Shown here piece by piece: positions 1-64,000 of a DNA stretch of 64,000 nucleotides. This DNA is from an uncultured Gammaproteobacteria bacterium. GTDB taxonomy: Bacteria; Patescibacteriota; Microgenomatia; JALYQM01. The notes beneath the pieces were generated by a model. That model did not search any database, was not told the DNA's origin, and was given only the letters and a program-made list of their open reading frames with translations. Both the position numbers and the translations under genes were made by a program. Location: assembly GCA_964403585.1 (NCBI GenBank), contig CAYOFQ010000001.1, positions 520,630-584,629 on the forward strand, in the 5' to 3' direction. Within the stretch, counting starts at the first letter, position 1; the number at the start of each line of letters is the position of its first letter.

Positions 1-1871
1 AAATTTTATCCGAAGGAAAGGGTAAAAAGACAACCAAATCCACGGCTAAAACTACCAAAAAAACGACGAAGACGGCAGCCAAGACTGAACCGGAAGCAAA
101 AGAAATTGCCTACGAACGAATTGCCTTTCATGAAATTACCGAACATGCCATCAAAGAAGCACTGCAAAGTCCGCGTAAAATTGACGCGGCGCTGGTAGAC
201 GCGCAACAGGCCCGACGTGTCCTTGACCGCCTCGTTGGCTATAAATTGTCACCATTGTTATGGCGAAAAGTGCGAACCGGATTATCGGCCGGCCGGGTAC
301 AGTCGGTTGCTGTGCGACTCATTGTCGATCGTGAGCGGGAAATTGAAGCATTTAAAGCTGAAGAATATTGGAGTATTGATGCACTGTTTGAAGTTCCCGG
401 ACGCAAACAGGATAACAAGTTTATCGCCAGCCTGTTCAAGATCAACGACAAAAAGATTTCGATCAAGAATCAGGAAGAGTCACAGAATTATGTTAATGAG
501 ATTCAAAAAGATACCTACATCATTAGCTCTGTAACCAAAAAAGAAGTCCGCAAATATTCGGTACCCCCGTTTACCACATCAACCCTGCAGCAGAATGCAT
601 CCAACAAACTCGGATTTTCCGCTAAGAAGACCATGATGCTTGCCCAGGGGCTCTATGAAGAAGGATTAATTACGTACATGCGTACCGATTCGGTCAACTT
701 ATCGGAGGAGAGTATCGCTGCTACGCGCTCGTTCATCAGTTCGGAGTATGGTCCACAATACTTACCGGAAAAACCGAAGTATTATAAGACCAAATCAAAA
801 GTGGCTCAGGAAGCACACGAAGCCATTCGTCCTACAGATATCTACAAAACGCCGGCCAAAATGGCAGGGTTGGAGAAAGATCAGCTCCGACTCTATACAC
901 TCATCTGGAATCGTATGGCTGCGTGTCAAATGAAAGAAGCGGTCTATGATCAAACTACCATCGATATAACTTCGCAAAAAAGTGCCAATAAGTACCTTTT
1001 CCGTGCCGTCGGCCGCATCATCAAGTTTGATGGCTGGCTCCGGGTGTATGGTATCGAAGCCGAAACTGAAGATGTTAAAGAACAAACTAAAGACAGTCAG
1101 GAAGAAAATAGTGAAGATAAAGAGATTATCAAAGAAAACACCCGGCTTCCGGATGTTTCCGAAGGTCAGGATCTGTTACTGCAAAAACTGATGCCCGAGC
1201 AGCATTTTACCCAACCACCACCACGCTACACGGAAGCTGCGCTGGTAAAAGCCTTGGAAGAGCGGGGTATTGGACGCCCTTCAACGTATGCGCCAACCAT
1301 TTCTACTATCATGGATCGCAAATACGTTGAGAAAGAGCAGAAAGCACTTAAGCCAACACCGATCGGCATTGCTGTTAACGATTTTTTGATGGCCAATTTC
1401 CCTGACATTATGGATTTTTCCTTCACGGCCGATCTGGAACAGGAACTCGACGACGTTGCCAACGGCGATGCCCAGTGGAAACCGATGCTGAAAGGATTTC
1501 TCGCACCATTCACCAAAAAGGTTGAAGAAACCCAGGAAACGGCCGAGCGTGTTAAAGTCGCAACCGAAGAAATCAACGAACCGTGTCCGCAATGCGGCAA
1601 TCCGCTAATTGTTCGCTTTGGACGTTTCGGTAAATTTATTTCCTGCTCAACGTATCCGGACTGCAAATATACTCGCCCGTTTGTCAACAAATTGGAGGGA
1701 ATGAATTGTCCAAAGGACGGAGGACAAGTAATTATGCGCAAAACCAAAAAAGGTCGTCCGTTTTACGGTTGCAGCAATTACCCCAATTGCGACTGGGCCT
1801 CCTGGACCAAACCGGAACTCCCGGCAGCGACGGGCGACTCGACAGCCTCAACCGGTACATCCACACAGTAA
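1..1871 (+). CDS. topA: DNA topoisomerase I, 3' portion (5' end lies outside the window)
   Basis: The frame is open from the window edge (position 3). TYMRTDS active-site Tyr region is present. Two C-terminal C4 zinc ribbons (CPQCG..CSTYPDCKY and CPKDG..CSNYPNCDW). Stop TAA at 1869-1871. Confidence 0.9.
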   Translation, partial: ILSEGKGKKTTKSTAKTTKKTTKTAAKTEPEAKEIAYERIAFHEITEHAIKEALQSPRKIDAALVDAQQARRVLDRLVGYKLSPLLWRKVRTGLSAGRVQSVAVRLIVDREREIEAFKAEEYWSIDALFEVPGRKQDNKFIASLFKINDKKISIKNQEESQNYVNEIQKDTYIISSVTKKEVRKYSVPPFTTSTLQQNASNKLGFSAKKTMMLAQGLYEEGLITYMRTDSVNLSEESIAATRSFISSEYGPQYLPEKPKYYKTKSKVAQEAHEAIRPTDIYKTPAKMAGLEKDQLRLYTLIWNRMAACQMKEAVYDQTTIDITSQKSANKYLFRAVGRIIKFDGWLRVYGIEAETEDVKEQTKDSQEENSEDKEIIKENTRLPDVSEGQDLLLQKLMPEQHFTQPPPRYTEAALVKALEERGIGRPSTYAPTISTIMDRKYVEKEQKALKPTPIGIAVNDFLMANFPDIMDFSFTADLEQELDDVANGDAQWKPMLKGFLAPFTKKVEETQETAERVKVATEEINEPCPQCGNPLIVRFGRFGKFISCSTYPDCKYTRPFVNKLEGMNCPKDGGQVIMRKTKKGRPFYGCSNYPNCDWASWTKPELPAATGDSTASTGTSTQ

Positions 1872-1912
1872 TCCTATTGCAATTTTTTTCGCGGTCTGCA
1901 TACCATAGAAGT

Positions 1913-2761
1913 ATGCATGCACACCGGCCACATAAAGTACACAAACTCATAACGTGGATAAAGAAAAACACTTCGCTGGTAAGTGGTTTAGCAGCAGTGC
2001 TTATTACTCTCCTTTTTGTCTCCTCAGTAGTGCTCCTGGGGCAGTCGGGTCAACTTACCTCATTAAGTCGTATTGGTGCTGTTGATCAGACCATAACCTA
2101 TCAAGAAATCACCTGTACCAGCGTGCTCGTTAAATCCAATGTTGGCTTGCGCGGAAATCTCGTATTGAATGTAATGAATAGCGGCGAGCGAGTAGTCAGC
2201 CAGTCTGCCGCCTTTCAGTTACCTTTTGCCAATGAAACGACCTTAGTAAGATTCCCACAACTTCCTGCTAATGGTGTGTATACTTTTTTCATCACTCAGA
2301 ACACACAAGTTATCGGACAAAATGTTAGCTTCAATATGATGTGTCCAGCTCCGCAAGTATATTTTAACAACCATACCTGCAACTATGTGGATTTAGTAAG
2401 CATCCAGCCACTCCAAGGGCAATTCCAAGTTGCAGTATTATTCGGGTCCGGAGAGGAAGGAGAACCGTCTCAAGTCGTACGGCTCTCACAACCATTTAGT
2501 TTTTCTGCGCAAAATACGGCACGGGCAAGCTTTACTCAGCCGTTGAATAGCAATGATGATTTTATCTATGTTCTGTATCGCAATGGCGTTTTCATTGCCT
2601 ACGGATCCGGAGGCGGAATAAAGTCACTAGAATGTTATGTGCCTCCAACCCCCACACCAACTCCTAATCTTCCTCCTGCAGGGACAGTGGATTCGATTAC
2701 CGACGGACTTATCAGAGGGTGGGCACGTGATCCCAATACAACAGCACCTATTCAGGTCTAG
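1913..2761 (+). CDS. Membrane-anchored extracellular protein, N-terminal segment of a gene interrupted by an in-frame TAG. It carries an N-terminal TM helix and a 4-Cys domain paralogous to 3884-4436.
   Basis: ATG at 1913, followed by a hydrophobic anchor (LVSGLAAVLITLLFVSSVVLL). Strong similarity to the N-terminal half of the 3698-5941 product (TCxS, CPAP, HTCN, PLNSNDDF, LECY, then a PTPTP linker). The frame is terminated by TAG at 2759-2761. Confidence 0.55.
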   Translation: MHAHRPHKVHKLITWIKKNTSLVSGLAAVLITLLFVSSVVLLGQSGQLTSLSRIGAVDQTITYQEITCTSVLVKSNVGLRGNLVLNVMNSGERVVSQSAAFQLPFANETTLVRFPQLPANGVYTFFITQNTQVIGQNVSFNMMCPAPQVYFNNHTCNYVDLVSIQPLQGQFQVAVLFGSGEEGEPSQVVRLSQPFSFSAQNTARASFTQPLNSNDDFIYVLYRNGVFIAYGSGGGIKSLECYVPPTPTPTPNLPPAGTVDSITDGLIRGWARDPNTTAPIQV

Positions 2762-2830
2762 TTATTTATCGATGGGGCACCAGACATTCTTTTCCCTAAC
2801 CGGTTTATCGGCTCAGTCGCAGCAAATCAA

Positions 2831-3610
2831 TTGCGCTCTGATCTTCCATTTGCGGATAAAAATCACGGATTTACCTTTCAACTATCCCCACTGCTCTTTC
2901 AAAATACCGGAACCCATCGACTTTTCGCGTATGGTATAGACAGCGCTGGTGGCGCAAACCCGCAGCTGTCCGGGAGTCCATACACTTTTACCTGGGTTAG
3001 ACCGAGTCCGTCCCCAAGCCCGTCCCTTTCACCATCCCCAAGTCCAACACCGACACCTACTCCATCACCATCACCAACACCAACCAGATCACCATCGCCT
3101 ACGCCCACCCCCACACCGGTGGCCTATGGCTGTGAGAATCAGAGCTTCTATAGCGTCAACTTATCATATCCGCACACCAAAGCCTGCTTCTTTGTCCCAA
3201 ATCTGATGTATGATCAGGAAAATCGGTTTAATATTTTCCATATCCCTACTAACTATTCTGTACGGTTCCCATTTGTGCGAACAGAAAATGTAGGCATCAA
3301 AGAGGATCGAAATCTGCAGTGGTCAATAACCTCTCAAGTAGCAGGTCAGGTTTTTGTTATGTACCGTAAAATTCCCGGCCAGGTTCCACCTGGTTGGATT
3401 ACAGATAAATATCAGAAAATGACCACTGATGACTGGTCAAATTTAAATCAATATGTGTTACGCAAAAACGAACTTGGATTGATCGGTGTATACGATATCT
3501 ACCGAACAACGATGAACGGCCCAAACACGACAGTGGAATTTGGCCCCGCATCAGATAATAATGTAACGGCATTCTCAATGTACTTAGTCGGAATCAGTCC
3601 CGGTTTATAA
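2831..3610 (+). CDS. Same reading frame as 1913-2761, continuing past the TAG. Encodes the tail of a GWxxDPD..VHIYxD-type domain, a PS/PT-rich linker, and a C-terminal 'YRKIPGQ' domain.
   Basis: Same frame as the upstream ORF. The track start at 2831 is a TTG. RSDLPFADKNHGFTF aligns with RSDLTAEKANHAFNW of the 3698-5941 product. The C-terminal 145 aa match the N-terminal domains of the 12253-14022 and 42121-43569 products. Confidence 0.45.
   Translation: MRSDLPFADKNHGFTFQLSPLLFQNTGTHRLFAYGIDSAGGANPQLSGSPYTFTWVRPSPSPSPSLSPSPSPTPTPTPSPSPTPTRSPSPTPTPTPVAYGCENQSFYSVNLSYPHTKACFFVPNLMYDQENRFNIFHIPTNYSVRFPFVRTENVGIKEDRNLQWSITSQVAGQVFVMYRKIPGQVPPGWITDKYQKMTTDDWSNLNQYVLRKNELGLIGVYDIYRTTMNGPNTTVEFGPASDNNVTAFSMYLVGISPGL
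3001..3120. repeat. Low-complexity tandem tract encoding a Pro/Ser/Thr linker (SPSPSPTPTPTP...)
   Basis: The ccg/tcc/aca/cca codon periodicity is visible directly in the sequence. It generates spurious His-rich and Gly/Asp-rich ORFs in the other frames. Confidence 0.8.
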
Positions 3611-3697
3611 CTCCCTCTTGCGCAACATATGCTTTTGTCCCTACCTTAATAGTAAGGAAATATTTACTCATTATTAAGAAAGGAAATAAAGAACTCT

Positions 3698-5941
3698 ATG
3701 AAAAGTTTCCATACTCATAGAGACAAAGGGTTTCTTGGGTACTTGCGCAAGAATAAAGCACTTGCAAGCGGGCTTGCTGCCGTGGTACTGACAATACTCT
3801 TTGTTTCTACCATTATAATTTCAGGCAAATCCACACAACTAGGGATGCTTTCTCAAACTAACGCTGCAAATCCTGTAGTAAAATTTCAGGACGCTACCTG
3901 TTCCTCGGCAATTGTCAGTACCGACCAGGTCGTAAGTGGCTCGTATACTGTCAATGTCCTTAATGGGAGCGGGGATTTGGTCGGACAATCAGCGGCGTTC
4001 AACTTCACCGGAGAGACTCATTATGTAACATTCCCGTCTCTAGGATCGAGCGATTATTTTAGTTTTAACCTTAAAAAAAATGGGGTTACGTTTGGAACAC
4101 ATTCTCCTAACGAAAACTATCGCTTTAATTTAGTATGTCCAGCACCAACGGTATGGTTCTCGCAACACACCTGTAATTCTGTACAGGTGGCAACTTCTCA
4201 GGCATTATCAGGAACGTATCAGGTAGGAGTTTCTTTTTCAAATGGTGGAGAACGGGATAGGCCGACAGAGTTTATTAATCGATCAAGAAACTTTACTTTT
4301 AATGGACAAAATGCAACGGCTACATTTGAACGTCCTCTTAACAGCAATGACGACTTTTATTATACATTGCTTAAAAATGACGTAATGGTCGGAAGAATCG
4401 GATTCGGCAGCCCGAAAGCACTTGAGTGCTATGCCGATCCAACCCCGACTCCGACACCGCCACCATCCTGGAAAGTTAACATGCAAGCCGTATGTCCAAA
4501 CGGCAACGCACCGACCAGAATGTCCGGAAGCGTTGGAACTCGCTGGAGACCATATCCGTACACCGTTAACGGACAAGAAGTAGGCTACACCGATGGTGGA
4601 GCAGCTAACGCTACTGGGTTATCAGTTATTACAGCACCGGTAATAAATAGAGATCTGAACTGGTTTGCCTATATGTTCTATCGCTATCCAAACGGAGGTG
4701 CTTTAGTTCAAACATTACCGACAATCGGCGCAATGCCAAACAGTCATTTTGAATCACATGACTACAATCCAGACAATTTAAGGTATCAGATTACCTGGGA
4801 TGAACAAACTCCCGTTAATACCTATACGGTTAAATTTAAGTTACCAAACGATGCTCCCGAATGTGCCGGTACTACCACTCAAGGTCAACGCCCGGTTGGT
4901 AATGTCGACGGAGTATATAATGATTCCAGCTTAGGCTATGTCGTCTCAGGATGGTCTTTGGATCCTGACTCCACTTCAACCAAAATTAAAGTACATATCT
5001 ATGCTGATAAAGAATTCTCAGCATCCGATACCAGTGGATACGCCGGTGAAGTGGTTGCCGATGATCCGCGTTCAGACTTAACCGCTGAAAAAGCCAACCA
5101 TGCGTTTAATTGGGTAGTACCCGCTAGGTTTAAAGATGGTAATGCCCATACGTTCTATGTATACCCAATCGATTACCCCTCAAACACCGGATATGACATT
5201 GGTGGAGGAAAGGCCTTTAGTATAGGGAAAGTAACCTATACATTCCCAACAGCATCCGCAAGCCCAAGCGGCTCTCCGGTAGCCTGTTCCAATAAAGACA
5301 TCATGATGGTGATGGACACTTCAGGAAGTATGTCCGGAAGTAAGATTCGCGATGCTAAAGCAGGAGTCAAAGCACTCGTCGCAAAATTACCATCTAATGC
5401 CAACGCTCGCGCAGGATTAGTAGGATTCGGAACTCATGCCTACATTGCTGCAGACATGACGCAAACAATGAGTAAAGTAACTGAGGCGTCAGATAAATTA
5501 CGAGCCTCCGGTGGAACCAACCTTGCCGAAGGTATTACCACAGGCTCGAGTAAAATTGCCGCGGATAATCGAACCCACGTCATGCTGATCATGACCGACG
5601 GTATCGCCAACCTTCCACGCCCGAGAGAAATCGGTCCAAACGAACCCGCTGCATATGCATCAGCACAGGCAGCTGCAACCGAAGCAGTTGCTGCAGAGGT
5701 AGCACGCGGACTACGAACAGTATTCTATACAGTTGGATTAGGCAGTAAGAGTCAACTGAATTCAACCTGGCTCGATGCTCTTGCCCGTGGCACGGGTGGA
5801 AAGAGTGTCTATGTTTCTAAATCAACAGAATTAGATAACAAATTCACTGAACTGGTAACCGAAATGTGTAAGGAAACACCTGCATCAGGTAACCCTGAAT
5901 TCCTTAATAACTTACGGGGATTGACTGCTCCAAGACAGTAA
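3698..5941 (+). CDS. Membrane-anchored extracellular multidomain protein: 4-Cys domain, PT linker, GWxxDPD..VHIYxD domain, C-terminal von Willebrand factor A domain
   Basis: N-terminal TM helix. Paralogy to the 1913-3610 gene. VWA MIDAS motif DTSGSMSGS, with downstream MLIMTDGIAN motifs. Stop TAA. Confidence 0.8.
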   Translation: MKSFHTHRDKGFLGYLRKNKALASGLAAVVLTILFVSTIIISGKSTQLGMLSQTNAANPVVKFQDATCSSAIVSTDQVVSGSYTVNVLNGSGDLVGQSAAFNFTGETHYVTFPSLGSSDYFSFNLKKNGVTFGTHSPNENYRFNLVCPAPTVWFSQHTCNSVQVATSQALSGTYQVGVSFSNGGERDRPTEFINRSRNFTFNGQNATATFERPLNSNDDFYYTLLKNDVMVGRIGFGSPKALECYADPTPTPTPPPSWKVNMQAVCPNGNAPTRMSGSVGTRWRPYPYTVNGQEVGYTDGGAANATGLSVITAPVINRDLNWFAYMFYRYPNGGALVQTLPTIGAMPNSHFESHDYNPDNLRYQITWDEQTPVNTYTVKFKLPNDAPECAGTTTQGQRPVGNVDGVYNDSSLGYVVSGWSLDPDSTSTKIKVHIYADKEFSASDTSGYAGEVVADDPRSDLTAEKANHAFNWVVPARFKDGNAHTFYVYPIDYPSNTGYDIGGGKAFSIGKVTYTFPTASASPSGSPVACSNKDIMMVMDTSGSMSGSKIRDAKAGVKALVAKLPSNANARAGLVGFGTHAYIAADMTQTMSKVTEASDKLRASGGTNLAEGITTGSSKIAADNRTHVMLIMTDGIANLPRPREIGPNEPAAYASAQAAATEAVAAEVARGLRTVFYTVGLGSKSQLNSTWLDALARGTGGKSVYVSKSTELDNKFTELVTEMCKETPASGNPEFLNNLRGLTAPRQ

Positions 5942-5963
5942 TACGCATTTCACGCAGTAACTA

Positions 5964-5997
5964 AAAAGAGCTCTAGCAATAGAGCTCTTTTTTTCTT
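5964..5997. terminator. Bidirectional rho-independent terminator between convergent genes
   Basis: Palindrome aaaaagagctctagcaatagagctcttttttt: a GC-containing stem, an A-run on one side and a T-run on the other. Confidence 0.6.
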
Positions 5998-6058
5998 TAA
6001 TGGTTGAATAATAATTGTATCTACAACTAGTAATAGATAGGATAAGTCAGTTCAATAA

Positions 6059-6465
6059 TTAGTATTGGCGCTTTTTCTTTGCGACCTTTAATTCCAGCAT
6101 TGCTCTACGCATTGCGCCCTCAGCAAGGGCGTAATCTTCATCAGTAACTCGTTGCTGCATAGCTTCCTGCGCTTTACGGTGAGCTTCTTCCACCGCTGCT
6201 TCATTTATCTCTTCAGCCTGGACAGCGTCATCAGCCAGGATAGTTACCTTATTATTCGCAACTTCAATAAAACCGCCATGTATCGCCAGAAAATGATCCT
6301 GTCCGTCTTTGGTGTATTTTAACTCGCTCGGTTGTAACTTGGAGTACAACGGAATATGTGAGGGCAATATTCCTATTTGTCCTTCAACAGTCTCAACGGT
6401 AATAATACTGACATTGTCTTCAGTCAGCACGCGTTTTTCTGGTGTCACAATATCTAATGTAAGCA

Positions 6466-6466
<1 letters not shown>
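6059..6466 (-). CDS. atpC: F1Fo ATP synthase epsilon subunit
   Basis: 135 aa, at the distal end of the atp operon. Its start codon overlaps the atpD stop by 1 nt. Confidence 0.85.
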
Positions 6467-8752
<2,286 letters not shown>

Positions 8753-8753
<1 letters not shown>

Positions 8754-10240
8754 TACCGCTCCTGAAACCCGCTTACAGCACTCTGTAATTGGGAAACAAT
8801 TTCATCAGATAATACTTTCTCAGTATTCAACTTGTCGAGGAGTTCAGGATAGGTCGAGTGCATATATTCGAGTAACGACCGTCCCCAATCAGCAATCTGC
8901 GGTTTCTCAATTTTATTGGCAAATCCTTCACTCACCGCCCATATTTGCACGACCTGTTCGGCCAAAGTCAGAATCTCTGCTGTACCTTGTTTCAGTATCT
9001 CGGTTAATCGTGATCCTCGGTCGAGTGTCCGTTTTGTTGAATCATCAAGATCTGAAGCAAACTGAGCAAATGCGGCGAGTTCCCGGTACTGCGACAGTTC
9101 AATCTTCATTTTACCCGCAACTTTTTTCATTGCTTTGGTTTGGGCTGAAGATCCGACACGGGAAACCGAAAGACCAACGTTGATCGCCGGACGAATACCT
9201 GCATAGAAGAGATCTGTTTCCAGGAAAATCTGTCCATCGGTAATTGAGATGACGTTGGTAGGAATGTATGCAGACACATCACCGGCTTGGGTTTCAATAA
9301 TTGGCAACGCAGTTATCGAACCGCCACCGTATTTCTGATCAATTCGGCATGCTCTCTCAAGCAATCGGGAGTGAAGGTAGAAAACATCTCCGGGATACGC
9401 CTCACGACCAGACGGACGACGGAGCAATAGCGACATTTGTCGATACGCCCAGGCATGTTTAGATAAGTCATCGTATACCACTAAGACATCTTTCCCTTGC
9501 TTGAGGAAGTATTCGGCCATCGCGGTGCCTGCGTAAGGGGCGAGATACTGCAAAGCCGCAGCCTCGGAAGCATCTGCCACTACCACGATCGTATTTTTCA
9601 ATGCTCCGGTTTTTTCCAGCAAGGCCACTGTCTGGGCCACGAAACTGGCTTTTTGACCAATGGCTACATAGACCGAAATCACGCCGCTGTCTTTTTGGCT
9701 GATAATTGATTGCAAGGCGACAGTGGATTTTCCTGTTTGACGATCCCCGATAATTAATTCACGCTGACCTCGTCCAATCGGAACCAGAACATCAATCGCT
9801 TTAACACCGGTTTGCAGTGGAACATCAACTGATTTCCGCTCAATAACACCGGGCGCTTTTTGCTCAACCGGCATCGACTCGGTAGTTTTGATTGAACCTT
9901 TACCATCAACGGGCTGCCCCAGCGCATTGACAACACGTCCGAGAAGGGCATCACCGGCGGGGACTGTTAAGAGACTGCCGAGTGACTCAACTGTCTGACC
10001 AACCGAAAGACCGGTCAACTCACCAAGGACAACAGCCCCGATGTTATTTTTGTTTAAGTTCAAAATAAGACCATAGATACCGGTCTCAAAACGAAGAACT
10101 TCCGACATCTGTGCATTTTCCAGACCAGCCACGGTCACAATACCGTCGCCTAATTCAACAATACTCCCGACATTCTTTATCGAGGGTGTGGGAGTAAACG
10201 CAGACAGGTGTTTTTCTAATTCTTCAATAAAGCTACTCAT
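8753..10240 (-). CDS. atpA: F1Fo ATP synthase alpha subunit
   Basis: Walker A GDRQTGKS. 495 aa. Canonical position in the operon. Confidence 0.95.
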
Positions 10241-10247
10241 ATTCTCC

Positions 10248-10586
10248 TTATTTCTTTAGTTGCTCGGTGATCTGTTTTAACTGACCGCTAACGGTGTAAT
10301 CAATAACCGTATCACCAACTTGAATATACATTCCACCGATAATAGTTTCGTCAATGTGTTCCTCAATCTGTATGTGGCGACCAAACATCTCTGAAAGTTG
10401 CTTTTTGATGAGTTCTCTTTCAGATTCTCGGAGTTCTATTGCTGTTCTAATTACAGCCACATTGTATCTGCTTTGTTTGGCCTGAAATTCAGACAAATGA
10501 GCAATTATATCAGACAGCATTGCCATCTGTCCACGCTTTTCCAATAACTGAAGTAAGCCTTCAGCGATTTCCCGAGCAGAATTCAT
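10248..10586 (-). CDS. atpH: F1Fo ATP synthase delta subunit (OSCP)
   Basis: 112 aa, positioned between the b and alpha subunit genes. The C-terminal half is delta-like. Confidence 0.7.
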
Positions 10587-10615
10587 AACGCACTCCTTCT
10601 TAATAAAATTAGTAA

Positions 10616-11116
10616 CTACTGTGTCTGAATTTTCACACCCTTAAGTTCATCCAGTTGTTTCTTTAACAAATCGTGCTGCAAATTGACATCAAGCGTCCCG
10701 GCGAGCGACTTTTTGGCGATGAGTGCTGCCAGACGAACAGCTTCCTCGTCAAGACTCATACGTCGGCGGTCAAGTTCGGTTTCGGCTTGCTCAACAATCT
10801 TACGCGCCTCAGCCTGTGCAGCAACTTTAGCTTCCTCATGCAACTTTACCGATAACTCTTGAGCGCGTTCACGCATCTCTTCAATTAATTTCTGACCTTC
10901 AACCCGTGCTGAGTTCACGACGTCACTCTTCATTGATTCTGCCTCAGCCAGTTGCTGCTTAACTTTCTCGGCATTAGCAAGGCCTTCTTTAATCTCCTCA
11001 TCGCGTTTTTTCAAATATTTTTGAGTCGGAGGAACAACAAATTTTGCAATAATGACGTATAGAATCAGAAAATTCAATGCCTGCCAAATGATCTGCTGTA
11101 AATTTAATATTTCCAT
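10616..11116 (-). CDS. atpF: F1Fo ATP synthase b subunit
   Basis: N-terminal TM helix followed by a long charged coiled coil. 166 aa. Confidence 0.8.
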   Translation of the reverse strand: MEILNLQQIIWQALNFLILYVIIAKFVVPPTQKYLKKRDEEIKEGLANAEKVKQQLAEAESMKSDVVNSARVEGQKLIEEMRERAQELSVKLHEEAKVAAQAEARKIVEQAETELDRRRMSLDEEAVRLAALIAKKSLAGTLDVNLQHDLLKKQLDELKGVKIQTQ

Positions 11117-11140
11117 ATGTTTCCTATTCTCTTAATGACC

Positions 11141-12149
<1,009 letters not shown>

Positions 12150-12252
12150 AGATGGATATAAAAAGCAAGCTTATTACACGGAAATTATATCGTGCCTCAA
12201 CTCTTCACACAAGTAGCATCACAGTGATATAAATCACATGGCATATTGCGAA

Positions 12253-14022
12253 CTATTGGTGTGTCCAGTCTGTCCAGGACATATTTTTTCCACCGCCACC
12301 GGTGGCTTTCGTCGGATAATGCTGACCGTAGGCTTTATTGATTACCCAAGTAACCCAGGGCTCGTTATTCATCCATTGTGAGCCGAACTGTTGAGATAAA
12401 TAGTACTGGTAATCCAGTGTCCGCAGGGGAGCGTTATTCTGTATGAAGTAGGCAGGATATCCCGCACGGGATAATAATTCTGCCTGCATAATATATCCTT
12501 GCATACCTTCCCACGGGTATTGAGTATATCCCGGAGGCCAGCTAAACGCGCCGCCTCTTCCTTGGTCATTTACAATTGCACCATCAATCTTATGGCCATT
12601 TTTAATTGATCCCGCCGGGTTCACAGCAACCTGTTTGGACGAATCGGTAGTATATGACCACGAAATACCATTGTCATTCAGGTTTGGACGGCAGCTCGGA
12701 CACTTGGTCACATCACCGGAATACCGCTGATAGGTTTGCCAAGCTTTTTCAACTTCGGCACTATCCCCGAGATAGAGCGCTGCAGCAATCCGAGCACCTC
12801 CGGCGAGCGCGTCCCCGTTACTTGAACCATTATCATGAGATTCACTTAAGTTATATTCGGGAACACTTCCGTTGTTCCGGCAATTCTTTTTATACCTGAT
12901 ATAGTTAACATAATTTGCCCAGCGGGTACCTTCATTGCCGTCCGTACCAGCTCGAAGATTGATAATATCTGCGGCAATAATATAACTCGGCAAATTTCGG
13001 GATAGAGCCAGCGAGCGGGCTTTGCTCGGCGTAGTTTCACAGTCTGCGTCCCGGTTGGCATCAGTACCGATTGCTGACAAAATCGCCGCAACTGCCTTCG
13101 CACGATATGCCTGGTCTTTAGTTTTTGCCGCAACTAAGGCAACTGCCAAAGTGCTCTGATCATGCTGTGAATTCTGGTCGGCCAAATTAGCGCTTCCAAT
13201 CGAACTGTCGGCCCTTGATTTAAGATCATTCCAGGCTTGACCACTTGCCGGCAACCGGTCAATATCTGCTTGAGAAATCCAAATTCCGGTTTTTACCTGG
13301 CCTGAAGGGAGGGGAGTTTGAGCTGTCGGCACGACTGTCGGCAATTGCGTCGTAGAGCGGGGAGAAACACCAACTATATACATCGAATACGCTTCTCCGG
13401 TTTCCGAATACGGGGCTCCAAAGGTTACAACTGATGCACTGGAAACAGCCTTTTGGTAAATATGATACACACCAATCAACCCCTGTTCATTTTTTCGGAG
13501 CATAAACGGTTGTAAATTGGCGTATGAATCACTGGTAACTCGGGTATATGAGGAAAGCCAAGCCGGAGCCGGTTGACCGGGAATTTTACGATAGAATACA
13601 TAGACATCCGCAGGTTGGGTGATGGTCACATTCCAGGAGAGCAGATGATTCGCTTTGAGTGACACATTTTCGGTACGGATAAAAGCTACCTGTTTCGCCT
13701 GCAGCGCCGTTGGTGTGCTGAAAAAAGTAAACCGGTTATCTCCGAGATACATCACTGCTCCAGGCGTTAAACAGCCGACTTGAGTCTCATATGGGGACTG
13801 AGAAGCAAAAGATATCTGTCCAATGGTATTAAGTGTTGCTTGGGTACAGGGTATGGTTTGGGCAGAGGAATTATCCTGGGTGCGAATAGTAAAAAGGCTG
13901 TTATTCTTAACTATACCCACCACCAGTAATGTGAGGACGAACGTCATTGAGCCAATCTTTAATAATGTTTGTAACGCTTCGGTACTACGCATAAAAATCT
14001 TCTGATTATTATTAAGTACCAA
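12253..14022 (-). CDS. Secreted/anchored protein: N-terminal 'YRKIPGQ' domain, PT linker, large C-terminal domain of unknown function (possibly a carbohydrate-active enzyme)
   Basis: Signal/anchor MTFVLTLLVVGIV. FYRKIPGQPAPAW..FMLRKNEQGLIGVYHIY matches the 3176-3610 and 42924-43359 domains. The true start may be the internal Met (MRSTEAL..) near 13992. Confidence 0.7.
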   Translation of the reverse strand: MVLNNNQKIFMRSTEALQTLLKIGSMTFVLTLLVVGIVKNNSLFTIRTQDNSSAQTIPCTQATLNTIGQISFASQSPYETQVGCLTPGAVMYLGDNRFTFFSTPTALQAKQVAFIRTENVSLKANHLLSWNVTITQPADVYVFYRKIPGQPAPAWLSSYTRVTSDSYANLQPFMLRKNEQGLIGVYHIYQKAVSSASVVTFGAPYSETGEAYSMYIVGVSPRSTTQLPTVVPTAQTPLPSGQVKTGIWISQADIDRLPASGQAWNDLKSRADSSIGSANLADQNSQHDQSTLAVALVAAKTKDQAYRAKAVAAILSAIGTDANRDADCETTPSKARSLALSRNLPSYIIAADIINLRAGTDGNEGTRWANYVNYIRYKKNCRNNGSVPEYNLSESHDNGSSNGDALAGGARIAAALYLGDSAEVEKAWQTYQRYSGDVTKCPSCRPNLNDNGISWSYTTDSSKQVAVNPAGSIKNGHKIDGAIVNDQGRGGAFSWPPGYTQYPWEGMQGYIMQAELLSRAGYPAYFIQNNAPLRTLDYQYYLSQQFGSQWMNNEPWVTWVINKAYGQHYPTKATGGGGKNMSWTDWTHQ

Positions 14023-14054
14023 CTTGCGTTAAAGTGCAATAACAAAGGTCACTG

Positions 14055-14085
14055 TTGACAGAACAATATACGTCCGACGTACTAT
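14055..14085 (+). promoter_or_regulatory. Candidate sigma70 promoter for the 14114 gene (TTGACA, 19 nt spacer, TACTAT)
   Basis: A -35 consensus hexamer. The atatacgt..actatag element is shared with the promoter of the paralogous downstream gene. The spacer is long. Confidence 0.3.
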
Positions 14086-14113
14086 AGTAGTATACAGTTA
14101 AGTATCTTAATGT

Positions 14114-16585
14114 ATGGTGCCATCTTTTTTTCGTACAAATTCAGGGAGAACGAAATTCGCTTTTGCCATAGCGGTACTCTTGTTTGTCGGAGTATTTATC
14201 TACAATGGTAAGCTGTCTCCGGTCCAAAGTACCAGCTGCGGAGCCAACTGCTCCTTAAAAGAAATCGGTACTATCGACGGTCTGGGTAATTTTTCCACTA
14301 CGCCAACACTAATAAAGGACCAGCCGTATTGGGTTCGACTCACTATCAACGGCCAGGACAATCTGGTTGCTACACCTGGTCCAACTGCCACACCTGCGCC
14401 AAAGGGTGTAGACACAATGATGTACATTGACCTTTCTTCTAGTATGTTAGAAAATTATCCGAAATATAATCCGGATAACGGGACGGATGTTATCATGTAT
14501 CAGGCAGCTCAGACTGCTTTGAATAAATATATTGACTCTTCAGATCAGGCCAATGATTATCTTGGGTTTGGTACCTTTACCTGGTGTATTAATTACAAAA
14601 ATTCCGCCACACCCGTTTGGTGGTCTTACGACGACTTTAATCGGGGTGATGGAAAAATGGTCGGATTCAGTGCCGTACATATTCCGTTGCGCCCCATGGC
14701 CAATAACCCCAACTATTATAAAAACATTATTAACAGTATTACCTTCAACGGTGATGATGCCGATTTTTGTGCCGGAACCGGTCTTTCGCATGAACCAACC
14801 TCCAATGGTGGACCATACAATACGACAGGAGAGTTTCACGGAGGCACCTCAATTGGTGGGGCAATCACCGGAGCAAACACCTTCCTTACACCAATACTTA
14901 ATGATCCAAAAGCGAAGCGCAAAGACGGTACCAGCTATCGGGACAGTGTCAAAAGTAAGAATCTTTCTACCTATAACCGTAATATGGGACCATATGCCCG
15001 CCAGTACACAACCGGGGCGGCTATTCCCAAGTATATTATTCTTGCCACCGACGGCGGAGAAGGGGTACCGCCGTTAGTTACTGATGAGGATATCGATCAC
15101 AATACCCGCACTATAGTACAGAACGCGAAGCAACATGGTGTAAAAATATTTATGGTTATCACCAGAAGACAAAGCAGCCTATCTGCTAATGGAATCGCCA
15201 GAATTAACTATATCACCGGTACTACCGGAGGTAAGGCCTATTACGGCAATTCTGAGCAGGAATTAGTTGCTAATTTTTCCAACATCCGCACCGATATCGT
15301 TGAGGATTCTAATGGTGGTGCTATTCCTTCCGGCACACCGGTTGCCAAAACCGACATCACCGTTACCGAAAAGGTCAATGCTTCGTATTTCAAAATCGAC
15401 GAACCCACGCATAGTACTCCGATTACCTTTAAAGTCGGGCAGCCTGGCTCACCTGAAACAGATATCACTAATTTGATGTGTAAAGACAGCAACTCGGATA
15501 CCGTGCCGGACTGTGTCAGCAATAAAAAGTACAACGCTTCGGGCAATCTGATCGGCTATGATGTAACGCTCGATCCAATCGGTTTCGGCCAAACCCGTTA
15601 CATTTATTTCAGAGTAACCCCAACTAAGTCTACCGGAGGACTCTCCGTTCCGGTCGATGAAGACCCGACCAGTGTCATCGACTATGAGGATATTCCCGCT
15701 ACCGTCAATTTGGATAACGTTAGTGTCGTTATCACCGAGGCCAGTCTGTTCTTTCAGGTATTCGGTGGAGGCGATGTCTATTCGGCATCAAATGATGTGA
15801 CCAAATCTATTTATTCATTCCTTCCCGGATCAACAGACCTCTTCAGTTCGGTGGCTAATGTTGTTTTTCATCGGGGAGGGGCAACCTATGGTAACGGAAA
15901 AGTTAATTCGAAAAACAGGGAAGTTGACCCGTATGCAATTACCTATGATCCGGTACAAATGAGCTATAACACTTTATATAACGAATACAGCAAGTTAATG
16001 CCGGCAAGTAATATTAAGAACATTTCCGGTCTTTCCGATTTCACTACCTCCGGCTACTACATGGATAACACCAGTACCAGCAATGGTAAATTTGAGATCA
16101 AAGGAGCAGGCTGGACCGGACAAAATTTGCAGGGCAAAAAAATCGTCATGTTTGTTCCCGGCAATCTATACATCAGTACTAATTTTTCCGTCGAGGATGA
16201 CGGAAATAGTTTACTTGTGTTTATTGTTAAAGGAGATGTCGGTATCGATCCCGACGTAACCAATGTTCAGGGTGTCTATATTGTCGACGGGAAAATAGAT
16301 ACTGCCTGTAAATCGTCATCCTCCTTCAACGCCGCCAACAGTTGTTCGCCGGATGCCGGAGCGAACGGTACCGAAAAACAATTAACGCTGGAAGGCATGT
16401 ATATAACTAATTCCATCGATCCGCTGACCAAAGGATATAACGGGTTAGCGGGAGGATTCCTTTTGGATCGCAAGCCTACAACTGCTATTCCCGGTGAACG
16501 GTTTATATACCGTCCCGACTTCATCATGAGCACTTCGTTAAGTATTGGCCGCAAAAGCTATACCTGGATCGAAAACACACAATAA
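14114..16585 (+). CDS. Large membrane-anchored extracellular protein with a VWA domain (tandem paralog 1)
   Basis: N-terminal TM helix. MIDAS-like DLSSSM, with ATDGGEG later. 823 aa. Co-linear similarity to the 16643-18967 product. Confidence 0.8.
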   Translation: MVPSFFRTNSGRTKFAFAIAVLLFVGVFIYNGKLSPVQSTSCGANCSLKEIGTIDGLGNFSTTPTLIKDQPYWVRLTINGQDNLVATPGPTATPAPKGVDTMMYIDLSSSMLENYPKYNPDNGTDVIMYQAAQTALNKYIDSSDQANDYLGFGTFTWCINYKNSATPVWWSYDDFNRGDGKMVGFSAVHIPLRPMANNPNYYKNIINSITFNGDDADFCAGTGLSHEPTSNGGPYNTTGEFHGGTSIGGAITGANTFLTPILNDPKAKRKDGTSYRDSVKSKNLSTYNRNMGPYARQYTTGAAIPKYIILATDGGEGVPPLVTDEDIDHNTRTIVQNAKQHGVKIFMVITRRQSSLSANGIARINYITGTTGGKAYYGNSEQELVANFSNIRTDIVEDSNGGAIPSGTPVAKTDITVTEKVNASYFKIDEPTHSTPITFKVGQPGSPETDITNLMCKDSNSDTVPDCVSNKKYNASGNLIGYDVTLDPIGFGQTRYIYFRVTPTKSTGGLSVPVDEDPTSVIDYEDIPATVNLDNVSVVITEASLFFQVFGGGDVYSASNDVTKSIYSFLPGSTDLFSSVANVVFHRGGATYGNGKVNSKNREVDPYAITYDPVQMSYNTLYNEYSKLMPASNIKNISGLSDFTTSGYYMDNTSTSNGKFEIKGAGWTGQNLQGKKIVMFVPGNLYISTNFSVEDDGNSLLVFIVKGDVGIDPDVTNVQGVYIVDGKIDTACKSSSSFNAANSCSPDAGANGTEKQLTLEGMYITNSIDPLTKGYNGLAGGFLLDRKPTTAIPGERFIYRPDFIMSTSLSIGRKSYTWIENTQ

Positions 16586-16599
16586 TTCCGCTCAGCAAT

Positions 16600-16629
16600 T
16601 TGACATGCCATAAGAAATATACGTACTAT
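16600..16629 (+). promoter_or_regulatory. Candidate sigma70 promoter (TTGACA, 18 nt spacer, TACTAT) for the 16643 gene, with a near-leaderless geometry
   Basis: Hexamers read directly from the sequence. The -10 ends 13 nt before the ATG at 16643. No Shine-Dalgarno sequence is visible. Confidence 0.4.
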
Positions 16630-16642
16630 AGAAATACCAGTT

Positions 16643-18967
16643 ATGTATAAAAAAATTTTCCTCTCCCTGAATGCGCTCTTGTTCCTCACCATCTTTGTCT
16701 ATTTAGGTAAAACAACTTTCGTGAAGGGAGCGAACTGTGCATCTAACTGTACGACCAAAGAAATTGGGACGTTAGGAAAAGATGCATTCGGCCGGGATGT
16801 ACTTAATCCGGTTGATCCGGTCGCCGTCAATAAATCTTACTGGGTAAAGCTTTCGGTGAAAGGCCAGGACACAACTACTTCCACGATCCCAACTGCCTTA
16901 CCGTCACCTACTACGACTACTATCTCATACGGAAGCGACATTATGATGATGTTGGACACCACTACCAGTATGTATGACAGTATTCCGGTAAATGCTGATG
17001 GTAGCGGCGGAACCGTACTTACCTATGAGGCTGTTCGTGATGGTATGGTGCGAATGGTTAATCTTTCCAGTGATCCGCTGGACTATTTAGGCTTTGGGTC
17101 ATTCCGCCTCTGTCGCGGGTATACTTCTACTACCACACCTGTTTGGTGGGTATACGAAGACTGGAACCGGGCTGATGATGGTTACCGTGGTACAAGCGCC
17201 ATCCACCTGCCACTACAGCCTTTAAATGGGCGAAAAACACTTTTTACCAATACCATTAACAGCATCACTATTTTAAATGACAGCGGTAAAAACAATAACT
17301 TCTGCCGTAGTTCCGGTGTTGACTCCAACGGCTTTCATGGCGGTACCAGTGTCGGTGCCGCGATTACTGCTGCCGATACACAGTTAACTCCGATTCTCAA
17401 CGACTCCAAAGCAGTACGCCGGGACGGCTCCAGTTATCGTGACTCAACAAGAGTCGGAATCAATGGCTATAACGATGGTCCCCGTACTCGATTCGGAGTT
17501 CCGAAGTACATCGTATTAGCCACCGATGGCGGAGAAGGCGCCCCACCACTTATCGATGACCCTGATATCGATAAAAACCTGCGGAGTGCCTTGCAGACTG
17601 CAGCCCACTATGAAATAAAAATTTATGGCATCGCCTTTAGCCGGCCCGGTAATAACGATTATCAGAAATTGGAAAGAATAACTACCACTACCGGAGGAAA
17701 AATCTTTGCGGGTAATTCAAGGCAGCAAATTCTCCAGTCCGTGGAAGCGATCCGTAACGAAATAACCAAGGAATCGCAGGGCACTCCACCGCCATCCCCA
17801 TCACCTTCATTTTCAACTACCGGTTCAACTGCCACCATTAATGAACGAATCAATAGTTCTAATTTTTCAATTTCAACAATGAATAACACAACATTCAAAT
17901 TGATTAAGCGTAATACGGACGGGAGTGTCACTAATATCACGTCTACTTGCGGCTCCGGTTTAGCCGCCTGCTTAAGTAATGCCTCCAGCGCCGGATTTGA
18001 TTTAAAGCTGCCGCAAATCGGCTCGAATGAAGAAATATATGTCTACTTTATGGTCACCCCGACCACCGCCAGCGATCCCGGGCAAAAAGTACCGGTCGAC
18101 AAGGATCCTGACAGTATCATCAAATACTCAAACGGGCATCAGGAGAATATCCGTAACGTTCAAGTAGGCGTTGTTGCCAATAAGCCGTATTTTGAATCCC
18201 AGAATGGCGGCGATATCCACACCCGCGGCGGGCTGCTCGTTGATATGCCGGATACGTATAAGTTTATCCGGGGTACCTACCCGGGTATTTTAAGTTACGG
18301 CGGCAGTGCTGTGGTAAGGCCCAACAATAATCAATTGAGCAGTAAAAACTGGAAAATCGGCGGCGGCTCTCCGGGATACCAGGTAAACGCGCAGAAATAC
18401 ACCTATCAGGCACTCCTCGCAACTATCAAATCAAAGAAAACTATTACCAGTCTATCTCAGATAACCGGATCCGGTTTTTACGTAGTAAACGGAGATCTTA
18501 CTATTAATAGTACCAATAAGCTGCCTAACTTATTGACTTCAACTCAGCAAATTGTGCTATTTGTCAATGGAAATGTGTATATTCGAACAGCTATTCCTCT
18601 TTTCGGCAATCCGAATAATAAATCGTCTCTGGCTATCATCTCTTCTAAAAACATCGGCATTGATCCGGCAGTCAGTGACCCCGGGGGCACCATCGCCGGG
18701 ATCTATATCGCTGACGGCGTCATCGATACAGCCTGTTCGGGCACGTTCTCCTTTACCCAGTGTACTCCCGGAGCACCAACCTTGCATAACTCATCACTGA
18801 CCCTGGAAGGAATGTTCCTGGCTGCCTCGGGTTTCAATCTGGACCGGTACGGAACTCCGGACGTTCCGGCCGCCGGCGAGAAATTTATCTATCGTCCGGA
18901 ATTGTTATTAACCGCTGCACCACAACTTGGGTCGCTTTCATCGGTATGGCAGGAGATATCGCCTTAA
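16643..18967 (+). CDS. Large membrane-anchored extracellular protein with a VWA domain (tandem paralog 2)
   Basis: N-terminal TM helix. MIDAS-like DTTTSM, with ATDGGEG later. 774 aa. Paralog of the 14114-16585 product. Confidence 0.8.
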   Translation: MYKKIFLSLNALLFLTIFVYLGKTTFVKGANCASNCTTKEIGTLGKDAFGRDVLNPVDPVAVNKSYWVKLSVKGQDTTTSTIPTALPSPTTTTISYGSDIMMMLDTTTSMYDSIPVNADGSGGTVLTYEAVRDGMVRMVNLSSDPLDYLGFGSFRLCRGYTSTTTPVWWVYEDWNRADDGYRGTSAIHLPLQPLNGRKTLFTNTINSITILNDSGKNNNFCRSSGVDSNGFHGGTSVGAAITAADTQLTPILNDSKAVRRDGSSYRDSTRVGINGYNDGPRTRFGVPKYIVLATDGGEGAPPLIDDPDIDKNLRSALQTAAHYEIKIYGIAFSRPGNNDYQKLERITTTTGGKIFAGNSRQQILQSVEAIRNEITKESQGTPPPSPSPSFSTTGSTATINERINSSNFSISTMNNTTFKLIKRNTDGSVTNITSTCGSGLAACLSNASSAGFDLKLPQIGSNEEIYVYFMVTPTTASDPGQKVPVDKDPDSIIKYSNGHQENIRNVQVGVVANKPYFESQNGGDIHTRGGLLVDMPDTYKFIRGTYPGILSYGGSAVVRPNNNQLSSKNWKIGGGSPGYQVNAQKYTYQALLATIKSKKTITSLSQITGSGFYVVNGDLTINSTNKLPNLLTSTQQIVLFVNGNVYIRTAIPLFGNPNNKSSLAIISSKNIGIDPAVSDPGGTIAGIYIADGVIDTACSGTFSFTQCTPGAPTLHNSSLTLEGMFLAASGFNLDRYGTPDVPAAGEKFIYRPELLLTAAPQLGSLSSVWQEISP

Positions 18968-19101
18968 CAACCGGATAAATGAGCAGGTGCTCGGTTCTAT
19001 ATGTATTGACTTGTCTGGTTATCTGTGTTAACCTACGACTTTACCACTAGATGAAAATCAGAGGCAGGTGGTATTACTTTAGATCCTTAAAGGAGATCGA
19101 A

Positions 19102-19602
19102 ATGAAAGCAAAAATATTAAAAAAACATGTCGCCGCTAACAAAGATGCAAAATCTGTGTATCTAACCGCAGCAGGATTAAAAGCCCTCCAGGAAGAATAC
19201 GAAGATCTCGTAAACAATAAGCGACATTCGGTAGCCAGCCGAATTCAAAAAGCTCGTGAATATGGAGATTTATCAGAAAACGCCGAGTATGCAGAGGCTA
19301 AAGACGAGCAGTCATTTATAGAAGGCCGGATTTTAGAGCTTGAACAAATACTCCAGAACGTATCGGTAATTGAGCAAACCAGTTCAGATATCGTTCAGAT
19401 TGGCGCGACAGTTAAGGTTCACATTAATGGACGTGACGACACGTTTAGTATTGTAGGTGCGCAAGAGGCCGATCCTCGTCAAAAGAAGATCTCCCACGAA
19501 TCACCACTCGGTCGTGCCCTAATAGGCAAGAAAGTAGGTTCATCCGTAGAAGTAGAGGCACCGGTAGGGAATATAACCTATAAAATCATTTCCATTGAAT
19601 AA
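19102..19602 (+). CDS. greA: Transcription elongation factor GreA
   Basis: RBS AAAGGAG lies upstream of the ATG at 19102. Coiled-coil N-terminal domain and FKBP-like C-terminal domain, with the DLSENAEY motif. Confidence 0.85.
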   Translation: MKAKILKKHVAANKDAKSVYLTAAGLKALQEEYEDLVNNKRHSVASRIQKAREYGDLSENAEYAEAKDEQSFIEGRILELEQILQNVSVIEQTSSDIVQIGATVKVHINGRDDTFSIVGAQEADPRQKKISHESPLGRALIGKKVGSSVEVEAPVGNITYKIISIE

Positions 19603-19619
19603 ATTAACTAAAAAAGCCC

Positions 19620-19652
19620 CCTAAACCCTGTACACCGTACAGGGTTTTTCGT
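19620..19652 (+). terminator. Rho-independent terminator after greA
   Basis: Hairpin aaaccctgtacaccgtacagggttttt followed by a T-run. Confidence 0.65.
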
Positions 19653-19691
19653 ATCTTGACGCAGTTTCAATAGCAGGTTACCCTTGCTTTC

Positions 19692-20312
19692 ATGGTAACT
19701 CTGTATCTTGTTAATCAACCTGAAAGTACCTGGATGAAAGAGGAAAAATGCGAAGGCCAGTCGGATACCTCATTAACAACAACCGGAAAGATGCAGGCAC
19801 ATAAAATTGCCAATTATCTCGCCTCTATACACCTTAGCGGGCTCTATACCAGTAATTTACACCGCACCAATCAGTGTGCCCGAATCATCGCGGCAACCGT
19901 TCCGCAAAAGATCAAGCGCGACGAGCGCCTCGCCGACATGCACCTCGGAATCTGGCAGGGCAAATTCCCCGAAGAAATTGAATCCCGGTATCCCGAGATA
20001 TGGCAGGTACGGAAAAAAGACCCTGCGCAGGCAGTCATCCCTGACGGGGAACAATGGAGTTCAGTTGTCCACCGGGTACATAGTTTCTTGGATGAAATCC
20101 GGGATGACGAGCTTTTTGATAAAAACCTTATCGTAATAACCCATGATATAATAGTACGCATAATATTGCTATATTGCGAAGGCAAACCAACAACCTCATT
20201 TTGGGAGTACCAACTTGACAAAGGATCCCTGACTAAGGTACAAATTGAGCCTGAGAAGAAAGTAATCGAAATAAATTATACCGACCATTTATATGTTCCG
20301 CACTTTGTATAA
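19692..20312 (+). CDS. Histidine phosphatase superfamily (phosphoglycerate mutase-like) protein. The catalytic RHG motif is degenerate.
   Basis: GxxDxxLTxxGxxQA motif (EGQSDTSLTTTGKMQAH). SPLxR-like SNLHRTNQCA. Distal His in ITHDIIVR. The first RHG His is absent (NQPES/CEG). Confidence 0.55.
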   Translation: MVTLYLVNQPESTWMKEEKCEGQSDTSLTTTGKMQAHKIANYLASIHLSGLYTSNLHRTNQCARIIAATVPQKIKRDERLADMHLGIWQGKFPEEIESRYPEIWQVRKKDPAQAVIPDGEQWSSVVHRVHSFLDEIRDDELFDKNLIVITHDIIVRIILLYCEGKPTTSFWEYQLDKGSLTKVQIEPEKKVIEINYTDHLYVPHFV

Positions 20313-20401
20313 CCACACCATTTTGAAGATTGTCCACACGTCATGCAACTAATCTCCCGTTGCATAGTATAATTACCTCAAATTACCAAAAAGGAACATA
20401 T

Positions 20402-21673
20402 ATGTTAGACCCAAAATTTATACGCGAAAATGTCGATAAAGTGAAACAAAATATTCTGGAACGTAATTTTGATCCGGAAATTGCCAATGTCGACGAGTGG
20501 TTGACAGTCGATAAAGAACGCACCAGAGTTCAGCAGGAAATAGAACAAGTAAATAAGCGAAAAAATGAAATTGCCGAACTGCTTAAGGATGCTACCAAGC
20601 GCACGCCAGAACTAATTGAAGAAGGTAAAACTTTAAAGCAGAAAAGTGAACCGCTGGAAAATGAATTTGCCCAGGTAGATGAAAAGTGGAATAAAATCAT
20701 CGCCCAGATCCCCAATATGCACTTTGATGATGTCCCGCGCGGCAAAAGCGATGAAGAAAATAAGATTCTGCGTGAAGTTGGAGAGCGGACAACATTTAAA
20801 TTTGAGCCAAAGGATCATGTGCAACTGGCAACTGATCTGGATTTGATCGATTTCAAAAACGGCGCAAAAGTTGCCGGGTCTCAGTTTTATTATTTAAAAA
20901 ATGAGGCCGTCATTCTCGACCTGGCTTTACAGCGATTCGGTATGGATTTCTTCCGTGCTAAGGGCTTCGAATTGATGATCACCCCCGATCTGGCCAAGTC
21001 GCGATTCTATTTAGGCACAGGATATGCTCCCCGGGGCGATGAAGCGCAAATTTACGAGATCGAAGATGAGGATCTTGGATTAATTGCTACTGCCGAAGTT
21101 ACCATGGCCGGCTATATGGCTGACGAGTTGCTTGAAGAAAAGAATCTACCGCTCAAGTATGCTGCCGTATCACATTGCTACCGTAAAGAGGCCGGAGCCT
21201 ATGGGAAGTATTCCAAAGGACTGTACCGCGTCCACCAGTTTACAAAACTCGAAATGTTCGCCTATTGTGCTGAAGAAGATTCTCCTAAAATTCACCAGGA
21301 ATTTTTAGCGATCGAAGAAGAGATTGCCCAGGCACTGAAGCTTCCGTATCGGGTTGTTGAAATGTGTACCGGAGATTTGGGGGCGATGGCTGCCCGTAAA
21401 TACGACTTGGAAGCCTGGTTGCCAAGTAAAAATGATTACGGAGAAATCACTTCGACTTCCAATTGTACCGATTTCCAGGCACGTAACTTGAACATCCGGT
21501 ATAAAACCGCCCAAGGACAACCAAAATATATTCATATGCTCAACGGAACGGCCATTGTGCTATCGCGTTTTCCGTTGGCCATTCTGGAGAATTATCAGCA
21601 GGAAGACGGATCAATCAGAATTCCTGAGGCCCTGGTACCATACACTGGTTTTACTGAAATTAAAAAGAAGTAA
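20402..21673 (+). CDS. serS: Seryl-tRNA synthetase
   Basis: N-terminal coiled-coil arm (MLDPKFIRENVDKVK). Class II catalytic core with motifs 2 and 3. 424 aa from the ATG at 20402. Confidence 0.9.
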   Translation: MLDPKFIRENVDKVKQNILERNFDPEIANVDEWLTVDKERTRVQQEIEQVNKRKNEIAELLKDATKRTPELIEEGKTLKQKSEPLENEFAQVDEKWNKIIAQIPNMHFDDVPRGKSDEENKILREVGERTTFKFEPKDHVQLATDLDLIDFKNGAKVAGSQFYYLKNEAVILDLALQRFGMDFFRAKGFELMITPDLAKSRFYLGTGYAPRGDEAQIYEIEDEDLGLIATAEVTMAGYMADELLEEKNLPLKYAAVSHCYRKEAGAYGKYSKGLYRVHQFTKLEMFAYCAEEDSPKIHQEFLAIEEEIAQALKLPYRVVEMCTGDLGAMAARKYDLEAWLPSKNDYGEITSTSNCTDFQARNLNIRYKTAQGQPKYIHMLNGTAIVLSRFPLAILENYQQEDGSIRIPEALVPYTGFTEIKKK

Positions 21674-21674
21674 C

Positions 21675-22361
21675 ATGGCTACGAGAATTCAGACACTGCA
21701 CGAAGAAGTCTCATCAATCTCGGGGAAAATAAAAGTACGTCAGTACTACGACGTTCGCGAATTGTATGTCGATGATGTGAAGCAAAGTCAGTGGTCGGAT
21801 AATGAACTTCGTTTTAACGGTACCTATTGGGGCGGTGTAGTAAGTGTGCCTTTGCCTGACACCATCATCGCCCCGCATGTCTTGATGCTTGGTTTGGGGG
21901 GTGGAACTATCCCTAAATTATTAACAAAAAAGTATCCCTCCTGTTCGGTTCTGTGCATTGAATTAGACCCGGTCATCACTCGTATTGCTCAGGAATTCTT
22001 CGATCTGAATAAGTACGCCAACATTGATGTAGTGACTGCAGATGCCAACCGGTGGCTGGAGGAAAATACTGAAAAGTATAAAGCGCACTTTGATGTTGTT
22101 TGTTTGGATACGTATATTTCCGACAATTTTAATTTTAATACCAAAAACAATAGCAAGGTTGAGCAATTAATCTCATACTTAAATCTAACCGGAACATTAA
22201 TTACTAACCGCATTTATGATGAAGAAAACAAAAAGGAATTAGCAACATTTAAAAGAAATTTACAAAGATATTTTATTTCAGTAAATCAGATCATAATTGA
22301 GGGTTATTCCGGATGCGATAATATCATTCTGTACGGACAAACCCCACACAAGTCAAATTGA
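21675..22361 (+). CDS. Spermidine synthase-like class I SAM-dependent methyltransferase fold protein
   Basis: The ATG at 21675 follows directly after the serS stop. Glycine-rich loop VLMLGLGGGTIPKLL, then LCIELDP and FDVVCLDTY. Confidence 0.55.
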   Translation: MATRIQTLHEEVSSISGKIKVRQYYDVRELYVDDVKQSQWSDNELRFNGTYWGGVVSVPLPDTIIAPHVLMLGLGGGTIPKLLTKKYPSCSVLCIELDPVITRIAQEFFDLNKYANIDVVTADANRWLEENTEKYKAHFDVVCLDTYISDNFNFNTKNNSKVEQLISYLNLTGTLITNRIYDEENKKELATFKRNLQRYFISVNQIIIEGYSGCDNIILYGQTPHKSN

Positions 22362-22470
22362 CCTATTGACATAGTTTTTCAATTTCTTCACAATAATTTT
22401 AGTAATAATTTAGTACATAAATTATCAGTTATTTAACGCTAAATTATTTTAAAGGGAGGTGAATTTACTC

Positions 22471-22536
22471 ATGGCAGCAAAAAAGAAAGCAGCAAAAAAA
22501 ACAGCAAAGAAAAAAGCTACAAAAAAGCGAAAGTAG
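22471..22536 (+). CDS. 21-aa lysine/alanine-rich basic peptide (MAAKKKAAKKTAKKKATKKRK)
   Basis: Strong RBS AAAGGGAGGTG lies 11 nt upstream of the ATG. It is immediately followed by an intrinsic terminator. Too short for the ORF track. Confidence 0.4.
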   Translation: MAAKKKAAKKTAKKKATKKRK

Positions 22537-22546
22537 TTTTTCTTTA

Positions 22547-22594
22547 ATCCCTTAAGTCAAACTCGTTCAACTTGTCACTTAAGGGATTTTTTTA
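22547..22594 (+). terminator. Rho-independent terminator
   Basis: Hairpin atcccttaagt..acttaagggat followed by ttttttt. Confidence 0.55.
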
Positions 22595-22908
22595 TGGTTA
22601 AAAATCTTCCTTTGTGAAAATCTAACATTCTCCTTTACGAGTAATCACTCACCAAATAGATCTTAAAAGTACACTATCAATAAAATATATAATTAGACAT
22701 GTCTATTGATAGTAGATATACTTCACAAACCTTAAACTAAAGTTATATTCAATTTCCGGATTGAAATCTCATTATAGTAGGATAAGAATAAATACACATG
22801 AGCGAAGTATCATCTTCAAAACTCCGATCTTCAGAATATTTAAGAATAGTGGGGCGATAGCCACTAATAGAAAGAGCCGAACACAGGAGGTGGCCACAAA
22901 CGCTAAGT

Positions 22909-24018
22909 GTGCCGCCGGTATTAGCCCCGGTCCCTGTCAAAGTCAATACAGAATATTTTGTTACGCCGCGAAGAAGCGGCGTTTATTTTATCTCAGAAGA
23001 TACATTACATGAGCTTAAAGTGGAAACTAAACAGGCACATCGACGTCGCCGGGTCGAAACAGAATCCCGTGACCAGTTCATGGAGTTGTTAGCAGATATT
23101 GCCACCGATTCCGAAAACATGGACTCAGAATCAAAATTGCACGAAATACGCTGCTTGTATATGGCCAAATATTTAGCTGACCTGCTCGGCATCGATCCCG
23201 AGAGCCGGTTATATAAATACTTTTTAATTGGGGCACTGTATCACGATGAAGGCAAGGAGGCAGATAAAATAAAACACCGAATCCGTATCAAAGGGCTGTT
23301 AAGCGACGACGACCGGAAAGTCACCCACCTTCATCCGCTTCTTGGCACACTTCGCGCGCTCATGAACGGATTGGATCCCGCCGCGGAATACGCACTTACG
23401 CACCACGCATTTTATAACAGGGAAGTGGGGCATATGAAAGGATATCCCGATTTCGTCTCCAACCCCGAACTTATTGGAATAGTGTATGGCAATCCGGATG
23501 ACGAAACGTTTGAAAGCATGGCCGTTCATTTAGGGTTTACCCTTGCCGATCAGGCACAATATATTTTTCTTAAAGAACTGCTAAAAGCTATTGATGAATG
23601 TGACGCACTATGTTCTCGGCGAATATATCGTGACAGACGTCTAACAAAAGAAGAAATGGAAACACACCTTATCAATAACAATGGCATACGTTTCAACCCT
23701 GAAGTGGTAGCACTGATAGTAAATAATATCGATGAAATACGATTTTTTCATTACCTCATGTATCGCACGCATAATCATATGATTAGCGAAATGAATTTGC
23801 CACAGCACTGGACATTTATTGATGCTCCGGTCGAGTATGAACGCTCGTTCGGAGGTGAAATTTCAGCCCGCGCCACATCACCTCTTCGGGTCAGCTGGAC
23901 CGAAATGTCGGCAGCAAATATTCATCAGGTTATGGAACAAACTAATCTGCTGTATAACGATTTTGTCACTACCACCCGACCGAAGTATCGGACCCGCCGA
24001 CCGGTACAAAAACCATAG
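22909..24018 (+). CDS. HD-GYP domain phosphohydrolase (c-di-GMP phosphodiesterase family)
   Basis: HD motif LIGALYHDEGK. HD-GYP signature HHAFYNREVGHMKGYPD. GTG start at 22909, with an AGGAGG 18 nt upstream. TAG stop. Confidence 0.7.
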   Translation: MPPVLAPVPVKVNTEYFVTPRRSGVYFISEDTLHELKVETKQAHRRRRVETESRDQFMELLADIATDSENMDSESKLHEIRCLYMAKYLADLLGIDPESRLYKYFLIGALYHDEGKEADKIKHRIRIKGLLSDDDRKVTHLHPLLGTLRALMNGLDPAAEYALTHHAFYNREVGHMKGYPDFVSNPELIGIVYGNPDDETFESMAVHLGFTLADQAQYIFLKELLKAIDECDALCSRRIYRDRRLTKEEMETHLINNNGIRFNPEVVALIVNNIDEIRFFHYLMYRTHNHMISEMNLPQHWTFIDAPVEYERSFGGEISARATSPLRVSWTEMSAANIHQVMEQTNLLYNDFVTTTRPKYRTRRPVQKP

Positions 24019-24102
24019 ACTTATCCCCGGACTTTTAATATAATACGCAGTGTAAGTATATACAGTGCTAACCCTACAAAGCTACAGAAAGAAGAGTCTT
24101 CC

Positions 24103-27081
24103 ATGTTTAAATTTCTCACTAAATTTGTCGACTCAAATGAGTCCACCATCAAAAGATATCGTAAAATTGTCGATCGGATTAATGAACTTGAGTCATCCAT
24201 ACAACAACTGGACAATGATGCCTTAAAAGGAAAAACAGCTGAATTCAAGGCCCGCCTGGAGCGGGGTGAAACGCTCGAAGATTTGCTTCCTGAAACGTTT
24301 GCCGTTGTACGAGAGGCATCACTACGCGTCAATAAACAGCGCCATTTTGACGTCCAGTTGATGGCCGGTATTACCTTCCATGAGGGCAAAGTAGCCGAAC
24401 AGAAAACCGGAGAAGGTAAAACACTGTCAGCAACCACCGCAGTTTATTTAAATGCACTCACCGGCAAAGGGGTGCATGTGGTAACCGTAAACGATTACCT
24501 GGCGCAACGCGATGGTGGCTGGATGGGTGCCGTCTATCATTTTCTGGGACTCTCTTCTTCGGTTCTTATCCACGAAACATCGTTACTGTTTGATCCTGAA
24601 TATACCAATACCGAAGCACAGGACTGGCGCCATAAACACCTAAAAAAGGTAACCCGCCGGGAAGCTTATGCTGCCGACATTACCTACGGTACCAATAATG
24701 AATTTGGTTTTGATTATCTGCGCGACAACATGGTCATGGAAGTATCCGATATGGTCCAGCGCGGACACTATTTTGCGATCGTCGACGAAGTCGACTCTAT
24801 TCTTATTGACGAAGCCCGTACCCCACTTATTATTTCGGCACCCGACACCGATCCGACAGATAAATATTACGAATTTGCCAAACTTATCGACGGCCTTAAT
24901 CCAAAACTGGATTACGTAATTGATGAAAAACTGCGTACGGCTCACCTTACCGAGAATGGTATCAATAAACTTGAAAAGAGACTCGGCGTAAACAATTTAT
25001 ACGAAAAGGATTTTGAAACAGTGCATCATGTTGAAAATGCGCTCCGGGCGCGTTCACTTTTCGAACGTGACAAACAGTATGTTGTCAAAGACGGCGAAAT
25101 AATCATTGTCGACGAATTTACCGGCCGTTTAATGTATGGTCGCCGCTACTCTGAAGGCCTCCACCAGGCCATCGAAGCCAAAGAAGGAGTTAAAGTTCAA
25201 CAGGAATCAAAAACACTGGCAACGATCTCCATTCAAAACTATTTCCGGTTATACGAAAAGCTTTCCGGTATGACCGGTACTGCCGCTACTGAAGCCGAAG
25301 AATTCCATAAAATTTATAAAATGGACGTGGTGGTAATTCCGACCAACAGACCAATGTCCCGCAAAGATTTGCCGGATTATATTTTCAAGAACGAACGCGC
25401 TAAAATTGAAGCGATCGGTCGGGAAATTGAGTCGGTTAACAAGACCGGCCAACCGGTGCTGGTTGGTACCCGGGATATCGAGCATAATGAATTACTCTCC
25501 CGATTGTTAAAGCATAAAGGCATTAAACACGAGGTGCTCAACGCCAAAAACCATCTCCGGGAAGCGTTGATTTTAGCCAAAGCCGGAGAAAAGGGCGCTG
25601 TCACCATTGCCACCAACATGGCCGGACGTGGTGTCGATATCGCACTCGGCGGCGAAGAACCAAAGAAATCACCTGAAATGAGTGATGAGGATTTTGAGCA
25701 GCAGGTCGCCGAATGGAAAAAGAAAACTCAGGAGATCAAGGATCTCGGCGGACTCTTTGTTATCGGTTCTGAGCGCCACGAATCCCGCCGCATTGATAAC
25801 CAGTTGCGTGGTCGTGCCGGTCGTCAGGGTGACCCCGGTACCACCCGGTTCTTTGTTGGTCTTGACGATGAAATCATGCGTATTTTCGGAGGGGAACAGA
25901 TTCAAAAAGTAATGTCACTTCTTAAAATGCCCGACAATGTACCTATCGAGCACCGGATGGTTTCAAACGCTATCCAAAACGCACAGACCAAAGTGGAAGG
26001 GTTCTATTTTGATCAACGTAAACACGTTGTTGAATACGACGACGTCATGAACAAACAGCGTGAAATTATTTACGGATTACGCAAGAAAATACTAGAGTCC
26101 GGTACGATCACGGAAGAGACCCGGTCGCTTCCATCCGCAGATACTGAAGAAATGAAGCAATCTGCCACTGATGCAGAAGTAGTCGAAGAAACCGGCGTGG
26201 AGTTAGCTCAAATTGAAAAAGAAATACAGGAAGTCTCGAATGTCGAGAAGTTGATCCGACAAAACTCACGAACACTCAAAGACGAAATCCTGGAAAAACT
26301 GTATAAAGAAGTTGAAATGTTAGTCGGGCTCGAGGGTGACGCGGGATTTACCGATGAAGATTATCTGCGTATCACCGACGAAATCGCCAAGATGATTCCC
26401 TTTGATGACGCCTCCCGCAAACAACTGCAGCAGGAAATTTCTGAACAGAAAGATTCACACAAAATTGTGACCTATTTAAATGATGTCGTCGCCGGTGTGT
26501 ACATGACCCGCGAGCAGCAGTTTGGTAATGAAGCGATCGCCAACATGGAGCGGGCAGTATATCTTTCAACATTGGATGAATTGTGGATTAGCCATCTGGA
26601 TCAAATGACCGCGTTGCGTGACGGTATCGGACTTCGTGCCTATGGTCAGCGCGATCCGCTGGTTGAATACAAAGGTGAAGCATTTAAATATTTCCAGCGC
26701 TTATTGAATAGTATCGACTACGAAGTAGTGCGACGAATATTCCGCGTGCTGCCGGCCAATGCCGACCAACTCTTAATGTCCAATGCTTTCAAAAACATTT
26801 ATGAAATGGGACCGGATCAGAATGCATCCAGTTCCGCTGACCTTGGTAAAGCAACGGCACAGGAACCAGGCCAATCTCAGTCTGCAGACACTACTTCATC
26901 AGCACAAGGAGATTCCAAATGGCAGTTAGCGTTCCAGCAGGCCATGAATCAGGCAGGATCACAGCCAATCAAAAATGAGTTTAAAATTGGCCGTAATGAT
27001 CCCTGTTGGTGCGGCAGCGGCAAGAAATATAAGAAATGTCACTTTCCGGAACTACCGACAGGGGCTAATAAGACCCCATAA
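24103..27081 (+). CDS. secA: Preprotein translocase ATPase SecA
   Basis: 992 aa. DEAD-like motor motifs. C-terminal zinc-binding tail CWCGSGKKYKKCH. Confidence 0.95.
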   Translation: MFKFLTKFVDSNESTIKRYRKIVDRINELESSIQQLDNDALKGKTAEFKARLERGETLEDLLPETFAVVREASLRVNKQRHFDVQLMAGITFHEGKVAEQKTGEGKTLSATTAVYLNALTGKGVHVVTVNDYLAQRDGGWMGAVYHFLGLSSSVLIHETSLLFDPEYTNTEAQDWRHKHLKKVTRREAYAADITYGTNNEFGFDYLRDNMVMEVSDMVQRGHYFAIVDEVDSILIDEARTPLIISAPDTDPTDKYYEFAKLIDGLNPKLDYVIDEKLRTAHLTENGINKLEKRLGVNNLYEKDFETVHHVENALRARSLFERDKQYVVKDGEIIIVDEFTGRLMYGRRYSEGLHQAIEAKEGVKVQQESKTLATISIQNYFRLYEKLSGMTGTAATEAEEFHKIYKMDVVVIPTNRPMSRKDLPDYIFKNERAKIEAIGREIESVNKTGQPVLVGTRDIEHNELLSRLLKHKGIKHEVLNAKNHLREALILAKAGEKGAVTIATNMAGRGVDIALGGEEPKKSPEMSDEDFEQQVAEWKKKTQEIKDLGGLFVIGSERHESRRIDNQLRGRAGRQGDPGTTRFFVGLDDEIMRIFGGEQIQKVMSLLKMPDNVPIEHRMVSNAIQNAQTKVEGFYFDQRKHVVEYDDVMNKQREIIYGLRKKILESGTITEETRSLPSADTEEMKQSATDAEVVEETGVELAQIEKEIQEVSNVEKLIRQNSRTLKDEILEKLYKEVEMLVGLEGDAGFTDEDYLRITDEIAKMIPFDDASRKQLQQEISEQKDSHKIVTYLNDVVAGVYMTREQQFGNEAIANMERAVYLSTLDELWISHLDQMTALRDGIGLRAYGQRDPLVEYKGEAFKYFQRLLNSIDYEVVRRIFRVLPANADQLLMSNAFKNIYEMGPDQNASSSADLGKATAQEPGQSQSADTTSSAQGDSKWQLAFQQAMNQAGSQPIKNEFKIGRNDPCWCGSGKKYKKCHFPELPTGANKTP

Positions 27082-27090
27082 GGAGAACTA

Positions 27091-27435
27091 ATGCAACTCG
27101 ACAGCGCTGTATTTTATTCAAACAATATTGAAGCAGTTGTCACTTTTTATCGGGATGTAATCGGGCTGGAAGTCGAGTTTGTCCAGTCTGATCGGTTCGC
27201 CTCGTTTATTTTCTCCAATGGAGTTCGACTTGGCATCAAGAAAAAAGCAGAAGAAAGAGAAGTTCCCGGCAGGCAAACAATATTTATTGGCGTTGAAGAC
27301 ATAGAAGAATACTATACTAAATTTAAAGAGATGAAAGCTAATTTCTATAAGGAGCTGACCGAAGAATCCTGGGGGAAACAATTTAGTATCTTAGACCCCG
27401 ATAATTATAAAGTACTTTTTAGGACTAAACGCTAA
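27091..27435 (+). CDS. VOC / glyoxalase-bleomycin resistance family protein
   Basis: 114 aa, with the MQLDSAVFYSNNIEAVVTFYRDVIGLE beta-alpha-beta-beta-beta module. Confidence 0.6.
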   Translation: MQLDSAVFYSNNIEAVVTFYRDVIGLEVEFVQSDRFASFIFSNGVRLGIKKKAEEREVPGRQTIFIGVEDIEEYYTKFKEMKANFYKELTEESWGKQFSILDPDNYKVLFRTKR

Positions 27436-27437
27436 TT

Positions 27438-27827
27438 ATGATAAAACTAATTAAAAAATCTGAAGCTAAAGTTGTCGACCTTGGCACCAAAGTTATTACT
27501 AAATACACCGCTGATGATAAGCAGCTCGAAATAAACCACATGACTATCCGGGGCCGCCATCCGGAAAACCCTGATCACTTTATTTATGAGGAAGGTGTCC
27601 GTTTCATGGTCTACATCACCTCCGGTAAAGCTAAAATTACCTGCGACGATCAGGTATTTGAAGTCGAACCGGGCGATGCGGTCGATGTTCCGGTAATAAC
27701 CAAATACGCGGTCGAATGTCTAACCGAAGCGGTCGAATATATCACTGCCGAAAGCCCGGCATTTTATCCCGAACAGGCGTTTATTGTCGACCGCCAGGGT
27801 AATATTGTTGAAGATACAAAGGAGTAA
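27438..27827 (+). CDS. Cupin domain protein
   Basis: 129 aa small beta-barrel pattern (GVRFMVYITSGKAKI..EPGDAVDVP). Confidence 0.5.
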   Translation: MIKLIKKSEAKVVDLGTKVITKYTADDKQLEINHMTIRGRHPENPDHFIYEEGVRFMVYITSGKAKITCDDQVFEVEPGDAVDVPVITKYAVECLTEAVEYITAESPAFYPEQAFIVDRQGNIVEDTKE

Positions 27828-27828
27828 T

Positions 27829-28365
27829 ATGAATATCGCAGTTATTTCCGACACCCACGACAACGGTACAAATCTTATCAAAGCAATTGAGATTATCAAA
27901 GGCAGAGGAATTGCAGAAGTACTCATGCTCGGTGATTTTTGCTATCCAGGAATGATGCGATACCTTGTCACAACAGGATTAAAGTTTCGCTGTATCTTTG
28001 GCAATAATGATGGCGATAAAGTCGGCCTGTATCAATTTGCCCAACAGTCTGAAGGTCGTATTCAGTGTTCCCGCTGGGAATTCGATGAATATGAAATAGA
28101 CGGCAAAAAAGTGTATGTGCAGCACCATGATGAATACGCGAGAAATATCGCGCAGTCAGGGGAATTTGCTGCCGTATTCTACGGACACAATCATACCTAC
28201 CATAATGAAAAATTGAAAAACGGAACGTTATTATTTAATCCGGGGGAAATTAGCGGGCTCGTGACCGGCTCCGTAAGTTTCGGTATCTGGGATTCGCAAA
28301 CGAATGAAGCAGAAAGAGTAGATATCCCTGATGCGGTGATAGTCAGCCCGTTTCCAAAATCATGA
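27829..28365 (+). CDS. Metallophosphoesterase (YfcE/MJ0936-like calcineurin-fold phosphodiesterase)
   Basis: Motifs ISDTHDN, GDFCYPG, GNNDG, GHNHT. Confidence 0.8.
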   Translation: MNIAVISDTHDNGTNLIKAIEIIKGRGIAEVLMLGDFCYPGMMRYLVTTGLKFRCIFGNNDGDKVGLYQFAQQSEGRIQCSRWEFDEYEIDGKKVYVQHHDEYARNIAQSGEFAAVFYGHNHTYHNEKLKNGTLLFNPGEISGLVTGSVSFGIWDSQTNEAERVDIPDAVIVSPFPKS

Positions 28366-29189
28366 GAGAAGAACGTTCAATTTACCAAGTCGAAGAATCC
28401 CGAATTCACGGACCAAAACTCGCCGATCTCCAGCGGGCCCGTGACGCAGGCAACGTTACCACCGAAGAAATCGAACACGGCGATCGGTCTGAGCTGGTTA
28501 AAAAAATGCCCTGGTGGCGGGAACAAGTAAATATCGTCATGTCTTTGGCACAAGCAGAACAGGACGGTAATCGTGCCGTCGACTTTCTACTCGAAGCCCG
28601 TGGGGTTATCACCCAGCGGTATCAGCACCGTCGGGTGTGGGAAATTGCCGCATCAGTAACAAAAGACCCGAACGACACGCGTGAACCGGCCGAGATTCGC
28701 AGTGAATATGTGATGTTAGCCGCCATGTACCGTGATATGGCCAAATATCTGATGCAAGCCGCAGCGATAACCGGTAATACCGAGTTTCTCGTACAGGCTT
28801 CACGAAATTTTGAAGAAGCCATGTGGGCATCAGATGCGTACACATCCGAAAATGCCGTAGCGACTATGGAACATGCCTCCCTTAGGCGTCGGCTCGGCGT
28901 CCCGCTCGACCACGAGGAATTCGCCGATGCGTATCAGCGAGTCTTGACGTATGGCGGACAAAACAACGACCGGGTTGCTGCCATGTCACGTCTGTATATG
29001 TATGAATCCGCTCGAAGCGGCAAATTCGGCGAAGCAGTTAATGGTTTCCGAAGGATGAAGAGCGCATTGCAGGCAGATAATCGAAGTGTTATTACGTATG
29101 TAGCGAAAGACCTGATCGGCAGACCACTTATGAATCGTAAACAACGTAACTCCGCTCGGATTTCAGCAATACACGATTTAAAAATATAA
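28362..29189 (+). CDS. Hypothetical protein, predicted all-alpha, overlapping the upstream gene by 4 nt
   Basis: 275 aa ORF with consistent codon usage. No recognizable motifs. Confidence 0.5.
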   Translation: MREERSIYQVEESRIHGPKLADLQRARDAGNVTTEEIEHGDRSELVKKMPWWREQVNIVMSLAQAEQDGNRAVDFLLEARGVITQRYQHRRVWEIAASVTKDPNDTREPAEIRSEYVMLAAMYRDMAKYLMQAAAITGNTEFLVQASRNFEEAMWASDAYTSENAVATMEHASLRRRLGVPLDHEEFADAYQRVLTYGGQNNDRVAAMSRLYMYESARSGKFGEAVNGFRRMKSALQADNRSVITYVAKDLIGRPLMNRKQRNSARISAIHDLKI

Positions 29190-29226
29190 AAGATACGTAG
29201 TAAGTCTATTGCATTCTGGGCGATAA

Positions 29227-29967
29227 ATGATATTCTCGCTCTATAAAATGAATGCTCACTTCAATTCACTCCTCGCAATACTTGCAAAAATAGCCGGTTG
29301 GTTTTTCGGAAGTGTCTTTTTATTATATGCCCTGGGAGCATTCACCAGAGGTGAGCCTATCCCCGCGCTACTGGCTTTAATTTTGACAGTTTTTTCAATT
29401 CCGTCACTTAACCGGCGGTTAACTTCACTCATAAAAAATCAGACTGGAAAAGAGCTAAAAGGAAAATCACGCGTCGCAGTCGTAACTGCTATATTTTTCC
29501 TTTTTTTCCTTGCCATCCCTACTAAAACCGACGTCAAAGATGTCGTTAAAGATGCACAACCACAGGCAACCAAATCCGCATCTCCAATCATAAATACTCT
29601 TGTAACAAAACCCTCACCCGTGCAAGAGACACCCGCTGCGACACAAGTTGCTCCGCTAATTTCGGTATCACCAAGTTCATTACAGACACCTACACCAACG
29701 CCTAAAAATTTTGTCACTGCCAAACCAACCTCCAGGCCCACGGTAACTATTGCTGCGACAGTCAAACCAACTCCGGCTCCAACCGATCTCGATCCGATAA
29801 TGCCACCACTGCCTGTCGGTAAATACACCTGCGATTGTAGTAAAACCTGCGAAAAAATCTCTTCATGTTCCGAAGCACAGTACTTGCTTAATTCGTGTGA
29901 TTGTCGGCAGCGTGATGCCGACAAAGACGGCATTGCCTGCGACAAAGCACCGCTCTATTGCGAATAG
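29227..29967 (+). CDS. Membrane protein with a PT-rich linker and a C-terminal Excalibur-like calcium-binding domain
   Basis: Two N-terminal TM helices. C-terminal CSEAQYLLNSCDCRQRDADKDGIACDK matches the Excalibur EAQ..DxDxDGxACE pattern. Confidence 0.6.
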   Translation: MIFSLYKMNAHFNSLLAILAKIAGWFFGSVFLLYALGAFTRGEPIPALLALILTVFSIPSLNRRLTSLIKNQTGKELKGKSRVAVVTAIFFLFFLAIPTKTDVKDVVKDAQPQATKSASPIINTLVTKPSPVQETPAATQVAPLISVSPSSLQTPTPTPKNFVTAKPTSRPTVTIAATVKPTPAPTDLDPIMPPLPVGKYTCDCSKTCEKISSCSEAQYLLNSCDCRQRDADKDGIACDKAPLYCE

Positions 29968-30012
29968 CTTATACCCTATTCAATATAAAAGTATCCTGTT
30001 ACACTATCATAA

Positions 30013-31626
30013 ATGAACGAATCATCAAACAGGTCAAACTCAGTTTATTCAACTACTCTGACCGAGCTAACATTGCTGGATAAGCCACGTAAACAACAGA
30101 GTTTTATAGAGCAGGTAGCGCAACTTTCTCCAAGTATTATTGCGGTATTTAATGTCAATACCGGCAATTATATTTATGTTAACAGTGCCATTGAATCCAT
30201 CCTTGGATACTCTTCTGATGATTGGACCACCGGCGGAATCAGCTTCATCTCCTCACTTGTTCATCCGGACGATTACAAAACGGTCATGGCAGAAAATCAA
30301 AAAGCCCTTGAATTGGTTAATAGCACTCCGCCGGGAGAACACGAGCCTGTATTTAATTTTGAATATCGCATCAGGCATAAGAATGGCAACTGGATCTGGT
30401 TCCATACCTTTGGCACCGTATTTAATCGGGATGCTGAGGGCAACGTAGAACACGCGTTAAACATCTCCTTAGATATAACAGCGCGTAAAGAAATGGAACA
30501 GAGTATCAAACAAAAAGAAGAAGAGCTACGAAAACTAAACAAGCAACTTGAAATGAAAATATTGGAACGTACAAAGGAACTGCAGGAAAGTGAACAAAAA
30601 CTAAGAGAAGCGCAACATATAGCCCACATGGGAAATTGGGAATACAACCTCAAGACGGGAACGATTTACTGGTCAGAAGAGATTTTTAGAATCCACGGAC
30701 TGGATCAGTCTCAGGGAGAGCCATCATATCCCGAATTTATTAAACTCTTCACTGACCCTCCGCTTCTTGAACAGAGTGTCGCCAACGCCATAAGTAAGGG
30801 GATCCCTTATGAACTCGATTTAGAGATCAAACGACCCGATGGTGAAATCCGTTATATTCAGGCGATGGGGAGACCTATTTTTAATGATGCGGGCAAATGT
30901 ATAAAACTCTACGGGGCAACTATCGATATTACCGACCGGAAAGAACTGGAAAAACGTAAAGATGACTTTATCAACATGGCCTCACACGAACTGAAGACTC
31001 CACTTACCAGTATGAACATTTTTATCGATGTGCTATCCAAGCATATTCCGGAAGACAATAAAAAGGCCAAACACTATACGCAGCGCATTAAAGATCAGGT
31101 GGTAAAACTTAAAGAGCTTGGCGATAACATGCTGGATGTCTCACGGATTCGTACCGGAAAGTTAGTGCTGGCATCTGAAAAATTCCGACTGGATACTGAA
31201 TTGAAAAAAGTAGTTGAAGATGTCCAGGTTGAATCAACGAAGCATAAAATAAAAATTTTGGAAACGGAATCAATTACAATCAGGGCAGATCGTGAACGTA
31301 TCGTTCAGGTACTGACAAATTTGTTGACCAACGCAGTTAAGTATTCACCGGATAGTGAAGACGTCCTAGTCCGTCTCAAAAGAACTGACACTGAAGTAAC
31401 TGTTAGTGTCCAGGATTTCGGCATCGGCATACCTGCAGAACAGATCGATCGGATATTTGAAAAACTGTATCAAGTCCCCGAACTGCGCGACAAATCATAT
31501 CCCGGCTTAGGCCTTGGGTTATATATTTCCAAAGAAATTATCACCAGCCACCACGGCAAAATCTGGGTGGAAAGCAAAAAAGGAACAGGCTCAACTTTTT
31601 TTGTCACGCTCCCTATAGCCAGCTAA
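30013..31626 (+). CDS. Cytoplasmic PAS-PAS sensor histidine kinase
   Basis: Two PAS domains separated by a coiled coil. HisKA H-box MASHELKTPLTS. HATPase_c G-boxes. No TM segments. Confidence 0.85.
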   Translation: MNESSNRSNSVYSTTLTELTLLDKPRKQQSFIEQVAQLSPSIIAVFNVNTGNYIYVNSAIESILGYSSDDWTTGGISFISSLVHPDDYKTVMAENQKALELVNSTPPGEHEPVFNFEYRIRHKNGNWIWFHTFGTVFNRDAEGNVEHALNISLDITARKEMEQSIKQKEEELRKLNKQLEMKILERTKELQESEQKLREAQHIAHMGNWEYNLKTGTIYWSEEIFRIHGLDQSQGEPSYPEFIKLFTDPPLLEQSVANAISKGIPYELDLEIKRPDGEIRYIQAMGRPIFNDAGKCIKLYGATIDITDRKELEKRKDDFINMASHELKTPLTSMNIFIDVLSKHIPEDNKKAKHYTQRIKDQVVKLKELGDNMLDVSRIRTGKLVLASEKFRLDTELKKVVEDVQVESTKHKIKILETESITIRADRERIVQVLTNLLTNAVKYSPDSEDVLVRLKRTDTEVTVSVQDFGIGIPAEQIDRIFEKLYQVPELRDKSYPGLGLGLYISKEIITSHHGKIWVESKKGTGSTFFVTLPIAS

Positions 31627-31650
31627 ATATAAAGAATCTATACTGAAAGT

Positions 31651-31998
31651 ATGTTCGATTATCTTTCAGTCATCGATCTTGTGGGTAAAGTTATCGATTC
31701 AATCGGTGTATTGGTTATTGTTACCGGGTCGGTCTACGCGTTATTAAATTACATTCTGACAATTTTCTCCGACGAACAAAAAAACACCTATCGCATACTT
31801 CGCGACCATTTGGGCAGAACCATTCTGCTCGGTCTTGAATTCCTCATTGCCGGTGACATTATTCGGTCGATCGCCGTTCCGCCCAGTTTTCAAAGTGTCT
31901 CGGTATTGGGAATAATCGTACTTATTCGTACCTTCCTCAGCATTGAGTTCGAGCACGAGATCAGCGGGGTCTGGCCGTGGAAGCGAAAGAGTAAATGA
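31651..31998 (+). CDS. Small membrane protein (DUF1622-like)
   Basis: 115 aa with TM helices and the LGLEFLIAGDIIRS motif. Confidence 0.5.
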   Translation: MFDYLSVIDLVGKVIDSIGVLVIVTGSVYALLNYILTIFSDEQKNTYRILRDHLGRTILLGLEFLIAGDIIRSIAVPPSFQSVSVLGIIVLIRTFLSIEFEHEISGVWPWKRKSK

Positions 31999-32037
31999 CC
32001 TCATTCTCAGCAAATACTCAATAACCACTGGTATAAT

Positions 32038-32718
32038 ATGCCCATGAGAATCCTACTAATCGAAGACGAGCATAAAATTGCCAATGCCATCAAAAAAGGG
32101 CTGGAGCAGGAAAACATTGCGGTTGATCTGGCATTCGAAGGCAATGAAGGTTACGATCTTGCTTCATCCGAAAATTACGACGGCATAGTCCTCGACCGCA
32201 TGTTACCGGGCATGGATGGCCTGCATATTGCCCAGAAACTTCGGGCGGAAAAAAATCATACACCCATTTTAATGCTCACCGCTAAAGGACAGGTTCATGA
32301 CCGGGTTGAAGGGTTAAACAGCGGTGCCGATGATTATCTGGTCAAACCGTTCGCGTTCGAGGAACTGTTAGCCCGTATCAAAGCACTGATGCGCAGACCG
32401 AAAGATACCCTCGGTACCGCACTCATAGTCGGGGATTTAACACTCAATACGATCACCTACACCGTCAAGCGGAATAATACCTTGATTCAACTCTCAAGCA
32501 AGGAGTACGCGCTGCTTGAGTATCTTATGCGCCACCCCAACCAGATTTTAACCAAGGAGCAGATCATAGCGCATGTCTGGGATTATGACGCCGACATTCT
32601 GCCTAATACCGTCGAAGTATATATCGGTTATTTGCGCAATAAAGTTGATAAGCCGTACAAAGGACCAGGCTTAATTCATACTGTTCGCGGGTTTGGGTAC
32701 AAGATAGGAGAGGAATAA
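32038..32718 (+). CDS. OmpR-family response regulator
   Basis: Receiver domain (LLIEDE..DLDRMLPGMDG..LTAKG) plus a winged-helix trans_reg_C domain. Confidence 0.9.
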   Translation: MPMRILLIEDEHKIANAIKKGLEQENIAVDLAFEGNEGYDLASSENYDGIVLDRMLPGMDGLHIAQKLRAEKNHTPILMLTAKGQVHDRVEGLNSGADDYLVKPFAFEELLARIKALMRRPKDTLGTALIVGDLTLNTITYTVKRNNTLIQLSSKEYALLEYLMRHPNQILTKEQIIAHVWDYDADILPNTVEVYIGYLRNKVDKPYKGPGLIHTVRGFGYKIGEE

Positions 32719-33722
32719 TGTTTCACTCGGCCCGTCTTAAACTAACCGGTTGGTATCTGCTTATCATCATGCTCGTGAGCGTCTCCTTCAGCATGATTAT
32801 CTATTCGATGATTTCCAGCGAGCTGGAACGATCATTAAAAATCCAGCGCTACCGGATATACAATCCCGGTTATGGTATTGCCATTCCGGTTCCCGCACCT
32901 GCTCCCGACCCGGATGTGCTTGATGACGCGCGTCAAAGACTTATCTGGCGGCTGGTAAATATTAATTCCATAATTCTGGTCCTTGCGGGAGCGGCCGGAT
33001 ATTTTTTGGCAGGAAGAACACTGCAACCGATCGAAGATATGCTGAAAGATCAAAATCGTTTTATAACCGATGCCTCCCATGAACTTCGAACACCACTCAC
33101 TTCCCTGAAAACATCCATCGAAGTAAATCTCCGCGATGAAAACTTGACTGCCGCTGAAGCCAGGGATGTTCTGCGCAGTAACCTCGAAGAAGTAAATAAT
33201 TTACAAACGTTAACTGACGGTCTCATAAATCTTGCGCAACATCCTAGTGTACACACGACTAAGATTACCGGGGAGGTCCAGTTGAAAGCTGCCGCTCAAG
33301 ATGCTGTGCGAAAAGTATTACCAATGGCAGAGCTAAAGGGAATTGAGATTATCAATGAAATAAGTGAACATACGTTTACCGGCGACCAGCGCAATATTGT
33401 CGAATTATTTGTTATTCTTTTGGATAACGCCATTAAATACAGTCCGGAAAAAACCTCCATTACGCTTTCTTCTACTACGATAGATGGCAAAATATTCATC
33501 AAAGTGCGGGATCAGGGAATTGGCATAGACGATCAGGATCTAGTGCACATCTTTGACCGTTTTTACCGCGCCGATCCGTCACGAACTAAATCTCAGGCAA
33601 CCGGATATGGACTTGGACTCTCCATTGCCAAAAAAATAGTTGACTCTCACAACGGAACAATTTCCGCAAAAAGTAAAATTGGTGAAGGAACAGAATTTAC
33701 TATAGTATTGCCAAATAAATAA
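32718..33722 (+). CDS. Membrane sensor histidine kinase, cognate to the 32038 regulator
   Basis: Two TM helices. H-box DASHELRTPLTSL. HATPase_c G-boxes. Overlaps the regulator stop. Confidence 0.9.
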   Translation: MFHSARLKLTGWYLLIIMLVSVSFSMIIYSMISSELERSLKIQRYRIYNPGYGIAIPVPAPAPDPDVLDDARQRLIWRLVNINSIILVLAGAAGYFLAGRTLQPIEDMLKDQNRFITDASHELRTPLTSLKTSIEVNLRDENLTAAEARDVLRSNLEEVNNLQTLTDGLINLAQHPSVHTTKITGEVQLKAAAQDAVRKVLPMAELKGIEIINEISEHTFTGDQRNIVELFVILLDNAIKYSPEKTSITLSSTTIDGKIFIKVRDQGIGIDDQDLVHIFDRFYRADPSRTKSQATGYGLGLSIAKKIVDSHNGTISAKSKIGEGTEFTIVLPNK

Positions 33723-33736
33723 ACATACAATAGAAC

Positions 33737-34624
33737 TTGATGACGCAGAAATCTCATTACCATCAACTGCTGGAAAAGTGGTCCAGGCGGCATGAAGAAG
33801 TAAAAACCAGAGTACTCGAAAAACATAAAGAAGCGTTTACCTGGCTATGGGAAAGTTTACCGTCACGTAAGCATGTCGCTGCCGGTTCCATGAGTGCCAT
33901 ACTCATGCTCAGTGGACCTTCAAGTCTCGCTCTCCCTGCTCCGGCACCGCATATTCAACAGATCACAGCTCCTAAACAATTGGATAAGAAATCGGCCATG
34001 GTTTTGGAACTTGCCATTGAGGTTCCGCATGAAGTTCGTAAACTTAATCAATCGGAAGAACAAAACATTGCCCATATTTTATCTGACTACTACGCCTTGC
34101 CGGTAACACCGGAAATAAATACTATCCGCATGGAACGGAATTACGGCTTAATCGGAGCCGAGCAGCACTTACCCCGTTTCCCGGGAGATTCGGTAGTAAA
34201 GCAGTTAAAAACCCCTGATGAAAAAGCCATGTATGCACGTTCAGGTATTACACCGGGACTCGGAGCGTGGCGGTATTTTGCCGACTCCGAAAGAGAACTT
34301 ACCGAAAAAGATATCGAACGGGAGAAGTGGTACATTGCCGCTCCTACCTTTGCTGCACCCGGGTTCAATGAACACGTCAGCGAGTATAAGGATTTTTTCA
34401 AATATCGAAAAGTATTAGTGGTTAATCCGAAAACCGGTCAGGCTGTCGTTACCGATATTGCCGATGCCGGGCCAGGTCAATCAACAGGTAAGCATCTCGG
34501 AGGGTCGCCGGAAGTTATGCACCATCTCGGACTCGGCGCAGGACCACGCAAAGGTGCGGTGTTATACTTTTTTATCGATGATCCAGGTGATACAATCCCG
34601 TTAGGTCCGGTACTCCCAAAATAA
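33737..34624 (+). CDS. Protein with a C-terminal RlpA-like double-psi beta-barrel (DPBB) domain
   Basis: C-terminal YRKVLVVNPKTGQAVVTDIADAGPGQSTGKHLGGSPEVMHHLGL matches the RlpA/DPBB core (vrVtN..G.svvvrvnDrGP..r.iDLS..a...Lg). Confidence 0.5.
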   Translation: MMTQKSHYHQLLEKWSRRHEEVKTRVLEKHKEAFTWLWESLPSRKHVAAGSMSAILMLSGPSSLALPAPAPHIQQITAPKQLDKKSAMVLELAIEVPHEVRKLNQSEEQNIAHILSDYYALPVTPEINTIRMERNYGLIGAEQHLPRFPGDSVVKQLKTPDEKAMYARSGITPGLGAWRYFADSERELTEKDIEREKWYIAAPTFAAPGFNEHVSEYKDFFKYRKVLVVNPKTGQAVVTDIADAGPGQSTGKHLGGSPEVMHHLGLGAGPRKGAVLYFFIDDPGDTIPLGPVLPK

Positions 34625-34626
34625 AT

Positions 34627-34944
34627 ATGAAACATTTTTACAGTGATATCATTGAAATTGAAACCTTGATAGTGGAATTGGATACTTTAGATATCTCACC
34701 GCAGCAAAAACAACACCTGATAAAAATTGCTCAGGATACTATTCACCATACAATACTCGATATAATTTTGTCCGAATTATCAGAAGAGGACAAAAAAGTA
34801 TTTCTGGAAAATCATGCCGAAAATGATCACGATAAAATTTGGGTACACCTCAAGGAAAAGATTGCTAATATCGAAACTAAAATAAAGTTTACTGCCGACA
34901 TGTTAAAAAAAGAGCTCCATGAAGACCTCAAACAGATCAGGTAA
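34627..34944 (+). CDS. Hypothetical small acidic protein
   Basis: 105 aa ORF tightly spaced after the upstream gene. Confidence 0.4.
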   Translation: MKHFYSDIIEIETLIVELDTLDISPQQKQHLIKIAQDTIHHTILDIILSELSEEDKKVFLENHAENDHDKIWVHLKEKIANIETKIKFTADMLKKELHEDLKQIR

Positions 34945-35007
34945 CTTCTCGGTTAATTATATTACATAAGTAGTGTATACTTATAAAACGACAGGAAAGG
35001 AATTCTT

Positions 35008-35412
35008 ATGTCCGCTGAGGTAACAAGTGTAATGGTAATTGAAGACGATACACAGTTGTTACAGACGATCACTGCTAAACTTAGTCAAAGTGGAATTCGG
35101 ACTGTTTCATGCGTAAGTGGAGCACAAGCTATTGAGTATTTAAAAAGCCTGGATGAATTACCAACAGCCATCTTTGTCAGTTACAACCTTAAACATACAA
35201 ATCCGCTTGATATGTATGCGGAAATCCAAGCCAATAATAATTGGCAACACATTCCGGTAGGAATTGCTACCGAATATCAGGATTCAGGCATGGTTAAAAC
35301 GATGCTTATACTCGGACAACAGGGATATTCATTAATTTCCAATAAGAGTGTTAACGAGCTCGTCGACATTATTAAAGATTTAAATACGAAAGAATCGAAT
35401 ACTTTTCAATGA
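35008..35412 (+). CDS. Receiver-like single-domain protein lacking the phospho-acceptor Asp (pseudo-receiver)
   Basis: CheY-like fold pattern (IEDD acidic pair, TEY Thr, distal Lys). Ser-Tyr replaces Asp at the phospho-acceptor position (AIFVSYNL). Confidence 0.45.
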   Translation: MSAEVTSVMVIEDDTQLLQTITAKLSQSGIRTVSCVSGAQAIEYLKSLDELPTAIFVSYNLKHTNPLDMYAEIQANNNWQHIPVGIATEYQDSGMVKTMLILGQQGYSLISNKSVNELVDIIKDLNTKESNTFQ

Positions 35413-36764
35413 AAACAATTACTTGTATCGGTGCGGCAGGAACAGTAACCGGATCATCATTTATTCTCTCCTCAGATAACCATAGCCCGTTACTTATAGA
35501 CTTTGGTATGTTCCAGGGAAAAGATGCCATTCCCGAGTCTAATAACAGCTCGGTGCCATTCAATGTCCACGAAATCGAAGCTGTACTACTAACACACGCG
35601 CATATTGATCACTGTGGCAGATTGCCGCTGTTGATCACCTACGGGTATACCGGAAAAATTTACATGACCGAAGCTACACGCGATTTAGTTTCGTTGGCGC
35701 TCTATGATTCAGCAAAAATTGCCAAAATGAAAAATGCCGACTTCCCGTTATATACAGAAAAAGAAGTTGACGCGCTCCTTAGTCTGGTGGAAACGGTCCA
35801 ATATCATCAACCATTTGCCATTGAAAATTATGACATTACCTTTCATGATGCCGGGCATATTCTGGGCTCTTCAATTATCGAAATAACAGACACCTCCGGA
35901 GCAGACGACATCAAAACAATTATCTTCAGCGGTGACTTGGGAAATACACCACAGGATATTATCTGCCCGACGGAGTTAATCGAACGGGCTGATATTGTAG
36001 TAATGGAATCAACCTACGGGGATAAAAATCATATCGAGGAAGATACTCTCGAGATGATACAGAACGAAATAAATATTATTGAAAAATCCAACGGCACATT
36101 ACTGATGCCGGCTTTCTCAATGGATAGAACCCAGGTCATTCTCCACCGGCTGAACCACCTTAAATCGGAAAAACGTATTGACCCGTTCACACCAATTTAT
36201 CTTGATTCTCCAATGAGTATTCAGGCAACATCAATTTACCGCAGCTATAAAAACTTATACAATTCCGAAGCCTCAAAACACGTTCAGTCGGAAGACATTT
36301 TCGATTTTCCCGGTCTAACCATGATCGAAGATATTCGCGACAGCAACCGGCTGCAGGAAGCACCGGGTGCGAAGGTAATTATTGCCGGAAATGGCATGGT
36401 CACCGGTGGCCGCATTCTGGGGCACGCAGCACATTTTCTTCCAAAAAATACCACGCGACTGCTCATTACCGGGTATCAGGCCGAAGATACACACGGTCGT
36501 GAGCTCGAAGAAGGAGCTAAAATAATCTCGATTGATGATCGCAACGTCAAAGTACGTGCCTCGGTAACCAAAATTGAAGGACTAAGCGCGCACGCCGATC
36601 AACAGAAATTGCTTCACTGGATTGGCAATATTAAAGATGTCAAAAAGGTCATTCTTGTACATGGCGAAAACCAGTCTCGTGAAATATTGGCCGGAAAAAT
36701 TAAAGAGCAGAGCGCCACAACAGAAGTCATCATTCCTCACGCCAACGACAAAGTTACCCTCTAA
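35409..36764 (+). CDS. Metallo-beta-lactamase fold beta-CASP ribonuclease (RNase J/CPSF-like)
   Basis: HAHIDHCGRLP (HxHxDH). beta-CASP motifs. Terminal His (VHGE). 451 aa. Confidence 0.8.
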   Translation: MKTITCIGAAGTVTGSSFILSSDNHSPLLIDFGMFQGKDAIPESNNSSVPFNVHEIEAVLLTHAHIDHCGRLPLLITYGYTGKIYMTEATRDLVSLALYDSAKIAKMKNADFPLYTEKEVDALLSLVETVQYHQPFAIENYDITFHDAGHILGSSIIEITDTSGADDIKTIIFSGDLGNTPQDIICPTELIERADIVVMESTYGDKNHIEEDTLEMIQNEINIIEKSNGTLLMPAFSMDRTQVILHRLNHLKSEKRIDPFTPIYLDSPMSIQATSIYRSYKNLYNSEASKHVQSEDIFDFPGLTMIEDIRDSNRLQEAPGAKVIIAGNGMVTGGRILGHAAHFLPKNTTRLLITGYQAEDTHGRELEEGAKIISIDDRNVKVRASVTKIEGLSAHADQQKLLHWIGNIKDVKKVILVHGENQSREILAGKIKEQSATTEVIIPHANDKVTL

Positions 36765-36852
36765 AGTGATCCATATCACATACTCTCTTGATACGTTTGT
36801 TATCATAAACTTATGATAAATACATCCCTATGGAGGGGATGGGGAGGGAGAA

Positions 36853-37227
36853 ATGAAAAATAAATTTATTATCTGGGGATTCATGATTGCGTTTATTGGT
36901 CTGGGGCTGGGTTTCACCATTGGCAGAAGCGCCGATCCGTTTAAGATAGGACAAGTGGATACCCCTAAAAATGAAACTTCCATGAAGAATCCCCCGGACG
37001 AACAAAAAAACGACCAGGAAAACCGGAATACCGCAGGAGACTATGATCTGAATTTTATTAACGCAATGATTGCCCACCATGAAACAGCTATCGCTATGGC
37101 GACAGAAGCCAAAGAAAAAAGTCAGAAAGACGAAATAAAAAAAATGTCCGACGATATTATCAAAGCACAGTCCCGCGAAATAGAACACTTAAAGTTATGG
37201 AAGGAGGACTGGTATGGAGATCGATAA
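36853..37227 (+). CDS. DUF305 family protein (copper-locus associated)
   Basis: Signal/anchor plus DLNFINAMIAHHETAIAMA, the DUF305 HH motif. Confidence 0.7.
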   Translation: MKNKFIIWGFMIAFIGLGLGFTIGRSADPFKIGQVDTPKNETSMKNPPDEQKNDQENRNTAGDYDLNFINAMIAHHETAIAMATEAKEKSQKDEIKKMSDDIIKAQSREIEHLKLWKEDWYGDR

Positions 37228-37579
37228 AATTATTGTTATTTTAGCAGGCAGCTTATGGATACTTTTTATATATTCATACTTCCTCAACCATAAAGAAGAC
37301 GCAGTCGCAGTGATCGGCAGCAAAATTCATATCCGTGTCGATGGGGGATACAAACCGCAAACCATCTCGGTTAAAAAAGGTCAAAAAGTTCAGCTTGAGT
37401 TTGAGCGAACCGATCCCAGTTCTTGTCTGGAGGAGGTTGTGTTACCGGATTTCGGCAAGCGGCAGTTTCTCCCGTTAAATAAGAAAACAGAAATTGAGAT
37501 AGCGCCGAGCAAGACCGGTGAATATGAAATTTCTTGTGGTATGAATATGTTTCATGGAAAGATAGTTGTGGAGGACTAA
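37214..37579 (+). CDS. Membrane-anchored cupredoxin-like copper-binding protein
   Basis: N-terminal TM helix. Cys in SSCLEE. C-terminal C..M..H ligand set in ISCGMNMFHGKIVV. Confidence 0.65.
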   Translation: MEIDKIIVILAGSLWILFIYSYFLNHKEDAVAVIGSKIHIRVDGGYKPQTISVKKGQKVQLEFERTDPSSCLEEVVLPDFGKRQFLPLNKKTEIEIAPSKTGEYEISCGMNMFHGKIVVED

Positions 37580-37582
37580 TAA

Positions 37583-39805
37583 ATGAAAACGCAAACAATC
37601 CCCATCCTGGGGATGCACTGTGCATCATGTGCCGTGAGCATCGAACGGAAATTAAAAAAACTTCCCGGGATGCAAAGTGCTGCTGTAAACTATGCCTCAG
37701 AAAAAGCTGCGGTGGAATATGATCCTTTATCCTGTGATGAAGAAAAAATCGCCAGCACGGTCAAAAGTTTAGGATATACTGCGGTAATCGAAAGCCCGGT
37801 TGATACATCGGATGTTGTCGAAAAAGTAAAACGACAGGAACTTTCACAGCTAAAAACAAAATTAATCATCAGCGGAATACTTACAGTTTTCATTTTATTG
37901 GGAAGCTTTCCGCAAATATTCAGAATAACTCCAGCATTTTTGCAGGACCCGGTTTCACTGTTTGTGTTAGCTGTGCCGATTCAGTTTGTTATCGGATGGC
38001 AGTTTTATCGCAGTACCTATGCCTCATTAAAAAACCATACTGCCAATATGGATACATTAATCGCCTTTGGAACTACAGCGGCATTTCTATTTTCGACCGT
38101 CATGACTTTTTTCCCCGGAATAATGATGGAGTATGGTGTGGAAGGACATTATTTTGATGTTTCTTCACTGGTAATAACTTTGATTCTTTTGGGAAATTAT
38201 TTCGAATCGAATGCCAAGGGAAAAACGGGTCAGGCCATAAAAAAGTTACTTAATCTGCAGGCAAAAACAGCCAGGGTGATGAGAAACGGCAGCGAAATAG
38301 ATATTCCAATCGCACAGGTAATTATTGGTGACCAGATTATCGTACGGCCGGGGGATAAAATCCCTGTTGATGGCACAATTTCCGAAGGGCGAGGCACAAT
38401 TGATGAGTCAATGGTTACTGGCGAGTCATTACCAAAAGAAGTCTCCGCCGGAGAGGCAGTGGTTGGTGGCACGATCAATACGAATGGTTCATTTACCTTC
38501 GCGGCGACGAAAGTAGGCAGTCAAACGTTACTCTCCCAGATTATCGCACTGATCGAAAGTGCACAGAGTTCGAAAGCGCCCATGCAACGACTCGCCGACA
38601 CCATTTCATCCTACTTCGTTCCGATTGTACTGATGATTGCGGTCTTTACGTTTATGATTTGGTATGTAATCGGACCTGAACCACGATTATTATTCTCCGT
38701 GCTTAATGCGGTTGCTGTACTGGTAATCGCCTGTCCCTGCGCCATGGGATTGGCAACACCGACCGCAATTATGGTAGGCACTGGTAAAGGCGCTCAAAAC
38801 GGGATATTAATAAAAAATGCCGAAAAGCTTGAAACAGCGCACAAAGTCACCACCTTTATCTTTGACAAGACAGGCACATTAACAAAAGGTAAGCCGTCTG
38901 TATCTGAGGTAAAAATATATAATAATGCAGACGAAAATGAAGTACTAACCGCAGCGGCATCGCTAGAAAAAAACTCAACACATCCCCTGGCTGAAAGTAT
39001 TGTGCGCTATGCCCAATCAAAGAGCCTTGCATTGATAGCAGTCTCCGATACTCACTATATCCCGGGGATGGGGATCCAGGGTACAGTTGAGGATAAAGAA
39101 GTAGTTATTGGCGAAAAAATTATTCATCAAAAAAATATCGACTACTCTGCAGTTGTTTCGGATATAATCTTGCTGCAGTCACAAGCCCAAACAGTACTCC
39201 CGGTAGCAATTAATCAACAAATTGTTGGCTTAATCGCCATTTCGGACCCTGTAAAAGAAGAGTCATCCAAAGTAATTTCTCAGCTACACAAGTTAAAAAT
39301 AGAAGCTATCATGCTGACAGGTGATAACGAAAAAACAGCTGAGGCTATAGCCGGGAAAGTTGGTATAAAAAAGTTCATTGCCAATGTTCTCCCGCAGGAT
39401 AAAGAAAACGAAGTAAGAAAGCTGCAGCAACAAGGAAAAATTGTTGCCATGGTCGGGGACGGTATTAACGACGCACCTGCCCTGGCTGCTGCTGATATTG
39501 GTATCGCCATGGGTTCAGGAACAGATGTTGCCATCGAAACTTCCGACATCGTTTTGCTTGGAGGTGATATAAGTAAATTACCGCAGGCCATACGTTTGTC
39601 TAAACAGACAATGGCAACCATTAAACAGAACTTGTTCTGGGCCTTCGGGTATAACGTTATTTTAATACCGGTTGCTATGGGAGTACTGTATCCGGTGTGG
39701 GGTATGTTGCTTAATCCCGTTTTGGCATCAGTCGCAATGGCTCTAAGTTCAATTAGTGTTGTAATGAATTCGTTACGACTGAATTTAGTAAAATTAAACA
39801 AATAA
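37583..39805 (+). CDS. copA: Copper-translocating P1B-type ATPase
   Basis: HMA domain GMHCASCAVSIE. CPC motif ACPCAMGLATP. DKTGTLT and GDGINDAP motifs. 740 aa. Confidence 0.95.
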   Translation: MKTQTIPILGMHCASCAVSIERKLKKLPGMQSAAVNYASEKAAVEYDPLSCDEEKIASTVKSLGYTAVIESPVDTSDVVEKVKRQELSQLKTKLIISGILTVFILLGSFPQIFRITPAFLQDPVSLFVLAVPIQFVIGWQFYRSTYASLKNHTANMDTLIAFGTTAAFLFSTVMTFFPGIMMEYGVEGHYFDVSSLVITLILLGNYFESNAKGKTGQAIKKLLNLQAKTARVMRNGSEIDIPIAQVIIGDQIIVRPGDKIPVDGTISEGRGTIDESMVTGESLPKEVSAGEAVVGGTINTNGSFTFAATKVGSQTLLSQIIALIESAQSSKAPMQRLADTISSYFVPIVLMIAVFTFMIWYVIGPEPRLLFSVLNAVAVLVIACPCAMGLATPTAIMVGTGKGAQNGILIKNAEKLETAHKVTTFIFDKTGTLTKGKPSVSEVKIYNNADENEVLTAAASLEKNSTHPLAESIVRYAQSKSLALIAVSDTHYIPGMGIQGTVEDKEVVIGEKIIHQKNIDYSAVVSDIILLQSQAQTVLPVAINQQIVGLIAISDPVKEESSKVISQLHKLKIEAIMLTGDNEKTAEAIAGKVGIKKFIANVLPQDKENEVRKLQQQGKIVAMVGDGINDAPALAAADIGIAMGSGTDVAIETSDIVLLGGDISKLPQAIRLSKQTMATIKQNLFWAFGYNVILIPVAMGVLYPVWGMLLNPVLASVAMALSSISVVMNSLRLNLVKLNK

Positions 39806-39809
39806 AATT

Positions 39810-40865
39810 ATGAATGTTGATCTTATACCAATTATTGTCGCAGCTGTTACAACCGGAGGGTTGACTTGTTTTGCGGTCCAGGGAGGACTGTTAACATCTG
39901 CAATCGCTCAAATAAAAAAAAAGCAACCGACGGAAGAAAATCCCACGCCGGCATCCCAAGAGCAGTTAACGCAGAATGCGACCATCACATTTGTACTGGT
40001 CAAAATAATTGTGTACACAGTTCTCGGCGCATTACTGGGAGCGTTTGGATCGGTACTCTCGATTACTCCCCGTATGCAGGGGATTATTCAGTTACTTGCA
40101 GGCATCTATATGCTTGGCATAGCGTTAAACATGCTGAATGCGCATCCGGTATTCAGATATTTCCTCCTCCAGCCACCTAAATTTTTGCAACGTCTTATTC
40201 GCAAAACAGCCAAAGGGTCGAGTGAGTTCGCGACTCCGGCATTATTGGGATTAATGACGCTTTTTATTCCCTGTGGAACGACACTGGCCATGGAAGCATT
40301 GGCAATTGCCAGCGGGAATGCATTATCCGGAGCGTTGATAATGGGGACATTTGTGACATTCTCTTCGTGGATATTCATTGCCACCGGTTTTGCAGCAAAC
40401 TCAATTGAAAAGTATCTTGGGACTAATTTTGCCAGAATTACCGCAACATTGTTAATAGTGCTTGCTGTTCTTTCGATAAATGCTGCCGGTAATTTATTGG
40501 GATTCCCATACACTCTCAATTCGTTTGGCGGTCAGCAGACCGCAACCGAAACTAAATCTGAATCGGGAGCTGTTGCCGGGGCGACTAGTGAAAGCGGAAC
40601 AACGCAGAATGTCAAAATACTGGTGACGTCCAGCGGGTACCAGTCGGATACCACTACCTTAAAGAAAAATGTTCCGGTTGAACTGACCCTTGAATCAAAG
40701 AATGCATATAGTTGTGCCAGCGCCTTTTCAATTCCCAGCCTGAACAAAACGGTGATGTTACCGCCAACCGGAATCACCAAAATTCGTTTCACTCCACAAA
40801 AAAGTGGACGCTTGGTATACAGCTGTTCGATGGGAATGTATCGTGGGGATTTTTCTGTAATATAA
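39810..40865 (+). CDS. Polytopic membrane protein (DsbD_2/CcdA-like) fused to a C-terminal cupredoxin-like domain
   Basis: About 6 TM helices with LFIPCGTTL. C-terminal soluble domain ending YSCSMGMYRGDFSV, similar to the 37214 cupredoxin. Confidence 0.55.
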   Translation: MNVDLIPIIVAAVTTGGLTCFAVQGGLLTSAIAQIKKKQPTEENPTPASQEQLTQNATITFVLVKIIVYTVLGALLGAFGSVLSITPRMQGIIQLLAGIYMLGIALNMLNAHPVFRYFLLQPPKFLQRLIRKTAKGSSEFATPALLGLMTLFIPCGTTLAMEALAIASGNALSGALIMGTFVTFSSWIFIATGFAANSIEKYLGTNFARITATLLIVLAVLSINAAGNLLGFPYTLNSFGGQQTATETKSESGAVAGATSESGTTQNVKILVTSSGYQSDTTTLKKNVPVELTLESKNAYSCASAFSIPSLNKTVMLPPTGITKIRFTPQKSGRLVYSCSMGMYRGDFSVI

Positions 40866-40874
40866 GGAGGAAGT

Positions 40875-41084
40875 ATGAAAAAGACATTTAAAATTACCGG
40901 CATGCATTGTACCAGCTGTGCGATGTTAATCGACGGAGACCTTGAAGATACACATGGAGTACAGAGCGCAACCACTAATTACGCAAAGGCCGAAACAGAG
41001 ATAGACTTTAACGAAGCAATTATTTCAGATGAACAATTGGTCCAGGTTATTAAAAACCTTGGCTATCAGGCGGAGTACATATGA
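40875..41084 (+). CDS. copZ: Copper chaperone CopZ (HMA domain)
   Basis: 69 aa with GMHCTSCAMLIDGDLE. Confidence 0.85.
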   Translation: MKKTFKITGMHCTSCAMLIDGDLEDTHGVQSATTNYAKAETEIDFNEAIISDEQLVQVIKNLGYQAEYI

Positions 41085-41353
41085 CGAAAGACAAAGAGTT
41101 TAAAGACAAATTGTTACATAGATTAAAAATTGCGCGCGGGCATCTTACCAAAGTGATTGATATGGTTGAAAGCGATGAATATTGCCTGGATATCATTCAC
41201 CAGTCGCAGGCAATCCAGAAAGCGCTTAAGGAAGCCGACCATATAACACTTGAAAACCATTTGAACACGTGTGTTATCGATCAAATCAAAAAAGGAAAAA
41301 CCAAAAATTCAATCGAAGAAATCATGAAAGTAGTTAAAAAAAGCTATAATTAA
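41081..41353 (+). CDS. csoR: CsoR/RcnR-family metal-sensing transcriptional repressor
   Basis: 90 aa with LKIARGHLTKVIDMVE..YCLDIIHQSQAIQ..C (the C-H-C ligand pattern). 4-nt overlap with copZ. Confidence 0.8.
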   Translation: MTKDKEFKDKLLHRLKIARGHLTKVIDMVESDEYCLDIIHQSQAIQKALKEADHITLENHLNTCVIDQIKKGKTKNSIEEIMKVVKKSYN

Positions 41354-41369
41354 AGAGTATAATTTCTCT

Positions 41370-42131
41370 ATGTACGATCAGGTCTTTATAGAAAACAAGC
41401 AAACTAAAGTCGGCATTAATCCGCAGGGAGGGTATGTAACCTCCTGGAAAATTAATGACACGGATATCCTCTATCAGGGTAGCTCAATTCGTCGTACCGG
41501 CATTCCAATCCTTTTTCCCTACTATGGAAAAGCACATCAGACGCGCATGCATGGATTTGGGCGGGACTGCCAATGGGAAATCAGTACTCATGATCAGGCA
41601 TCGGTGACAATGGAACTGACACCGGACAATCTTACCGAAGAAGACCGCCGTGATTATCCATTCGAATTTTCCGCTCAAATTACTGTTAACCTTCTTAGTG
41701 ATTCCGAACTACTGTATACACTGGAAGTTACAAATAATGATTCCAAAGATCTGCCTATTTCACCGGGGATTCACCCGTATTGGTCGATTCCGCATCAGGA
41801 AAAGCCGGCCATTTCGATTAACGGAATTAATGGATTCAGCGCCGCATCAGTTGATTGGAACAATACCCCGCCTGATGATCCGTATGATTTTTCGGGTCAA
41901 GCCACCGTCAGTTTAGGAAATAAGACACTTGGTATCGAAGAGCTTTCATTACCACGAGTCGTAAAATTTTTACAGCTCTGGTCTCAAACTCCGGTTCGGG
42001 ATCCTGATTTTAATTTCCTTTGTGTCGAACCAATTTGCGGGCTGAATTACGGCATTGAAGAATCACCGTTATTAGTAAAACAAGGTGAAACGTGGCAAAT
42101 GAAGGTTAGGTTTTCTATTACTAGTGTGTAA
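41370..42131 (+). CDS. Aldose 1-epimerase family protein (mutarotase-like)
   Basis: 253 aa. Galactose-mutarotase-like beta-sandwich motifs (GIPILFPY..G..HGF.R.). Confidence 0.65.
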   Translation: MYDQVFIENKQTKVGINPQGGYVTSWKINDTDILYQGSSIRRTGIPILFPYYGKAHQTRMHGFGRDCQWEISTHDQASVTMELTPDNLTEEDRRDYPFEFSAQITVNLLSDSELLYTLEVTNNDSKDLPISPGIHPYWSIPHQEKPAISINGINGFSAASVDWNNTPPDDPYDFSGQATVSLGNKTLGIEELSLPRVVKFLQLWSQTPVRDPDFNFLCVEPICGLNYGIEESPLLVKQGETWQMKVRFSITSV

Positions 42132-43569
42132 CAACAGCATTGTATACCACTACTTCACCATAGTTATTCGCAGAACATAATCCGGACGCTTCAGTACTAC
42201 AATTGGATTGGGTATACGCTCCGGTTTTAAAATATGCACCCGAATACGCTCGTGTCAGTGTATAGGCCGGAGTAGCAGCTCCATTGTAATAAATCATCGT
42301 CTTCCCGCCACTCGCTACAAAGCGTACCGTAAATCGCTTTCCCAAAGTATAGTTTGAATCCAAAGTATATACATGCTGGTCTCCTCCCGGGGGATTTGTA
42401 CCAACATTGACATATAAATTCGGCAGTTCAAGACGAATAACAATCACATCATCATCGGCATCATGAATCTGTCCGGCCACTACGTGTTTTTTAGTCTGGG
42501 GTACGGCAGTAATTGCCTGATCTAATGTCATCGTGTGCGTACCACTGGTATTATTCCAGGCTGCATTAAAGGTTCCGTTACTGACCATCTCCCGCAATTC
42601 CGAGCGGGGATATTTTGATCCGGACGTATGCGCTCCATTAACTGGTGCTCTGAAAATTACTCCGTTACGCGAGGAATTAACTTTAAACCATTCATCTGTA
42701 TATGTCGCCAGCGCGGGTTGCTTAATTTCTGTTGGACTACTCCCGTTTAGGGGACTCGGCAGTGTAATTTTCCAATTCGTTAGATTTAATACCTGCGCAG
42801 GCAGGTTCCCTGTTCCGCCGGTTGGTATCGGGGTAGAAGTTGGTGTAGGTGAAGGAGATCTCGATGGATTCGTTGTTGCGGTTGGTGACGGTGTTACCGT
42901 TGCTGAAGGTGAAGGAGTTATTGTTGCCGACGAACTGGGAAAAACAGTATTCCCTTTAATTGCCAAAATATACATTGAATATGCGGTGACAGTACTATCG
43001 GATGCCGGCCCAAAATTTACAACACCTGCAGAATTGGAGTTCCTCTTCCATATGTCATATACACCAATCAGCCCCTGCTCATTCTTACGGAGTACAAATT
43101 GATTCAAATTACTGAAATCATCAGTAGTCATCTTAGTATAGTGAGACTGAATCCATGAAGGGACGCTTTGACCGGGTATCTTGCGATAATAAATATACAG
43201 ATCATGAGAACTCTGAAAATTAATAGACCAGGATAAGGTGGGTAGATCTTTTAATCCGGCATTTTCAGTTTGTATAAATGTAAGATTGCTCGGCATCGAT
43301 CCCGGAACCACAAAAAAAGTATAGCGCGAATCACCCGCGTACATTTGTGTGCCGGCTTGAACACACTGTTCAGTAAACGTTTTCCCGGGCGGGGGTTGTA
43401 TGGCATATCCGGTCGAACAGCTGACAGCGTACTGCAAATCAACGGAATTAATTTTAAGCAAACTTCGGGCCTGAGTAAAAACAACAAGGCTCAAAACAAA
43501 TACAGTGAGAATTACTATCAGATGGCTCCGCATACGCTCAGTATGACAGTTGTTAGTTCTCGCGGTCAA
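42121..43569 (-). CDS. Secreted protein: N-terminal 'YRKIPGQ' domain, PT/PS linker, C-terminal PL7-like (alginate lyase 2 family) polysaccharide lyase domain
   Basis: Signal peptide. PL7 signature trio RSELRE, QIH and YFKTGAYTQ. N-terminal domain IYYRKIPGQSVPSW..FVLRKNEQGLIGVYDIW. Confidence 0.8.
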   Translation of the reverse strand: MTARTNNCHTERMRSHLIVILTVFVLSLVVFTQARSLLKINSVDLQYAVSCSTGYAIQPPPGKTFTEQCVQAGTQMYAGDSRYTFFVVPGSMPSNLTFIQTENAGLKDLPTLSWSINFQSSHDLYIYYRKIPGQSVPSWIQSHYTKMTTDDFSNLNQFVLRKNEQGLIGVYDIWKRNSNSAGVVNFGPASDSTVTAYSMYILAIKGNTVFPSSSATITPSPSATVTPSPTATTNPSRSPSPTPTSTPIPTGGTGNLPAQVLNLTNWKITLPSPLNGSSPTEIKQPALATYTDEWFKVNSSRNGVIFRAPVNGAHTSGSKYPRSELREMVSNGTFNAAWNNTSGTHTMTLDQAITAVPQTKKHVVAGQIHDADDDVIVIRLELPNLYVNVGTNPPGGDQHVYTLDSNYTLGKRFTVRFVASGGKTMIYYNGAATPAYTLTRAYSGAYFKTGAYTQSNCSTEASGLCSANNYGEVVVYNAVVTH

Positions 43570-43918
43570 GTAATTTTTTTACCTTTCCGAGCAGATCATC
43601 CATTTCGAACGGTTTAGTAATAAAATCATCGGCACCGGCTTTGTGTGCCGAACCGTCAACGTCACGGCTTGCTGATATCATCAGAATCGGAATATCCTTG
43701 GTATGAGGACTGTTTTTTAGGAACGAGCATATTTCCCGTCCATCCTGACCGGACATCCAAATATCCAGAATCAGCAAATCGGGAAATTCCTTTTGCATCT
43801 TATATATTGTTTCGCCATCAACCGTCGTGGAAACCTCGTAGTCTTCCAGCTCGAGCATCATTTGCAGTGCATCAATAATAGCCGGATCGTCATCGGCGAT
43901 CATAATTTTCTTAGCCAT
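43553..43918 (-). CDS. Single-domain response regulator (CheY-like)
   Basis: 121 aa with the IADDD and LILDIWMSGQDG motifs and a distal Lys. Confidence 0.85.
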   Translation of the reverse strand: MAKKIMIADDDPAIIDALQMMLELEDYEVSTTVDGETIYKMQKEFPDLLILDIWMSGQDGREICSFLKNSPHTKDIPILMISASRDVDGSAHKAGADDFITKPFEMDDLLGKVKKLLDREN

Positions 43919-43920
43919 AC

Positions 43921-45441
43921 CTAATGCTTTGCTCCTTCCTGAGCGATACTATCCAGTGGCTGGTATGAAAAATATGCTGTGAGAGGTAACGAAAAGTAGA
44001 AAGTGGATCCTTTACCTTCAGTGCTCTCAACCCATATCTTTCCGCCCTGTCGCTTAATAATTTCGCTCGAAATATACAATCCCAATCCAAGGCCGGGGAA
44101 AGTCTCTTTGCGCGGACCGCTGACCCGGAAGAACTGCTCAAATACTTTGTCTTTATTGTCTTCAGGGATACCGACACCTGAATCACGTACACTCAGTGTT
44201 ACACACTCTGGTGCAATTTCTGTCGCAATTTCTGTCGCAACTTCGATAGTATCAGCATACGGAGAATATTTAATTGCATTGGACAGTAAATTTGTTATAA
44301 CCTGCCCGGTACGCTCCCGGTCTCCAAAAACAGTAACCGGCTTGTTCGAGCGTATTTTAATAGTATGTCGTTCAGTTGTATGTTGTAATTCCCCGACAAT
44401 CTCTTCAACTAATGCATGGAACATGTACTCTTCCTGCTCAAATTGTAATTTTCCTGCCTGAATCTTGGTCACATCGAGAAGATCACCAATCAAATTAGTC
44501 AATTTATTGACCTGTGCATCCATTTTTCCCAACAACTCAACCGCTTTGGTATCACCTTTGCGTTTGAAAATAGTTTGCAGCACCTGACCATATGCTTTAA
44601 TGCTCGTTACCGGAGTTTTCAATTCATGACTCGCGATTCCGAGAAACTCATCTTTTTTCCGTTCGAGTTCTTTCCGTTCGGTAATGTCTGAGGCAATCGC
44701 AACAATTGTTTGCAGCTTGCCATCCGCGTCCAAAAGTGGAGTTGCCGAAACATTAACATCAATTAAACTGCCGTCTTTTCGTTGTCGCACCAGATCACGC
44801 GTAAACGATTTACCTTGGTGCAACAGCGCCATCAGTTCCTGAAATTCCCAAAAGCGATCCTGTTGGGCTATCGGGAGTATCTTTCCGACAACTTCATCTT
44901 CCTTCCAGCCAAAAATCTCCTCCGAAACCTTATTCCACATTGTCACAATACCGTCGCCATTTAAGACATAGATAGCTAGTGGCGAAGATTGAATAATCGT
45001 TTCCAGCGCGGAATTTGATTCTCGTAAAATACGTTCTGATGCTTTATGTTCAGTAATATTTTGTAATGTAATTAGTACGGATAATTCACCCTTGAACATA
45101 ATCCGCAGGGAGACAATCTCCACGTCAATAATACTTCCATCAAGTCGAATCAGCCGTTCATAGATCACGTCGGTAAACTGTTTGCCCTTGCTGTAAATAG
45201 CTGCCATTCGTTCTTTAACTATTTCCACAAAGTCAGGGTGAATAAAACGCATTACCGATTGGCCGATGACATCTTTTTTACTTTTTGCGCCAATCAGTTT
45301 AAGTGCGTATTTGTTTGCGTAAACAAGCACACCGCGGGTATGAATTACAATCGGCAGTGGAGTGATGTTCAACAACCGTTCGTACGAGACGTGAGTATCC
45401 TGATTCGGAGATTCCGCGGAAGGTAAAGCTGCCTTTTTCAT
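43921..45441 (-). CDS. Cytoplasmic multi-PAS sensor histidine kinase
   Basis: PAS repeats. H-box IASHELKTPVTSI. HATPase_c. 506 aa. Confidence 0.85.
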   Translation of the reverse strand: MKKAALPSAESPNQDTHVSYERLLNITPLPIVIHTRGVLVYANKYALKLIGAKSKKDVIGQSVMRFIHPDFVEIVKERMAAIYSKGKQFTDVIYERLIRLDGSIIDVEIVSLRIMFKGELSVLITLQNITEHKASERILRESNSALETIIQSSPLAIYVLNGDGIVTMWNKVSEEIFGWKEDEVVGKILPIAQQDRFWEFQELMALLHQGKSFTRDLVRQRKDGSLIDVNVSATPLLDADGKLQTIVAIASDITERKELERKKDEFLGIASHELKTPVTSIKAYGQVLQTIFKRKGDTKAVELLGKMDAQVNKLTNLIGDLLDVTKIQAGKLQFEQEEYMFHALVEEIVGELQHTTERHTIKIRSNKPVTVFGDRERTGQVITNLLSNAIKYSPYADTIEVATEIATEIAPECVTLSVRDSGVGIPEDNKDKVFEQFFRVSGPRKETFPGLGLGLYISSEIIKRQGGKIWVESTEGKGSTFYFSLPLTAYFSYQPLDSIAQEGAKH

Positions 45442-45502
45442 AACGACTTAGATGATTCTAAACCCTTAGAGAAAATATATCAACAATGATATAACGTTTG
45501 GA

Positions 45503-46396
45503 TTATTTCTTTTCAGCTGCCATAAGCGGTATCAGAGCGGACTGTGCTGAGCCTTCAGGTACCAGTGTCAAATCACTCTGTCCTTCGGCGATTCGTTGAT
45601 ACTCTAAAATTTCATACATCGTCGAAAGCACATCGGGATCTTTGGCAATTTCATTCAACGTCGCTCCAACTACCTGCGGACGTACAGCTGCTGCCTTAGC
45701 AAATTCAATCGAAGCTTCCTGCTCTGCTTTACTGGCGATAATATTCACCTGGTTTACACCATCCTGTTCAATCGCCGAGGTTACCTGGCGTAACTGGTTA
45801 ACGACTTTCTCTTCAATCTGCCGGATCATCACATCGTCTCTAAAATGTACTTTACGAATATACACAGATCCTAATTTATATCCCCACTCGGAAGATTCAT
45901 CACTTACTTCCTGACGCACCACCCGGGACATCTCGTGTCGATTAATAAGCATTTCGGAAAGCGGCAAGTTGCTCAATGACTTAATTGTCGCGTTTTTAAC
46001 ATTCGCGGTCAGCGATCCCTGCGGGTCAACATTTTTAAAAATGTGCGCAATCGGATCCGAAATAAACATCTCGTACCAGACACCAATTCCCATTGGTGTT
46101 CCTTCTTCCGAGTTAACAGGAATACTGCGAATATATTGCTGATCCAAACTTAAACTGCGTGTGTAACAGCGCCCGAGCCAATTTACAAATAATGCCCTCC
46201 AGCCCAACACCGGCCAGAGCAAATGAAAGCCCGGCTCGTCCAGAGAACCGACAATATCTCCGAATAAAACATACACTTTAGCTTCGCGCTCATGGACAAT
46301 CGCATAGACACCGAGTAGGCGGCAGACAAACAAAATAAACCGCTCGGCGATAAAACAGACAAATATTGTTACAATTATTATCGGCAAATTAGTCAT
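45503..46396 (-). CDS. SPFH/band-7 domain membrane protein
   Basis: N-terminal TM helix plus SPFH core. 297 aa. Confidence 0.6.
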   Translation of the reverse strand: MTNLPIIIVTIFVCFIAERFILFVCRLLGVYAIVHEREAKVYVLFGDIVGSLDEPGFHLLWPVLGWRALFVNWLGRCYTRSLSLDQQYIRSIPVNSEEGTPMGIGVWYEMFISDPIAHIFKNVDPQGSLTANVKNATIKSLSNLPLSEMLINRHEMSRVVRQEVSDESSEWGYKLGSVYIRKVHFRDDVMIRQIEEKVVNQLRQVTSAIEQDGVNQVNIIASKAEQEASIEFAKAAAVRPQVVGATLNEIAKDPDVLSTMYEILEYQRIAEGQSDLTLVPEGSAQSALIPLMAAEKK

Positions 46397-47375
46397 GTTT
46401 GGCCTCTAAGAATATCCGTCGTGCTTTCGACAATAAGGCTAATTTTACATTACGAACATAGGCCGGCAGTGTTTTATTTCCGCTGTGTTTAATAGCCTGC
46501 AACTGAGCTGCAACCTGTTGCAGCATCTGTACTTCTGCCTGCGCTTTAAGCGTTTCAATTTGCACCGAGGTTTTCGATTGCACAATTTTCTGATCAGCCG
46601 AAGCCTGAGCCAAACTGATCTCTGATGATACATGATTATGTGCGGTATTGATCGCGGCCAGAGCGGACTCAACTTCGGCCGGTGGCTCAATGGCCGTAAT
46701 GAGCGCCGCATCCAGTGTGATACCGTAACGGGCAGCGGAAGATTTGCATTCTTCTTCCATATAGGTATTAAACTGGCCGAGATTCTTGCGCAGATCATTA
46801 ATGGATGTACCTAAGGACGCATGTAATGATGTCTGCGGACCTTCTTCTTTCTGTGGTGATTCAAAATTAGCCACGCGTTCACGCAGGATCGAGATGAAAT
46901 ATCCCATGACATGAGCGATCGGCGCAGTTACCCCAAAAAGATAACCATACAAATTGCGCTCGGAAACCGTATACCGCAGCTGTCCACGCAGTTTAATATT
47001 CAGCTGATCCTTGGTTACTGCTTCAAGTGCCGTATTATTATCATTGGCATAGGCATTTTCGGGGTCATATGCAATGTCGATCAGCTCTGTTGCAACAGAT
47101 ACTTTATGGATTTTTTCCCAGGGAAATTTAAAATACGGACCACCCGGTTTAATAACCTGAAGCTGCGGAAAACTGTAACGTGATCGTTCATCATCACGCA
47201 GAGAGTCGGCAAAATCGGGAATATCCAAAGTGGTAGCATTTTCCAGTCGCTGCGCACGGCCAAAAACAGTTTTGACGGCACGTTCGTTTTGCTGAACAAC
47301 ATAAAAGCCCTGCAGAACACAGCGGATAATGGCGTAGAAAACAATTCCTAAATAAATTCCGAAGAGGGCTTCCAT
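46389..47375 (-). CDS. SPFH/band-7 domain membrane protein (HflK/C-like partner)
   Basis: N-terminal TM helix. SPFH core followed by a coiled-coil tail. Overlaps its partner gene by 8 nt. Confidence 0.6.
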   Translation of the reverse strand: MEALFGIYLGIVFYAIIRCVLQGFYVVQQNERAVKTVFGRAQRLENATTLDIPDFADSLRDDERSRYSFPQLQVIKPGGPYFKFPWEKIHKVSVATELIDIAYDPENAYANDNNTALEAVTKDQLNIKLRGQLRYTVSERNLYGYLFGVTAPIAHVMGYFISILRERVANFESPQKEEGPQTSLHASLGTSINDLRKNLGQFNTYMEEECKSSAARYGITLDAALITAIEPPAEVESALAAINTAHNHVSSEISLAQASADQKIVQSKTSVQIETLKAQAEVQMLQQVAAQLQAIKHSGNKTLPAYVRNVKLALLSKARRIFLEAKHD

Positions 47376-47426
47376 ATCTACATTCTACTACCAAAAATAA
47401 AAAAACAATAGCATACTATTAAATAT

Positions 47427-48572
47427 ATGAATAAATATGTCTCGCTCTCCTTCATTGTCCTCATTGTTATCGCGGCGTTAGCTGGCGGATATTATTTAGG
47501 TATGCGGCAGTCCCGCCCGGAACAAAACCCAACAGTCTCTCAAAGAGATTCTGCTCCGACTTCTCCAGATTCAGCAACTGAAGAACAATCTGCTTCATCA
47601 GAGTCTGCCACGGTGACCACCGCCACTCCCAAAGCCAGATCCTCCATTAATATGAAAGCGTTGCCGCTCGGCGACAACAAAGTTACCACAACTCCCAAAG
47701 TGGGATATATCTATTCCTGCCAAAAACAGTCGGACGAAAACGGTGGTGGAGCGGGTGTTGATGGTCCATGGATTAATAAAACAACCAATACCTGGGATTA
47801 CACACAAAAAGTAACCGTGAGCGGAGAAGTAATCTGGAAAAATGCCAAGTGGAGTGTTACAGAAAATGGAGCAACCCGAACACTTACAGGAAACGGATTG
47901 CCCTCACATAAAACCGGCACCTATCCTATTCAATCATCAGACGATGCATACAAGTACGATCGCAACCCGAACTCTATTAAAGAACAAACACTGAGTCTGA
48001 ATCTCCCCACCACTCCTACCCAACTTGCTTCAGCTGAATGTGTGGGCGGAGAAGTCGGCATTATGCTCACAGGTATACCGATTTTTAACGGCTTCGATGC
48101 CGATAGCCGCGATGCTGCCGCTCATGAAATTCAGGACGACTGTGCTGGCCACCCGCAGGTAAGCGGTCAATATCACTATCACAGTCCAAGTAAATGTTTG
48201 AAAGACACTCCTGCCGCTACCGAGCACTCCGCCCTCGTTGGCTACGCCTTTGACGGGTTCGGAATATACGGAATTAAAGGACAAAACGGTGTTGAACTCT
48301 CCACACAGGATCTGGATGTCTGTCATGGTCATACGCATGAAATAGTGTGGGACGGTCAAAAGAAAACCATGTACCATTATCATCTCACCAATGATTTCCC
48401 GTATAGTGTTAGCTGTTTCCGCGGCAAAAAAGCAGTCAACGGCCCGCTTAGCGGTAAAACCGAGGGTATGCAACAGGGCGGACAGCAATCCGGTCAGAGC
48501 CAAATGTCCGGCCAGGGTCCCGGCGGGCAGCGCATGCCACCACCTCCGGGCGGTGCTCCACCTCAAAATTAG
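47427..48572 (+). CDS. Secreted YHYH-motif protein with a Gln/Gly-rich C-terminal tail
   Basis: Signal anchor. GQYHYHSP, HGHTHE and YHYHLTNDFPY motifs. C-terminal QQGGQQSGQSQ..PPPPGGAPP. Confidence 0.6.
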   Translation: MNKYVSLSFIVLIVIAALAGGYYLGMRQSRPEQNPTVSQRDSAPTSPDSATEEQSASSESATVTTATPKARSSINMKALPLGDNKVTTTPKVGYIYSCQKQSDENGGGAGVDGPWINKTTNTWDYTQKVTVSGEVIWKNAKWSVTENGATRTLTGNGLPSHKTGTYPIQSSDDAYKYDRNPNSIKEQTLSLNLPTTPTQLASAECVGGEVGIMLTGIPIFNGFDADSRDAAAHEIQDDCAGHPQVSGQYHYHSPSKCLKDTPAATEHSALVGYAFDGFGIYGIKGQNGVELSTQDLDVCHGHTHEIVWDGQKKTMYHYHLTNDFPYSVSCFRGKKAVNGPLSGKTEGMQQGGQQSGQSQMSGQGPGGQRMPPPPGGAPPQN

Positions 48573-48605
48573 AGAAAAGTCCAACAAATCTATATCCTAT
48601 AGTAA

Positions 48606-48634
48606 TTGACAAAATGATAAAGTTGTGGTATTAT
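48606..48634 (+). promoter_or_regulatory. Near-consensus sigma70 promoter with an extended -10 (TTGACA, 17 nt, TGgTATTAT)
   Basis: Hexamers, spacing and the TGn element read directly. Downstream is a ~420 nt leader with no credible ORF before the ATG at 49054. Confidence 0.65.
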
Positions 48635-48677
48635 GGGCAGTAACATCACGCTCAAAAACGCGCACCTTTACAACTGA

Positions 48678-48699
48678 TTTTTCTCAGCAAAGAGACATA
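48678..48699 (+). repeat. Direct repeat R1 copy 1 (tttttctcagcaaagagacata)
   Basis: An exact 22-nt match recurs at 48843-48864. Confidence 0.8.
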
Positions 48700-48709
48700 G
48701 TTACTAATT

Positions 48710-48792
48710 CCGTTCGCTTCACCCTACACAACATCGAAAAACCGCGCCGCCCCTCAGACTTGCTCTATTTACTATGTTTGTTTGGTGAGAAA
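48710..48792 (+). repeat. Direct repeat R2 copy 1 (~80 bp, about 70% identical to 49673-49751)
   Basis: Shared blocks ccgtt..cgcttcaccct and cgc.ccgcc.ctcagacttg.tct.tt..tatgttt.ttt..tgagaaa. Confidence 0.7.
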
Positions 48793-48842
48793 GATCAGTG
48801 TTGGTGTACTACACGAATTAATCTGCCCTTTAAAAACTACAT

Positions 48843-48864
48843 TTTTCTCAGCAAAGAGACATAA
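48843..48864 (+). repeat. Direct repeat R1 copy 2
   Basis: Exact repeat of 48678-48699. Confidence 0.8.
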
Positions 48865-48937
48865 TACACGTCTTCTGCTTCGATATCCGTCTCGAAAAGC
48901 AGGAACAGTATCTATAACTCTCTTGCTCTTAATGGAT

Positions 48938-48994
48938 GTATCAGGACGCACCTGCAATTGAGAACGTCACTCGATTTCACATGCGTCCTGATAC
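48938..48994 (+). promoter_or_regulatory. Perfect 13-bp inverted repeat (gtatcaggacgca / tgcgtcctgatac) with a 31-nt spacer in the leader upstream of the 49054 ORF
   Basis: Read directly from the sequence. Candidate RNA hairpin or dimeric regulator operator. Confidence 0.5.
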
Positions 48995-49053
48995 CAACCC
49001 AGCCCAAACTATTGTCTTCCGAAACCAACAAAATTCAAAGGAGGAACACCACG

Positions 49054-49656
49054 ATGACCACCGCCCAAGCCCTAACCGCACTGGCGGACTACACGCTCGC
49101 ACCGACGTTCATCAACTATGTACTCAGTCAGGTTTCCTATCCTGACCAATACACCGCGGATTCCCTGGAGCCGATGATGGCGTTGCTCGAAGATCACTTC
49201 CGAACGAGAACATCAATCTCGTTCAACGGGATCTTTGCCAGAGCAGCAATCGCGGCCCTCGAAATGGAAGTGTGTGGCGACACCGGAATGCGGACATCCA
49301 AAGGTAAAAGCCCATACATCTTCGAGTTCGACGGCGGTTACACCCGTCAAGTCACCATCTGGATGCCGCGTTCGAACATGTCGGCCTTCATCGGCGAAGA
49401 CGGACGGACAATCCGCCCGATCCAAGTCGCCCTTGAAAGGCTGAGTGTTTTGCTCAAGGTTGAAGAGTTCGTGGGGTTCGGCCCGTACGTGAGTGTTTCT
49501 CAACAACACTTCGCCTGGCGGGTCAGCCTTGAGCCGGTTCCGGAACGTCATCACGGCCCGAAGTACGCTATTCTTGACCAGAGTATCGGCAAAGTCGCCG
49601 CGTTCGCCGCACAAATGGCCGAACGTAACGGCTTTCGCCCTGTCATCTGGGAATAG
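49054..49656 (+). CDS. Hypothetical protein encoded by a GC-rich (apparently foreign) ORF
   Basis: RBS AAAGGAGG lies 9 nt upstream of the ATG. GC and codon usage (GCC/CGC/GGC rich) are visibly higher than in flanking genes. TAG stop. The ORF is bracketed by repeats R1 and R2. Confidence 0.6.
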   Translation: MTTAQALTALADYTLAPTFINYVLSQVSYPDQYTADSLEPMMALLEDHFRTRTSISFNGIFARAAIAALEMEVCGDTGMRTSKGKSPYIFEFDGGYTRQVTIWMPRSNMSAFIGEDGRTIRPIQVALERLSVLLKVEEFVGFGPYVSVSQQHFAWRVSLEPVPERHHGPKYAILDQSIGKVAAFAAQMAERNGFRPVIWE

Positions 49657-49672
49657 CAGTCACCATTCATAA

Positions 49673-49751
49673 CCCGTTCCGCACCCGCTTCACCCTTGAT
49701 CACCGCTCCGCCTCTCAGACTTGTTCTTATTATGTTTCTTTATTGAGAAAA
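49673..49751 (+). repeat. Direct repeat R2 copy 2
   Basis: Imperfect copy of 48710-48792, located immediately after the GC-rich ORF and upstream of the 49778 gene. Confidence 0.7.
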
Positions 49752-49777
49752 ATCCCCAAACGTTCTACCATCGCAGT

Positions 49778-50134
49778 ATGAACACAACAACCGAAATTCC
49801 GGATATTTGCCCGGCGTGCCAAACATTAAACCACCCATCCGATACGTTTTGTTCGAAGTGCGGCAAACAACTGCACGAGTCGGCGCTCTCAACCACACCG
49901 TCAAAACAAATAATAATTTATCTCGTGAGCTTTTTCCTCGCGCCTTTCGGACTGTGGTGGGGGATGAAATATCTTCGTTCAGCAGATAAAAAAGTTAAAA
50001 GAATCGGCATTATTTCAATTATCTTAACCGTGCTCGCCCTGCTCCTCTCGGTAGCCCTGGTCGGGTCAATTATGAATACGGTTAATAGCCAACTGAATAC
50101 CAATATCGAGCAATATAACAGTCTTGGCATTTAG
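49778..50134 (+). CDS. Zinc-ribbon plus two-TM membrane protein
   Basis: N-terminal CPAC..CSKCG ribbon, then two hydrophobic helices. The ATG at 49778 is preferred over the track's upstream alternative start. Confidence 0.55.
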   Translation: MNTTTEIPDICPACQTLNHPSDTFCSKCGKQLHESALSTTPSKQIIIYLVSFFLAPFGLWWGMKYLRSADKKVKRIGIISIILTVLALLLSVALVGSIMNTVNSQLNTNIEQYNSLGI

Positions 50135-50224
50135 GTGATTAGGGCGTACAATAGCATAATCACCCGCACCTTATAACAAAGTAACACAGGCAGCTGCTAC
50201 TTGGCTGTCATCTTTTTTGCGCAT

Positions 50225-50605
50225 ATGTTGAAAACGTATAAAACTTTTTATTCATTCATGTTCCGTTACAAATGGCGTTTTATCGCCTTTGTAATAACCT
50301 TAATTTGCTATTCCGTTGCCGGAAGTATTCAGCCGTATTTTTACAAACTGTTTTTAGATGCGATACCTGACAAAAATTACGATGTGCTGCTTAATATTCT
50401 GATCATGTTTATCGGGCTGCGCATTCTCCAGGTATTTCTGGATATGGCCACCTATTATTTAAGTGACGTGGTAACCTTTGCTGCCGGTCGTGATGCCCGG
50501 ATAACCATTTTTAAAAAAATCCAGGATTTGGACTTTGCTTATCATGCCAGTAAAAGTACCGGAGCATTGATCAGTGCCGTAAAAAGAGGAGATGGTGCTT
50601 TTTAA
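50225..50605 (+). pseudogene. Truncated N-terminal fragment of an ABC exporter (MsbA-like transmembrane domain)
   Basis: ABC_membrane helix 1-3 pattern (YKWRFIAFVITLI..FYKLFLDAI..RILQVFL). Stops after 127-134 aa. No ATPase domain follows. Confidence 0.5.
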
Positions 50606-50655
50606 GTACCCTTATCGAAAGCAAAAAAACAGAATTAGTCGCGCTGCTCATAGTA

Positions 50656-53190
50656 TTGGGAATTGCTGCACTCGCGCACGGCATTAACATGTTCAATTTC
50701 CCGTATTACGAAAACGATGAGGGTGTGTACATGTCCCAGGCCTGGTCGTTTAGTAATGAGGGAAAATTAGCTCCGTACACCTATTGGTATGACCACGCGC
50801 CGCTTGGTTGGATACTTATTTCTTTGTGGACAACACTCACCGGCGGATTTTACACCTTCGGATTCTCCCTCAACTCAGGGAGGGTATTTATGCTTGTGCT
50901 CCACCTTATTTCATCCGTATATCTCTATTTAATAACGAAGAAACTTACCGGCAGCAAACTATCGGGGCTCGCGGCCATCCTTTTTTTCTCCCTTACCCCG
51001 CTCGGAATATATTTCCAGCGTCGTGTTTTGCTCGACAATATCATGATCATGTGGGTGCTCATTTCACTCTATTATCTCCTGGAGTATAAAAACAGGCTGC
51101 TGTACATACTCTTTAGTGCCGTTGCGTTAGCGTTTGCCATTCTGTCAAAAGAAAACGCCATTTTTTTTATTCCGTTGTTCTTCTACATTGTTTACTCGCA
51201 AGCACACAAACGCCACCGGCTTTTTGCGGTGACGCAATGGCTGTTAATAATCGGCTCAATTGTTTCGTTATATTTTGTCTACGCCCTGGTAAAAGGGGAG
51301 TTTTTTCCGGCCTACTCAACCTTAGGCGGGAACACTGAGCACGTTAGTTTACTCGAAACACTTAAATATCAATCCAGTCGAACCGGCGGGAGTATTCTAG
51401 ATACCGAAAACAGTTTGTTCTGGCAATACATGCGGCAATGGAGCGCCGAAGATTGGGTAATAATCTACGGCGGTGTTGCAGCCATGCTGTTTAATTTTCT
51501 GCTCGCTATTCGTAATTTTAATGCCCGGGTCGTAGCACTTTTTGCCGCCTCAATGTTCTTTTTCCTGATGCGCGGAGGGATTGTTATTGAATTCTATGTC
51601 ATTCCGCTGATCCCGTTATTGGCAGTTAACCTGGCGTATGCATTGACCGCTGTAGCCAATGTCTTTGCAAATATTGCACAGCGCGAACATTTGCACAATT
51701 CATTGCTTGGAGCCGCCACACTAGTCTTCAGTGTAGTTATGCTTTCTCAAGCCGGAACTGTTCGGGATAATCGCAATTTATATACATCCAATCAGGCACA
51801 ACCGCAGCGTGATGCCGTCGAGTGGATCAAGGCAAACCGTTCGCCCGACGAATTTATTGTCATCGATAACTATGGCTATTTGGATTTACGGAAAGATCCT
51901 AATAAGCAATTCAATAATGCCGACTGGTATTGGAAAATCGATACCGATAAAGACATTCTGCAAAAAAAGCTCGGTAACGATCCGAACAACATTGATTATT
52001 TAGCCGTGACGCCGCAAATGGAATTTGATATCAAACAAAGTGGGCTGAGTATTGTCGGTAAAGCACTGGGGGATTCCCGCCCTGTCACGCAGTTTTACCG
52101 CGACGGCTGGGGCGTAACTATTTGGGGAGTACATACACCGCAACGTAACTTAATGGCTGCGTGGGAAAGTTACAAACGCGATTTTATCAAAGACGGGCAG
52201 GTGATTGATCCCAGCGGAAAAATTACTACTTCGGAAGGTCAGGCATATGCTTTATTACGTGCAGTGTGGATGAAAGACCAGCCGGCTTTCTTTCAAATTC
52301 ATAAATGGACCAAGGATCATCTCTATCGGGATAACAATTTACTGCAATGGCGTTACAGCAAAGAAAATCCTGCCGCAAACGATCCCGGCTCAGCTACCGA
52401 TGCCGATCAGGATTACGCGCTTGCCCTCTTATTTGGATCGCGGGTCTGGAATGATTCTGGATTCCAAAAAGAAGCGGTTTCCATGATTCGGGCTATCTGG
52501 CAGTACGAAACCGCCGCACTTGGCAGCAAGGTCTACAGTCTTGCCGGAGAGTGGGGCGATAAACCTGATGAGCTGGTTGTAAATCCTTCCTATCTTTCAC
52601 CGTCTCATTACCGCATTTTTGCCCAGGTGGATCCCTCAAATGACTGGAAAAAGGTTGTCGATTCATCCTATGAGGTCTTAGACGGATGTACACACTCGCC
52701 GCTGGACGCCGGCCGCGGCGTTTTGCCGGCCGAATGGTGCGCTATTAACAAAGCAAGCGGAGTCTATAGTAAACCGTCTCAATCAGACTTTTCTACAGAA
52801 TACGGATACAATGCTTTCAGAGTACCGTGGCGGGTAATGCTCGATTATCAATGGAATAGGGATCCGCGTGCTCGCGATTATCTTCGCTCATTGGTATTCC
52901 TGTCCGATCAGTGGAACACGCATAAAAAGTTGTCCGCAGTATATACACATGACGGCCAGGTGCAAGAAGAATACGAATCAGCCGCTGCCTATGCCGGGAA
53001 TCTCGGTTATTTCATGCTTACAAGCCCCACCACTGCTAAAACAATCTATACTACCAAAATTGCTGCGAAGTTCTATGAGAACGAAAAAGAATCCTATTGG
53101 GAAGACCCGGACAATTATTACACCCAAAACATTACCTGGTTTGGTACCGCGTTATACTCCAATCAGCTGCCGAATTTATGGACCAAGTAA
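50656..53190 (+). CDS. Fusion protein: N-terminal GT-C fold membrane glycosyltransferase (PMT/ArnT-like) and C-terminal glycoside hydrolase family 8 domain
   Basis: Roughly 9-11 TM helices. The first-loop DE motif (YENDEGVYMSQAW) is typical of GT39/GT83. GH8 motifs TSEGQAYAL (catalytic Glu) and ATDADQDYALALLFG (GH8 signature) are present. Confidence 0.7.
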   Translation: MGIAALAHGINMFNFPYYENDEGVYMSQAWSFSNEGKLAPYTYWYDHAPLGWILISLWTTLTGGFYTFGFSLNSGRVFMLVLHLISSVYLYLITKKLTGSKLSGLAAILFFSLTPLGIYFQRRVLLDNIMIMWVLISLYYLLEYKNRLLYILFSAVALAFAILSKENAIFFIPLFFYIVYSQAHKRHRLFAVTQWLLIIGSIVSLYFVYALVKGEFFPAYSTLGGNTEHVSLLETLKYQSSRTGGSILDTENSLFWQYMRQWSAEDWVIIYGGVAAMLFNFLLAIRNFNARVVALFAASMFFFLMRGGIVIEFYVIPLIPLLAVNLAYALTAVANVFANIAQREHLHNSLLGAATLVFSVVMLSQAGTVRDNRNLYTSNQAQPQRDAVEWIKANRSPDEFIVIDNYGYLDLRKDPNKQFNNADWYWKIDTDKDILQKKLGNDPNNIDYLAVTPQMEFDIKQSGLSIVGKALGDSRPVTQFYRDGWGVTIWGVHTPQRNLMAAWESYKRDFIKDGQVIDPSGKITTSEGQAYALLRAVWMKDQPAFFQIHKWTKDHLYRDNNLLQWRYSKENPAANDPGSATDADQDYALALLFGSRVWNDSGFQKEAVSMIRAIWQYETAALGSKVYSLAGEWGDKPDELVVNPSYLSPSHYRIFAQVDPSNDWKKVVDSSYEVLDGCTHSPLDAGRGVLPAEWCAINKASGVYSKPSQSDFSTEYGYNAFRVPWRVMLDYQWNRDPRARDYLRSLVFLSDQWNTHKKLSAVYTHDGQVQEEYESAAAYAGNLGYFMLTSPTTAKTIYTTKIAAKFYENEKESYWEDPDNYYTQNITWFGTALYSNQLPNLWTK

Positions 53191-53264
53191 GCAGGTCTTG
53201 TATTGATCCATGCTTTTTTCTGTGATATATCTAATTAGCTTATACGTTATGGATAGATTTCAGC

Positions 53265-54578
53265 ATGTCTTATACAACCTCAATAGGATCATACACATCA
53301 CTTTATGCTCGAATATTGTCGTACCGCAAATTCCTCATTAGGTCGTTCTTCACCTTACTGTTCTTCCTGGTTTTATACGGAATCTTAATTTATAAACTGG
53401 TATTTTTCCTGAATACTCCATGGGACTGGTTCGCCGGAGTATATAGTCTTCTTACCGGTGCTTTTTTGTTATCACGTTTTGCCATAGTATTATTCTATTC
53501 GGATAATCATACCGGAACATTCAAAAGCAAAAGATACCCAACAATTTCGGTGGTAATTGCCTGTAAAAATGAAGAGGATTCAATATACAAAACAATTGAG
53601 ACGTGTATGCAATCCGAATATCCCAAACCTATTGAATGTATCGCGGTTGACGATGGCTCAACAGATAATACCTATGCCGAAATGGAACGCGCCGAAAAAG
53701 ACTTCAATGGAGTACGTTTGATCAAGTTCGATAAGAACAGAGGAAAACGCGAGGGGATGGCCGAAGGAGTTTTGATTGCCAGGAATGAAGTAATCGTATT
53801 TGTTGATTCTGACAGCTTTGTTAAAAAGGATGCCATCAAAATTATTGCTGAGCATTTCATCTATGATGATAAAGTCGGCGCAGTATCGGGTAATAGTAAA
53901 GTCGAAAATATTGATACAAACGCCCTTACCAAAATGCAGTCAGCCCGGTACGGGGTTTCATTTGATATTTTCAAAGCCTGTGAAGGTGTATTTGGTACAG
54001 TTACCTGCTGCCCGGGGTGTTTCTCTGCGTACCGGCGCAAAGCAATTATGGAAGTTATTAATGCCTGGCGATACCAAATGTTTTTGGGTACCCGGAGCAC
54101 CTTTGGTGATGACCGCAGTTTAACAAATCACGTTCTGCGTAAATGGAAAGTTGAGTACTGTATAACGGCTGAGGCGACGACCATTGTCCCCGACAAATAT
54201 AAAAAGTTTTTTAAACAGCAATTCCGCTGGAAGAAATCCTGGATCCGCGAAGGTACCAATGCTGCCAAGTTCATTTGGCGAAAACATCCGATCGCAGCGC
54301 TGTCATTTTATACTAATCTGCTCATTCCCATTTTTGGTCCATTTATTGTCGGATACGTACTCTACTATAGTTTTTACGTTCAAAATGCATTGCCTTTCGT
54401 CTATTTTGGTGGCTTGACCGCAATGAGTGTCCTGTTCGGTGCGTTTTACTATATTCGCTCAGAAAACAAATACTGGTGGTATGTGATTCTCTTCACCTGG
54501 CTTTATTCAATAGTGTTAATTTGGCAGATGCCGTACGCGCTCCTGAAACTGCGCGACACTAAATGGGGGACACGGTAA
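53265..54578 (+). CDS. Processive family-2 glycosyltransferase (NodC / chitin synthase / HasA / PgaC-like polysaccharide synthase)
   Basis: TM-flanked GT2 with DDGSTD, DSDSF, GCFSAYRR and QQFRWKKSW (the QxxRW motif). Confidence 0.85.
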   Translation: MSYTTSIGSYTSLYARILSYRKFLIRSFFTLLFFLVLYGILIYKLVFFLNTPWDWFAGVYSLLTGAFLLSRFAIVLFYSDNHTGTFKSKRYPTISVVIACKNEEDSIYKTIETCMQSEYPKPIECIAVDDGSTDNTYAEMERAEKDFNGVRLIKFDKNRGKREGMAEGVLIARNEVIVFVDSDSFVKKDAIKIIAEHFIYDDKVGAVSGNSKVENIDTNALTKMQSARYGVSFDIFKACEGVFGTVTCCPGCFSAYRRKAIMEVINAWRYQMFLGTRSTFGDDRSLTNHVLRKWKVEYCITAEATTIVPDKYKKFFKQQFRWKKSWIREGTNAAKFIWRKHPIAALSFYTNLLIPIFGPFIVGYVLYYSFYVQNALPFVYFGGLTAMSVLFGAFYYIRSENKYWWYVILFTWLYSIVLIWQMPYALLKLRDTKWGTR

Positions 54579-56108
54579 ATGCCACGACCGAAGCCCCATA
54601 AACGAGCGCTGCTGCTTGCAATGATTAGTGCCGGAATCGGGGTAGCGTTGTATATAACATACCCTTTTGCCAAAGAGATCTTACGAAATTACTCAGTGCC
54701 GTATTATTCGTACAGCAAAAAAAATATCACTTCACCCAAACCGGCCGCGCGGGAACCGGCTGTTGCGGTGCCAATTCTCATGTATCACGGCGTCGTACCC
54801 GATGCGGATCCGGAAAATACGCAGCAGGCACTCTTTGTTGAGCAAATGGAATTACTGAAAAAAAACGGCTATGAAACTATTACCATCAGCCAATATGATC
54901 AGTTCAGACAAAAGCAATTCACATTGCCGCCTAAACCGATCATCATAACCTTCGATGACGGTCGCAAAGACAGTTTCTATCCCACTGATGATGTATTTAA
55001 GAAACTCGGATTTAAGGCAACTATATTTCTTGCCACCATCAAACCTGATGAAAAAGATAAGTTCTATCTGAGCTGGGAAGATCTGAAGAAAATGAGAAAC
55101 AGCGGGCGGTGGGAGATCGAAGCACACGGACGACGCTCGCATGAGAAGGTGATTGCCAATAAACAAGGGAATACCGGAAGATACCTTACTTCCCGTATGT
55201 ATAACCAGGAGACTGGGCAACTCGAAAGTTTAGAGGATTTTAAAAACCGGGTCGAAGAGGATTACAAAAACGGTATTGAAGATATTAAGAAAAATCTCGG
55301 TCTTGATCCAAAGTATTACGCTATTCCACTTAACGATTACGGACAAAATGCCGGCGAAGCACAACCAGAAGCGGTCACCTTGAATAGAGAACTGACGCAG
55401 AAATATTTCCGGATGGCTTTCATCGAGGAATTCGTTTACACCGACAAACTTTCCAACGAGTACTATCATCTGCAAAATAATATTTATAACTATGCTGATG
55501 ATGACCCATATACGTTACGCCGCGTTGAAGTACGCAATATGCCGGCCCAAAAACTGCTCGATTTCCTGGAGGCCGAATCCCCCCGTACCCGAGCCATCAC
55601 CATTAACACCGAGCATCCTGATGACTTTAAGAAAAATACCATCCTGCGCTACGGTGACGGCTTATTTGATAAGGACGGCTTCCATCTGAAGTCAAATGCC
55701 AAAACTGCCAGTGCCAAAGCATTTTTTGGCAATAAGCGCTGGAAGGACTACACCATCGAAGCAACAATGCAGCGGATTAAAGGGCGGAACATCACCCTTC
55801 TCGGACACATGCCGGATAACTCCAACGATGTCGGATTCGGCATGACCGACAATGGCCTGTTCCTGCGGGAGACAAACAATGGTTCTGAAACCGAGCTGAG
55901 TCCGTCAATTATTATTAATCCGGTTGCCGGTCGTGCGTACAATTTCAAAATGGTCTTCAAGAGTAATACCGTTATCTGTTATTTGGATGGGATTCAGGTA
56001 TTTCCGCAAACTACCATTCATCAAACCGCCGGTTTCGCCGGATTTAAAGTCTGGGATGATAAAGAAGCGGAGGGGTTACTCAAATCGATCAAAATATACT
56101 ACAATTAA
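54579..56108 (+). CDS. Membrane-anchored polysaccharide deacetylase (CE4/NodB homology) with a C-terminal lectin-like beta-sandwich domain
   Basis: 1-nt stop/start overlap with the GT2 gene. CE4 motif 1 IITFDDGRKDS. His motifs. 509 aa. Confidence 0.8.
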   Translation: MPRPKPHKRALLLAMISAGIGVALYITYPFAKEILRNYSVPYYSYSKKNITSPKPAAREPAVAVPILMYHGVVPDADPENTQQALFVEQMELLKKNGYETITISQYDQFRQKQFTLPPKPIIITFDDGRKDSFYPTDDVFKKLGFKATIFLATIKPDEKDKFYLSWEDLKKMRNSGRWEIEAHGRRSHEKVIANKQGNTGRYLTSRMYNQETGQLESLEDFKNRVEEDYKNGIEDIKKNLGLDPKYYAIPLNDYGQNAGEAQPEAVTLNRELTQKYFRMAFIEEFVYTDKLSNEYYHLQNNIYNYADDDPYTLRRVEVRNMPAQKLLDFLEAESPRTRAITINTEHPDDFKKNTILRYGDGLFDKDGFHLKSNAKTASAKAFFGNKRWKDYTIEATMQRIKGRNITLLGHMPDNSNDVGFGMTDNGLFLRETNNGSETELSPSIIINPVAGRAYNFKMVFKSNTVICYLDGIQVFPQTTIHQTAGFAGFKVWDDKEAEGLLKSIKIYYN

Positions 56109-56112
56109 TTAA

Positions 56113-57054
56113 ATGAAACGAATTGTAGTTATTTTTAGCGTTATTTTTGTACTGCTAAGTGCGTTTTGTGTGTATTTATATTACTATCAATCCACCAGCA
56201 GTCAGGCACTACTCATGAAGCCTTTTATCTCTGTAGATATCCAAAATACGCTTCGTTCGCCCGACAATTCCTTTGCCGATGAGCCAAGCCCGAGCCCTGA
56301 CAGCCCGCTGCCCAGTGATTTTATTGACGATTTTACTGCTAAGCGAACAATTGAGGAAGCTCCGAATATCGGTGCCAGCTCTGATGCCAACTGGTGGGTT
56401 AACTCCGGCGGCCAGTTTGTCATCGAAAAGGGAATTGGTAAAACCATGCAGGGCGACGCACCCGATTCTTCCCGCTGGTACGAAGCGTATAAGCGTACAA
56501 CTCCCGTGGATACAGATGACGGCCGTCATCCGCAAAATATTTTCAGATTGGTACTGCGGTCGGATTGGCGGGATTATACCCAGCAGGTATACGCACAAGT
56601 TCTCAAAGATAACATCAGTAATAGTCAGTCACGCGACGACTCCAACGGACTGTTCTTGTTCAACCGGTACGTAAACGGCGATAATGTCTATTACACAGGG
56701 TTACGTGTTGACGGGGCAGTCGTGATCAAGAAAAAATACAAAGGTGCGTACTATACCATGGGGTATAAAAAGATTCTGAATTTACCAAAGTACCATCGTA
56801 CCGACAATCCGAACTTACTTCCAAAAGATACCTGGATTGGCATTAAAAGTACCGTAACCAGTCTCGAAGACAATAAGGTCAAAATAGATTTCTATACCGA
56901 TATTGGCGCAACCGGAACCTGGAAATTAGGGATTTCGGCAACCGACGACAATAAAGCCTATGGCGGCCCAAGTTTAGCTAAAGCAGGCCATGCCGGTATC
57001 CGTACTGACTTTATGGATGTACAATTTAAGGAGTATAAGATTTCGGGAATATAA
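56113..57054 (+). CDS. Secreted protein with a concanavalin/LamG-like (DUF1080-type) domain
   Basis: Signal anchor. PS-rich linker. C-terminal AGHAGIRTDFMDVQFKEYKI resembles the DUF1080 terminal strand. Confidence 0.45.
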   Translation: MKRIVVIFSVIFVLLSAFCVYLYYYQSTSSQALLMKPFISVDIQNTLRSPDNSFADEPSPSPDSPLPSDFIDDFTAKRTIEEAPNIGASSDANWWVNSGGQFVIEKGIGKTMQGDAPDSSRWYEAYKRTTPVDTDDGRHPQNIFRLVLRSDWRDYTQQVYAQVLKDNISNSQSRDDSNGLFLFNRYVNGDNVYYTGLRVDGAVVIKKKYKGAYYTMGYKKILNLPKYHRTDNPNLLPKDTWIGIKSTVTSLEDNKVKIDFYTDIGATGTWKLGISATDDNKAYGGPSLAKAGHAGIRTDFMDVQFKEYKISGI

Positions 57055-57677
57055 TGAATAAAAATATTGTGGTGATTGCCTCGGTTCTCATCTTTGCCCT
57101 GGGATACAACTTACTGGTTGGATCAACTAAGCTGGAATCATTTGAGTGCGCCAATCAGTCGGCTTATCTGCTTTGTGATAAAAAAGTAGGCTTCGATACG
57201 TATACGTTATTTTTCTCTCTTCCACTGATCGCAGGAGTGATTGGTTTACTCTCACGGTATAATCCACCTAAGGTAATCTTAACTACCCTAATCACCTTAA
57301 TAATTTGGATTCTTACTATTGAGCTCATCTCTCATCTCCTGGTTCTTCCGGTGCTGTACACACATTTTATGGAAGGACGTCAGAGCCTTTCTTTGTCGGG
57401 ATATTTCGGATTTCGTGAGGCAGCAGGAGTGATGCTCATCGCCTTAATAATATCGCTGCTGTGTAGTTACATTGGGAACATTATCCATTTATTCGTGACT
57501 ACAAAACCCGGTCAGTGGCGCCAAACGATCCCGCGAAAAAACCTTATCTGGGCACCCGTCTACATTTTCGGTGTCATATTCTTTTCGTATCTCATTCTAC
57601 TGCTCACCATGACATCACAGCCGCGTTCGCAAATACAACAGTATCCGGTAGAACGTTTGCCTACCGAACTGAGATAA
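57054..57677 (+). CDS. Polytopic membrane protein, function unknown
   Basis: 207 aa with 5-6 hydrophobic helices. The start overlaps the upstream stop. Confidence 0.5.
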   Translation: MNKNIVVIASVLIFALGYNLLVGSTKLESFECANQSAYLLCDKKVGFDTYTLFFSLPLIAGVIGLLSRYNPPKVILTTLITLIIWILTIELISHLLVLPVLYTHFMEGRQSLSLSGYFGFREAAGVMLIALIISLLCSYIGNIIHLFVTTKPGQWRQTIPRKNLIWAPVYIFGVIFFSYLILLLTMTSQPRSQIQQYPVERLPTELR

Positions 57678-57678
57678 T

Positions 57679-58374
57679 ATGTTTACGTACAAAACCAAAA
57701 CCTACGGCAAAGGTCAAAAAGTTGTCTATCTGTTATCCGGCTGGGCGTTTGACCGCCGGTTTTTCGCTCCTGTCGCGTATGTGCTGGTGCTCGCCGGATA
57801 TACCTGTACTGTCTATTCGTACGACGCCTCAGTGCTTTCTCCGGATATTCACAAAACCATAGCCAGATTCACTGAAGTCAAGGAAAGTATTCTTGCTAAA
57901 ATAGCAGCTGACACGCAGGCAGGGAAAACACCGTATGCAGTTTTTGGCACAAGTCTCGGCGCCATTATCGGTTTGATGGTCGTCAACGAAAGCCCGGGTA
58001 TCAAAAAAGTTATTCTCAATCTAACCGGGGCTGATATTGCCGAGACCGTCTGGGGGTGGGATATTATTAAGCCTTGGTTTAAAAAGGCGCTACGGATCGC
58101 CGGGATAACCCTAGAACGGTTAAAGAAAGATTGGGCACCTATTAGCCCAATCAACAACATCGACCATTTACAGGGCAAGGATATTTTATTGTATCTCTCT
58201 GAAAAAGATGAAGTAATTCCGTACACCCAAGGTGAAAAATTTAAACAAAGTCTCGAAGCAAGAGGATACCAACTCCAATTTATACTCAATAGAAAACGAA
58301 TCCATATTCTTGCAGCGGCCTGGAACTTAATTAAGTTTCCCGTGTATATAAAATTCCTTAAGAAGACTTCTTAA
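57679..58374 (+). CDS. Alpha/beta hydrolase fold esterase
   Basis: Nucleophile elbow GTSLGA (G-x-S-x-G). 231 aa. Confidence 0.6.
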   Translation: MFTYKTKTYGKGQKVVYLLSGWAFDRRFFAPVAYVLVLAGYTCTVYSYDASVLSPDIHKTIARFTEVKESILAKIAADTQAGKTPYAVFGTSLGAIIGLMVVNESPGIKKVILNLTGADIAETVWGWDIIKPWFKKALRIAGITLERLKKDWAPISPINNIDHLQGKDILLYLSEKDEVIPYTQGEKFKQSLEARGYQLQFILNRKRIHILAAAWNLIKFPVYIKFLKKTS

Positions 58375-58696
58375 CAGGCACAAATTCCGGAGGATTATCC
58401 GAAAATACCGGTCCTTTCCCCGCATACACATTTTGTTCACATTCCAGGTGTTGATACCACCATTTCCCATTGCCTTTCGCGTCAACTTCAGGTGCCGGCA
58501 ATGGTTCACCTTCGGCAACACCGTAATATTTGCGGAGCGCCGGGAAACAATCGTGGTACATGACATAGTTGTGCTCTTTTGAATTCGGAATAAACATCGT
58601 CGCGATAACCAGAATAATACCTATAACGGTATTTGCTGCTGCATACCCTATCAAAAATATCCCGCGTAAGGCTAAAGGTTTGGTGCTTTGTGACAA
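58358..58696 (-). CDS. Small single-TM protein, function unknown
   Basis: 112 aa ORF convergent with the hydrolase gene. One hydrophobic helix. Confidence 0.35.
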   Translation of the reverse strand: MSQSTKPLALRGIFLIGYAAANTVIGIILVIATMFIPNSKEHNYVMYHDCFPALRKYYGVAEGEPLPAPEVDAKGNGKWWYQHLECEQNVYAGKGPVFSDNPPEFVPVKKSS

Positions 58697-58819
58697 ATAG
58701 ATTCCGGCATCGGCACGCTAGGCAGCAGGTGGAGAAATGAGTTGAGAAAGAGAAACAGATCTACCAGTGCAAAGGCAGCTAGTAAATACCAGGTTTTCCG
58801 GGGAAGCTTCATGAATCTA

Positions 58820-60442
58820 TTATACTATCTCTTCTTTCTTCTCACGAATAAACGAAAACCATTCTTCGGCGATCGTGATCAGCGATTTGAGCGGGGCTTC
58901 GAGAATAAAATCAAAAATGAAAATAAAAATATTAATTTTTGAGAAACCGGCCGACAGCCACCGGCCAACACGCAGGAACGGCAGGAAAAAGAAATCGATA
59001 ATCGCCGTAAAAAAGGATTCTTTATCCCCGGTCACCATCAGCTCGGTAGCTGTTTGTCGAATACGGAAGGCAAAGAAAGATACCAGACAGGTGAACAGGA
59101 AGAAGAGTCCCTTGCTGACAATATTAAAATGCAAATTAGACAAAAGAATCCAGATTAAGCCAAAAGAAATGATAAATGTTGCTGCATAGACATAGACAAA
59201 CACTTCCGACCGGCGTTTCGGGAGCGGGATCTTAAGTTTAATTGCATTTCTACCATCCGGGTCATCAACCAGCGCATTGACCCGGTCCATAATTTTATCG
59301 GTATTCTTTTTATCCGGCGTCCTGATCGACAGAGCGACAATAAACATCAGTAACGGCGGAAAAATAACATTAATCAACAGTGGAATATATAAGACTTCAC
59401 CGTGAATGAGATTATCAGCGGGAAGCTCTAAAATAAAAGCCAAAGTCATTTTTGTGATGAACAGGTAAATAATACTTCGGGTCGCCGCGCGTTGAATTTT
59501 CTGTCGCACCGTCTTATACCGGGTTGTGCACTCCTCACGAATGGTTTCCTCGCGTTTAGCCGGATCGGCCAGTAAGTCGTACCGGTTCTTTTTATTTTTA
59601 TCGACCACTGACTTAATAATTAAAAACGGCGCCGTTTGCCTCCGTATCACCGGCAGTAAGCGTTCACCAAGCGGATGATGTAAATGGTATTCAATAGCCT
59701 CCACTGCCTGAATAAATTGTGTTGCCACCTGTTCGGTTAAATCAGGCTGATTTTTAGTCCAGTCGGGATAATAACTGGTCAACAAGTGGTACCGTAGCAC
59801 CGCACTGTCCGATTTAAGCAAACAGCGGTGGATCGTAAGGAACACCTGTAAGTTCTTAGTTGCTTCGTCAATTCCGGGAGCACTTTCGGTGTGATCAAGG
59901 GATAAATACATCAGCTGAACCAGCGCATCGGTAGTGTAATGAGGGACCAGTAATTGTTCAATTTCCGCAGACATAACGCCAATAATCCAGTCACGTAAAT
60001 CAGGAAGTTTTTTCGTCTGTTTATAGGTGTTCCGCTCAAGTAAGACTTTGTACCGGCGGATAATTTGGGCCACTTCATCGATACGTTCCTGAGGCAAAAT
60101 ATTATTATCAATGTAATGAGCCCAGGTAATTTCTTTTATTAACCCTTCGGCGATACTGCGCTCGCCATTTTTGGATGAAGTGATTCGTCTGAGCAGGATA
60201 CGGCCAATCGCTTTCCGGCGTAAAACTGTCTCATCCTGATAGTCGATAACCTGCCGAACACGTTCAAAAACAACAGCTAGGGCTGAAGCCGCTCGGGAGA
60301 CTTGAATATTCCCGGTATTCTGTGAAGCCGCCGATGCCTGGGATTCCAAATCATATGACCGGAGAAACTCTTTTACCGAAGGAGACTTTATCTCTGGTGG
60401 TGGAGAAGGAGGTGTAAATTGAGATTGTGAACCTGTATCCAT
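58820..60442 (-). CDS. Large hypothetical protein with a C-terminal polytopic membrane domain
   Basis: 540 aa. N-terminal soluble region, then 5 or more TM helices. Confidence 0.5.
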   Translation of the reverse strand: MDTGSQSQFTPPSPPPEIKSPSVKEFLRSYDLESQASAASQNTGNIQVSRAASALAVVFERVRQVIDYQDETVLRRKAIGRILLRRITSSKNGERSIAEGLIKEITWAHYIDNNILPQERIDEVAQIIRRYKVLLERNTYKQTKKLPDLRDWIIGVMSAEIEQLLVPHYTTDALVQLMYLSLDHTESAPGIDEATKNLQVFLTIHRCLLKSDSAVLRYHLLTSYYPDWTKNQPDLTEQVATQFIQAVEAIEYHLHHPLGERLLPVIRRQTAPFLIIKSVVDKNKKNRYDLLADPAKREETIREECTTRYKTVRQKIQRAATRSIIYLFITKMTLAFILELPADNLIHGEVLYIPLLINVIFPPLLMFIVALSIRTPDKKNTDKIMDRVNALVDDPDGRNAIKLKIPLPKRRSEVFVYVYAATFIISFGLIWILLSNLHFNIVSKGLFFLFTCLVSFFAFRIRQTATELMVTGDKESFFTAIIDFFFLPFLRVGRWLSAGFSKINIFIFIFDFILEAPLKSLITIAEEWFSFIREKKEEIV

Positions 60443-60548
60443 ATAAGCTGCTAAAGCAGAATCAATTATACTCCAACCCGGTTAAAAAGCACAGAGAGAA
60501 TAAACAGCATTTTGACCGTAGAAATAGGAATTACCGACTATCACCTAA

Positions 60549-61211
60549 TTAGATGCTTTTGCGGAAAAGTCTTTTTTTCGTCTCACCGGTTTTTGCTTTG
60601 GAAGCAGCTGCTTTAGTAGAGGTGGTTTTGGATTTACTCTGTCTCTTTGGTTTTGAGTCGGCGACTTCCATGTACGCATCACCTGAAGCAATCGTCTTCT
60701 CAATGTCGGCAATTTCCTGATCGAGTGATTGACCGTACAATTGTAAGGCCGCATCGCGCGCTTTCTGGTATTCCAGTGCCCGGAGATAAATACCGCCGTT
60801 AAAATCGAATGACTGAAGTGCATTAATCACGACATCCCGGTCTTCACTGAAAATATCACGTAAATAACTGGTGTATTCACGGAACACATCTCGTGCTGCC
60901 AGTAATTGGTCACGGCGTTGTAATAAGGCCAGGTAATAATCTGCAACATGATCACCGGAGGAAATCTCGCGTGCTTTCGATCGAACCGATGATTCGAGTC
61001 GGTCATGGTCGGCAAGATGATCGTCAATCCAGGAACGGGCAAAACGGGAAATGTGATCAAATTCGGTATCGGAAAGCATGTAGTGAAGCGTGTTAAAGTA
61101 GTCAAAAAGATCTTCCCGCAATGACACGATATCTACATGATTGTTATCTAATAAATATTCGGTGGCATTGAGAGGTTTCATAAGGTGGCATTCTGAAAGA
61201 ACAATAATCAT
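60549..61211 (-). CDS. Hypothetical protein with a Lys/Ser-rich C-terminal tail
   Basis: 220 aa ORF upstream of, and co-oriented with, the 58820-60442 gene. Confidence 0.45.
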   Translation of the reverse strand: MIIVLSECHLMKPLNATEYLLDNNHVDIVSLREDLFDYFNTLHYMLSDTEFDHISRFARSWIDDHLADHDRLESSVRSKAREISSGDHVADYYLALLQRRDQLLAARDVFREYTSYLRDIFSEDRDVVINALQSFDFNGGIYLRALEYQKARDAALQLYGQSLDQEIADIEKTIASGDAYMEVADSKPKRQSKSKTTSTKAAASKAKTGETKKRLFRKSI

Positions 61212-61275
61212 CTACTATTTTTAATCATGTTGCTAACGCTTGTCAAGAATGTTCTCGTCCATGTACGATAATAGT

Positions 61276-62709
61276 ATGCAACCTTCTGTCGCTATACATG
61301 GACATTTTTATCAGCCACCACGTACAGATCCGTTTACCGGAGAGGATATGGTTGATCCGTTTGTCCTCGATCAGACCGGTGGCAAATATAAAAGCTGGAA
61401 TGAAATCATTAGTGCCGAGTGCTACAAACCAAATGCCGACCTTGGAAATTTTTCACTGATCTCATTTGATTTGTATCGATCACTCGCGGAATGGCTCGAA
61501 AAAAACGACCCCGCCGTATACTGGAAAATTATTCAGAATGACCAGATCGCGTTTCAAAAAGACGGCTTTGGCAGCGCTTTTTGCGGCAGCTGGGACCACG
61601 CCATTCTGCCGCTCCTTTCCAACGAAGATAAAGAAATAGAAATTTATTGGGGATACCACGATTATCTTAAAAGATTCGGTCATCCGCCGGTCGGGTTCTG
61701 GTTGGCTGAGACCGCCGTCTCATTTGATGTGATGGATATCCTTGCCAAAAACGGATTACGGCTCGTAATCTTAGCACAGTGGCAAACACATAATCCGGTG
61801 GATACCACTAAAATTTACTGGGTGAATTTACGGGAGGGGCGAAGAATCTGTGTGGCTTTTTATGATAAGCAGCTTTCAGACAATCTCTCTTTTAATTCAA
61901 TGGCCATGGCCAATGCCGATCAGTTCGCGCGCGATTACATCGCCTCCCGCAATTTACACGACACCCAAATCATGATGGGCGCCACCGACGGTGAGCGCTA
62001 CGGTCATCATTTGAAAGGCGGGGAAAAATTTTTGAACCGGTTACTCACTAAAGGTCTTGCTGATCTGAACATGCAGCCGTCAACGTTAATGAAAGCATTT
62101 GCTCAGGTACAACCAAAGGATGAAGCTTTTATTAAAGACAACACCTCCTGGAGCTGTCTCTGTGGCGACCTGAAGCGATGGAAACAGGATTGTGAATGTT
62201 GTGTTGATTATGACCGAAATAATATGCGCGTGAACGGCCAGTGGAAGGCCACACTGTTTAATGCCATCAATACCATGTCTCAAAATCTTGTTGCGGTTAC
62301 CGATAACATTTTAAGTAAATTACTTATCAATCCAACGGAGGCTAAAAAAGAGTTCATTCATGTGTATTTGCATACGGTTACTGAAAGTGAATTCCTGGCT
62401 AAACATCAGCGTAAACCGCTTGATGCCCACGAGATTCATTTGGTAATGAAGGCCTGTCAACTGCAGATGTATCGCCTGGCAGCCTACACCAGCTGCGGAT
62501 GGTTCTTCTCGGACATTGACCGCCCAGAGCCACGAATAGTTATCGGCAATATGAAAAAGGCACTCTCCATGCTGGCTGATCTTGGCCACGTCGAGCATAT
62601 GATGAATCTGGAAAAATCATTTGTAGCTGAGCTGAGTAACGCCAAAAGCAATTTTACTGGGAAAAACGGAAAAGATCTGTATCTTGAATACCGGTCTTTA
62701 CTAGGTTAA
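61276..62709 (+). CDS. Glycoside hydrolase family 57 protein (alpha-amylase / 4-alpha-glucanotransferase type)
   Basis: HGHFYQPPR N-terminal motif. WLAE (nucleophile Glu) and DGE regions. ATG at 61276 preferred over the track start. Confidence 0.8.
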   Translation: MQPSVAIHGHFYQPPRTDPFTGEDMVDPFVLDQTGGKYKSWNEIISAECYKPNADLGNFSLISFDLYRSLAEWLEKNDPAVYWKIIQNDQIAFQKDGFGSAFCGSWDHAILPLLSNEDKEIEIYWGYHDYLKRFGHPPVGFWLAETAVSFDVMDILAKNGLRLVILAQWQTHNPVDTTKIYWVNLREGRRICVAFYDKQLSDNLSFNSMAMANADQFARDYIASRNLHDTQIMMGATDGERYGHHLKGGEKFLNRLLTKGLADLNMQPSTLMKAFAQVQPKDEAFIKDNTSWSCLCGDLKRWKQDCECCVDYDRNNMRVNGQWKATLFNAINTMSQNLVAVTDNILSKLLINPTEAKKEFIHVYLHTVTESEFLAKHQRKPLDAHEIHLVMKACQLQMYRLAAYTSCGWFFSDIDRPEPRIVIGNMKKALSMLADLGHVEHMMNLEKSFVAELSNAKSNFTGKNGKDLYLEYRSLLG

Positions 62710-62720
62710 TACAATCCTAT

Positions 62721-64000
62721 ATGAACATTGGATCATTCATCTTCGTTTTGCATAGTCATGTACCGTATGTACGGAAAAGCGGAAAGTGGCCCCACGGCGA
62801 AGAAATGCTCTACGAAATCATTGCCGAAACGTATGTCCCGTTATTAAATGCCTTTGATGCACTCTATAAAGACGGTATTCCACCGCGAGTCAGTTTGGGT
62901 TTAACACCGATATTACTTGAACAGCTCAACGATCCGTACATGCAACGCGAGTTTGTAAAATATATTAAAATCCGTTTGAAATCTGCCCGGGAAGAATATG
63001 AAACCTTCAAGAAAACTACTCCTGAAGCGTTGAACGTGTGTGAGTTTTACATTAACTGGTATTCACAAATACTCAATGATTATGAACATAAATACGACCA
63101 CGATTTAATCAATGCCTTCAAATTTTTTCAGGATAAAGGACACCTGGATATTCTTACCAGTGCTGCGACACACGGGTACCTGCCATTATTATCACGCGAC
63201 AGTACTATCTGGGGACAATTACGTACAGGAATTAAACAGTATAAACGATACTTCGGACGTGAACCATCAGGAATTTGGTTGCCTGAATGCGGTTATCGTC
63301 CACTATCACCGGAGAACCGCGCAGGTATTGAAACGTTTTTGGACGAAATGAATCTAAAGTACTTTTTCACTGATTCGCACGTTATCGAGTCGGCTGTACA
63401 CGCCAATGGTGAAGAGAAAATTGTACCGGCTTATTCACCTCAGCCAAGTTGGATGATGTATACTAACGCGTTTGTTTTGACCACCAGTACACCAAAAAGA
63501 AATACGAAAAAGAAGTCACCGCCGGTACCGGCAAAACCTGCCGAAATTACCACTTTTCATCCGTATTATGTCGAGGATTCGAATGTGTTCGTTTTTGGAC
63601 GAGATAATGTAACCGGAATGCAGGTCTGGTCGGCTCAGTGGGGCTATCCCGGAGATTTTGCGTACAGGGAATTCCATAAAAAGTCTAAACAGACAGGGAT
63701 TCAATACTGGAAAATATCCAATAAACGCGAGGGGATGAAATTTAAAGAATATTATGTTCCACAGGAAGCCTTTCCGCGAGCTGAGGAACACGCTACACAT
63801 TTTGCCGAATTGGTGGAAGGTCATCTGCTCAATTACTGTACCCAGAATAATAAAAAAGGTGTCGTAGTTTCTTCATATGATACCGAACTCTTTGGCCATT
63901 GGTGGTTCGAAGGAGTGCACTGGATAGAATCCGTTATCCGCAATTTTGCTAAAAAGCAGACGGTAGAATTAACATCGGCCAGAGAATATGTTGAAGCGCA
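62721..64000 (+). CDS. GH57-type 1,4-alpha-glucan branching enzyme (3' end outside the window)
   Basis: ATG at 62721, then FVLHSHVPYV and GIWLPECGYRP motifs. The frame remains open to the window end. Confidence 0.8.
   Translation, partial: MNIGSFIFVLHSHVPYVRKSGKWPHGEEMLYEIIAETYVPLLNAFDALYKDGIPPRVSLGLTPILLEQLNDPYMQREFVKYIKIRLKSAREEYETFKKTTPEALNVCEFYINWYSQILNDYEHKYDHDLINAFKFFQDKGHLDILTSAATHGYLPLLSRDSTIWGQLRTGIKQYKRYFGREPSGIWLPECGYRPLSPENRAGIETFLDEMNLKYFFTDSHVIESAVHANGEEKIVPAYSPQPSWMMYTNAFVLTTSTPKRNTKKKSPPVPAKPAEITTFHPYYVEDSNVFVFGRDNVTGMQVWSAQWGYPGDFAYREFHKKSKQTGIQYWKISNKREGMKFKEYYVPQEAFPRAEEHATHFAELVEGHLLNYCTQNNKKGVVVSSYDTELFGHWWFEGVHWIESVIRNFAKKQTVELTSAREYVEA

Follow-up and report, generated by a model that had tools for sequence, protein, structure and literature searches.

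Spacers of the FN3/Ig-like kind (FN3, PF00041), as in fibronectin, titin, Bap or SiiE, are all-beta sandwiches of ~90-100 aa which follow each other in tandem and in variable number between an anchor and functional heads. Repetitive beta-sandwich stalks are also formed by prealbumin-like/CnaB modules (SpaA_4, PF24514; SdrD_B, PF17210; CarboxypepD_reg, PF13620). An N-terminal anchor combined with a VWA domain is found in BatA/BatB and in the families TIGR03436 (acidobacterial VWFA) and TIGR03788 (sortase targets). In Gram-positive pilus tip adhesins, a VWA head is carried on a stalk of beta-sandwich modules, and the A1 and A3 domains of von Willebrand factor possess a terminal disulfide.

The locus described here lies in a window of 64,000 nucleotides (the whole stretch of DNA that was analysed) and resembles each of these systems in part. 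It consists of two adjacent genes of the same strand, called below gene 1 (1913..2761, +; in its present form 282 aa and a TAG) and gene 2 (3698..5941, +; 747 aa). The locus as a whole is probably best explained as a pair of duplicated, membrane-anchored genes with disulfide-stapled Ig/FN3-like stalk modules, in which gene 1 exchanged its head and was then hit by a nonsense mutation.

Gene 1 and gene 2 are old tandem paralogues

In a preliminary description of this DNA, the segments 2102-2639 of gene 1 and 3884-4436 of gene 2 were reported to be collinear. Composition-adjusted BLASTP aligned them end to end (179 and 184 aa) with 75 identical residues out of 185 (41%), 60% positives and an E-value of 2e-46, over 185 collinear columns from which the linkers were left out. 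The four cysteines are invariant between both genes and each segment is closed by the same linker, announced as PTPTP and reading PTPTPTP. Both proteins contain the blocks TC(T/S)S, CPAP, HTCN, PLNSNDDF and LECY, but the sixth proposed block, SQSAAF, is exact in gene 1 only; since gene 2 reads GQSAAF, the common block is QSAAF. The likeness had been placed after the transmembrane anchor. The segment is indeed conserved, but the similarity begins at residue 1 and includes the cytoplasmic tail and the transmembrane segment (residues 1-243, 39% identity, E 3e-56). A second common domain was found downstream (gene 1 residues 248-374 and gene 2 residues 392-527, 30% identity, E 6e-12), and no third copy of the segment was detected by tblastn in the whole window.

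Because Ser, Thr, Asn and Gly abound in both proteins, which also carry low-complexity PT linkers, a compositional or chance resemblance, or a duplication artefact of the assembly, had to be considered. This explanation has a negligible probability and is already refuted: the E-value of 2e-46 is composition-adjusted and comes from linker-free columns, orthologues are present in other assemblies, and the two proteins share only 41% identity, which indicates that the copies are old and distinct. At the DNA level, the longest stretch common to both genes is 40 nt at 73% identity; in the absence of any long repeat, both the assembly artefact and a recent DNA-level duplication were rejected.

The head-to-tail arrangement with a gap of 87 bp was confirmed, the TAA at 3608-3610 being followed by the ATG of gene 2 at 3698. 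No terminator-like hairpin was found between the genes; one is located 3' of gene 2 (5963..5992, +), where a stem of 13 pairs with a T run behind it matches the terminator consensus only.

Relatives were collected by exhaustive HMMER searching of 1.84 billion proteins, which was used because the gene 2 domain had retrieved nothing by word-index searching, not even the 78%-identical P0002. The family was found to be tiny and restricted to gene 1, gene 2 and two other VWA proteins, P0002 and P0003, and no curated family was matched. When the family alignment was run against JGI metagenome contigs, no relatives emerged, and a scan of the GTDB species genomes revealed one related MAG contig only. 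In this related genome, a single VWA gene lies between topA and atpC, with TopA, AtpC, AtpD and AtpA 85-94% identical to their counterparts. The tandem duplication put forward previously is thus supported by both the adjacent same-strand paralogues and the single gene at the syntenic site of the relative, and gene 1 is probably a lineage-specific paralogue. The difference between the two genomes may stem either from a gain in the present lineage or from the loss of a copy in the other one. Gene 1 is 41% identical to gene 2 and 38% to P0002. Among the homologues, the N-terminal tail and the transmembrane helix are unusually well conserved, beyond what a simple anchor requires, an observation which counts against a mere stalk.

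The shared segment is a tandem of two-cysteine modules

The segment had been described as one novel four-cysteine domain of ~180 aa. It consists instead of two tandem copies of a ~93-aa module with two cysteines. The second half of the gene 1 segment aligns to the first half of the gene 2 segment (BLASTP, E 2e-5), and the profiles of the first (type A) and second (type B) modules were aligned by hhalign with 98.8% probability (E 7.5e-17, 91 columns). Ten modules from the four proteins align collinearly, with one glycine and both cysteines invariant (10/10 for the cysteines). In gene 1, the type A module covers 2084..2350 (+; aa 58-146, Cys68 and Cys144) and the type B module 2351..2644 (+; aa 147-244, Cys156 and Cys241); in gene 2, they cover 3866..4144 (+; aa 57-149, Cys68 and Cys147) and 4145..4438 (+; aa 150-247, Cys159 and Cys244), respectively. 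Both type B modules contain the PLNSNDDF loop. Gene 1, gene 2 and P0002 have two copies of the module and P0003 has four, a variation typical of spacer modules.

The module was modelled with AlphaFold2 (AF2), with confident results. The two-module model, to which the gene 1 module assignment refers, shows two sandwiches built of beta strands only (pLDDT 82), and module 1 of gene 2 alone gave a pLDDT of 93.3 and a pTM of 0.83. In the single-module model, one cysteine is found just after the first strand and the other just after the last one. Given an FN3-type topology, both would be brought to the same end of the sandwich, and one intramodule disulfide per module is plausible, as are the two disulfides proposed previously. 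Classical FN3 domains usually do not carry such a pair, in which the present modules differ from them.

The modules are predicted to adopt an ordinary beta-sandwich fold

An Ig-like and a lectin fold had both been envisaged, and structure prediction yielded an FN3/Ig-like beta-sandwich. When the module-pair model was compared with the PDB by Foldseek, the top matches were FN3 tandems and the Bap adhesin (E 4e-5). With the single module, the best matches were FN3 domains, which also make up most of the best 50 PDB fold matches, but these are weak (E 3e-3 or weaker, TM 0.45-0.58). The assignment to an ordinary FN3/Ig-like sandwich is therefore a prediction at the level of the fold, with TM scores not exceeding 0.58; this weakness of the structural matches counts against an FN3-like stalk.

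The sequences, by comparison, do not resemble known domains, as had been suggested: the segment has no match in Pfam, NCBIfam or among PDB sequences. The fn3 family PF00041 gave no match with the full-length proteins (E up to 1) or with the ten isolated modules (E up to 10), and the Big/Ig families were not matched by the modules even at E up to 10. With its predicted fold, the module pair belongs to a familiar kind, and the family is novel in sequence only.

The prealbumin-like/SpaA/CnaB/CarboxypepD_reg stalks are also distinct. Three further proteins retrieved by exhaustive HMMER (P0004, P0005 and P0006) were examined as distant relatives and rejected after Pfam typing and hhalign, their scores being sums of short partial matches over many repeats. 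P0004 and P0006 are built of prealbumin-like/CnaB-type repeats. The apparent CnaB-type matches add up short partial alignments over 5-22 repeats, and in hhalign the module profile reached a probability of only 6.9% with a protein of SpaA_4 repeats and of 0.2% with one of CarboxypepD_reg repeats; by this profile comparison the modules, which have no Pfam match, are thus not homologous to these stalks.

The loop P[LI]NS[ND]D[DY]F is strictly kept in the last module of each of the four proteins despite an overall identity of only 29-41%, suggesting more than a passive spacer and counting against the stalk. It is conceivable, although rather unlikely, that the two modules together serve in binding and not as a spacer, for example as a beta-sandwich that recognises carbohydrates or depends on Ca2+, with this Asn/Asp-rich loop as the site. 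The fold matches include a porphyran-binding CBM (8wae, TM 0.52, E 9e-3) and the Ca2+-binding adhesins SiiE and Bap, and the genome encodes alginate-lyase-like surface proteins made of related orphan modules. On the other hand, FN3 spacer domains predominate among the fold matches and score at least as well as the CBM. The Pfam and PDB sequence searches with the modules gave no match to a CBM family, the sole sequence candidate being the PDB entry 2vzp at a sub-threshold E-value of 0.05, which does not surpass the FN3 matches either. Moreover, the module copy number differs among homologues and dedicated heads are already present, gene 2 having its VWA domain and gene 1 the lyase-associated module. 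The pair is most likely a disulfide-stapled stalk that would hold functional heads off the membrane.

Gene 2 carries a VWA head

Gene 2 encodes, in this order, a transmembrane anchor, the two stalk modules, a PT linker, a Cys-bracketed insert of 135 aa and the GW..DP domain, and it ends with a VWA domain. The putative signal-anchor helix (3761..3826, +; aa 22-43, Kyte-Doolittle maximum 2.46) follows a tail with 6 K/R and 1 D/E. The insert (4466..4870, +; aa 257-391, Cys266 and Cys389) is missing in gene 1 and in the orthologue P0002, and the GW..DP domain extends over 4895..5245 (+; aa 400-516). Neither of these two regions, nor the C-terminal module of gene 1, matched anything in the PDB or Pfam, and two large-database searches with these orphan modules retrieved a handful of unnamed proteins only.

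The C-terminal domain (5285..5869, +; aa 530-724) belongs to the VWA family, with PF13519 at E 2.5e-14 (54.3 bits, cut-off 27) and PF00092 at E 1.2e-12 (48.8 bits, cut-off 23.8), and a complete MIDAS motif (DTSGS, GGT, TDG) can be read in its sequence. This membership concerns the C-terminus of gene 2 only and does not extend to the shared N-terminal segment. Gene 2, P0002 and P0003 thus have the anchor and C-terminal MIDAS-containing VWA domain of the N-terminally anchored VWA proteins, but all NCBIfam scores are far under the cut-offs (TIGR03788, 35 bits with a cut-off of 552; BatA, 24 bits with a cut-off of 380). The locus also differs from these and from sortase-target proteins in that no sortase signal was seen and in that the intervening modules belong to orphan families. 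The VWA domain is flanked by Cys530 and Cys724, like A1 and A3 of human von Willebrand factor, a likeness which is an analogy of design only. Every other Cys-containing module of gene 2 is bracketed in the same manner, all its cysteines lying at module boundaries (68/147, 159/244, 266/389 and 530/724).

Gene 1 is interrupted by an in-frame stop codon

The 282-aa frame of gene 1 comprises a basic tail, the transmembrane anchor and the two stalk modules, followed by a PT linker and by the first 27 aa of the GW..DP domain. It is identical to the database protein P0001 (282 aa), and an identical sequence is found in two other assemblies. Its candidate signal-anchor helix (1976..2041, +; aa 22-43) was located by the Kyte-Doolittle scale, the 19-residue maximum being 2.49 and the next best segment 1.04, and the preceding tail contains 5 K/R and 0 D/E. 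By the positive-inside rule, this single hydrophobic helix after a positive N-terminus would leave the segment outside the cell, which supports the extracellular location initially assigned to it. A class III signal of the prepilin type was considered for the conserved N-terminus and rejected by eye, as SG is followed by LAAVV and the Gly-Phe/x-x-x-Glu pattern is lacking.

The gene starting at 1913 contains an in-frame TAG (2759..2761, +), overlooked in the preliminary description, which falls inside the GW..DP domain (2678..2998, +; aa 256-362, homologous to gene 2 aa 400-516) and splits it. Downstream are a Pro/Ser/Thr-rich linker (2999..3118, +; aa 363-402) and a C-terminal module of ~160 aa with the final TAA (3119..3610, +). 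By tblastn, this module is shared with two ORFs of the window, 12253..14022 (-) with 49% identity (E 5e-38) and 42121..43569 (-) with 41% identity (E 7e-30), the latter carrying a PL7 alginate lyase domain (PF08787). No known family was found for it in the PDB and Pfam searches.

The frame is open for 283 codons beyond the TAG and two recognisable domains are encoded there without frameshift (30% identity to gene 2; 41-49% to the paralogous modules). Gene 1 might accordingly be read as a working anchored protein of 565 aa, the TAG being read through, recoded, or a variant of the population or assembly, but this is improbable. A recent nonsense mutation equally predicts an intact downstream sequence, and the same TAG base sequence occurs in the NCBI genome and in the independent assemblies of runs SRR16481186 and SRR16481187. 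The literature, searched for the run and assembly accessions, yielded nothing. TAG is the stop codon of 10 of the 45 window ORFs checked, including atpG, and since TAG, TAA and TGA all terminate long, well-conserved ORFs of the window, an alternative genetic code or TAG recoding is not supported. No tRNA, rRNA, Rfam or recoding element was found within the window. The gene 1 paralogue has probably been inactivated or truncated in recent times.

A model of the locus and its meaning

In the model that we favour, the module pair, placed directly after the N-terminal signal-anchor helix, would form a membrane-proximal stalk, its rigid Ig/FN3-like units with one intramodule disulfide each projecting ligand-binding heads through the envelope. 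In gene 2, the modules would lead through Pro/Thr linkers and other modules to a VWA head with a complete MIDAS motif, and in gene 1 through linkers to the module common to alginate-lyase-like proteins. Gene 1 would go back to a duplication that covered the VWA gene over its 5' two thirds, from the tail and the transmembrane helix through both modules and the PT linker to the GW..DP domain; its VWA head would have been exchanged for a different module, and the nonsense codon would have been acquired later.

A bolder scheme, which we regard as a long shot, would make the Cys-bracketed pair a recognition unit together with the GW..DP, insert and lyase-associated orphan modules, the amber codon of gene 1 acting as an on/off switch. 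The PLNSNDDF loop and the conserved tail and transmembrane helix would then belong to a lineage-specific, shuffling surface toolkit, by which an uncultured bacterium with a 1.6-Mb genome might attach to a partner cell or to a polysaccharide matrix.

The result is of modest interest; it opens no new mechanism and settles no open question. If the stalk model is true, one small orphan sequence family would join the stalk modules of the Ig/FN3-like type, already a very large class among bacterial surface proteins. The locus would provide a clean evolutionary example of tandem duplication, of module copies going from 2 to 4, and of the replacement of a VWA head by a lyase-associated one, as well as of the insertion of an extra module and of early pseudogenisation. 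It would also be of use in annotating the surface proteins of a poorly known uncultured lineage, nearly all of whose modules lack annotation.

Similarity between gene 1 and gene 2

Gene 1 (frame opened by the ATG at 1913) and gene 2 (ORF 3698..5941, 747 aa) are both located on the + strand, head-to-tail, and are indeed separated by a gap of 87 bp (3611-3697). Once translated, segments 2102-2639 of gene 1 and 3884-4436 of gene 2 correspond to 179 and 184 aa, and their pairwise alignment is statistically significant and runs from end to end, with 75 identical positions out of 185 (41%), 60% positives and an E-value of 2e-46, excluding chance or artefact as the source of the likeness. The blocks TC(T/S)S, QSAAF, CPAP, HTCN, PLNSNDDF and LECY and the four cysteines noted in the preliminary description are kept in both segments, and both end in a PTPTPTP linker. 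The similarity had been placed after the transmembrane anchor; it is present there, but it begins earlier, the basic tail and the hydrophobic helix being conserved too, and homology covers residues 1-243 (E 3e-56). Downstream, the two proteins have in common a domain with a G-W-x-x-D-P signature (residues 248-374 of gene 1 and 392-527 of gene 2; 30% identity, E 6e-12). No third copy of the segment was detected by tblastn across the 64-kb window.

The shared segment is a tandem repeat of a rare module

The segment had been proposed to be one domain of about 180 aa. It is instead an internal tandem repeat of two modules: the second half of the gene 1 segment aligns with the first half of that of gene 2 (E 2e-5), and ten units of about 93 aa, taken from four proteins, can be aligned collinearly, both cysteines and one glycine being invariant. 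Comparison by hhalign of a profile of six first-type units with a profile of four last-type units gave a probability of 98.8% and an E-value of 7.5e-17 over 91 columns.

As a sequence family the module is new, the segment being without match in Pfam, NCBIfam and PDB sequence searches, and it is extremely rare. When 1.84 billion representative proteins, among which gene 2 is represented through its orthologue P0002, were searched exhaustively with an HMMER profile, three convincing matches emerged, each in a protein cluster with a single member: P0001, which is gene 1 itself, P0002 from a related MAG (656 aa as called) and a further homologue, P0003 (751 aa). P0002 contains two module copies and P0003 four, and both end in a C-terminal VWA domain. 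The search also listed three long repeat proteins (P0004, P0005 and P0006); of these, P0004 and P0006, whose repeats are of the SpaA_4 / CarboxypepD_reg type, were ruled out as homologues by direct profile comparison (6.9% and 0.2%). No new relative came from scanning GTDB species genomes and JGI metagenome contigs.

The novelty does not extend to the fold class, which structure prediction and Foldseek indicate to be a very familiar one. The AlphaFold2 model of the module pair, obtained from an alignment of two sequences only, is all-beta with two sandwiches (mean pLDDT 82), and that of a single module, obtained with the ten-module alignment, reached a pLDDT of 93.3 and a pTM of 0.83. Against the PDB, the pair matched FN3 tandem fragments of tenascin, fibronectin and titin, and Bap, a staphylococcal adhesin, at E 4e-5 and weaker. 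Matches of the single module, at E 3e-3 and weaker and with 10-20% identity, were to FN3 domains and, in some cases, to GH2 sandwich domains, plus a single CBM. The module is thus predicted to be an Ig/FN3-like beta-sandwich without close structural relative, resembling FN3 domains in fold class but matching them weakly (TM 0.45-0.58).

Membrane anchor and domain organization

Each of the two proteins has one strongly hydrophobic segment (aa 22-43) behind a tail with 5-6 K/R, and no second candidate helix was found in either. Since this segment is the only one, the positive-inside rule makes an N-in / C-out signal anchor the most likely topology. The tail and helix (1913-2041 and 3698-3826) are unusually conserved in gene 1, gene 2, P0002 and P0003, with the pattern KNxxLxSG[LI]AAxxLx[IL][LV]FVS[ST]...G[KQ]SxxL, in proteins otherwise 29-41% identical, which hints at a sequence-specific role of the anchor, e.g. 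in sorting or partner binding. Residues 1-44 of P0002 (positions 8001-8132 of L001) correspond to nothing in genes 1 and 2 or in P0003, and the homologous Met (MKSLHSHRDN) is residue 45; the start of P0002 has probably been called too early.

Past the anchor, gene 2 encodes two modules, a PT linker, a 135-aa insert, the GW..DP domain and a VWA domain with complete MIDAS residues. P0002 presents the same order minus the insert. Gene 1 encodes two modules, a PT linker, the GW..DP domain, interrupted by a TAG codon, a 40-aa P/S/T linker and a C-terminal module of about 160 aa; its order as far as the GW..DP domain looks ancestral, being common to P0002. The Cys-bracketed insert of gene 2 (4466-4870, + strand) is missing from P0002, a 74%-identical orthologue, and from gene 1, and is therefore a recent insertion of a module belonging to no known family. 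All eight cysteines of gene 2 lie at module boundaries (68/147, 159/244, 266/389 and 530/724), suggesting one disulfide staple per module.

Gene 1 is interrupted by a stop codon

The in-frame TAG of gene 1 (2759-2761) falls within the GW..DP domain, and the product in public collections (P0001) is accordingly of 282 aa. The same TAG with identical flanking DNA is found in the assemblies of two separate sequencing runs (SRR16481186 and SRR16481187) and in a 1.57-Mb NCBI contig. Stop codon usage among 45 ORFs of the window is strongly skewed (TAA 33, TAG 10, TGA 2), and no tRNA or Rfam RNA element was found in the 64 kb. Read-through of the TAG is conceivable but unsupported, and we consider it very improbable. 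Given the recurrence of the codon in the assemblies, its use as terminator by 10 of the 45 ORFs and the lack of tRNA or RNA element in the window, a nonsense mutation is the simplest reading; it is probably recent, as 283 codons remain open past the TAG and still encode two recognizable domains.

Gene order in a related MAG

A contig of the related MAG encodes TopA, AtpC, AtpD and AtpA with 85-94% identity to their counterparts in the window; along it, dprA is followed by two small genes, topA, a single VWA gene (P0002), atpC and the remaining atp operon. The window shows this order plus gene 1 between topA and gene 2; judged by this extra position, gene 1 is a lineage-specific paralogue. The paralogy of the two genes and the single VWA gene at the related site support the tandem duplication put forward in the preliminary description. 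No DNA-level repeat was found between gene 1 and gene 2, and the module pair of gene 1 is 41% identical to that of gene 2, 38% to that of P0002 and 29% to that of P0003. An old duplication followed by loss from the relative fits, as does a younger copy diverging fast under relaxed selection. The only terminator-like hairpin lies downstream of gene 2.

Related modules and other surface proteins in the window

The C-terminal module of gene 1 (3119-3607, + strand), of a type about 145-160 aa long, recurs on the - strand as the N-terminal part of two secreted proteins: at 13360-13791 in ORF 12253..14022 (41% identity to the gene 1 copy) and at 42958-43374 in ORF 42121..43569 (49%), the latter carrying a PL7 alginate lyase domain. 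The motifs YRKIPGQ and LRKNExGLIGVY are invariant, and the same genome holds at least two more copies elsewhere (P0009 and P0011). This lyase-associated module may be a carbohydrate-binding module. Neither it, nor the GW..DP domain, nor the gene 2 insert matched a known family, and all three have very few relatives anywhere.

The 589-aa protein of 12253-14022 (-), which shares its module with the PL7 lyase, has a C-terminal region of about 350 aa without Pfam match that may be an uncharacterised polysaccharide-active domain. ORFs 14114-16585 (+) and 16643-18967 (+), which encode anchored surface proteins of 823 and 774 aa, are another two paralogues arranged head-to-tail (35% identity, E 2e-135); the proteins have a common CxxNCxxKEIGT start, a weak VWA-like region and otherwise no match to known families. 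The related MAG has an 826-aa gene past its atp operon.

Proposed role of the modules

In the FN3-type topology, the residues following strands A and G share one end of the sandwich, so cysteine pairing is presumed to be intramodular, each module being stapled by one disulfide; for successive modules, by contrast, the closing Cys of the first and the opening Cys of the second would be a full strand apart. The main rival to a structural role is that the module pair itself binds Ca2+ or a glycan via its conserved PLNSNDDF loop, which we regard as unlikely. The best-supported reading, and in our opinion a reasonably probable one, is that of a stalk, in view of the fold class, the position of the modules directly after the anchor, their tandem arrangement in variable copy number, the linkers that come next and the fact that the heads are domains of their own. 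The modules would be rigid, disulfide-stapled units projecting the ligand-binding heads of these proteins away from the membrane.

Follow-up and report, generated by a model that had tools for sequence, protein, structure and literature searches.

A module of ∼150 residues that recurs in three genes of a small-genome (candidate phyla radiation) bacterium is best described as a discrete non-catalytic β-sandwich and a putative glycan-binding, CBM-like targeting module, a reading to which we assign a probability of about 0.55. Among the roles considered, carbohydrate binding or surface targeting appears to fit best, and it is favored because the module occupies the slot filled by CBMs in homologous enzymes and because its structural relatives are accessory domains of glycosidases. 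The three copies, named A, B and C, lie in a 64-kb window, the whole stretch of DNA analyzed here.

Copy A occupies positions 3128–3607 of the plus strand when its conserved cysteine pair is included (core 3167–3601, residues 419–563 of the 1913–3610 reading; GCENQ...VGISPGL) and forms the C-terminus of its gene, as located by BLASTP and tblastn. Copies B (minus strand, 13348–13857, core ∼13360–13791; BLASTP, tblastn and alignment) and C (minus strand, 42940–43434, core ∼42958–43374) are N-terminal and directly follow a signal/anchor segment and a signal peptide, respectively. Pairwise BLASTP with composition correction aligns A with B at 41% identity over 146 residues (E 4e-31), A with C at 49% over 140 residues (E 1e-41) and B with C at 39% over 231 residues (E 1e-41). 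The alignment of the three copies contains 47 invariant columns, which include two cysteines, probably joined in one disulfide, and the motifs YRKIPGQ, LRKNE.GLIGVY and SMY. The first-pass annotation had placed the module at three loci close to these positions and had named failure of the segments to align as grounds for giving the idea up; the identities of 39–49% and the E values bear its proposal out. A tblastn search with each copy against the six frames found no fourth copy in the window, the next matches having E values of 0.77 or higher, and an Rfam search of the window detected no RNA features.

The gene that carries copy A, previously described as a single gene spanning 1913–3610, is not one intact ORF; an in-frame TAG (2759–2761, plus strand) lies within its GWxxDPD-type domain. 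The part upstream of the TAG (1913–2758, plus strand) encodes an N-terminal membrane anchor, a domain that contains Cys and the first portion of the GWxxDPD domain, and a Pro/Ser/Thr linker (2996–3124, plus strand; translated as VRPSPSPSPSLSPSPSPTPTPTPSPSPTPTRSPSPTPTPTPVA) stands ahead of copy A. Homology to the VWA paralog described below runs on past the TAG, with the stop aligned with a histidine. A sequencing error is unlikely because the same split into ORFs of 282 and 134 residues is found in two independent Logan assemblies, and stop-codon recoding is ruled out by the ordinary use of TAG in the window, where it terminates eight of 35 long ORFs. The nonsense codon therefore leaves just two of the three window copies in intact secreted proteins, and the earlier count of three such proteins holds for B and C, with gene A falling away.

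The protein that carries copy C has a signal peptide (43435–43533, minus strand; MRSHLIVILTVFVLSLVVFTQARSLL, predicted by eye from the translation, with the start taken from the NCBI-called 470-residue product P0006), the module, a Pro/Thr/Ser linker (42790–42957, minus strand; ...PSSSATITPSPSATVTPSPTATTNPSRSPSPTPTSTPIPTGG... in translation) and a PL7 alginate-lyase domain (42124–42789, minus strand; PF08787, E 2.5e-42, residues 261–482, full model). The lyase motifs RSELR, QIH and YFKTGAYTQ are present and correspond to the R*E*R, Q*H and YFKAG*Y*Q signature of PL7 lyases (PMC10811132), in agreement with the earlier assignment of one partner as PL7-like. The protein that carries copy B begins with a hydrophobic signal or anchor (13858–13992, minus strand; MRSTEALQTLLKIGSMTFVLTLLVVGIVKNN..., likewise predicted by eye, with the start taken from the NCBI-called 579-residue product P0010), which is followed by the module and a short Pro/Thr-rich linker (13294–13359, minus strand; RSTTQLPTVVPTAQTPLPSGQV in translation). 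In both proteins the placement of the module behind a signal peptide and before a Pro/Thr linker, as first reported, is seen in the translations. The catalytic-type partner of copy B (12256–13293, minus strand) gave no match at E ≤ 0.1 in a direct hmmscan search; PF05426 is present in its homologs, dozens of which align at 38–50% identity (E 1e-52 to 1e-105). What had been called a large unknown domain in 12253–14022 is thus recognizably a putative alginate-lyase-like domain of the PF05426 type. In these homologs the N-terminal slot held by the module is filled by CBM96, in many of them, or by an F5/8-type-C domain plus PA14.

Gene A adjoins a gene for a VWA-domain surface protein (3698–5941, plus strand; VWA_2, E 2.5e-14; VWA, E 1.2e-12), to which its N-terminal 243 residues are paralogous (39% identity over 249 residues, E 3e-50); on the side of the VWA protein, the shared part comprises the N-terminal 246 residues and the GWxxDPD domain. 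Divergent from the copy B gene are two large secreted paralogs (14114–16585 and 16643–18967, plus strand; 34% identity over 837 residues). Their C-terminal domain of ∼400 residues also occurs in VWA proteins beside stand-alone module genes and has matches at loci L003 and L008. In a related MAG, the syntenic gene bears an ortholog of the module joined to another N-terminal body. This exchange of bodies, together with the two paralogies, upholds the mosaic architecture that the first-pass annotation had described. The same neighborhoods could be taken to indicate protein–protein docking, in which the module would assemble enzymes on VWA surface proteins, either in a cohesin/dockerin-like manner or as an adhesin complex. 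Module genes do stand beside VWA or VWA-like genes, as A does by 3698–5941, B by the divergent 14114–16585 and the stand-alone module gene P0002 by the gene for a 681-residue VWA protein that follows it; the pair of a stand-alone module and a VWA/W-like gene is kept in a second genome (L008), and the syntenic arrangement that links B to the 14114 and 16643 paralogs is kept at L009. However, this adjacency is explicable by a mere cluster of surface-protein genes, no repeated 'scaffold' receptor was seen, and the relatives by fold are glycosidase accessory domains rather than docking modules, so that docking is considered improbable.

A profile of the three copies retrieved only four proteins from a word-indexed search of 5.8 billion proteins and missed copies B and C, and an exhaustive search of 1.84 billion representative proteins was therefore carried out. 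This comparison with sequence collections, which had been suggested at the outset, yielded ∼55 close relatives, 54 of them at E ≤ 1e-10. The module is N-terminal in 35, C-terminal in 12 and alone or fragmentary in nine, with one copy in each protein, as expected of the shuffled domain that had been proposed. A hydrophobic N-terminal segment is present in 42 of 49 relatives, and the flank facing the partner consists of at least 50% Pro, Thr and Ser in 25 of 43. Partners of the CAZyme type are PL7 (two), PF05426, GH5, GH31, GH39, GH88 and β-helix domains (three); other partners are cytochrome b5 (seven), phytase (three) and metallophosphoesterase (three). At least four paralogs of the module are encoded in the genome of the window and at least ten in MAG JALYQM01, and the family includes stand-alone proteins that consist of anchor, linker and module (P0002 and P0003). 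The close family appears to be restricted to one Patescibacteria lineage.

SLH, CWB2, LysM and GW modules display exoproteins on the cell surface in Gram-positive bacteria, and the census bears on a similar role here, namely a cell-envelope anchor that binds the wall or S-layer polymer of its own cell and displays unrelated exoproteins without substrate targeting. The functional disparity of the partners (lyases, glycosidases, phytase, metallophosphoesterase, cytochrome b5 and adhesin-like bodies), the number of paralogs in each genome, the narrow lineage, the stand-alone proteins and the invariable single terminal copy are all consistent with such an anchor. Most of the proteins, however, already possess an N-terminal hydrophobic anchor or signal; no likeness to the SLH, LysM, CWB2 or SH3b models was found in Pfam at E ≤ 10; substrate-binding CBMs fill the slot of the module in homologous lyases; and the wider superfamily described below occurs as tandem repeats in glycosidases and in T9SS-secreted proteins of the Bacteroidota type, which have a different envelope. 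An envelope anchor is thus possible, although somewhat unlikely.

The isolated modules match no family in Pfam-A at E ≤ 10 in any of the three copies, the whole proteins show no NCBIfam match on the module, and neither the three-copy profile nor a 47-sequence profile found anything meaningful among the sequences in the PDB. The first-pass annotation had named membership in a well-known CBM or Pfam family as a result that would refute its proposal, and neither library assigns the module to one. Identity with CBM96 was rejected (hhalign probability 0.1% for the 47-sequence alignment against 13 CBM96 segments), as was identity with CBM32/F5_F8_type_C (PF00754; 0.6%), the positive control reaching 99%; neither family gave a Pfam match. 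These results, together with the E values of 1e-31 to 1e-41 obtained with composition correction, make it highly improbable that the similarity among the copies is due to chance or low complexity or that a known Pfam or CBM family was overlooked, and both possibilities are refuted for the libraries tested (Pfam-A, NCBIfam and hhalign against CBM96 and F5/8-type-C).

Structure prediction for copy C gives a confident all-β model (pLDDT 94.3, pTM 0.89). The structural search that had been proposed alongside it found relatives only among the accessory domains of two glycoside hydrolases, 6HPD and the GH138 enzyme 6HZE/6HZF, and the predicted fold of the module is that of the 6HPD domain. 6HPD supplies the sole solved member, the C-terminal domain (residues ∼866–988) of a GH2 β-glucuronidase, of an unnamed repeat superfamily with the consensus YxDRxYT...TANDDK...VYVAYDxR...PxWL...AGxVxLGGN...NYxV; the superfamily profile matches residues 866–988 of 6HPD with an E value of 5.3e-17. 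The module aligns with this superfamily in hhalign with a probability of 99.0% (E 3.1e-18 over 139 columns, 47 sequences; 98.5% with six sequences), and the profile of the module family retrieves repeat proteins at E values of 1e-11 to 1e-3 in hmmsearch. The module had initially been deemed unassignable to any family: this stands in so far as no Pfam-A or NCBIfam model covers it, but it is not an orphan, as it has a superfamily with one solved structure. That superfamily is found as two to four tandem copies within large secreted proteins, whose other domains include fn3, PKD, Big_5, BACON and T9SS-tail; its members are named 'hypothetical protein' in RefSeq and, for the 6HPD-type domain, have no Pfam or NCBIfam annotation. 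Such a distribution, with tandem copies and partners of this kind, is typical of CBMs. A search of the literature other than the two primary structure reports found no description of the related 6HPD or GH138 domains and no biochemical data on them or on the module itself. The superfamily motifs DR.YT, TAN.DK, VYVAYD.R and NY.V are partly kept in the module as D.RFTFF, T.N..K, VY..YRKIPG and SMY.V. Since the motifs are kept in part and the module is always present as a single copy, it is a divergent clade of the superfamily and not a typical member.

The solved relatives also bear on whether the module might be a structural or regulatory appendage that stabilizes, oligomerizes or shapes the active site of its partner without binding a ligand independently. 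In 6HPD the related domain is one of five in a compact multidomain glycosidase, lies within the enzyme without a tether and may be structural there. In the module family, on the other hand, long linkers of low complexity separate the module from its partners, and the module is found at either terminus of at least 12 unrelated catalytic folds and also stands alone. These features cannot be reconciled with a structural role tied to one partner, and such an appendage is regarded as very unlikely.

If the module is indeed a glycan-binding targeting domain, the proteins would be exported by their N-terminal signal or anchor, the flexible Pro/Thr/Ser linker would keep the module apart from the enzyme body, and the module would fix the enzyme to the surface of a polysaccharide, thereby raising the local enzyme concentration. 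Conservation of Arg37, Lys62, Arg84 and Arg116 is complete or no lower than 90%, Lys85 and Lys117 are conserved in half of the sequences or more, the median pI is 8.6 and 79% of the modules carry a net positive charge. The conserved basic residues and the pI hint at an anionic ligand, against which it must be said that the net charge is only mildly basic. Our leading guess is a uronic-acid-rich or other anionic polymer, such as an alginate-like exopolysaccharide or a host envelope glycan. A CBM matched to the substrate of its enzyme leaves the cytochrome b5, phytase and metallophosphoesterase partners and the adhesin-like body of gene A unexplained, and given these three partner types, to describe the module as a substrate-specific 'lyase CBM' is too narrow. 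A more speculative and rather doubtful extension is that the module acts as an address tag or lectin of an episymbiotic Patescibacteria clade and fixes a whole exoproteome (alginate and other polysaccharide lyases, glycosidases, phosphatases, cytochrome b5 proteins and VWA-linked adhesins) to the surface polysaccharide of a host bacterium. In that event it would be a recognition element of host attachment and envelope attack and not an ordinary substrate CBM.

The module, most likely a tag by which secreted enzymes adhere to a polysaccharide, is a candidate new carbohydrate-binding family rather than a new kind of system, and it leaves the general understanding of modular extracellular enzymes unchanged. 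Were binding to be demonstrated, it would found a new CBM family and give a first function to the wider unnamed β-sandwich superfamily that includes the C-terminal domain of 6HPD. The module marks a coherent exported set of polysaccharide lyases, glycosidases, phytases, phosphoesterases and cytochrome b5 proteins in candidate-phyla-radiation cells and could therefore point to the polymer that these small-genome cells inhabit or attach to. A profile built from the 47-sequence alignment would also make dozens of 'hypothetical protein' regions annotatable.

Among known systems, the module and the 6HPD superfamily share a core that comprises, in the numbering of copy C, Tyr32, Arg37, Pro44, Thr56, Asn58, Lys62, Trp/Phe69, Tyr83, Pro92, Trp94, Gly142 and Tyr155, although sequence identity is just ∼13–20%. 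The module family differs in its own signature (YRKIPGQ, LRKNEQGLIGVY and SMY), in an extension at its N-terminus that contains two conserved cysteines, in being always single and linker-tethered where the superfamily mostly has two to four tandem copies, in partners that include phosphatases and cytochrome b5, and in its seeming confinement to one Patescibacteria lineage. The likeness to the GH138 enzyme BPa0997/BP0997 (6HZE/6HZF) is to an accessory β-sandwich and was seen at the level of structure; the GH138 domain is embedded in a multidomain enzyme, unlike the linker-tethered module. SLH, CWB2, LysM and GW modules resemble it in being one terminal unit on many unrelated exoproteins per genome and in being lineage-restricted. 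CBM families known on alginate lyases are CBM13, 16, 32 and 96 (PMC9971899). CBM96 (PF24517, the DNRLRE domain) is a β-sandwich accessory module of alginate lyases and, as the alginate-specific CBM of lyase Dp0100, binds alginate in a basic groove rich in Lys and Arg (PMC9971899); it takes the same N-terminal slot before the PF05426-type lyase in homologs of the 12253–14022 product and is analogous to the module by position only. CBM32/F5_F8_type_C modules play the same part in the architecture of homologous lyases (P0088 and P0173). In the CAZy concept, a CBM is an uninterrupted stretch of sequence that forms a discrete fold within a carbohydrate-active enzyme and has demonstrated carbohydrate binding. 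As regards the structural part of this concept, the module has a confidently predicted autonomous fold and is fused to PL7, PF05426, GH5, GH31, GH39, GH88 and β-helix partners.

BLASTP (composition-corrected) relates the three copies of the ~150-residue module in the window to one another with E 4e-31 (A–B; 41% identity over 146 aa), 1e-41 (A–C; 49% over 140 aa) and 1e-41 (B–C; 39% over 231 aa). Copy A (nt 3128–3607, + strand) forms the C-terminal end of the 1913–3610 reading, copy B (nt 13348–13857, −) lies after the signal or anchor of the 12253–14022 product and copy C (nt 42940–43434, −) after the signal peptide of the 42121–43569 product. Searches of the whole window with each copy (tblastn) returned three loci and no fourth copy, the next matches having E ≥ 0.77, and the alignment contains 47 invariant columns, including YRKIPGQ, LRKNE.GLIGVY, SMY and two cysteines close to the module start. 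On this evidence the likeness is real, as the first-pass annotation had proposed for a single module at three loci near these positions. The isolated module matches nothing in Pfam-A, even at E ≤ 10, in NCBIfam or among PDB sequences, in keeping with the first-pass annotation, which could assign it to no family; as far as the libraries tested go, chance similarity and an overlooked known family can both be all but dismissed. A word-indexed search with the three-copy profile gave '4 homologues', badly under the true family size, and overlooked genes C (P0006) and B (P0010), both within the searched collection. Relatives beyond the window were recovered by HMMER with a six-sequence profile against 1.84 billion representative proteins: 80 at E ≤ 1e-3, including 54 at E ≤ 1e-10 and 42 at E ≤ 1e-30.

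More weakly, at E 1e-11 to 1e-3, the profile also picks up large secreted proteins of other bacteria with two to four tandem repeats of ~140 residues and the pattern YxDRxYT..P..L....I.TAN.DK....SF......VYVAYD.R....P.WL.........Y.K.F.AG.V.LGGN.....NY.V. No Pfam or NCBIfam model was found for these repeats, and proteins of this superfamily are named 'hypothetical protein' at source, including RefSeq WP_242918665.1 (Pontibacter liquoris). Profile–profile comparison joins the window family to the superfamily with a probability of 98.5% using six sequences and 99.0% (E 3.1e-18, 139 columns) using 47. The superfamily profile matched one PDB sequence, 6HPD (a GH2 beta-glucuronidase; residues 866–988, E 5.3e-17), and no description of the function of this one solved structure was found in the literature. 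Sequence comparison and structural modelling independently agree that the module and the 6HPD accessory domain share one fold, with a looser likeness to a GH138 domain. The module is outside every structurally characterised CBM family; profile tests of it as CBM96 and as F5/8-type-C gave probabilities of 0.1% and 0.6%, respectively, against 99% for the positive control.

The close module family appears to be restricted to a lineage of Patescibacteria. Scanning one genome per GTDB species located the module outside the source genome in only two MAGs, JALYQM01 ('bacterium MDV bin63'; six loci) and CAZHTP01 (two loci), and the flanks of these loci yielded additional copies. A fourth copy in the window's 1.57-Mb genome, P0002, is a stand-alone form comprising an anchor, a Pro/Thr linker and the module. 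SecA places the organism in Patescibacteria, which supports the CPR origin proposed earlier; its nearest named relatives (51–55% identity) are Chisholm-, Shapiro-, Davies-, Beckwith- and Gottesmanbacteria and CPR3, and closer relatives, at 75–87% identity, include the contigs of JALYQM01 and CAZHTP01. Gene C orthologues and the module family occur on CAZHTP010000002.1 (L005 and L012), labelled 'uncultured Gammaproteobacteria bacterium', and SecA on a 233,965-bp contig is 87% identical to the window's; CAZHTP01 looks like a misassigned Patescibacteria MAG.

The 1913–3610 reading (+), described in the first-pass annotation as one gene with a C-terminal module, does carry the module but is not a single uninterrupted ORF, being broken by an in-frame TAG at 2759–2761 within a GWxxDPD-type domain. 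The same split into ORFs of 282 and 134 aa occurs in two independent Logan assemblies (SRR16481186 and SRR16481187), and the domain's likeness to its paralogue in the adjacent VWA protein continues over the TAG, which pairs with a histidine. Since TAG terminates eight of the 35 window ORFs of ≥250 aa (TAA 26, TGA 1), it is a normal stop and its recoding in gene A is out. Taken together, these observations indicate that gene A is probably a nonsense-mutated gene, a recent pseudogene. Restart 3' of the stop (TTG 2831, or the ATG of the 134-aa call) would give a product without an export signal. Copy A, downstream of the TAG, retains every family-invariant residue. The window has a GC content of 44%. 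TGA is strikingly rare as a stop (1/35), and since table 11 leaves long ORFs intact, nothing points to its being recoded. Gene A is also a mosaic, in which both the opening 243 residues and the GWxxDPD domain have paralogous counterparts in the VWA protein; the N-termini (~245 residues; anchor plus Cys-containing domain; 1913–2641 and 3698–4435, both +) share 39% identity (E 3e-50) and form a domain that lies outside all Pfam families.

Alginate-lyase-type domains are the partners of two window copies out of three. The partner of copy B (12256–13293, −), previously taken for a large unknown domain, is alginate-lyase-like and probably of the PF05426 ('Alginate_lyase') type, which many homologues at 38–50% identity (E 1e-52 to 1e-105) carry; direct hmmscan of gene B did not detect the PF05426 model at E ≤ 0.1. 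The partner of copy C is a PL7 domain (PF08787, E 2.5e-42) with the motifs RSELR, QIH and YFKTGAYTQ, which match the PL7 signature quoted in PMC10811132.

Representative relatives always carry one module: 35 have it N-terminally right behind the signal and 12 C-terminally, whereas in nine it stands alone or is fragmentary. Of 49 relatives, 42 have a hydrophobic segment at the N-terminus, and Pro, Thr and Ser make up ≥50% of the partner-facing flank in 25 of 43. Partners among 48 representatives are cytochrome b5 (seven), beta-propeller phytase, beta-helix and metallophosphoesterase (three each), PL7 (two) and, once each, PF05426, GH5, the GH31 C-terminal domain, GH39, GH88, DUF4832 and DUF4874, fn3 and LamG; the haem-binding cytochrome b5-like, phytase and metallophosphoesterase domains (representatives within P0024–P0052) would not usually accompany a CBM-like module. 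Further fusions at the loci involve one phytase, two beta-helix proteins and one HEMTHH-containing body; in a 711-aa module protein (L010, 492–2627) HEMTHH, possibly a HExxH zinc-metalloprotease motif, lies in an N-terminal body without Pfam match. A second module gene, divergent from the B paralogue (L011, 8601–9746, −), encodes 'QPAHIHSGTC' C-terminal to the linker, which may recall CHRD-type domains. Linkers, numerous partners and stand-alone forms are hard to square with a purely structural role of the kind that the domain could play within 6HPD, a reading we regard as improbable.

In JALYQM01 (L009) the surroundings of B are kept, including the ATP synthase operon and a pair of large paralogous proteins. 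Shuffling of the module is seen in this synteny, because P0020 (621 aa), beside atpC, joins copy A's closest relative (59% identity) to an N-terminal body that is unrelated. The large proteins (~800 aa; 14114–16585 and 16643–18967, both +) share 34% identity across 837 aa and give no more than faint matches of VWA-like type (NCBIfam BatA, E 0.003–0.04). In the window's own genome the P0002 gene (L003, 10001–10732) is directly followed by a 681-aa VWA gene (10780–12825), the C-terminal part of whose product resembles the 14114–16585 product; this gene pair is conserved in JALYQM01 as P0003 and a W-like gene (L008, 11631–12365 and ~13248–14384). This conserved adjacency of a stand-alone module to VWA genes in two genomes would suit a module that docks onto a protein partner, which we nonetheless regard as improbable.

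The best-supported reading is that of a non-catalytic glycan-binding module, for which we infer binding, ligand and site. A flexible linker would tether it to an exported enzyme, which it would concentrate on polysaccharide. The strongest single argument is positional: where B bears the module, N-terminally, homologues of its lyase-like domain bear CBM96 or else F5/8-type-C together with PA14. CBM13, 16, 32 and 96 make up the CBM families known from alginate lyases (PMC9971899). Weaker support comes from the module's sole fold relatives being CAZyme accessory domains and from the tandem-repeat distribution of the superfamily, which is typical of CBMs. Conserved basic residues (R37, K62, R84 and R116 at ≥90%, with K85 and K117 conserved too; C-module numbering), a median module pI of 8.6 and partners and structural relatives described as uronate-directed hint at an anionic ligand and add similarly weaker support.

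The width of the partner range, from phytase, phosphoesterase and cytochrome b5 to adhesin-like bodies, is awkward for a substrate-matched CBM and fits a general surface anchor with affinity for the envelope polymer of the cell itself, a possible but distinctly less probable alternative. SLH and LysM modules anchor proteins to such a polymer, and the module's role would then be likened to theirs. A host-surface lectin of an episymbiont would make the module more interesting, and seems rather unlikely. As a putative glycan-binding module it is a promising candidate to found a new CBM family, and the family is useful for annotation. What is new is a module family that has no Pfam or NCBIfam model and forms a separate clade with its own motifs in an unnamed superfamily; its kind, the linker-tethered beta-sandwich accessory module on secreted enzymes, is already familiar.

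What the first reader, a model, noticed from the sequence alone, without database searches (positions are those of the whole stretch)
42121..45441. PL7-like polysaccharide lyase gene lies directly downstream of a PAS histidine kinase and CheY-like regulator on the same strand
The 42121-43569 product carries the PL7 signature trio RSELRE, QIH and YFKTGAYTQ (alginate-lyase-2 / PL7 jelly roll) behind a signal peptide. On the minus strand the order is HK (45441-43921), RR (43918-43553), lyase (43569-42121). The RR and lyase overlap by 17 nt, which suggests one operon and signal-controlled secretion of a glycan-degrading enzyme. If this is a small-genome episymbiont, a secreted uronate-polysaccharide lyase could target host or biofilm matrix.
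Basis: partly seen in the sequence, partly recalled or inferred. Interest (0 to 1): 0.6.

Follow-up and report, generated by a model that had tools for sequence, protein, structure and literature searches.

The report
Secreted PL7 alginate lyase, incidental kinase neighbour
The gene is a genuine secreted PL7 alginate-type lyase in a small-genome Patescibacteria bacterium, but the sensor kinase and regulator just upstream look like an unrelated cassette next to it in this lineage, not its controller.

Summary
The C-terminal domain (aa 256-482) is PL7: Pfam PF08787 E=2.5e-42, and about 60% identity to the polyguluronate lyase ALY-1 (1UAI, E=1e-63). The Arg/Gln/His/Tyr tetrad is conserved. SecA places the organism in Microgenomates-type Patescibacteria, on a 1.57-Mb contig.

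The operon reading is not supported.
- The 17-nt overlap comes from taking the longest ORF. NCBI's call and the closest relatives start at ATG 43533, which leaves a 19-nt gap.
- Two close relatives with the same Band7-Band7-lyase-epimerase synteny lack the HK-RR.
- The lyase keeps a conserved promoter-like element (−35, 17-18 nt, CATACT, 6-7 nt, ATG) and no Shine-Dalgarno, like the first genes of other transcription units in this window.
- Orthologous HK-RR cassettes elsewhere precede unrelated genes.
- The kinase is cytoplasmic and the regulator has no output domain.

One Roizmanbacteria contig repeats the HK-RR-RR-PL7 order, so a link is not excluded. The lyase there also has its own promoter.

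The most novel item is the N-terminal module of about 170 aa. It is a confidently modelled β-sandwich with no Pfam or NCBIfam match, found in only 55 clusters among 1.84 billion representatives, and fused to many unrelated secreted enzymes.

The parts
42121..43533 (-). PL7 lyase gene, 470 aa from ATG 43533. The maximal ORF from TTG 43569 would be 482 aa; residue numbers in this report use the 482-aa frame.
   Evidence: ORF. NCBI call P0001 is 470 aa and 100% identical. Relatives start at the equivalent Met.
43468..43533 (-). Sec-type signal peptide or N-terminal anchor, MRSHLIVILTVFVLSLVVFTQA
   Evidence: Read directly from the sequence. KD19 hydrophobicity 2.3 at residues 1-23. No signal-peptide predictor was available.
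42925..43461 (-). N-terminal accessory module ('LYn', aa 37-215): CBM-like beta-sandwich of an undescribed family
   Evidence: No Pfam or NCBIfam hit. 55 clusters among 1.84e9 representatives. Fused to diverse secreted enzymes. AF2 pLDDT 91.8. Foldseek best match 6HPD accessory domain, E=2e-5, TM 0.62.
42805..42924 (-). Pro/Thr/Ser-rich linker (aa 216-255)
   Evidence: Translation; length varies among relatives in alignment A1.
42124..42804 (-). PL7 catalytic domain (aa 256-482) with R322, Q367, H369 and Y452
   Evidence: PF08787 E=2.5e-42. 1UAI E=1.2e-63 aligned over chain residues 6-223. The four residues are invariant in A1.
43540..43569 (-). Promoter-like element of the lyase: TTGACC-18-CATACT with TG upstream, ending 6 nt before the ATG. 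The -35 lies inside the last codons of the RR gene.
   Evidence: Scan hit. The same architecture is conserved in L002 and L092. Leaderless-style pattern is shared with other unit-first genes in the window.
43553..43918 (-). Stand-alone receiver-domain response regulator (121 aa, no output domain)
   Evidence: PF00072 only. All NCBIfam hits are below their cutoffs. Orthologues 63-69% identical follow HKs in L091, L095 and L096.
43921..45441 (-). Cytoplasmic PAS-PAS-HisKA-HATPase_c histidine kinase (506 aa). Its stop is 2 nt before the RR ATG.
   Evidence: Pfam. No hydrophobic segment, max KD19 = 1.27. Junction sequence.
45455..45483 (-). Promoter-like site upstream of the HK (TTGATA-17-TAGAAT)
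   Evidence: 10 of 12 matches. This is a consensus match only.
41370..42131 (+). Convergent aldose-1-epimerase-like gene whose 3' end overlaps the lyase 3' end by 11 nt. It is a conserved neighbour of the lyase in close relatives.
   Evidence: Pfam PF01263. Same arrangement in L002 and L092.
45503..47375 (-). Two SPFH/Band_7 genes. They are the conserved upstream neighbours of the lyase in relatives that lack the HK-RR.
   Evidence: Pfam. L002 82-85% identity, L092 84%, L093 75-80%.

Best explanation
Gene 42121-43533(-) encodes an exported, modular polysaccharide lyase. It has a Sec signal peptide, a CBM-like beta-sandwich module of about 170 aa from an undescribed family, a Pro/Thr/Ser linker, and a PL7 beta-jelly-roll catalytic domain. 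That domain cleaves polyuronate by beta-elimination and is most likely an endolytic alginate lyase preferring G-blocks or MG-blocks.

The host is a Microgenomates-type Patescibacteria bacterium. The lyase is the head of its own transcription unit. Its promoter has a -10 box 6 nt before the ATG, which would give a leaderless or near-leaderless mRNA.

The upstream PAS histidine kinase plus single-domain response regulator is a self-contained, translationally coupled two-gene cassette. It lies between the Band_7 pair and the lyase promoter only in this lineage, most parsimoniously by insertion. Its position next to the lyase is positional, not a dedicated regulatory link.

Shown here: family membership, catalytic residues, domain architecture, lack of synteny conservation, and the conserved promoter-like element. 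Inferred: substrate, secretion, leaderless transcription, and direction of the indel.
For: PL7 membership:
- PF08787 E=2.5e-42 over the full model.
- 1UAI polyguluronate lyase E=1.2e-63 and 5ZQI E=3.5e-60.
- R322, Q367, H369 and Y452 align to ALY-1 R72, Q117, H119 and Y195, counted on the alignment, and are invariant in A1.
- Motif definitions, and QIH as usually polyG/polyMG, come from PMC8618178.

Start codon: P0001 is 470 aa, and P0002 and P0003 start at the same Met.

Taxonomy: the nearest named SecA neighbours are Shapiro-, Chisholm-, Davies-, Beckwith- and Gottesmanbacteria.

Synteny:
- L002 (SecA 87% identical) and L092 have Band7-Band7-lyase-epimerase without the HK-RR.
- L004, L006, L024 and L093 also have no orthologous HK-RR adjacent.

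Own promoter:
- Window: TTGACC-18-CATACT-6-ATG. L002: TTTACT-17-CATACT-6-ATG. L092: TTTACT-17-CATACT-7-ATG.
- In the window, SD-like motifs occur in 11 of 41 genes. Most of these are operon-internal genes tightly coupled to the gene upstream.
- Unit-first genes, including the PL7 gene, have a -10 box 0-13 nt before the ATG.

HK-RR as an independent cassette:
- HK followed by RR is conserved in L091, L095, L096, L097 and L100.
- The gene downstream of the RR is DUF998, GH13 or another HK in the three contigs long enough to show it.
- The closest HK, P0178 at 62% identity, precedes a methyltransferase.
- The HK is cytoplasmic and the RR lacks an output domain.
Against: - No intrinsic terminator was predicted between the RR and the lyase, and the gap is only 19 nt. 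Read-through co-transcription from the HK promoter is therefore physically likely.
- An HK (core 52% identical) followed by two stand-alone RRs and a PL7 recurs on one strand in Roizmanbacteria L020. A different HK precedes the PL7 in the syntenic L039.
- An orthologous HK-RR is followed by another carbohydrate enzyme (GH13) in L095.
- The promoter scan is not significant on its own: 10 sites found against 15.1 expected in shuffles. The promoter argument rests on conservation in only three related sequences.
- The direction of the indel (gain or loss) is not proven.
- Substrate specificity rules based on QIH have known exceptions (PMC8618178).
Confidence: 0.7

Rival explanations
1. One reading: HK, RR and lyase form one operon. 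The PAS kinase senses a signal and, through the CheY-like regulator, controls expression or secretion of the lyase.
For: All three genes are on the same strand. The HK-RR gap is 2 nt and the RR-lyase gap is 19 nt, with no predicted terminator between them. The HK-RR-RR-PL7 order recurs in L020, and HK-PL7 in L039. An orthologous HK-RR precedes a GH13 enzyme in L095.
Against: - Close relatives L002 and L092 have the same locus without the HK-RR.
- The closest HK and HK-RR orthologues are not linked to PL7.
- The RR has no DNA-binding or other output domain, and the HK has no transmembrane or extracellular sensor to detect a polymer.
- The lyase lacks the SD that operon-internal genes of this window have. 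It carries a conserved -10/-35 instead.
- In L020 and L039 the PL7 gene sits behind a spacer of about 150-170 nt with its own TATAAT box.
- Among 79 PL7 loci, only those two syntenic Roizmanbacteria loci show same-strand adjacency. That is roughly what the background density of kinases predicts.
Confidence: 0.12
2. The lyase processes the organism's own exopolysaccharide. This would be an AlgL- or BcsZ-like role alongside a GT2 synthase, rather than attack on foreign alginate.
For: The window carries a PMT_2-GH8 fusion, a GT2 chitin/cellulose-synthase-like gene and a polysaccharide deacetylase at 50.6-56.1 kb. In the close relative L006, a LYn-PL7 paralogue (49% identical) lies inside the syntenic GT2-deacetylase cluster, next to a beta-helix protein carrying the same LYn module. 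In L004 the PL7 lies 2.5 kb from PMT_2, a GT2 cellulose synthase and GH8.
Against: In the window and in L002 and L092 the lyase is not in that cluster; in the window it is about 7 kb away and separated by unrelated genes. No uronate-forming enzymes, such as a UDP-sugar dehydrogenase, C5-epimerase or Alg8/Alg44-type synthase, were seen in the ORFs scanned. The closest characterised homologues are catabolic secreted lyases.
Confidence: 0.12
3. The enzyme is a PL7 lyase, but its natural substrate is another polyuronate (for example glucuronan or a host capsular or cell-wall polyuronate), not alginate.
For: PL7 includes glucuronan lyases; 7NDE matches at E=2.4e-8. The organism comes from a non-marine lineage group (groundwater, soil and sludge CPR labels), where G-rich alginate is not obviously abundant. 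The LYn module is structurally closest to accessory domains of a beta-glucuronidase and of a GH138 enzyme that targets pectin rhamnogalacturonan II. QIH-based rules have exceptions.
Against: About 60% identity over the whole catalytic domain to two biochemically named alginate / polyguluronate lyases, 1UAI and 5ZQI. That is far closer than to the glucuronan lyase.
Confidence: 0.2

Closest known systems
ALY-1 / AlyPG polyguluronate lyase of Corynebacterium sp. (PDB 1UAI), PL7
   Same: About 60% identical across the whole catalytic domain (E=1.2e-63). It has the same RSELRE, QIH and YFK.GAYTQ motifs, and the R72/Q117/H119/Y195 equivalents are conserved.
   Different: ALY-1 is a single-domain enzyme. 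The window protein adds a 170-aa N-terminal beta-sandwich module and a PT-rich linker, has Thr for Ala in the YFKAG motif, and comes from a Patescibacteria genome.
AlgAT5 (PDB 5ZQI) and AlyQ (PDB 5XNR), PL7 alginate lyases
   Same: Same PL7 catalytic fold family, at E=3.5e-60 and 3e-30.
   Different: The accessory module here is unrelated in sequence to known CBMs (no Pfam or NCBIfam hit). It is also fused to non-glycan enzymes such as phytase, cytochrome b5-like domains and metallophosphoesterases.
Glycan-sensing two-component regulation of CAZyme loci, such as Bacteroidetes hybrid two-component systems next to polysaccharide utilisation loci (from general knowledge)
   Same: A kinase and regulator are encoded directly upstream of a secreted glycan-degrading enzyme on the same strand.
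   Different: There is no periplasmic or extracellular sensor, no DNA-binding output, no transporter or downstream catabolic genes, and the linkage is not conserved in close relatives.
Single-domain (CheY/DivK-like) response regulators paired with soluble PAS kinases
   Same: A 121-aa receiver with an acidic pocket (DDD at residues 8-10), phospho-acceptor Asp52 and Lys102, read directly from the translation. It is translationally coupled to a cytoplasmic PAS kinase, and the HK-RR pair is conserved as a unit.
   Different: No chemotaxis or cell-cycle partner genes are nearby. The best NCBIfam single-domain model, DVU0259_DivK, scores 73 bits against a cutoff of 160.
AlgL (PL5) in alginate biosynthesis operons and BcsZ (GH8) in cellulose synthase operons (from general knowledge)
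   Same: In relatives L006 and L004, a LYn-PL7 gene is embedded in or beside a GT2 synthase / deacetylase / GH8 cluster.
   Different: In the window the lyase lies outside that cluster. The lyase family also differs: PL7, not PL5.

Membership tests
Polysaccharide lyase family 7 (Pfam Alginate_lyase2, PF08787) | Profile match above the curated threshold, covering the whole domain | tested here: met
   145.7 bits against a cutoff of 29.7, E=2.5e-42, model positions 1-225 of 225.
Polysaccharide lyase family 7 (Pfam Alginate_lyase2, PF08787) | Three conserved regions: SA3 RXEXR, SA5 QXH and SA4 YXKAGXYXQ (as defined in PMC8618178) | tested here: met
   RSELR (322-326), QIH (367-369) and YFKTGAYTQ (446-454). 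The only deviation is Thr for Ala in SA4, which P0002 and P0008 share.
Polysaccharide lyase family 7 (Pfam Alginate_lyase2, PF08787) | Catalytic Arg/Gln/His/Tyr at positions equivalent to a solved PL7 enzyme | tested here: met
   R322, Q367, H369 and Y452 align with 1UAI residues 72, 117, 119 and 195, counted on the alignment. All four are invariant in 12 relatives. That these four are the catalytic residues of ALY-1 is recalled from the literature, not checked here.
Polysaccharide lyase family 7 (Pfam Alginate_lyase2, PF08787) | Beta-jelly-roll fold of the catalytic domain | not tested
   No model was built for aa 256-482. The fold is implied by the near gap-free alignment at about 60% identity to crystal structure 1UAI over chain residues 6-223.
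Polysaccharide lyase family 7 (Pfam Alginate_lyase2, PF08787) | Beta-elimination activity on alginate or another polyuronate | not testable with these tools
   Requires an enzyme assay.
   121 aa with PF00072 only. All NCBIfam transcription-factor models fall far below their cutoffs and match only the receiver part.
   No hydrophobic segment, max KD19 = 1.27. The architecture is PAS-PAS-HisKA-HATPase_c.
   Absent in L002 and L092, which have the same locus, and in L004, L006, L024 and L093. Present only in L020 and L039 out of 79 PL7 loci. The HK-side loci show no PL7.
   The overlap depends on TTG 43569. ATG 43533 is supported by the NCBI call and by homologues, giving a 19-nt gap with no SD.
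   There is no terminator between the genes, but there is a conserved internal promoter-like element. This needs RNA data.
Alginate utilisation locus (lyase plus transporter, oligoalginate lyase, KdgF, DEH reductase, KdgK, Eda) | Downstream uptake and catabolic genes clustered with the lyase | tested here: inconclusive
   None were found among roughly 45 larger ORFs of the 64-kb window scanned with Pfam. Small ORFs and the rest of the genome were not examined.
Carbohydrate-binding module (for the N-terminal LYn module) | Beta-sandwich fold appended to secreted enzymes | tested here: met
   AF2 pLDDT 91.8, mostly beta-strand. Best matches are accessory domains of GH2 6HPD and GH138 6HZF. Fusion partners are listed.
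Carbohydrate-binding module (for the N-terminal LYn module) | Membership of a described CBM or Pfam family, and demonstrated glycan binding | tested here: not met
   No Pfam or NCBIfam match. Sequence identity to the structural matches is about 10%. Binding itself cannot be tested here.

The most novel reading that the evidence does not exclude
The N-terminal 'LYn' module may be a new binding or anchoring domain family specific to one Patescibacteria lineage. In this reading it tethers a whole set of secreted enzymes (PL7 and PL5 lyases, beta-helix proteins, GH5/31/39/88, phytases, metallophosphoesterases, cytochrome b5-like proteins) to one common anionic surface polymer. That polymer could be on the host cell or on the episymbiont's own envelope. 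The lyase would then be part of a surface-displayed toolkit for working on the host or biofilm matrix.

A weaker add-on is that the PAS-HK / single-domain RR cassette modulates neighbouring carbohydrate enzymes (PL7 here and in L020, GH13 in L095) by a non-transcriptional route.
Probability: 0.2. Interest if true: 0.55.

Novelty: new member of a known kind. Interest (0 to 1): 0.27.

Why it matters
The enzyme assignment itself is routine. PL7 lyases are a large family, and surveys already report polysaccharide lyases in most CPR genomes (80 of 135 MAGs in PMC10031880).

The result matters in two ways:
- It warns against reading operons from longest-ORF overlaps in genomes that use leaderless-style starts.
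- It points to an uncharacterised module that marks a family of secreted proteins in a Microgenomates-type lineage. If that module binds a host or matrix polymer, it would be a handle on how these uncultured episymbionts attach enzymes to their surroundings.

Tried and rejected
- **Exact-sequence look-up of the 470-aa lyase (P0001):** nothing on record. The source contig was reached only through the RR, as a 3.3-kb Logan contig.
- **Cluster members:** no organism names. A paper search for SRP192515, SRR8893623 and GCA_964535655 found nothing.
- **Rfam scan of the window:** no RNA families, so no rRNA for taxonomy. SecA was used instead.
- **Is o207 (57054-57677) a remnant of the beta-helix or PL7 genes found at that position in L006?** No similarity; it is a multi-pass membrane protein.
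- **Is the L093 RR/HK next to Band_7 orthologous to the window's cassette?** Rejected: 25-29% identity and reversed gene order.
- **Significance of HK adjacency.** Excluding the window (which was ascertained by this feature), only the two syntenic Roizmanbacteria loci among 79 PL7 loci show it, which counts as one independent event. The background is about 7 HK hits in about 900 kb of fetched loci. This is not distinguishable from chance.
- **CAZyme downstream of HK-RR orthologues:** 1 of about 4 informative HK-ascertained contigs (GH13 in L095), not significant.
- **Literature on PL7 in Patescibacteria or Microgenomates:** no specific treatment found.
- **NCBIfam:** no equivalog-level name for the lyase, LYn, HK, RR, epimerase or Band_7 genes.

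Full report
**1. Observation**

- 42121-43569, 482 aa, TTG start
- 43553-43918, 121 aa
- 43921-45441, 506 aa

The motifs RSELRE, QIH and YFKTGAYTQ are present at residues 322-327, 367-369 and 446-454. Pfam gives Alginate_lyase2 (PF08787) at E=2.5e-42 over residues 261-482, covering the whole model. The 121-aa protein is Response_reg only. The 506-aa protein has two PAS domains plus HisKA and HATPase_c.

Against solved structures, the best matches are the polyguluronate lyase ALY-1 (1UAI, E=1.2e-63, aligned over chain residues 6-223) and AlgAT5 (5ZQI, E=3.5e-60). Weaker matches follow to PA1167, A1-II' and a glucuronan lyase. Counting along the 1UAI alignment:
- R322 aligns with R72
- Q367 with Q117
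- H369 with H119
- Y452 with Y195

All four are invariant in an alignment of 12 relatives. The review PMC8618178 defines the three PL7 signature regions. It notes that QIH enzymes are usually polyG- or polyMG-specific, with exceptions.

**2. The start codon and the '17-nt overlap'**

The overlap exists only for the longest ORF.
- The NCBI gene call for the identical protein is 470 aa (P0001).
- The two closest relatives begin at the Met equivalent to residue 13 (MRQHL…, MRTHV…).
- That Met opens a textbook signal peptide, MRSHLIVILTVFVLSLVVFTQA (hydrophobicity 2.3).

With ATG 43533, the RR stop codon and the lyase start are 19 nt apart. By contrast, the HK and RR are tightly coupled: there are 2 nt between stop and start, with a GGAAGGAG stretch upstream.

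**3. Organism**

The window has no rRNA and is not a GTDB species representative. The identical proteins lie on a 1.57-Mb NCBI contig. SecA has 84-87% identical unnamed relatives. One of these lies on the same contig as locus L002. The nearest named neighbours, at about 54% identity, are Shapiro-, Chisholm-, Davies-, Beckwith- and Gottesmanbacteria, CPR3 and 'Microgenomates'.

The closest PL7 catalytic domains (60-70% identity) also come largely from Patescibacteria. Chloroflexi, actinomycetes and Chitinophagaceae follow. Polysaccharide lyases are already reported as widespread in CPR MAGs (80 of 135 in PMC10031880). I found no paper that deals specifically with PL7 in these lineages.

**4. 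Is the HK-RR linked to the lyase?**

*Evidence from the lyase side*
- L002 is the close relative (SecA 87%, lyase 67%, Band_7 proteins 82-85%). Its gene order is YHYH / Band7a-Band7b-lyase / convergent epimerase / beta-CASP, the same as the window. There is no HK-RR there: a 94-nt spacer separates Band7b from the lyase.
- L092 (lyase 64%) likewise has Band7b, a small opposite-strand ORF, the lyase and the epimerase, with no HK-RR.
- Relative to L002, the window differs by two indels in otherwise collinear DNA: a copper-resistance cluster (about 36.8-41.35 kb) and the HK-RR segment.
- More distant relatives that carry the module (L004, L006/7, L024, L093) have no orthologous HK-RR beside the lyase. 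L093 has a different RR/HK, 25-29% identical and in reversed order, diverging from the Band_7 pair.
- Among 79 genomic PL7 loci, a same-strand upstream HK occurs only in two syntenic Roizmanbacteria contigs:
  - L020 has a PAS-GAF-PAS HK whose core is 52% identical to ours, then two stand-alone RRs, then PL7.
  - L039 has a membrane HK 33% identical to ours, then PL7.
- That is one independent event. Given the background kinase density in these loci, it cannot be told apart from chance.

*Evidence from the kinase side*
- The closest HK (P0178, 62%) is followed by a methyltransferase and an oxidoreductase.
- HK followed by RR is conserved as a pair in L091, L095, L096, L097 and L100, with RRs up to 69% identical.
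- The gene after the RR varies: DUF998, a GH13 alpha-amylase-family enzyme, or another PAS kinase. None is a PL7 or carries the lyase's N-terminal module.

**5. Transcription signals**

The window, L002 and L092 share the same architecture just upstream of the lyase ATG:
- a −35-like hexamer (TTGACC or TTTACT)
- a 17-18 nt spacer
- CATACT, preceded by TG in the window and L002
- 6-7 nt to the ATG, with no Shine-Dalgarno

In the window the −35 lies within the last codons of the RR. Similarity to L002 extends about 50 nt upstream of the ATG (…AAAANATTACTT…), which places the right-hand breakpoint of the indel inside the RR's C-terminal tail.

A survey of 41 genes in the window shows two classes:
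- SD-like motifs occur in 11 genes. Most of these are operon-internal genes tightly coupled to the gene upstream (AtpA, AtpG, AtpD, HK2, HMA, CsoR, CopA, Band7b, RR).
- Genes at the head of units have a −10-like box 0-13 nt before the ATG (Band7a TAGAAT-6, epimerase TATAAT-6, YHYH CATACT-9, HK3 TACACT-7, RR2 TATAAT-0).

The lyase belongs to the second class. Even in L020 and L039, the PL7 gene sits behind a spacer of about 150-170 nt with its own TATAAT box (TTGCCT-17-TGgTATAAT-6-ATG in L020).

These are consensus matches supported by conservation, not measured transcription starts. The raw promoter scan is not enriched over shuffles. No terminator separates the RR from the lyase, so some read-through is likely.

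**6. Mechanistic plausibility of control**

The HK has no hydrophobic segment (max KD19 = 1.27), so it is a cytoplasmic sensor. It cannot see an extracellular polymer directly. The RR is a bare receiver with an intact acidic pocket, Asp52 and Lys102 (read from the translation). It has no output domain. Any effect on the lyase would need an unknown partner.

**7. The N-terminal module**

Residues 37-215 match no Pfam or NCBIfam model. An exhaustive HMMER search of 1.84 billion representatives found only 55 clusters. In these the module sits either just after a signal peptide or at the C-terminus.

Its fusion partners are varied:
- cytochrome b5-like domains (7)
- phytases (3)
- beta-helix proteins (3)
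- metallophosphoesterases (3)
- single cases of GH5, a PL5 alginate lyase, GH31, GH88, GH39 and DUF4832/4874

AlphaFold2 with a 47-sequence alignment gives a confident beta-sandwich (pLDDT 91.8, pTM 0.86). The only significant PDB match is an accessory domain of the GH2 beta-glucuronidase 6HPD (E=2e-5, TM 0.62, 10% identity). The GH138 enzyme 6HZF, which targets pectin rhamnogalacturonan II, comes next.

Conserved positions include two Cys, several Arg, and Tyr/Trp residues. The window itself holds two further copies, in ORF 2831-3610(+) and ORF 12253-14022(−). L002 and L006 have extra copies too.

Because the partners include non-glycan enzymes, a generic anchoring or targeting role seems more likely than alginate-specific binding. 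That is inference.

**8. Alternative context**

The window carries an exopolysaccharide-type cluster at 50.6-58.4 kb: a PMT_2-GH8 fusion, a GT2 chitin/cellulose-synthase-like gene, a polysaccharide deacetylase and an S9 hydrolase. In L006 the cluster is syntenic (GT2 82%, GH57 88%). There, a beta-helix protein with the LYn module and a LYn-PL7 paralogue (49%) lie inside it. In L004 the PL7 is beside PMT_2, a GT2 cellulose synthase and GH8.

This keeps alive a role in trimming a self-made polymer. In the window, L002 and L092, however, the lyase is not in that cluster.

**9. Verdict**

The gene is a new member of a well-known enzyme family, in a lineage where such enzymes are common. The operon and regulation reading rests on a start-codon artefact and on an adjacency that close relatives do not share. 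It is unlikely (about 0.1) but not excluded.

The undescribed N-terminal module and the leaderless-style gene starts are the more interesting by-products. Overall interest is low to moderate.

Noticed in passing
window 2831-3610 (+) and 12253-14022 (-); also L002 13865-14281 (-) and L006 7520-7966 (+): There are further copies of the lyase's N-terminal module (46-53% identical) in other proteins that have no Pfam match, or in a beta-helix protein. The window alone has three proteins carrying this module, so it is a lineage-expanded family of presumably secreted proteins.
   Followed up: partly
window-wide, e.g. 47376-47426, 41354-41369, 32026-32037, 43534-43545: Gene starts fall into two classes. 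SD-like motifs occur in 11 of 41 genes, mostly operon-internal ones. First genes of units have a -10-like box 0-13 nt before the ATG and no SD, which suggests widespread leaderless or very short-leader mRNAs in this Patescibacteria genome.
   Followed up: partly
window ~36800-41353: A copper-resistance cluster (small HMA proteins, CopA P-type ATPase, DsbD-cupredoxin fusion, CsoR-type repressor) lies between the beta-CASP gene and the epimerase. It is absent at that position in the close relative L002, so it is a second lineage-specific indel next to the lyase locus.
   Followed up: partly
window 50656-58374 and 61240-62709; L006 965-16252: Exopolysaccharide-type cluster: a PMT_2-GH8 fusion protein (844 aa), a GT2 chitin/cellulose-synthase-like gene, a polysaccharide deacetylase and an S9 hydrolase, with GH57 downstream. 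It is syntenic with L006, where a beta-helix protein and a PL7 paralogue are inserted between the 313-aa gene and the S9 hydrolase.
   Followed up: partly
L095 1586-3615: The RR most similar to the window's (69% identity) is followed 48 nt downstream, on the same strand, by a cytoplasmic GH13 alpha-amylase-family enzyme. That is another carbohydrate-active gene after this HK-RR cassette. The sample is too small to call it a pattern.
   Followed up: partly
L008 / L002 (CAZHTP010000002.1) and other 'MAG TPA_asm: uncultured Gammaproteobacteria' records: The record title says Gammaproteobacteria. The contig carries a SecA 87% identical to the window's, whose nearest named relatives are all Microgenomates-type CPR, so these taxonomic labels look unreliable.
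   Followed up: no
window 30013-31626, 32038-33722, 43553-45441: There are three histidine kinases and two response regulators within 64 kb of a genome of roughly 1.6 Mb. That is a high local density of two-component genes, and it raises the chance of incidental adjacency to any given gene.
   Followed up: no
one search hit list (e.g. P0037, P0045, P0053, P0059, P0082, P0118): Many close PL7 catalytic domains are fused to dockerin (PF00404), including one from a genome labelled Anaerolineae. Others are fused to LysM, F5/8 type C or LamG domains. The same catalytic domain is recombined with many different targeting modules.
   Followed up: no
L039 5535-5592: An imperfect inverted repeat of about 18 nt (ATTCCTGCGTAAGCCAGG … CCTGGCGTAAGCAGGAAT) lies between the HK and the PL7 gene in the Roizmanbacteria contig, upstream of the PL7 TATAAT box. 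It could be a terminator or an operator.
   Followed up: no

What the first reader, a model, noticed from the sequence alone, without database searches (positions are those of the whole stretch)
48606..49053. Near-perfect sigma70 promoter feeding a ~420-nt non-coding leader full of repeats
TTGACA-17 nt-TGgTATTAT is the best promoter match I can see in the window. The predicted TSS is at about 48641, and the first credible start codon (with an AAAGGAGG RBS) is at 49054. The leader contains two copies of a 22-nt repeat, an 80-bp repeat and a 13-bp perfect inverted repeat. It might be a cis-regulatory RNA or riboswitch-like leader, one or two sRNAs, or the remnant of an integration site.
Basis: seen in the sequence. 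Interest (0 to 1): 0.55.

Follow-up and report, generated by a model that had tools for sequence, protein, structure and literature searches.

The report
Structured leader of an orphan gene
The interval is the strong promoter and roughly 413-nt untranslated leader of a very rare orphan protein gene: half of the leader is a conserved, hairpin-rich element also found in one distant uncultured bacterium, and the other half is a local duplication, so it is a real but modest candidate for a new regulatory RNA.

Summary
TTGACA-17-TGgTATTAT lies at 48606-48634, and the first credible start codon (AAAGGAGG, ATG 49054) opens a 200-aa ORF, "X". The repeat is a perfect 23-mer ("box A", 48677 and 48841). 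The 13-bp inverted repeat is the base of a 57-nt hairpin (48938-48994). The "80-bp repeat" is a 56-nt, 80% repeat whose second copy (49702-49754) lies beyond X.

The two closest relatives join the YHYH gene directly to the Zn-ribbon gene, so promoter, leader and X form a ~1.2-kb lineage-specific module. One more distant MAG has the same layout: box A, leader, a ~27%-identical X homologue, inverted box B, Zn-ribbon gene.

Window 48830-49053 aligns to that leader at 63% identity, against 32-49% at silent codon positions. The long hairpin keeps every pair through five double changes. Window 48641-48830 is a genome-specific duplication: a second box A plus a diverged copy of the X/Zn-ribbon spacer.

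Box B is the conserved -35 and upstream region of the probably leaderless Zn-ribbon promoter. A read-through RNA would therefore pair A with B across the whole ORF.

There is no Rfam, defence, phage or plasmid match. The best reading is an undescribed structured 5' UTR. An operator role or recombination scars are not excluded. Only two examples exist.

The parts
48606..48634 (+). Sigma-70-type promoter TTGACA-17-TGgTATTAT; predicted TSS about 48639-48642
   Evidence: Consensus match only; no transcript data.
48641..49053 (+). Predicted 5' UTR (~413 nt) of orphan gene X
   Evidence: No credible ORF or SD inside it. RNA fold -109.6 kcal/mol, z = -6.3.
48665..48699 (+). Box A1 (perfect 23-nt core 48677-48699) with its upstream flank. 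This is the extra, genome-specific copy.
   Evidence: Its upstream flank matches L014 128-171 (86%).
48741..48797 (+). B1 region: diverged copy (80%) of the X/Zn-ribbon intergenic region, ending in inverted box B1 (48773-48797)
48661..48810 (+). A1:B1 long hairpin (about 35-bp imperfect stem, ~75-nt loop). Specific to this genome.
   Evidence: duplex -40.6 kcal/mol.
48827..48866 (+). Box A2. 27 nt (48841-48867, ATTTTTCTCAGCAAAGAGACATAATAC) are identical in the distant MAG locus. It marks the start of the conserved leader.
48870..48906 (+). Hairpin P2 (UUCUGC...GCAGGA outer stem conserved, interior different)
   Evidence: Both genomes fold a hairpin here, but the alignment register is uncertain.
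48918..48930 (+). CTCTCTTGCTCTT block, invariant between the genomes. Predicted P1 partner of the 3' half of box A2.
   Evidence: 9 pairs, never vary.
48938..48994 (+). Hairpin P3 (13-bp perfect base, internal loop, 7-bp tip), conserved with compensatory changes
   Evidence: 5 pairs changed on both sides, 2 on one side (to G-U), none broken.
48995..49036 (+). C/A-rich, G-poor linker between P3 and the SD; contains a local anti-SD (UCUUCC)
   Evidence: Read from the sequence.
49037..49056 (+). SD AAAGGAGG and ATG of X (block CAAAATTCRAAGGAGRAAC conserved)
49054..49656 (+). Orphan gene X (200 aa). GC3 is 0.67 against 0.41-0.51 in the neighbouring genes.
49702..49771 (+). Native upstream region of the Zn-ribbon gene: CGCCTCTCAGA block, inverted box B2 (49728-49753), -35 TTGAGA (49743-49748), -10 TACCAT (49766-49771)
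   Evidence: Conserved in L005 (which has no X) and in L014.
49778..50134 (+). Zn-ribbon/2-TM gene; its ATG starts 6 nt after the -10 and there is no SD, so the mRNA is probably leaderless

Best explanation
The interval is the promoter and long 5' untranslated leader of orphan gene X (49054-49656). X, its leader and its promoter form a ~1.2-kb lineage-restricted module between the YHYH gene and a Zn-ribbon membrane-protein gene.

The leader has two parts. (1) The gene-proximal ~225 nt (48830-49053) is a conserved structured RNA element. It consists of box A, helix P1 (3' half of box A with CUCUCUUGCU), hairpin P2, the long hairpin P3, a C/A-rich linker and the SD. (2) The promoter-proximal ~190 nt (48641-48830) is a duplication specific to this genome. 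It holds a second box A plus a diverged copy of the X/Zn-ribbon spacer, and it folds into a ~35-bp hairpin.

Proposed mechanism (inferred): the leader controls X after transcription starts. The SD is held in weak local helices, either with UUUCUC of box A or with UCUUCC 19 nt upstream. Box A can instead pair over 25 bp with box B, which lies beyond the ORF, or with B1 in this genome. That gives a long duplex that would free the SD and/or create an RNase III-type processing site bracketing the X message.

Shown: the sequence features, the presence/absence pattern among relatives, conservation above silent-site level, and compensatory changes in P3. Inferred: transcription from 48606, the RNA-level role of box A, SD occlusion, and processing.
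For: The promoter is the best intergenic match in 64 kb.

L003 and L005, the closest relatives (Zn-ribbon protein 65-68% identical), join the YHYH gene to the Zn-ribbon gene over 15 and 79 nt, with no X and no leader.

L008/L014 is more distant (56%) but has box A, a ~210-nt leader, SD, an X homologue, inverted box B and the Zn-ribbon gene in the same order.

The leader is 153/241 = 63% identical, with perfect 27-nt and 13-nt blocks. Third codon positions of the flanking genes are only 32% and 49% identical, and X itself is ~27% identical at the protein level.

In the consensus fold all 48 pairs form in both sequences. P3 has 5 double changes and 2 G-U changes with none broken. Slid controls give 0-2 double changes and 39-51% of cells paired.

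Fold z-scores are -6.0 (window 48835-49062) and -3.1 (L014).

In full-length folds of both genomes, box A pairs with box B across the ORF (-26.8 and -25.8 kcal/mol). No terminator-like site lies between X and box B.
Against: There are no transcript data. Only two sequences exist, so covariation rests on a single comparison.

P1 and the anti-SD helix never vary, which says nothing for or against them. The P2 'double changes' depend on a 2-nt register offset in the alignment and are not counted.

Folding energies do not favour the sense strand, so the hairpins could equally be DNA-level palindromes.

Perfect conservation of 23-27-nt boxes across genomes whose silent sites are saturated is more typical of a protein-binding site than of a helix.

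The X homologue in the MAG is frameshifted, either a pseudogene or an assembly error.

The genome-specific half of the leader may have no function.
Confidence: 0.5

Rival explanations
1. Boxes A and B act on DNA. They are operators for one dimeric DNA-binding protein that co-regulates X and the Zn-ribbon gene. The hairpin potential of A with B is a by-product of two copies of one site in opposite orientation.
For: The box is quasi-palindromic (ATTTTTCT-N6-AGAAACAT). In L005 it matches its own reverse complement at 17/23.

Each box is perfectly conserved in its own variant: B in three genomes, A in two plus the duplicate.

Box B overlaps the -35 of a conserved promoter.

In L014 a divergently transcribed gene starting MRSFKQLSLEEREIIYAM (HTH-like, by inspection only) abuts box A.
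Against: No regulator gene lies next to the locus in the window, and no L[ST]xEER-type N-terminus occurs anywhere in it.

No further copy of the box occurs in 64 kb even at 6 mismatches beyond chance, so there is no regulon.

A1 and A2 lie at +36 and +200 of the strong promoter, which is odd for an operator.

This reading does not explain P3 or the other conserved leader blocks.
Confidence: 0.2
2. The repeats are scars of how the X module arrived and rearranged: a mobile or recombined cassette bounded by inverted boxes A and B, with an internally deleted 'empty' copy A1-B1 in front. They have no present regulatory role.
For: X is absent from the closest relatives and present in a more distant genome.

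GC3 of X is 0.17-0.2 above that of its neighbours in both genomes.

Inverted boxes bracket X in both genomes.

A1-B1 keeps the left box and ~56 nt of the right inner end, as a deletion derivative would.

The neighbourhood shows other rearrangements: a truncated ABC gene and a missing acyltransferase gene.
Against: No integrase, transposase or recombinase family turned up in the Pfam-scanned ORFs within about 13 kb.

No target-site duplication is visible on reading the flanks.

Box B with its whole region is present in L005, which lacks X and box A. There it serves as the promoter region of the Zn-ribbon gene.

The available contigs all have the same arrangement.

There is no DNA or protein match in phage, plasmid or viral collections.

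Scars would not stay 100% identical over 27 nt while silent sites saturate.
Confidence: 0.15
3. The leader encodes a separate small RNA, for example a type III antitoxin-like or other trans-acting RNA ending at hairpin P3, with X as its partner protein.
For: The layout is superficially similar: a strong promoter, repeats, a stable hairpin, then a ~200-aa ORF of unknown function with atypical composition.
Against: The repeats are not tandem (164 nt apart; TRF finds nothing).

The second repeat copy is absent in the other genome.

P3 is followed by a C/A-rich tract, not a U-tract.

X matches no PADLOC, Pfam or PHROG family.
Confidence: 0.05
4. A ligand-sensing riboswitch.
For: It is a long, conserved, structured leader with the SD in predicted helices.
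Against: There is no Rfam match at gathering score, and the two sub-threshold matches at E<=10 are to unrelated families.

The architecture is mostly long regular hairpins rather than a multi-helix junction with conserved unpaired nucleotides.

The downstream gene gives no hint of a metabolite. With only two examples, no aptamer core can be defined.
Confidence: 0.05

Closest known systems
Structured cis-regulatory 5' UTRs that occlude the Shine-Dalgarno sequence (RNA thermometers, protein-binding leaders, riboswitch expression platforms)
   Same: It lies between a promoter and the SD on the sense strand. It is conserved above neutral level and hairpin-rich, and the SD falls in predicted weak helices.
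   Different: It matches no curated family. No sensor is identifiable. The distribution is tiny (two genomes). Half of the leader in this genome is a recent local duplication.
5'-UTR/3'-UTR base-pairing within one mRNA: S. aureus icaR (PMC3868564) and B. subtilis hbs (PMC5737220)
   Same: There is extended complementarity between the leader and sequence beyond the stop codon, 25 of 26 positions pairing, so the ORF is bracketed by a duplex long enough for RNase III.
   Different: In icaR the 3' UTR pairs with the SD itself. Here the 5' partner is box A, about 190 nt upstream of the SD. The 3' partner doubles as the -35 and upstream region of the next gene's promoter and exists in a relative that lacks X. 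Nothing has been tested experimentally.
Type III toxin-antitoxin loci (ToxIN, AbiQ/antiQ, CptIN, TenpIN)
   Same: Promoter, repeated non-coding sequence and a hairpin, followed by a ~170-200-aa ORF.
   Different: There is no tandem array of ~34-36-nt repeats, no terminator, and no similarity of X to the toxin families.
Inverted-repeat-bounded mobile cassettes (IS/MITE pairs, integron cassettes)
   Same: Inverted boxes flank a compositionally foreign gene with patchy distribution, and a short gene-less A1-B1 copy lies next to it.
   Different: No recombinase was found. There is no target duplication, no attC-type cores were recognised, and one 'end' is a native promoter region in a genome without the cassette.

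Membership tests
Any Rfam 15 family (riboswitches, leaders, sRNAs) | Covariance-model match at the family's gathering score | tested here: not met
   0 matches at gathering score in the whole window. At E<=10 in 48500-49900 there are only two sub-threshold matches to unrelated families (CRISPR-DR57 at 15.5 bits, SNORD104 at 14.3 bits).
Structured cis-regulatory 5' UTR (generic class) | Lies between a promoter and the SD/start of the regulated gene, on the sense strand | tested here: met
   Promoter at 48606-48634, SD at 49037-49044, ATG at 49054. The promoter is a consensus match only.
Structured cis-regulatory 5' UTR (generic class) | Sequence conserved above the neutral level in homologous loci | tested here: met
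   63% identity over 241 aligned columns, against 32% and 49% at third codon positions of the flanking genes. Perfect 27-nt and 13-nt blocks. Only one other locus exists.
Structured cis-regulatory 5' UTR (generic class) | Helices supported by covariation | tested here: inconclusive
   P3 has 5 double and 2 single compatible changes with none broken. However, there are only two sequences, P1 and the anti-SD helix are invariant, the P2 register is uncertain, and there is no strand preference.
Structured cis-regulatory 5' UTR (generic class) | The region is transcribed as part of the mRNA and its structure changes expression | not testable with these tools
   No transcriptome or reporter data are available.
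Intramolecular 5'/3'-UTR pairing (icaR/hbs type) | Extended complementarity between the leader and sequence 3' of the ORF on the same transcript | tested here: inconclusive
   The complementarity is met (-26.8 kcal/mol in the window, -25.8 in L014; MFE of the full transcript pairs A with B). No terminator-like site lies between X and box B. Co-transcription itself has not been shown.
Type III toxin-antitoxin | Tandem array of ~34-36-nt direct repeats upstream of the toxin gene, separated from it by a terminator | tested here: not met
   TRF finds no array. The two 23-mers are 164 nt apart. No hairpin-plus-U-tract lies in the leader.
Type III toxin-antitoxin | Toxin belongs to the ToxN/AbiQ/CptN/TenpN families | tested here: not met
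   No PADLOC, Pfam or PHROG match for X even at E<=1.
IS element / MITE | Terminal inverted repeats plus a target-site duplication, with a transposase in the autonomous copy | tested here: not met
   Inverted repeats are present. However, the flanks of A1/B1 are themselves inverted rather than direct, none is evident for A2/B2, X has no transposase domain, and box B stands alone in L005.
Integron gene cassette | Nearby intI integrase and attC sites with R''/R' cores | tested here: not met
   No integrase family was found among ORFs scanned within about 13 kb. The attC cores were only inspected by eye, not modelled.

The most novel reading that the evidence does not exclude
Boxes A and B and the conserved leader form a fixed non-coding 'frame' around a hypervariable, compositionally foreign orphan gene. 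It would be either a new kind of ORF-bracketing RNA duplex in which the 3' arm doubles as the next gene's promoter, or a recombination slot that exchanges or inverts its cargo, in a poorly sampled uncultured lineage.
Probability: 0.12. Interest if true: 0.7.

Novelty: new member of a known kind. Interest (0 to 1): 0.4.

Why it matters
If the leader is transcribed and functional, it is an undescribed structured 5' UTR motif from an uncultured lineage that has no relatives at 90% identity even for SecA or AtpA. It is attached to a protein family with just two known members, one that evolves far faster than its own non-coding leader.

That inversion, with conserved RNA and fluid protein, together with a 25-bp pairing that brackets the ORF and re-uses the neighbouring gene's promoter region, would be a compact case for studying how newly acquired genes are wired into host regulation.

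If it is not functional, the locus is an ordinary indel with duplication scars.

Tried and rejected
Rfam at gathering score (whole window) and at E<=10 (locus): nothing meaningful. tRNA/tmRNA scan: none, so there is no tRNA-linked integration site. TRF: no tandem repeats.

Protein X:
- Pfam, PADLOC and PHROGs: no family.
- Word-indexed search of 5.8 billion proteins: only itself.
- Full HMMER search of 1.84 billion representatives: only summed weak matches to SprB-repeat proteins, judged spurious.
- Profile of the two X proteins: again only those two.
- PDB profile search: one marginal match to the N-terminal region of the M23 peptidase 2gu1, E = 0.004. Kept as a lead only.
- AlphaFold without an alignment: pLDDT 34, unusable.

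Phage, plasmid and viral collections, searched by DNA, protein and box-A pattern: nothing.

Scans of genome and metagenome collections for the degenerate 23-mer gave one true relative (L008). The remaining hits, in Lachnospira and Bacteroidota, have unrelated flanks.

Six further YHYH homologues were fetched and none is syntenic. Look-up of the exact Zn-ribbon protein found no record, so the gene was apparently not called.

The strand-asymmetry test of hairpin energies was not decisive.

The idea that box A is itself the X promoter was considered (cTGAtt-16-CATAAT, 8/12). It falls below the scan threshold, so it is left open rather than adopted.

Full report
**1. What is in the sequence**

The interval 48573-49053 is intergenic. 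It lies between a YHYH-domain gene (47427-48572, +) and a 200-aa ORF, here called X (49054-49656, +).

- The promoter match is TTGACA (48606), a 17-nt spacer and TGgTATTAT (to 48634). That is 11/12 with an extended -10.
- Across the 64 kb only one other site scores as well (10533, - strand), and it lies inside an atpH-like ORF.
- Shuffles give 1.8 sites of >=11/12 per window and 0.11 with TG.
- The match is therefore credible because of its position, not by statistics alone.
- X has AAAGGAGG nine bases before its ATG.

It extends to 37 nt at 89%. The 13-bp inverted repeat is the base of a 57-nt hairpin, P3, at 48938-48994.

No 80-bp repeat exists inside the interval. The nearest thing is a 56-nt, 80% direct repeat (48741-48796 vs 49702-49754), and its second copy lies after X.

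The order is therefore A1 - B1 region - A2 - leader - X - B2 region - Zn-ribbon gene (49778-50134).

**2. Comparison with relatives**

X is an orphan.

- A search of 5.8 billion proteins found only itself.
- A full HMMER pass over 1.84 billion representatives added only spurious repeat-protein matches.
- Contigs from other samples that carry X are identical to the window.

The nearest relatives reachable through the YHYH protein (67-68% identity) keep the upstream synteny (alginate lyase, two Band_7 genes, YHYH). In them YHYH joins the Zn-ribbon gene directly, with 15 nt between in L003 and 79 nt in L005. Promoter, leader and X are thus a ~1.2-kb indel relative to these genomes.

The 79-nt spacer of L005 is homologous to window 49709-49781 (79%). 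It includes box B letter for letter, a -35 TTGAGA inside the box, a 17-nt spacer, a -10 TACTAT/TACCAT, and the ATG 6-7 nt later with no SD. Box B is therefore the native, conserved upstream region of a probably leaderless Zn-ribbon gene. It is not something brought in with X.

A pattern scan of one genome per species for the degenerate 23-mer found one true relative, a MAG contig (L008, also fetched as L014). Read on its minus strand it has this order:

- box A, with 27 nt identical to A2;
- a ~210-nt leader;
- an SD;
- an ORF;
- box B, inverted;
- the Zn-ribbon gene, 56% identical (more distant than L003/L005 at 65-68%);
- a full-length ABC exporter.

Its ORF aligns with X at ~27% identity with conserved termini, once a frameshift in the MAG is bridged. 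A profile built from the two proteins finds only those two.

In both genomes X has GC3 about 0.17-0.2 above its neighbours.

**3. Anatomy of the leader**

Window 48820-49062 aligns with L014 115-393 at 153 identical of 241 aligned columns (63%). Third codon positions of the flanking Zn-ribbon and ABC genes are 32% and 49% identical.

The perfectly conserved blocks are box A, CTCTCTTGCTC, the P3 stem cores and CAAAATTCRAAGGAG.

The single box A of L014 shares its upstream flank with A1 (86% over 44 nt) and its downstream flank with A2 (92% over 38 nt). The 141 nt between A1 and A2 are therefore an insertion or duplication specific to this genome. Their core is an 80% copy of the genome's own X/Zn-ribbon spacer.

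A1 and B1 form a ~35-bp hairpin (-40.6 kcal/mol).

**4. Evidence for structure**

Both leaders fold well below shuffled controls (z = -6.0 and -3.1). The consensus fold has these elements:

- P1, the 3' half of box A paired with CUCUCUUGCU;
- P2;
- P3;
- a closing helix, UUUCUC of box A paired with the SD.

On the two-sequence alignment all 48 pairs form in both sequences. Slid controls pair only 39-51% of cells.

Only P3 carries usable covariation: five pairs changed on both sides, two changed to G-U, none broken. The P2 counts rest on a 2-nt register offset, and P1 and the SD helix never vary.

Energies on the two strands do not favour the sense strand. Hairpin selection is supported, but its RNA nature is inferred from the promoter, the gene orientation and the SD.

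In full-length folds of both genomes box A pairs with box B across the ORF, 25 of 26 positions. No terminator-like site separates X from box B.

**5. Interpretation**

The best-supported reading (about 0.5) is an undescribed structured 5' UTR of X. It would act on translation and/or mRNA stability, and this genome has expanded it by a local duplication.

The proposed switch is box A pairing locally (with the SD occluded) versus pairing with box B or B1 (a long duplex and possible RNase III substrate). This is an inference, not a demonstrated mechanism.

Rival readings:

- **Operator (0.2).** Boxes A and B are operators of one dimeric regulator. The box is quasi-palindromic, each variant is perfectly conserved, and box B overlaps a -35. 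Against this, no regulator gene and no other site occur in 64 kb.
- **Recombination scars (0.15).** This is supported by the patchy distribution, the foreign composition and a neighbourhood with other rearrangements. It is weakened by the lack of any recombinase hit, the lack of a target duplication, box B standing alone in L005, and conservation far above silent sites.
- **Separate sRNA or type III antitoxin-like RNA (0.05).**
- **Ligand riboswitch (0.05).**

**6. Relation to known systems**

It works most like SD-occluding structured leaders and, if A:B pairing is real, like the icaR and hbs 5'/3'-UTR interactions (PMC3868564, PMC5737220).

It is not a member of any Rfam family or of the type III toxin-antitoxin systems. 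The tests run here also give no support for IS/MITE or integron membership, although the attC cores were only inspected by eye.

**7. Verdict**

The feature is real and mostly as described. I classify it as a new member of a known kind (a structured leader). Evidence comes from only two genomes and there are no expression data, so interest is moderate at 0.4.

Noticed in passing
window 50201-50605: This is a 134-aa N-terminal fragment of an ABC exporter, 74% identical to the start of the 576-aa protein in L014; L003 also has the full-length gene. The gene is truncated here, and a PMT_2+GH8 fusion gene (50656-53190) follows. The Acyl_transf_3 gene that sits between the Zn-ribbon and ABC genes in L003/L005 is missing.
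   Followed up: partly
window 49743-49780; L005 1560-1600; L014 1075-1112: A conserved promoter, TTGAGA-17-TACCAT/TACTAT, ends 6-7 nt before the ATG of the Zn-ribbon gene, and there is no SD. The mRNA is probably leaderless. The gene was not on record in the protein collection, so it was apparently not called.
   Followed up: partly
L014 385-953 (= L008 3369-2801, - strand): The only homologue of X is split by a frameshift: the N-terminal part is in the frame of 385-861 and the C-terminal part in the frame of 735-953. It is either a pseudogene or a MAG assembly error.
   Followed up: partly
L014 1-54 (- strand), at the contig end: This is the start of a gene reading MRSFKQLSLEEREIIYAM, transcribed divergently from box A and cut by the contig end. 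It looks like an HTH N-terminus (a regulator, or an IS30-type transposase); that guess is untested.
   Followed up: no
window 10505-10533 (- strand): The only other 11/12+TG promoter match in the window (TGGACA-18-TATAAT) lies inside an atpH-like ORF (10248-10586) of an ATP synthase operon. It is either an internal promoter or chance.
   Followed up: partly
window 48595-48602: CTATAGTA, just upstream of the -35, equals the sequence that abuts the Zn-ribbon ATG in L003 and L005. It may be a relic of the old YHYH/Zn-ribbon junction, or coincidence.
   Followed up: no
window 49054-49656 (residues ~80-162 of X): A profile of the two X proteins gives a marginal match (E = 0.004) to residues 136-219 of PDB 2gu1, the N-terminal region of an M23 zinc peptidase. 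Pfam sees nothing.
   Followed up: partly
window 22001-23000: GC falls to 0.33 here against ~0.44 elsewhere, in a gap between ORFs. Two 10/12 promoter-like matches lie at 22694 and 22722.
   Followed up: no
window 36800-41300 and 43553-45441: Relative to L003 the window carries other lineage-specific insertions in the same syntenic block: a P-type ATPase with DsbD_2-cupredoxin genes, and a response regulator with a PAS histidine kinase. The X module is therefore one of several indels.
   Followed up: no
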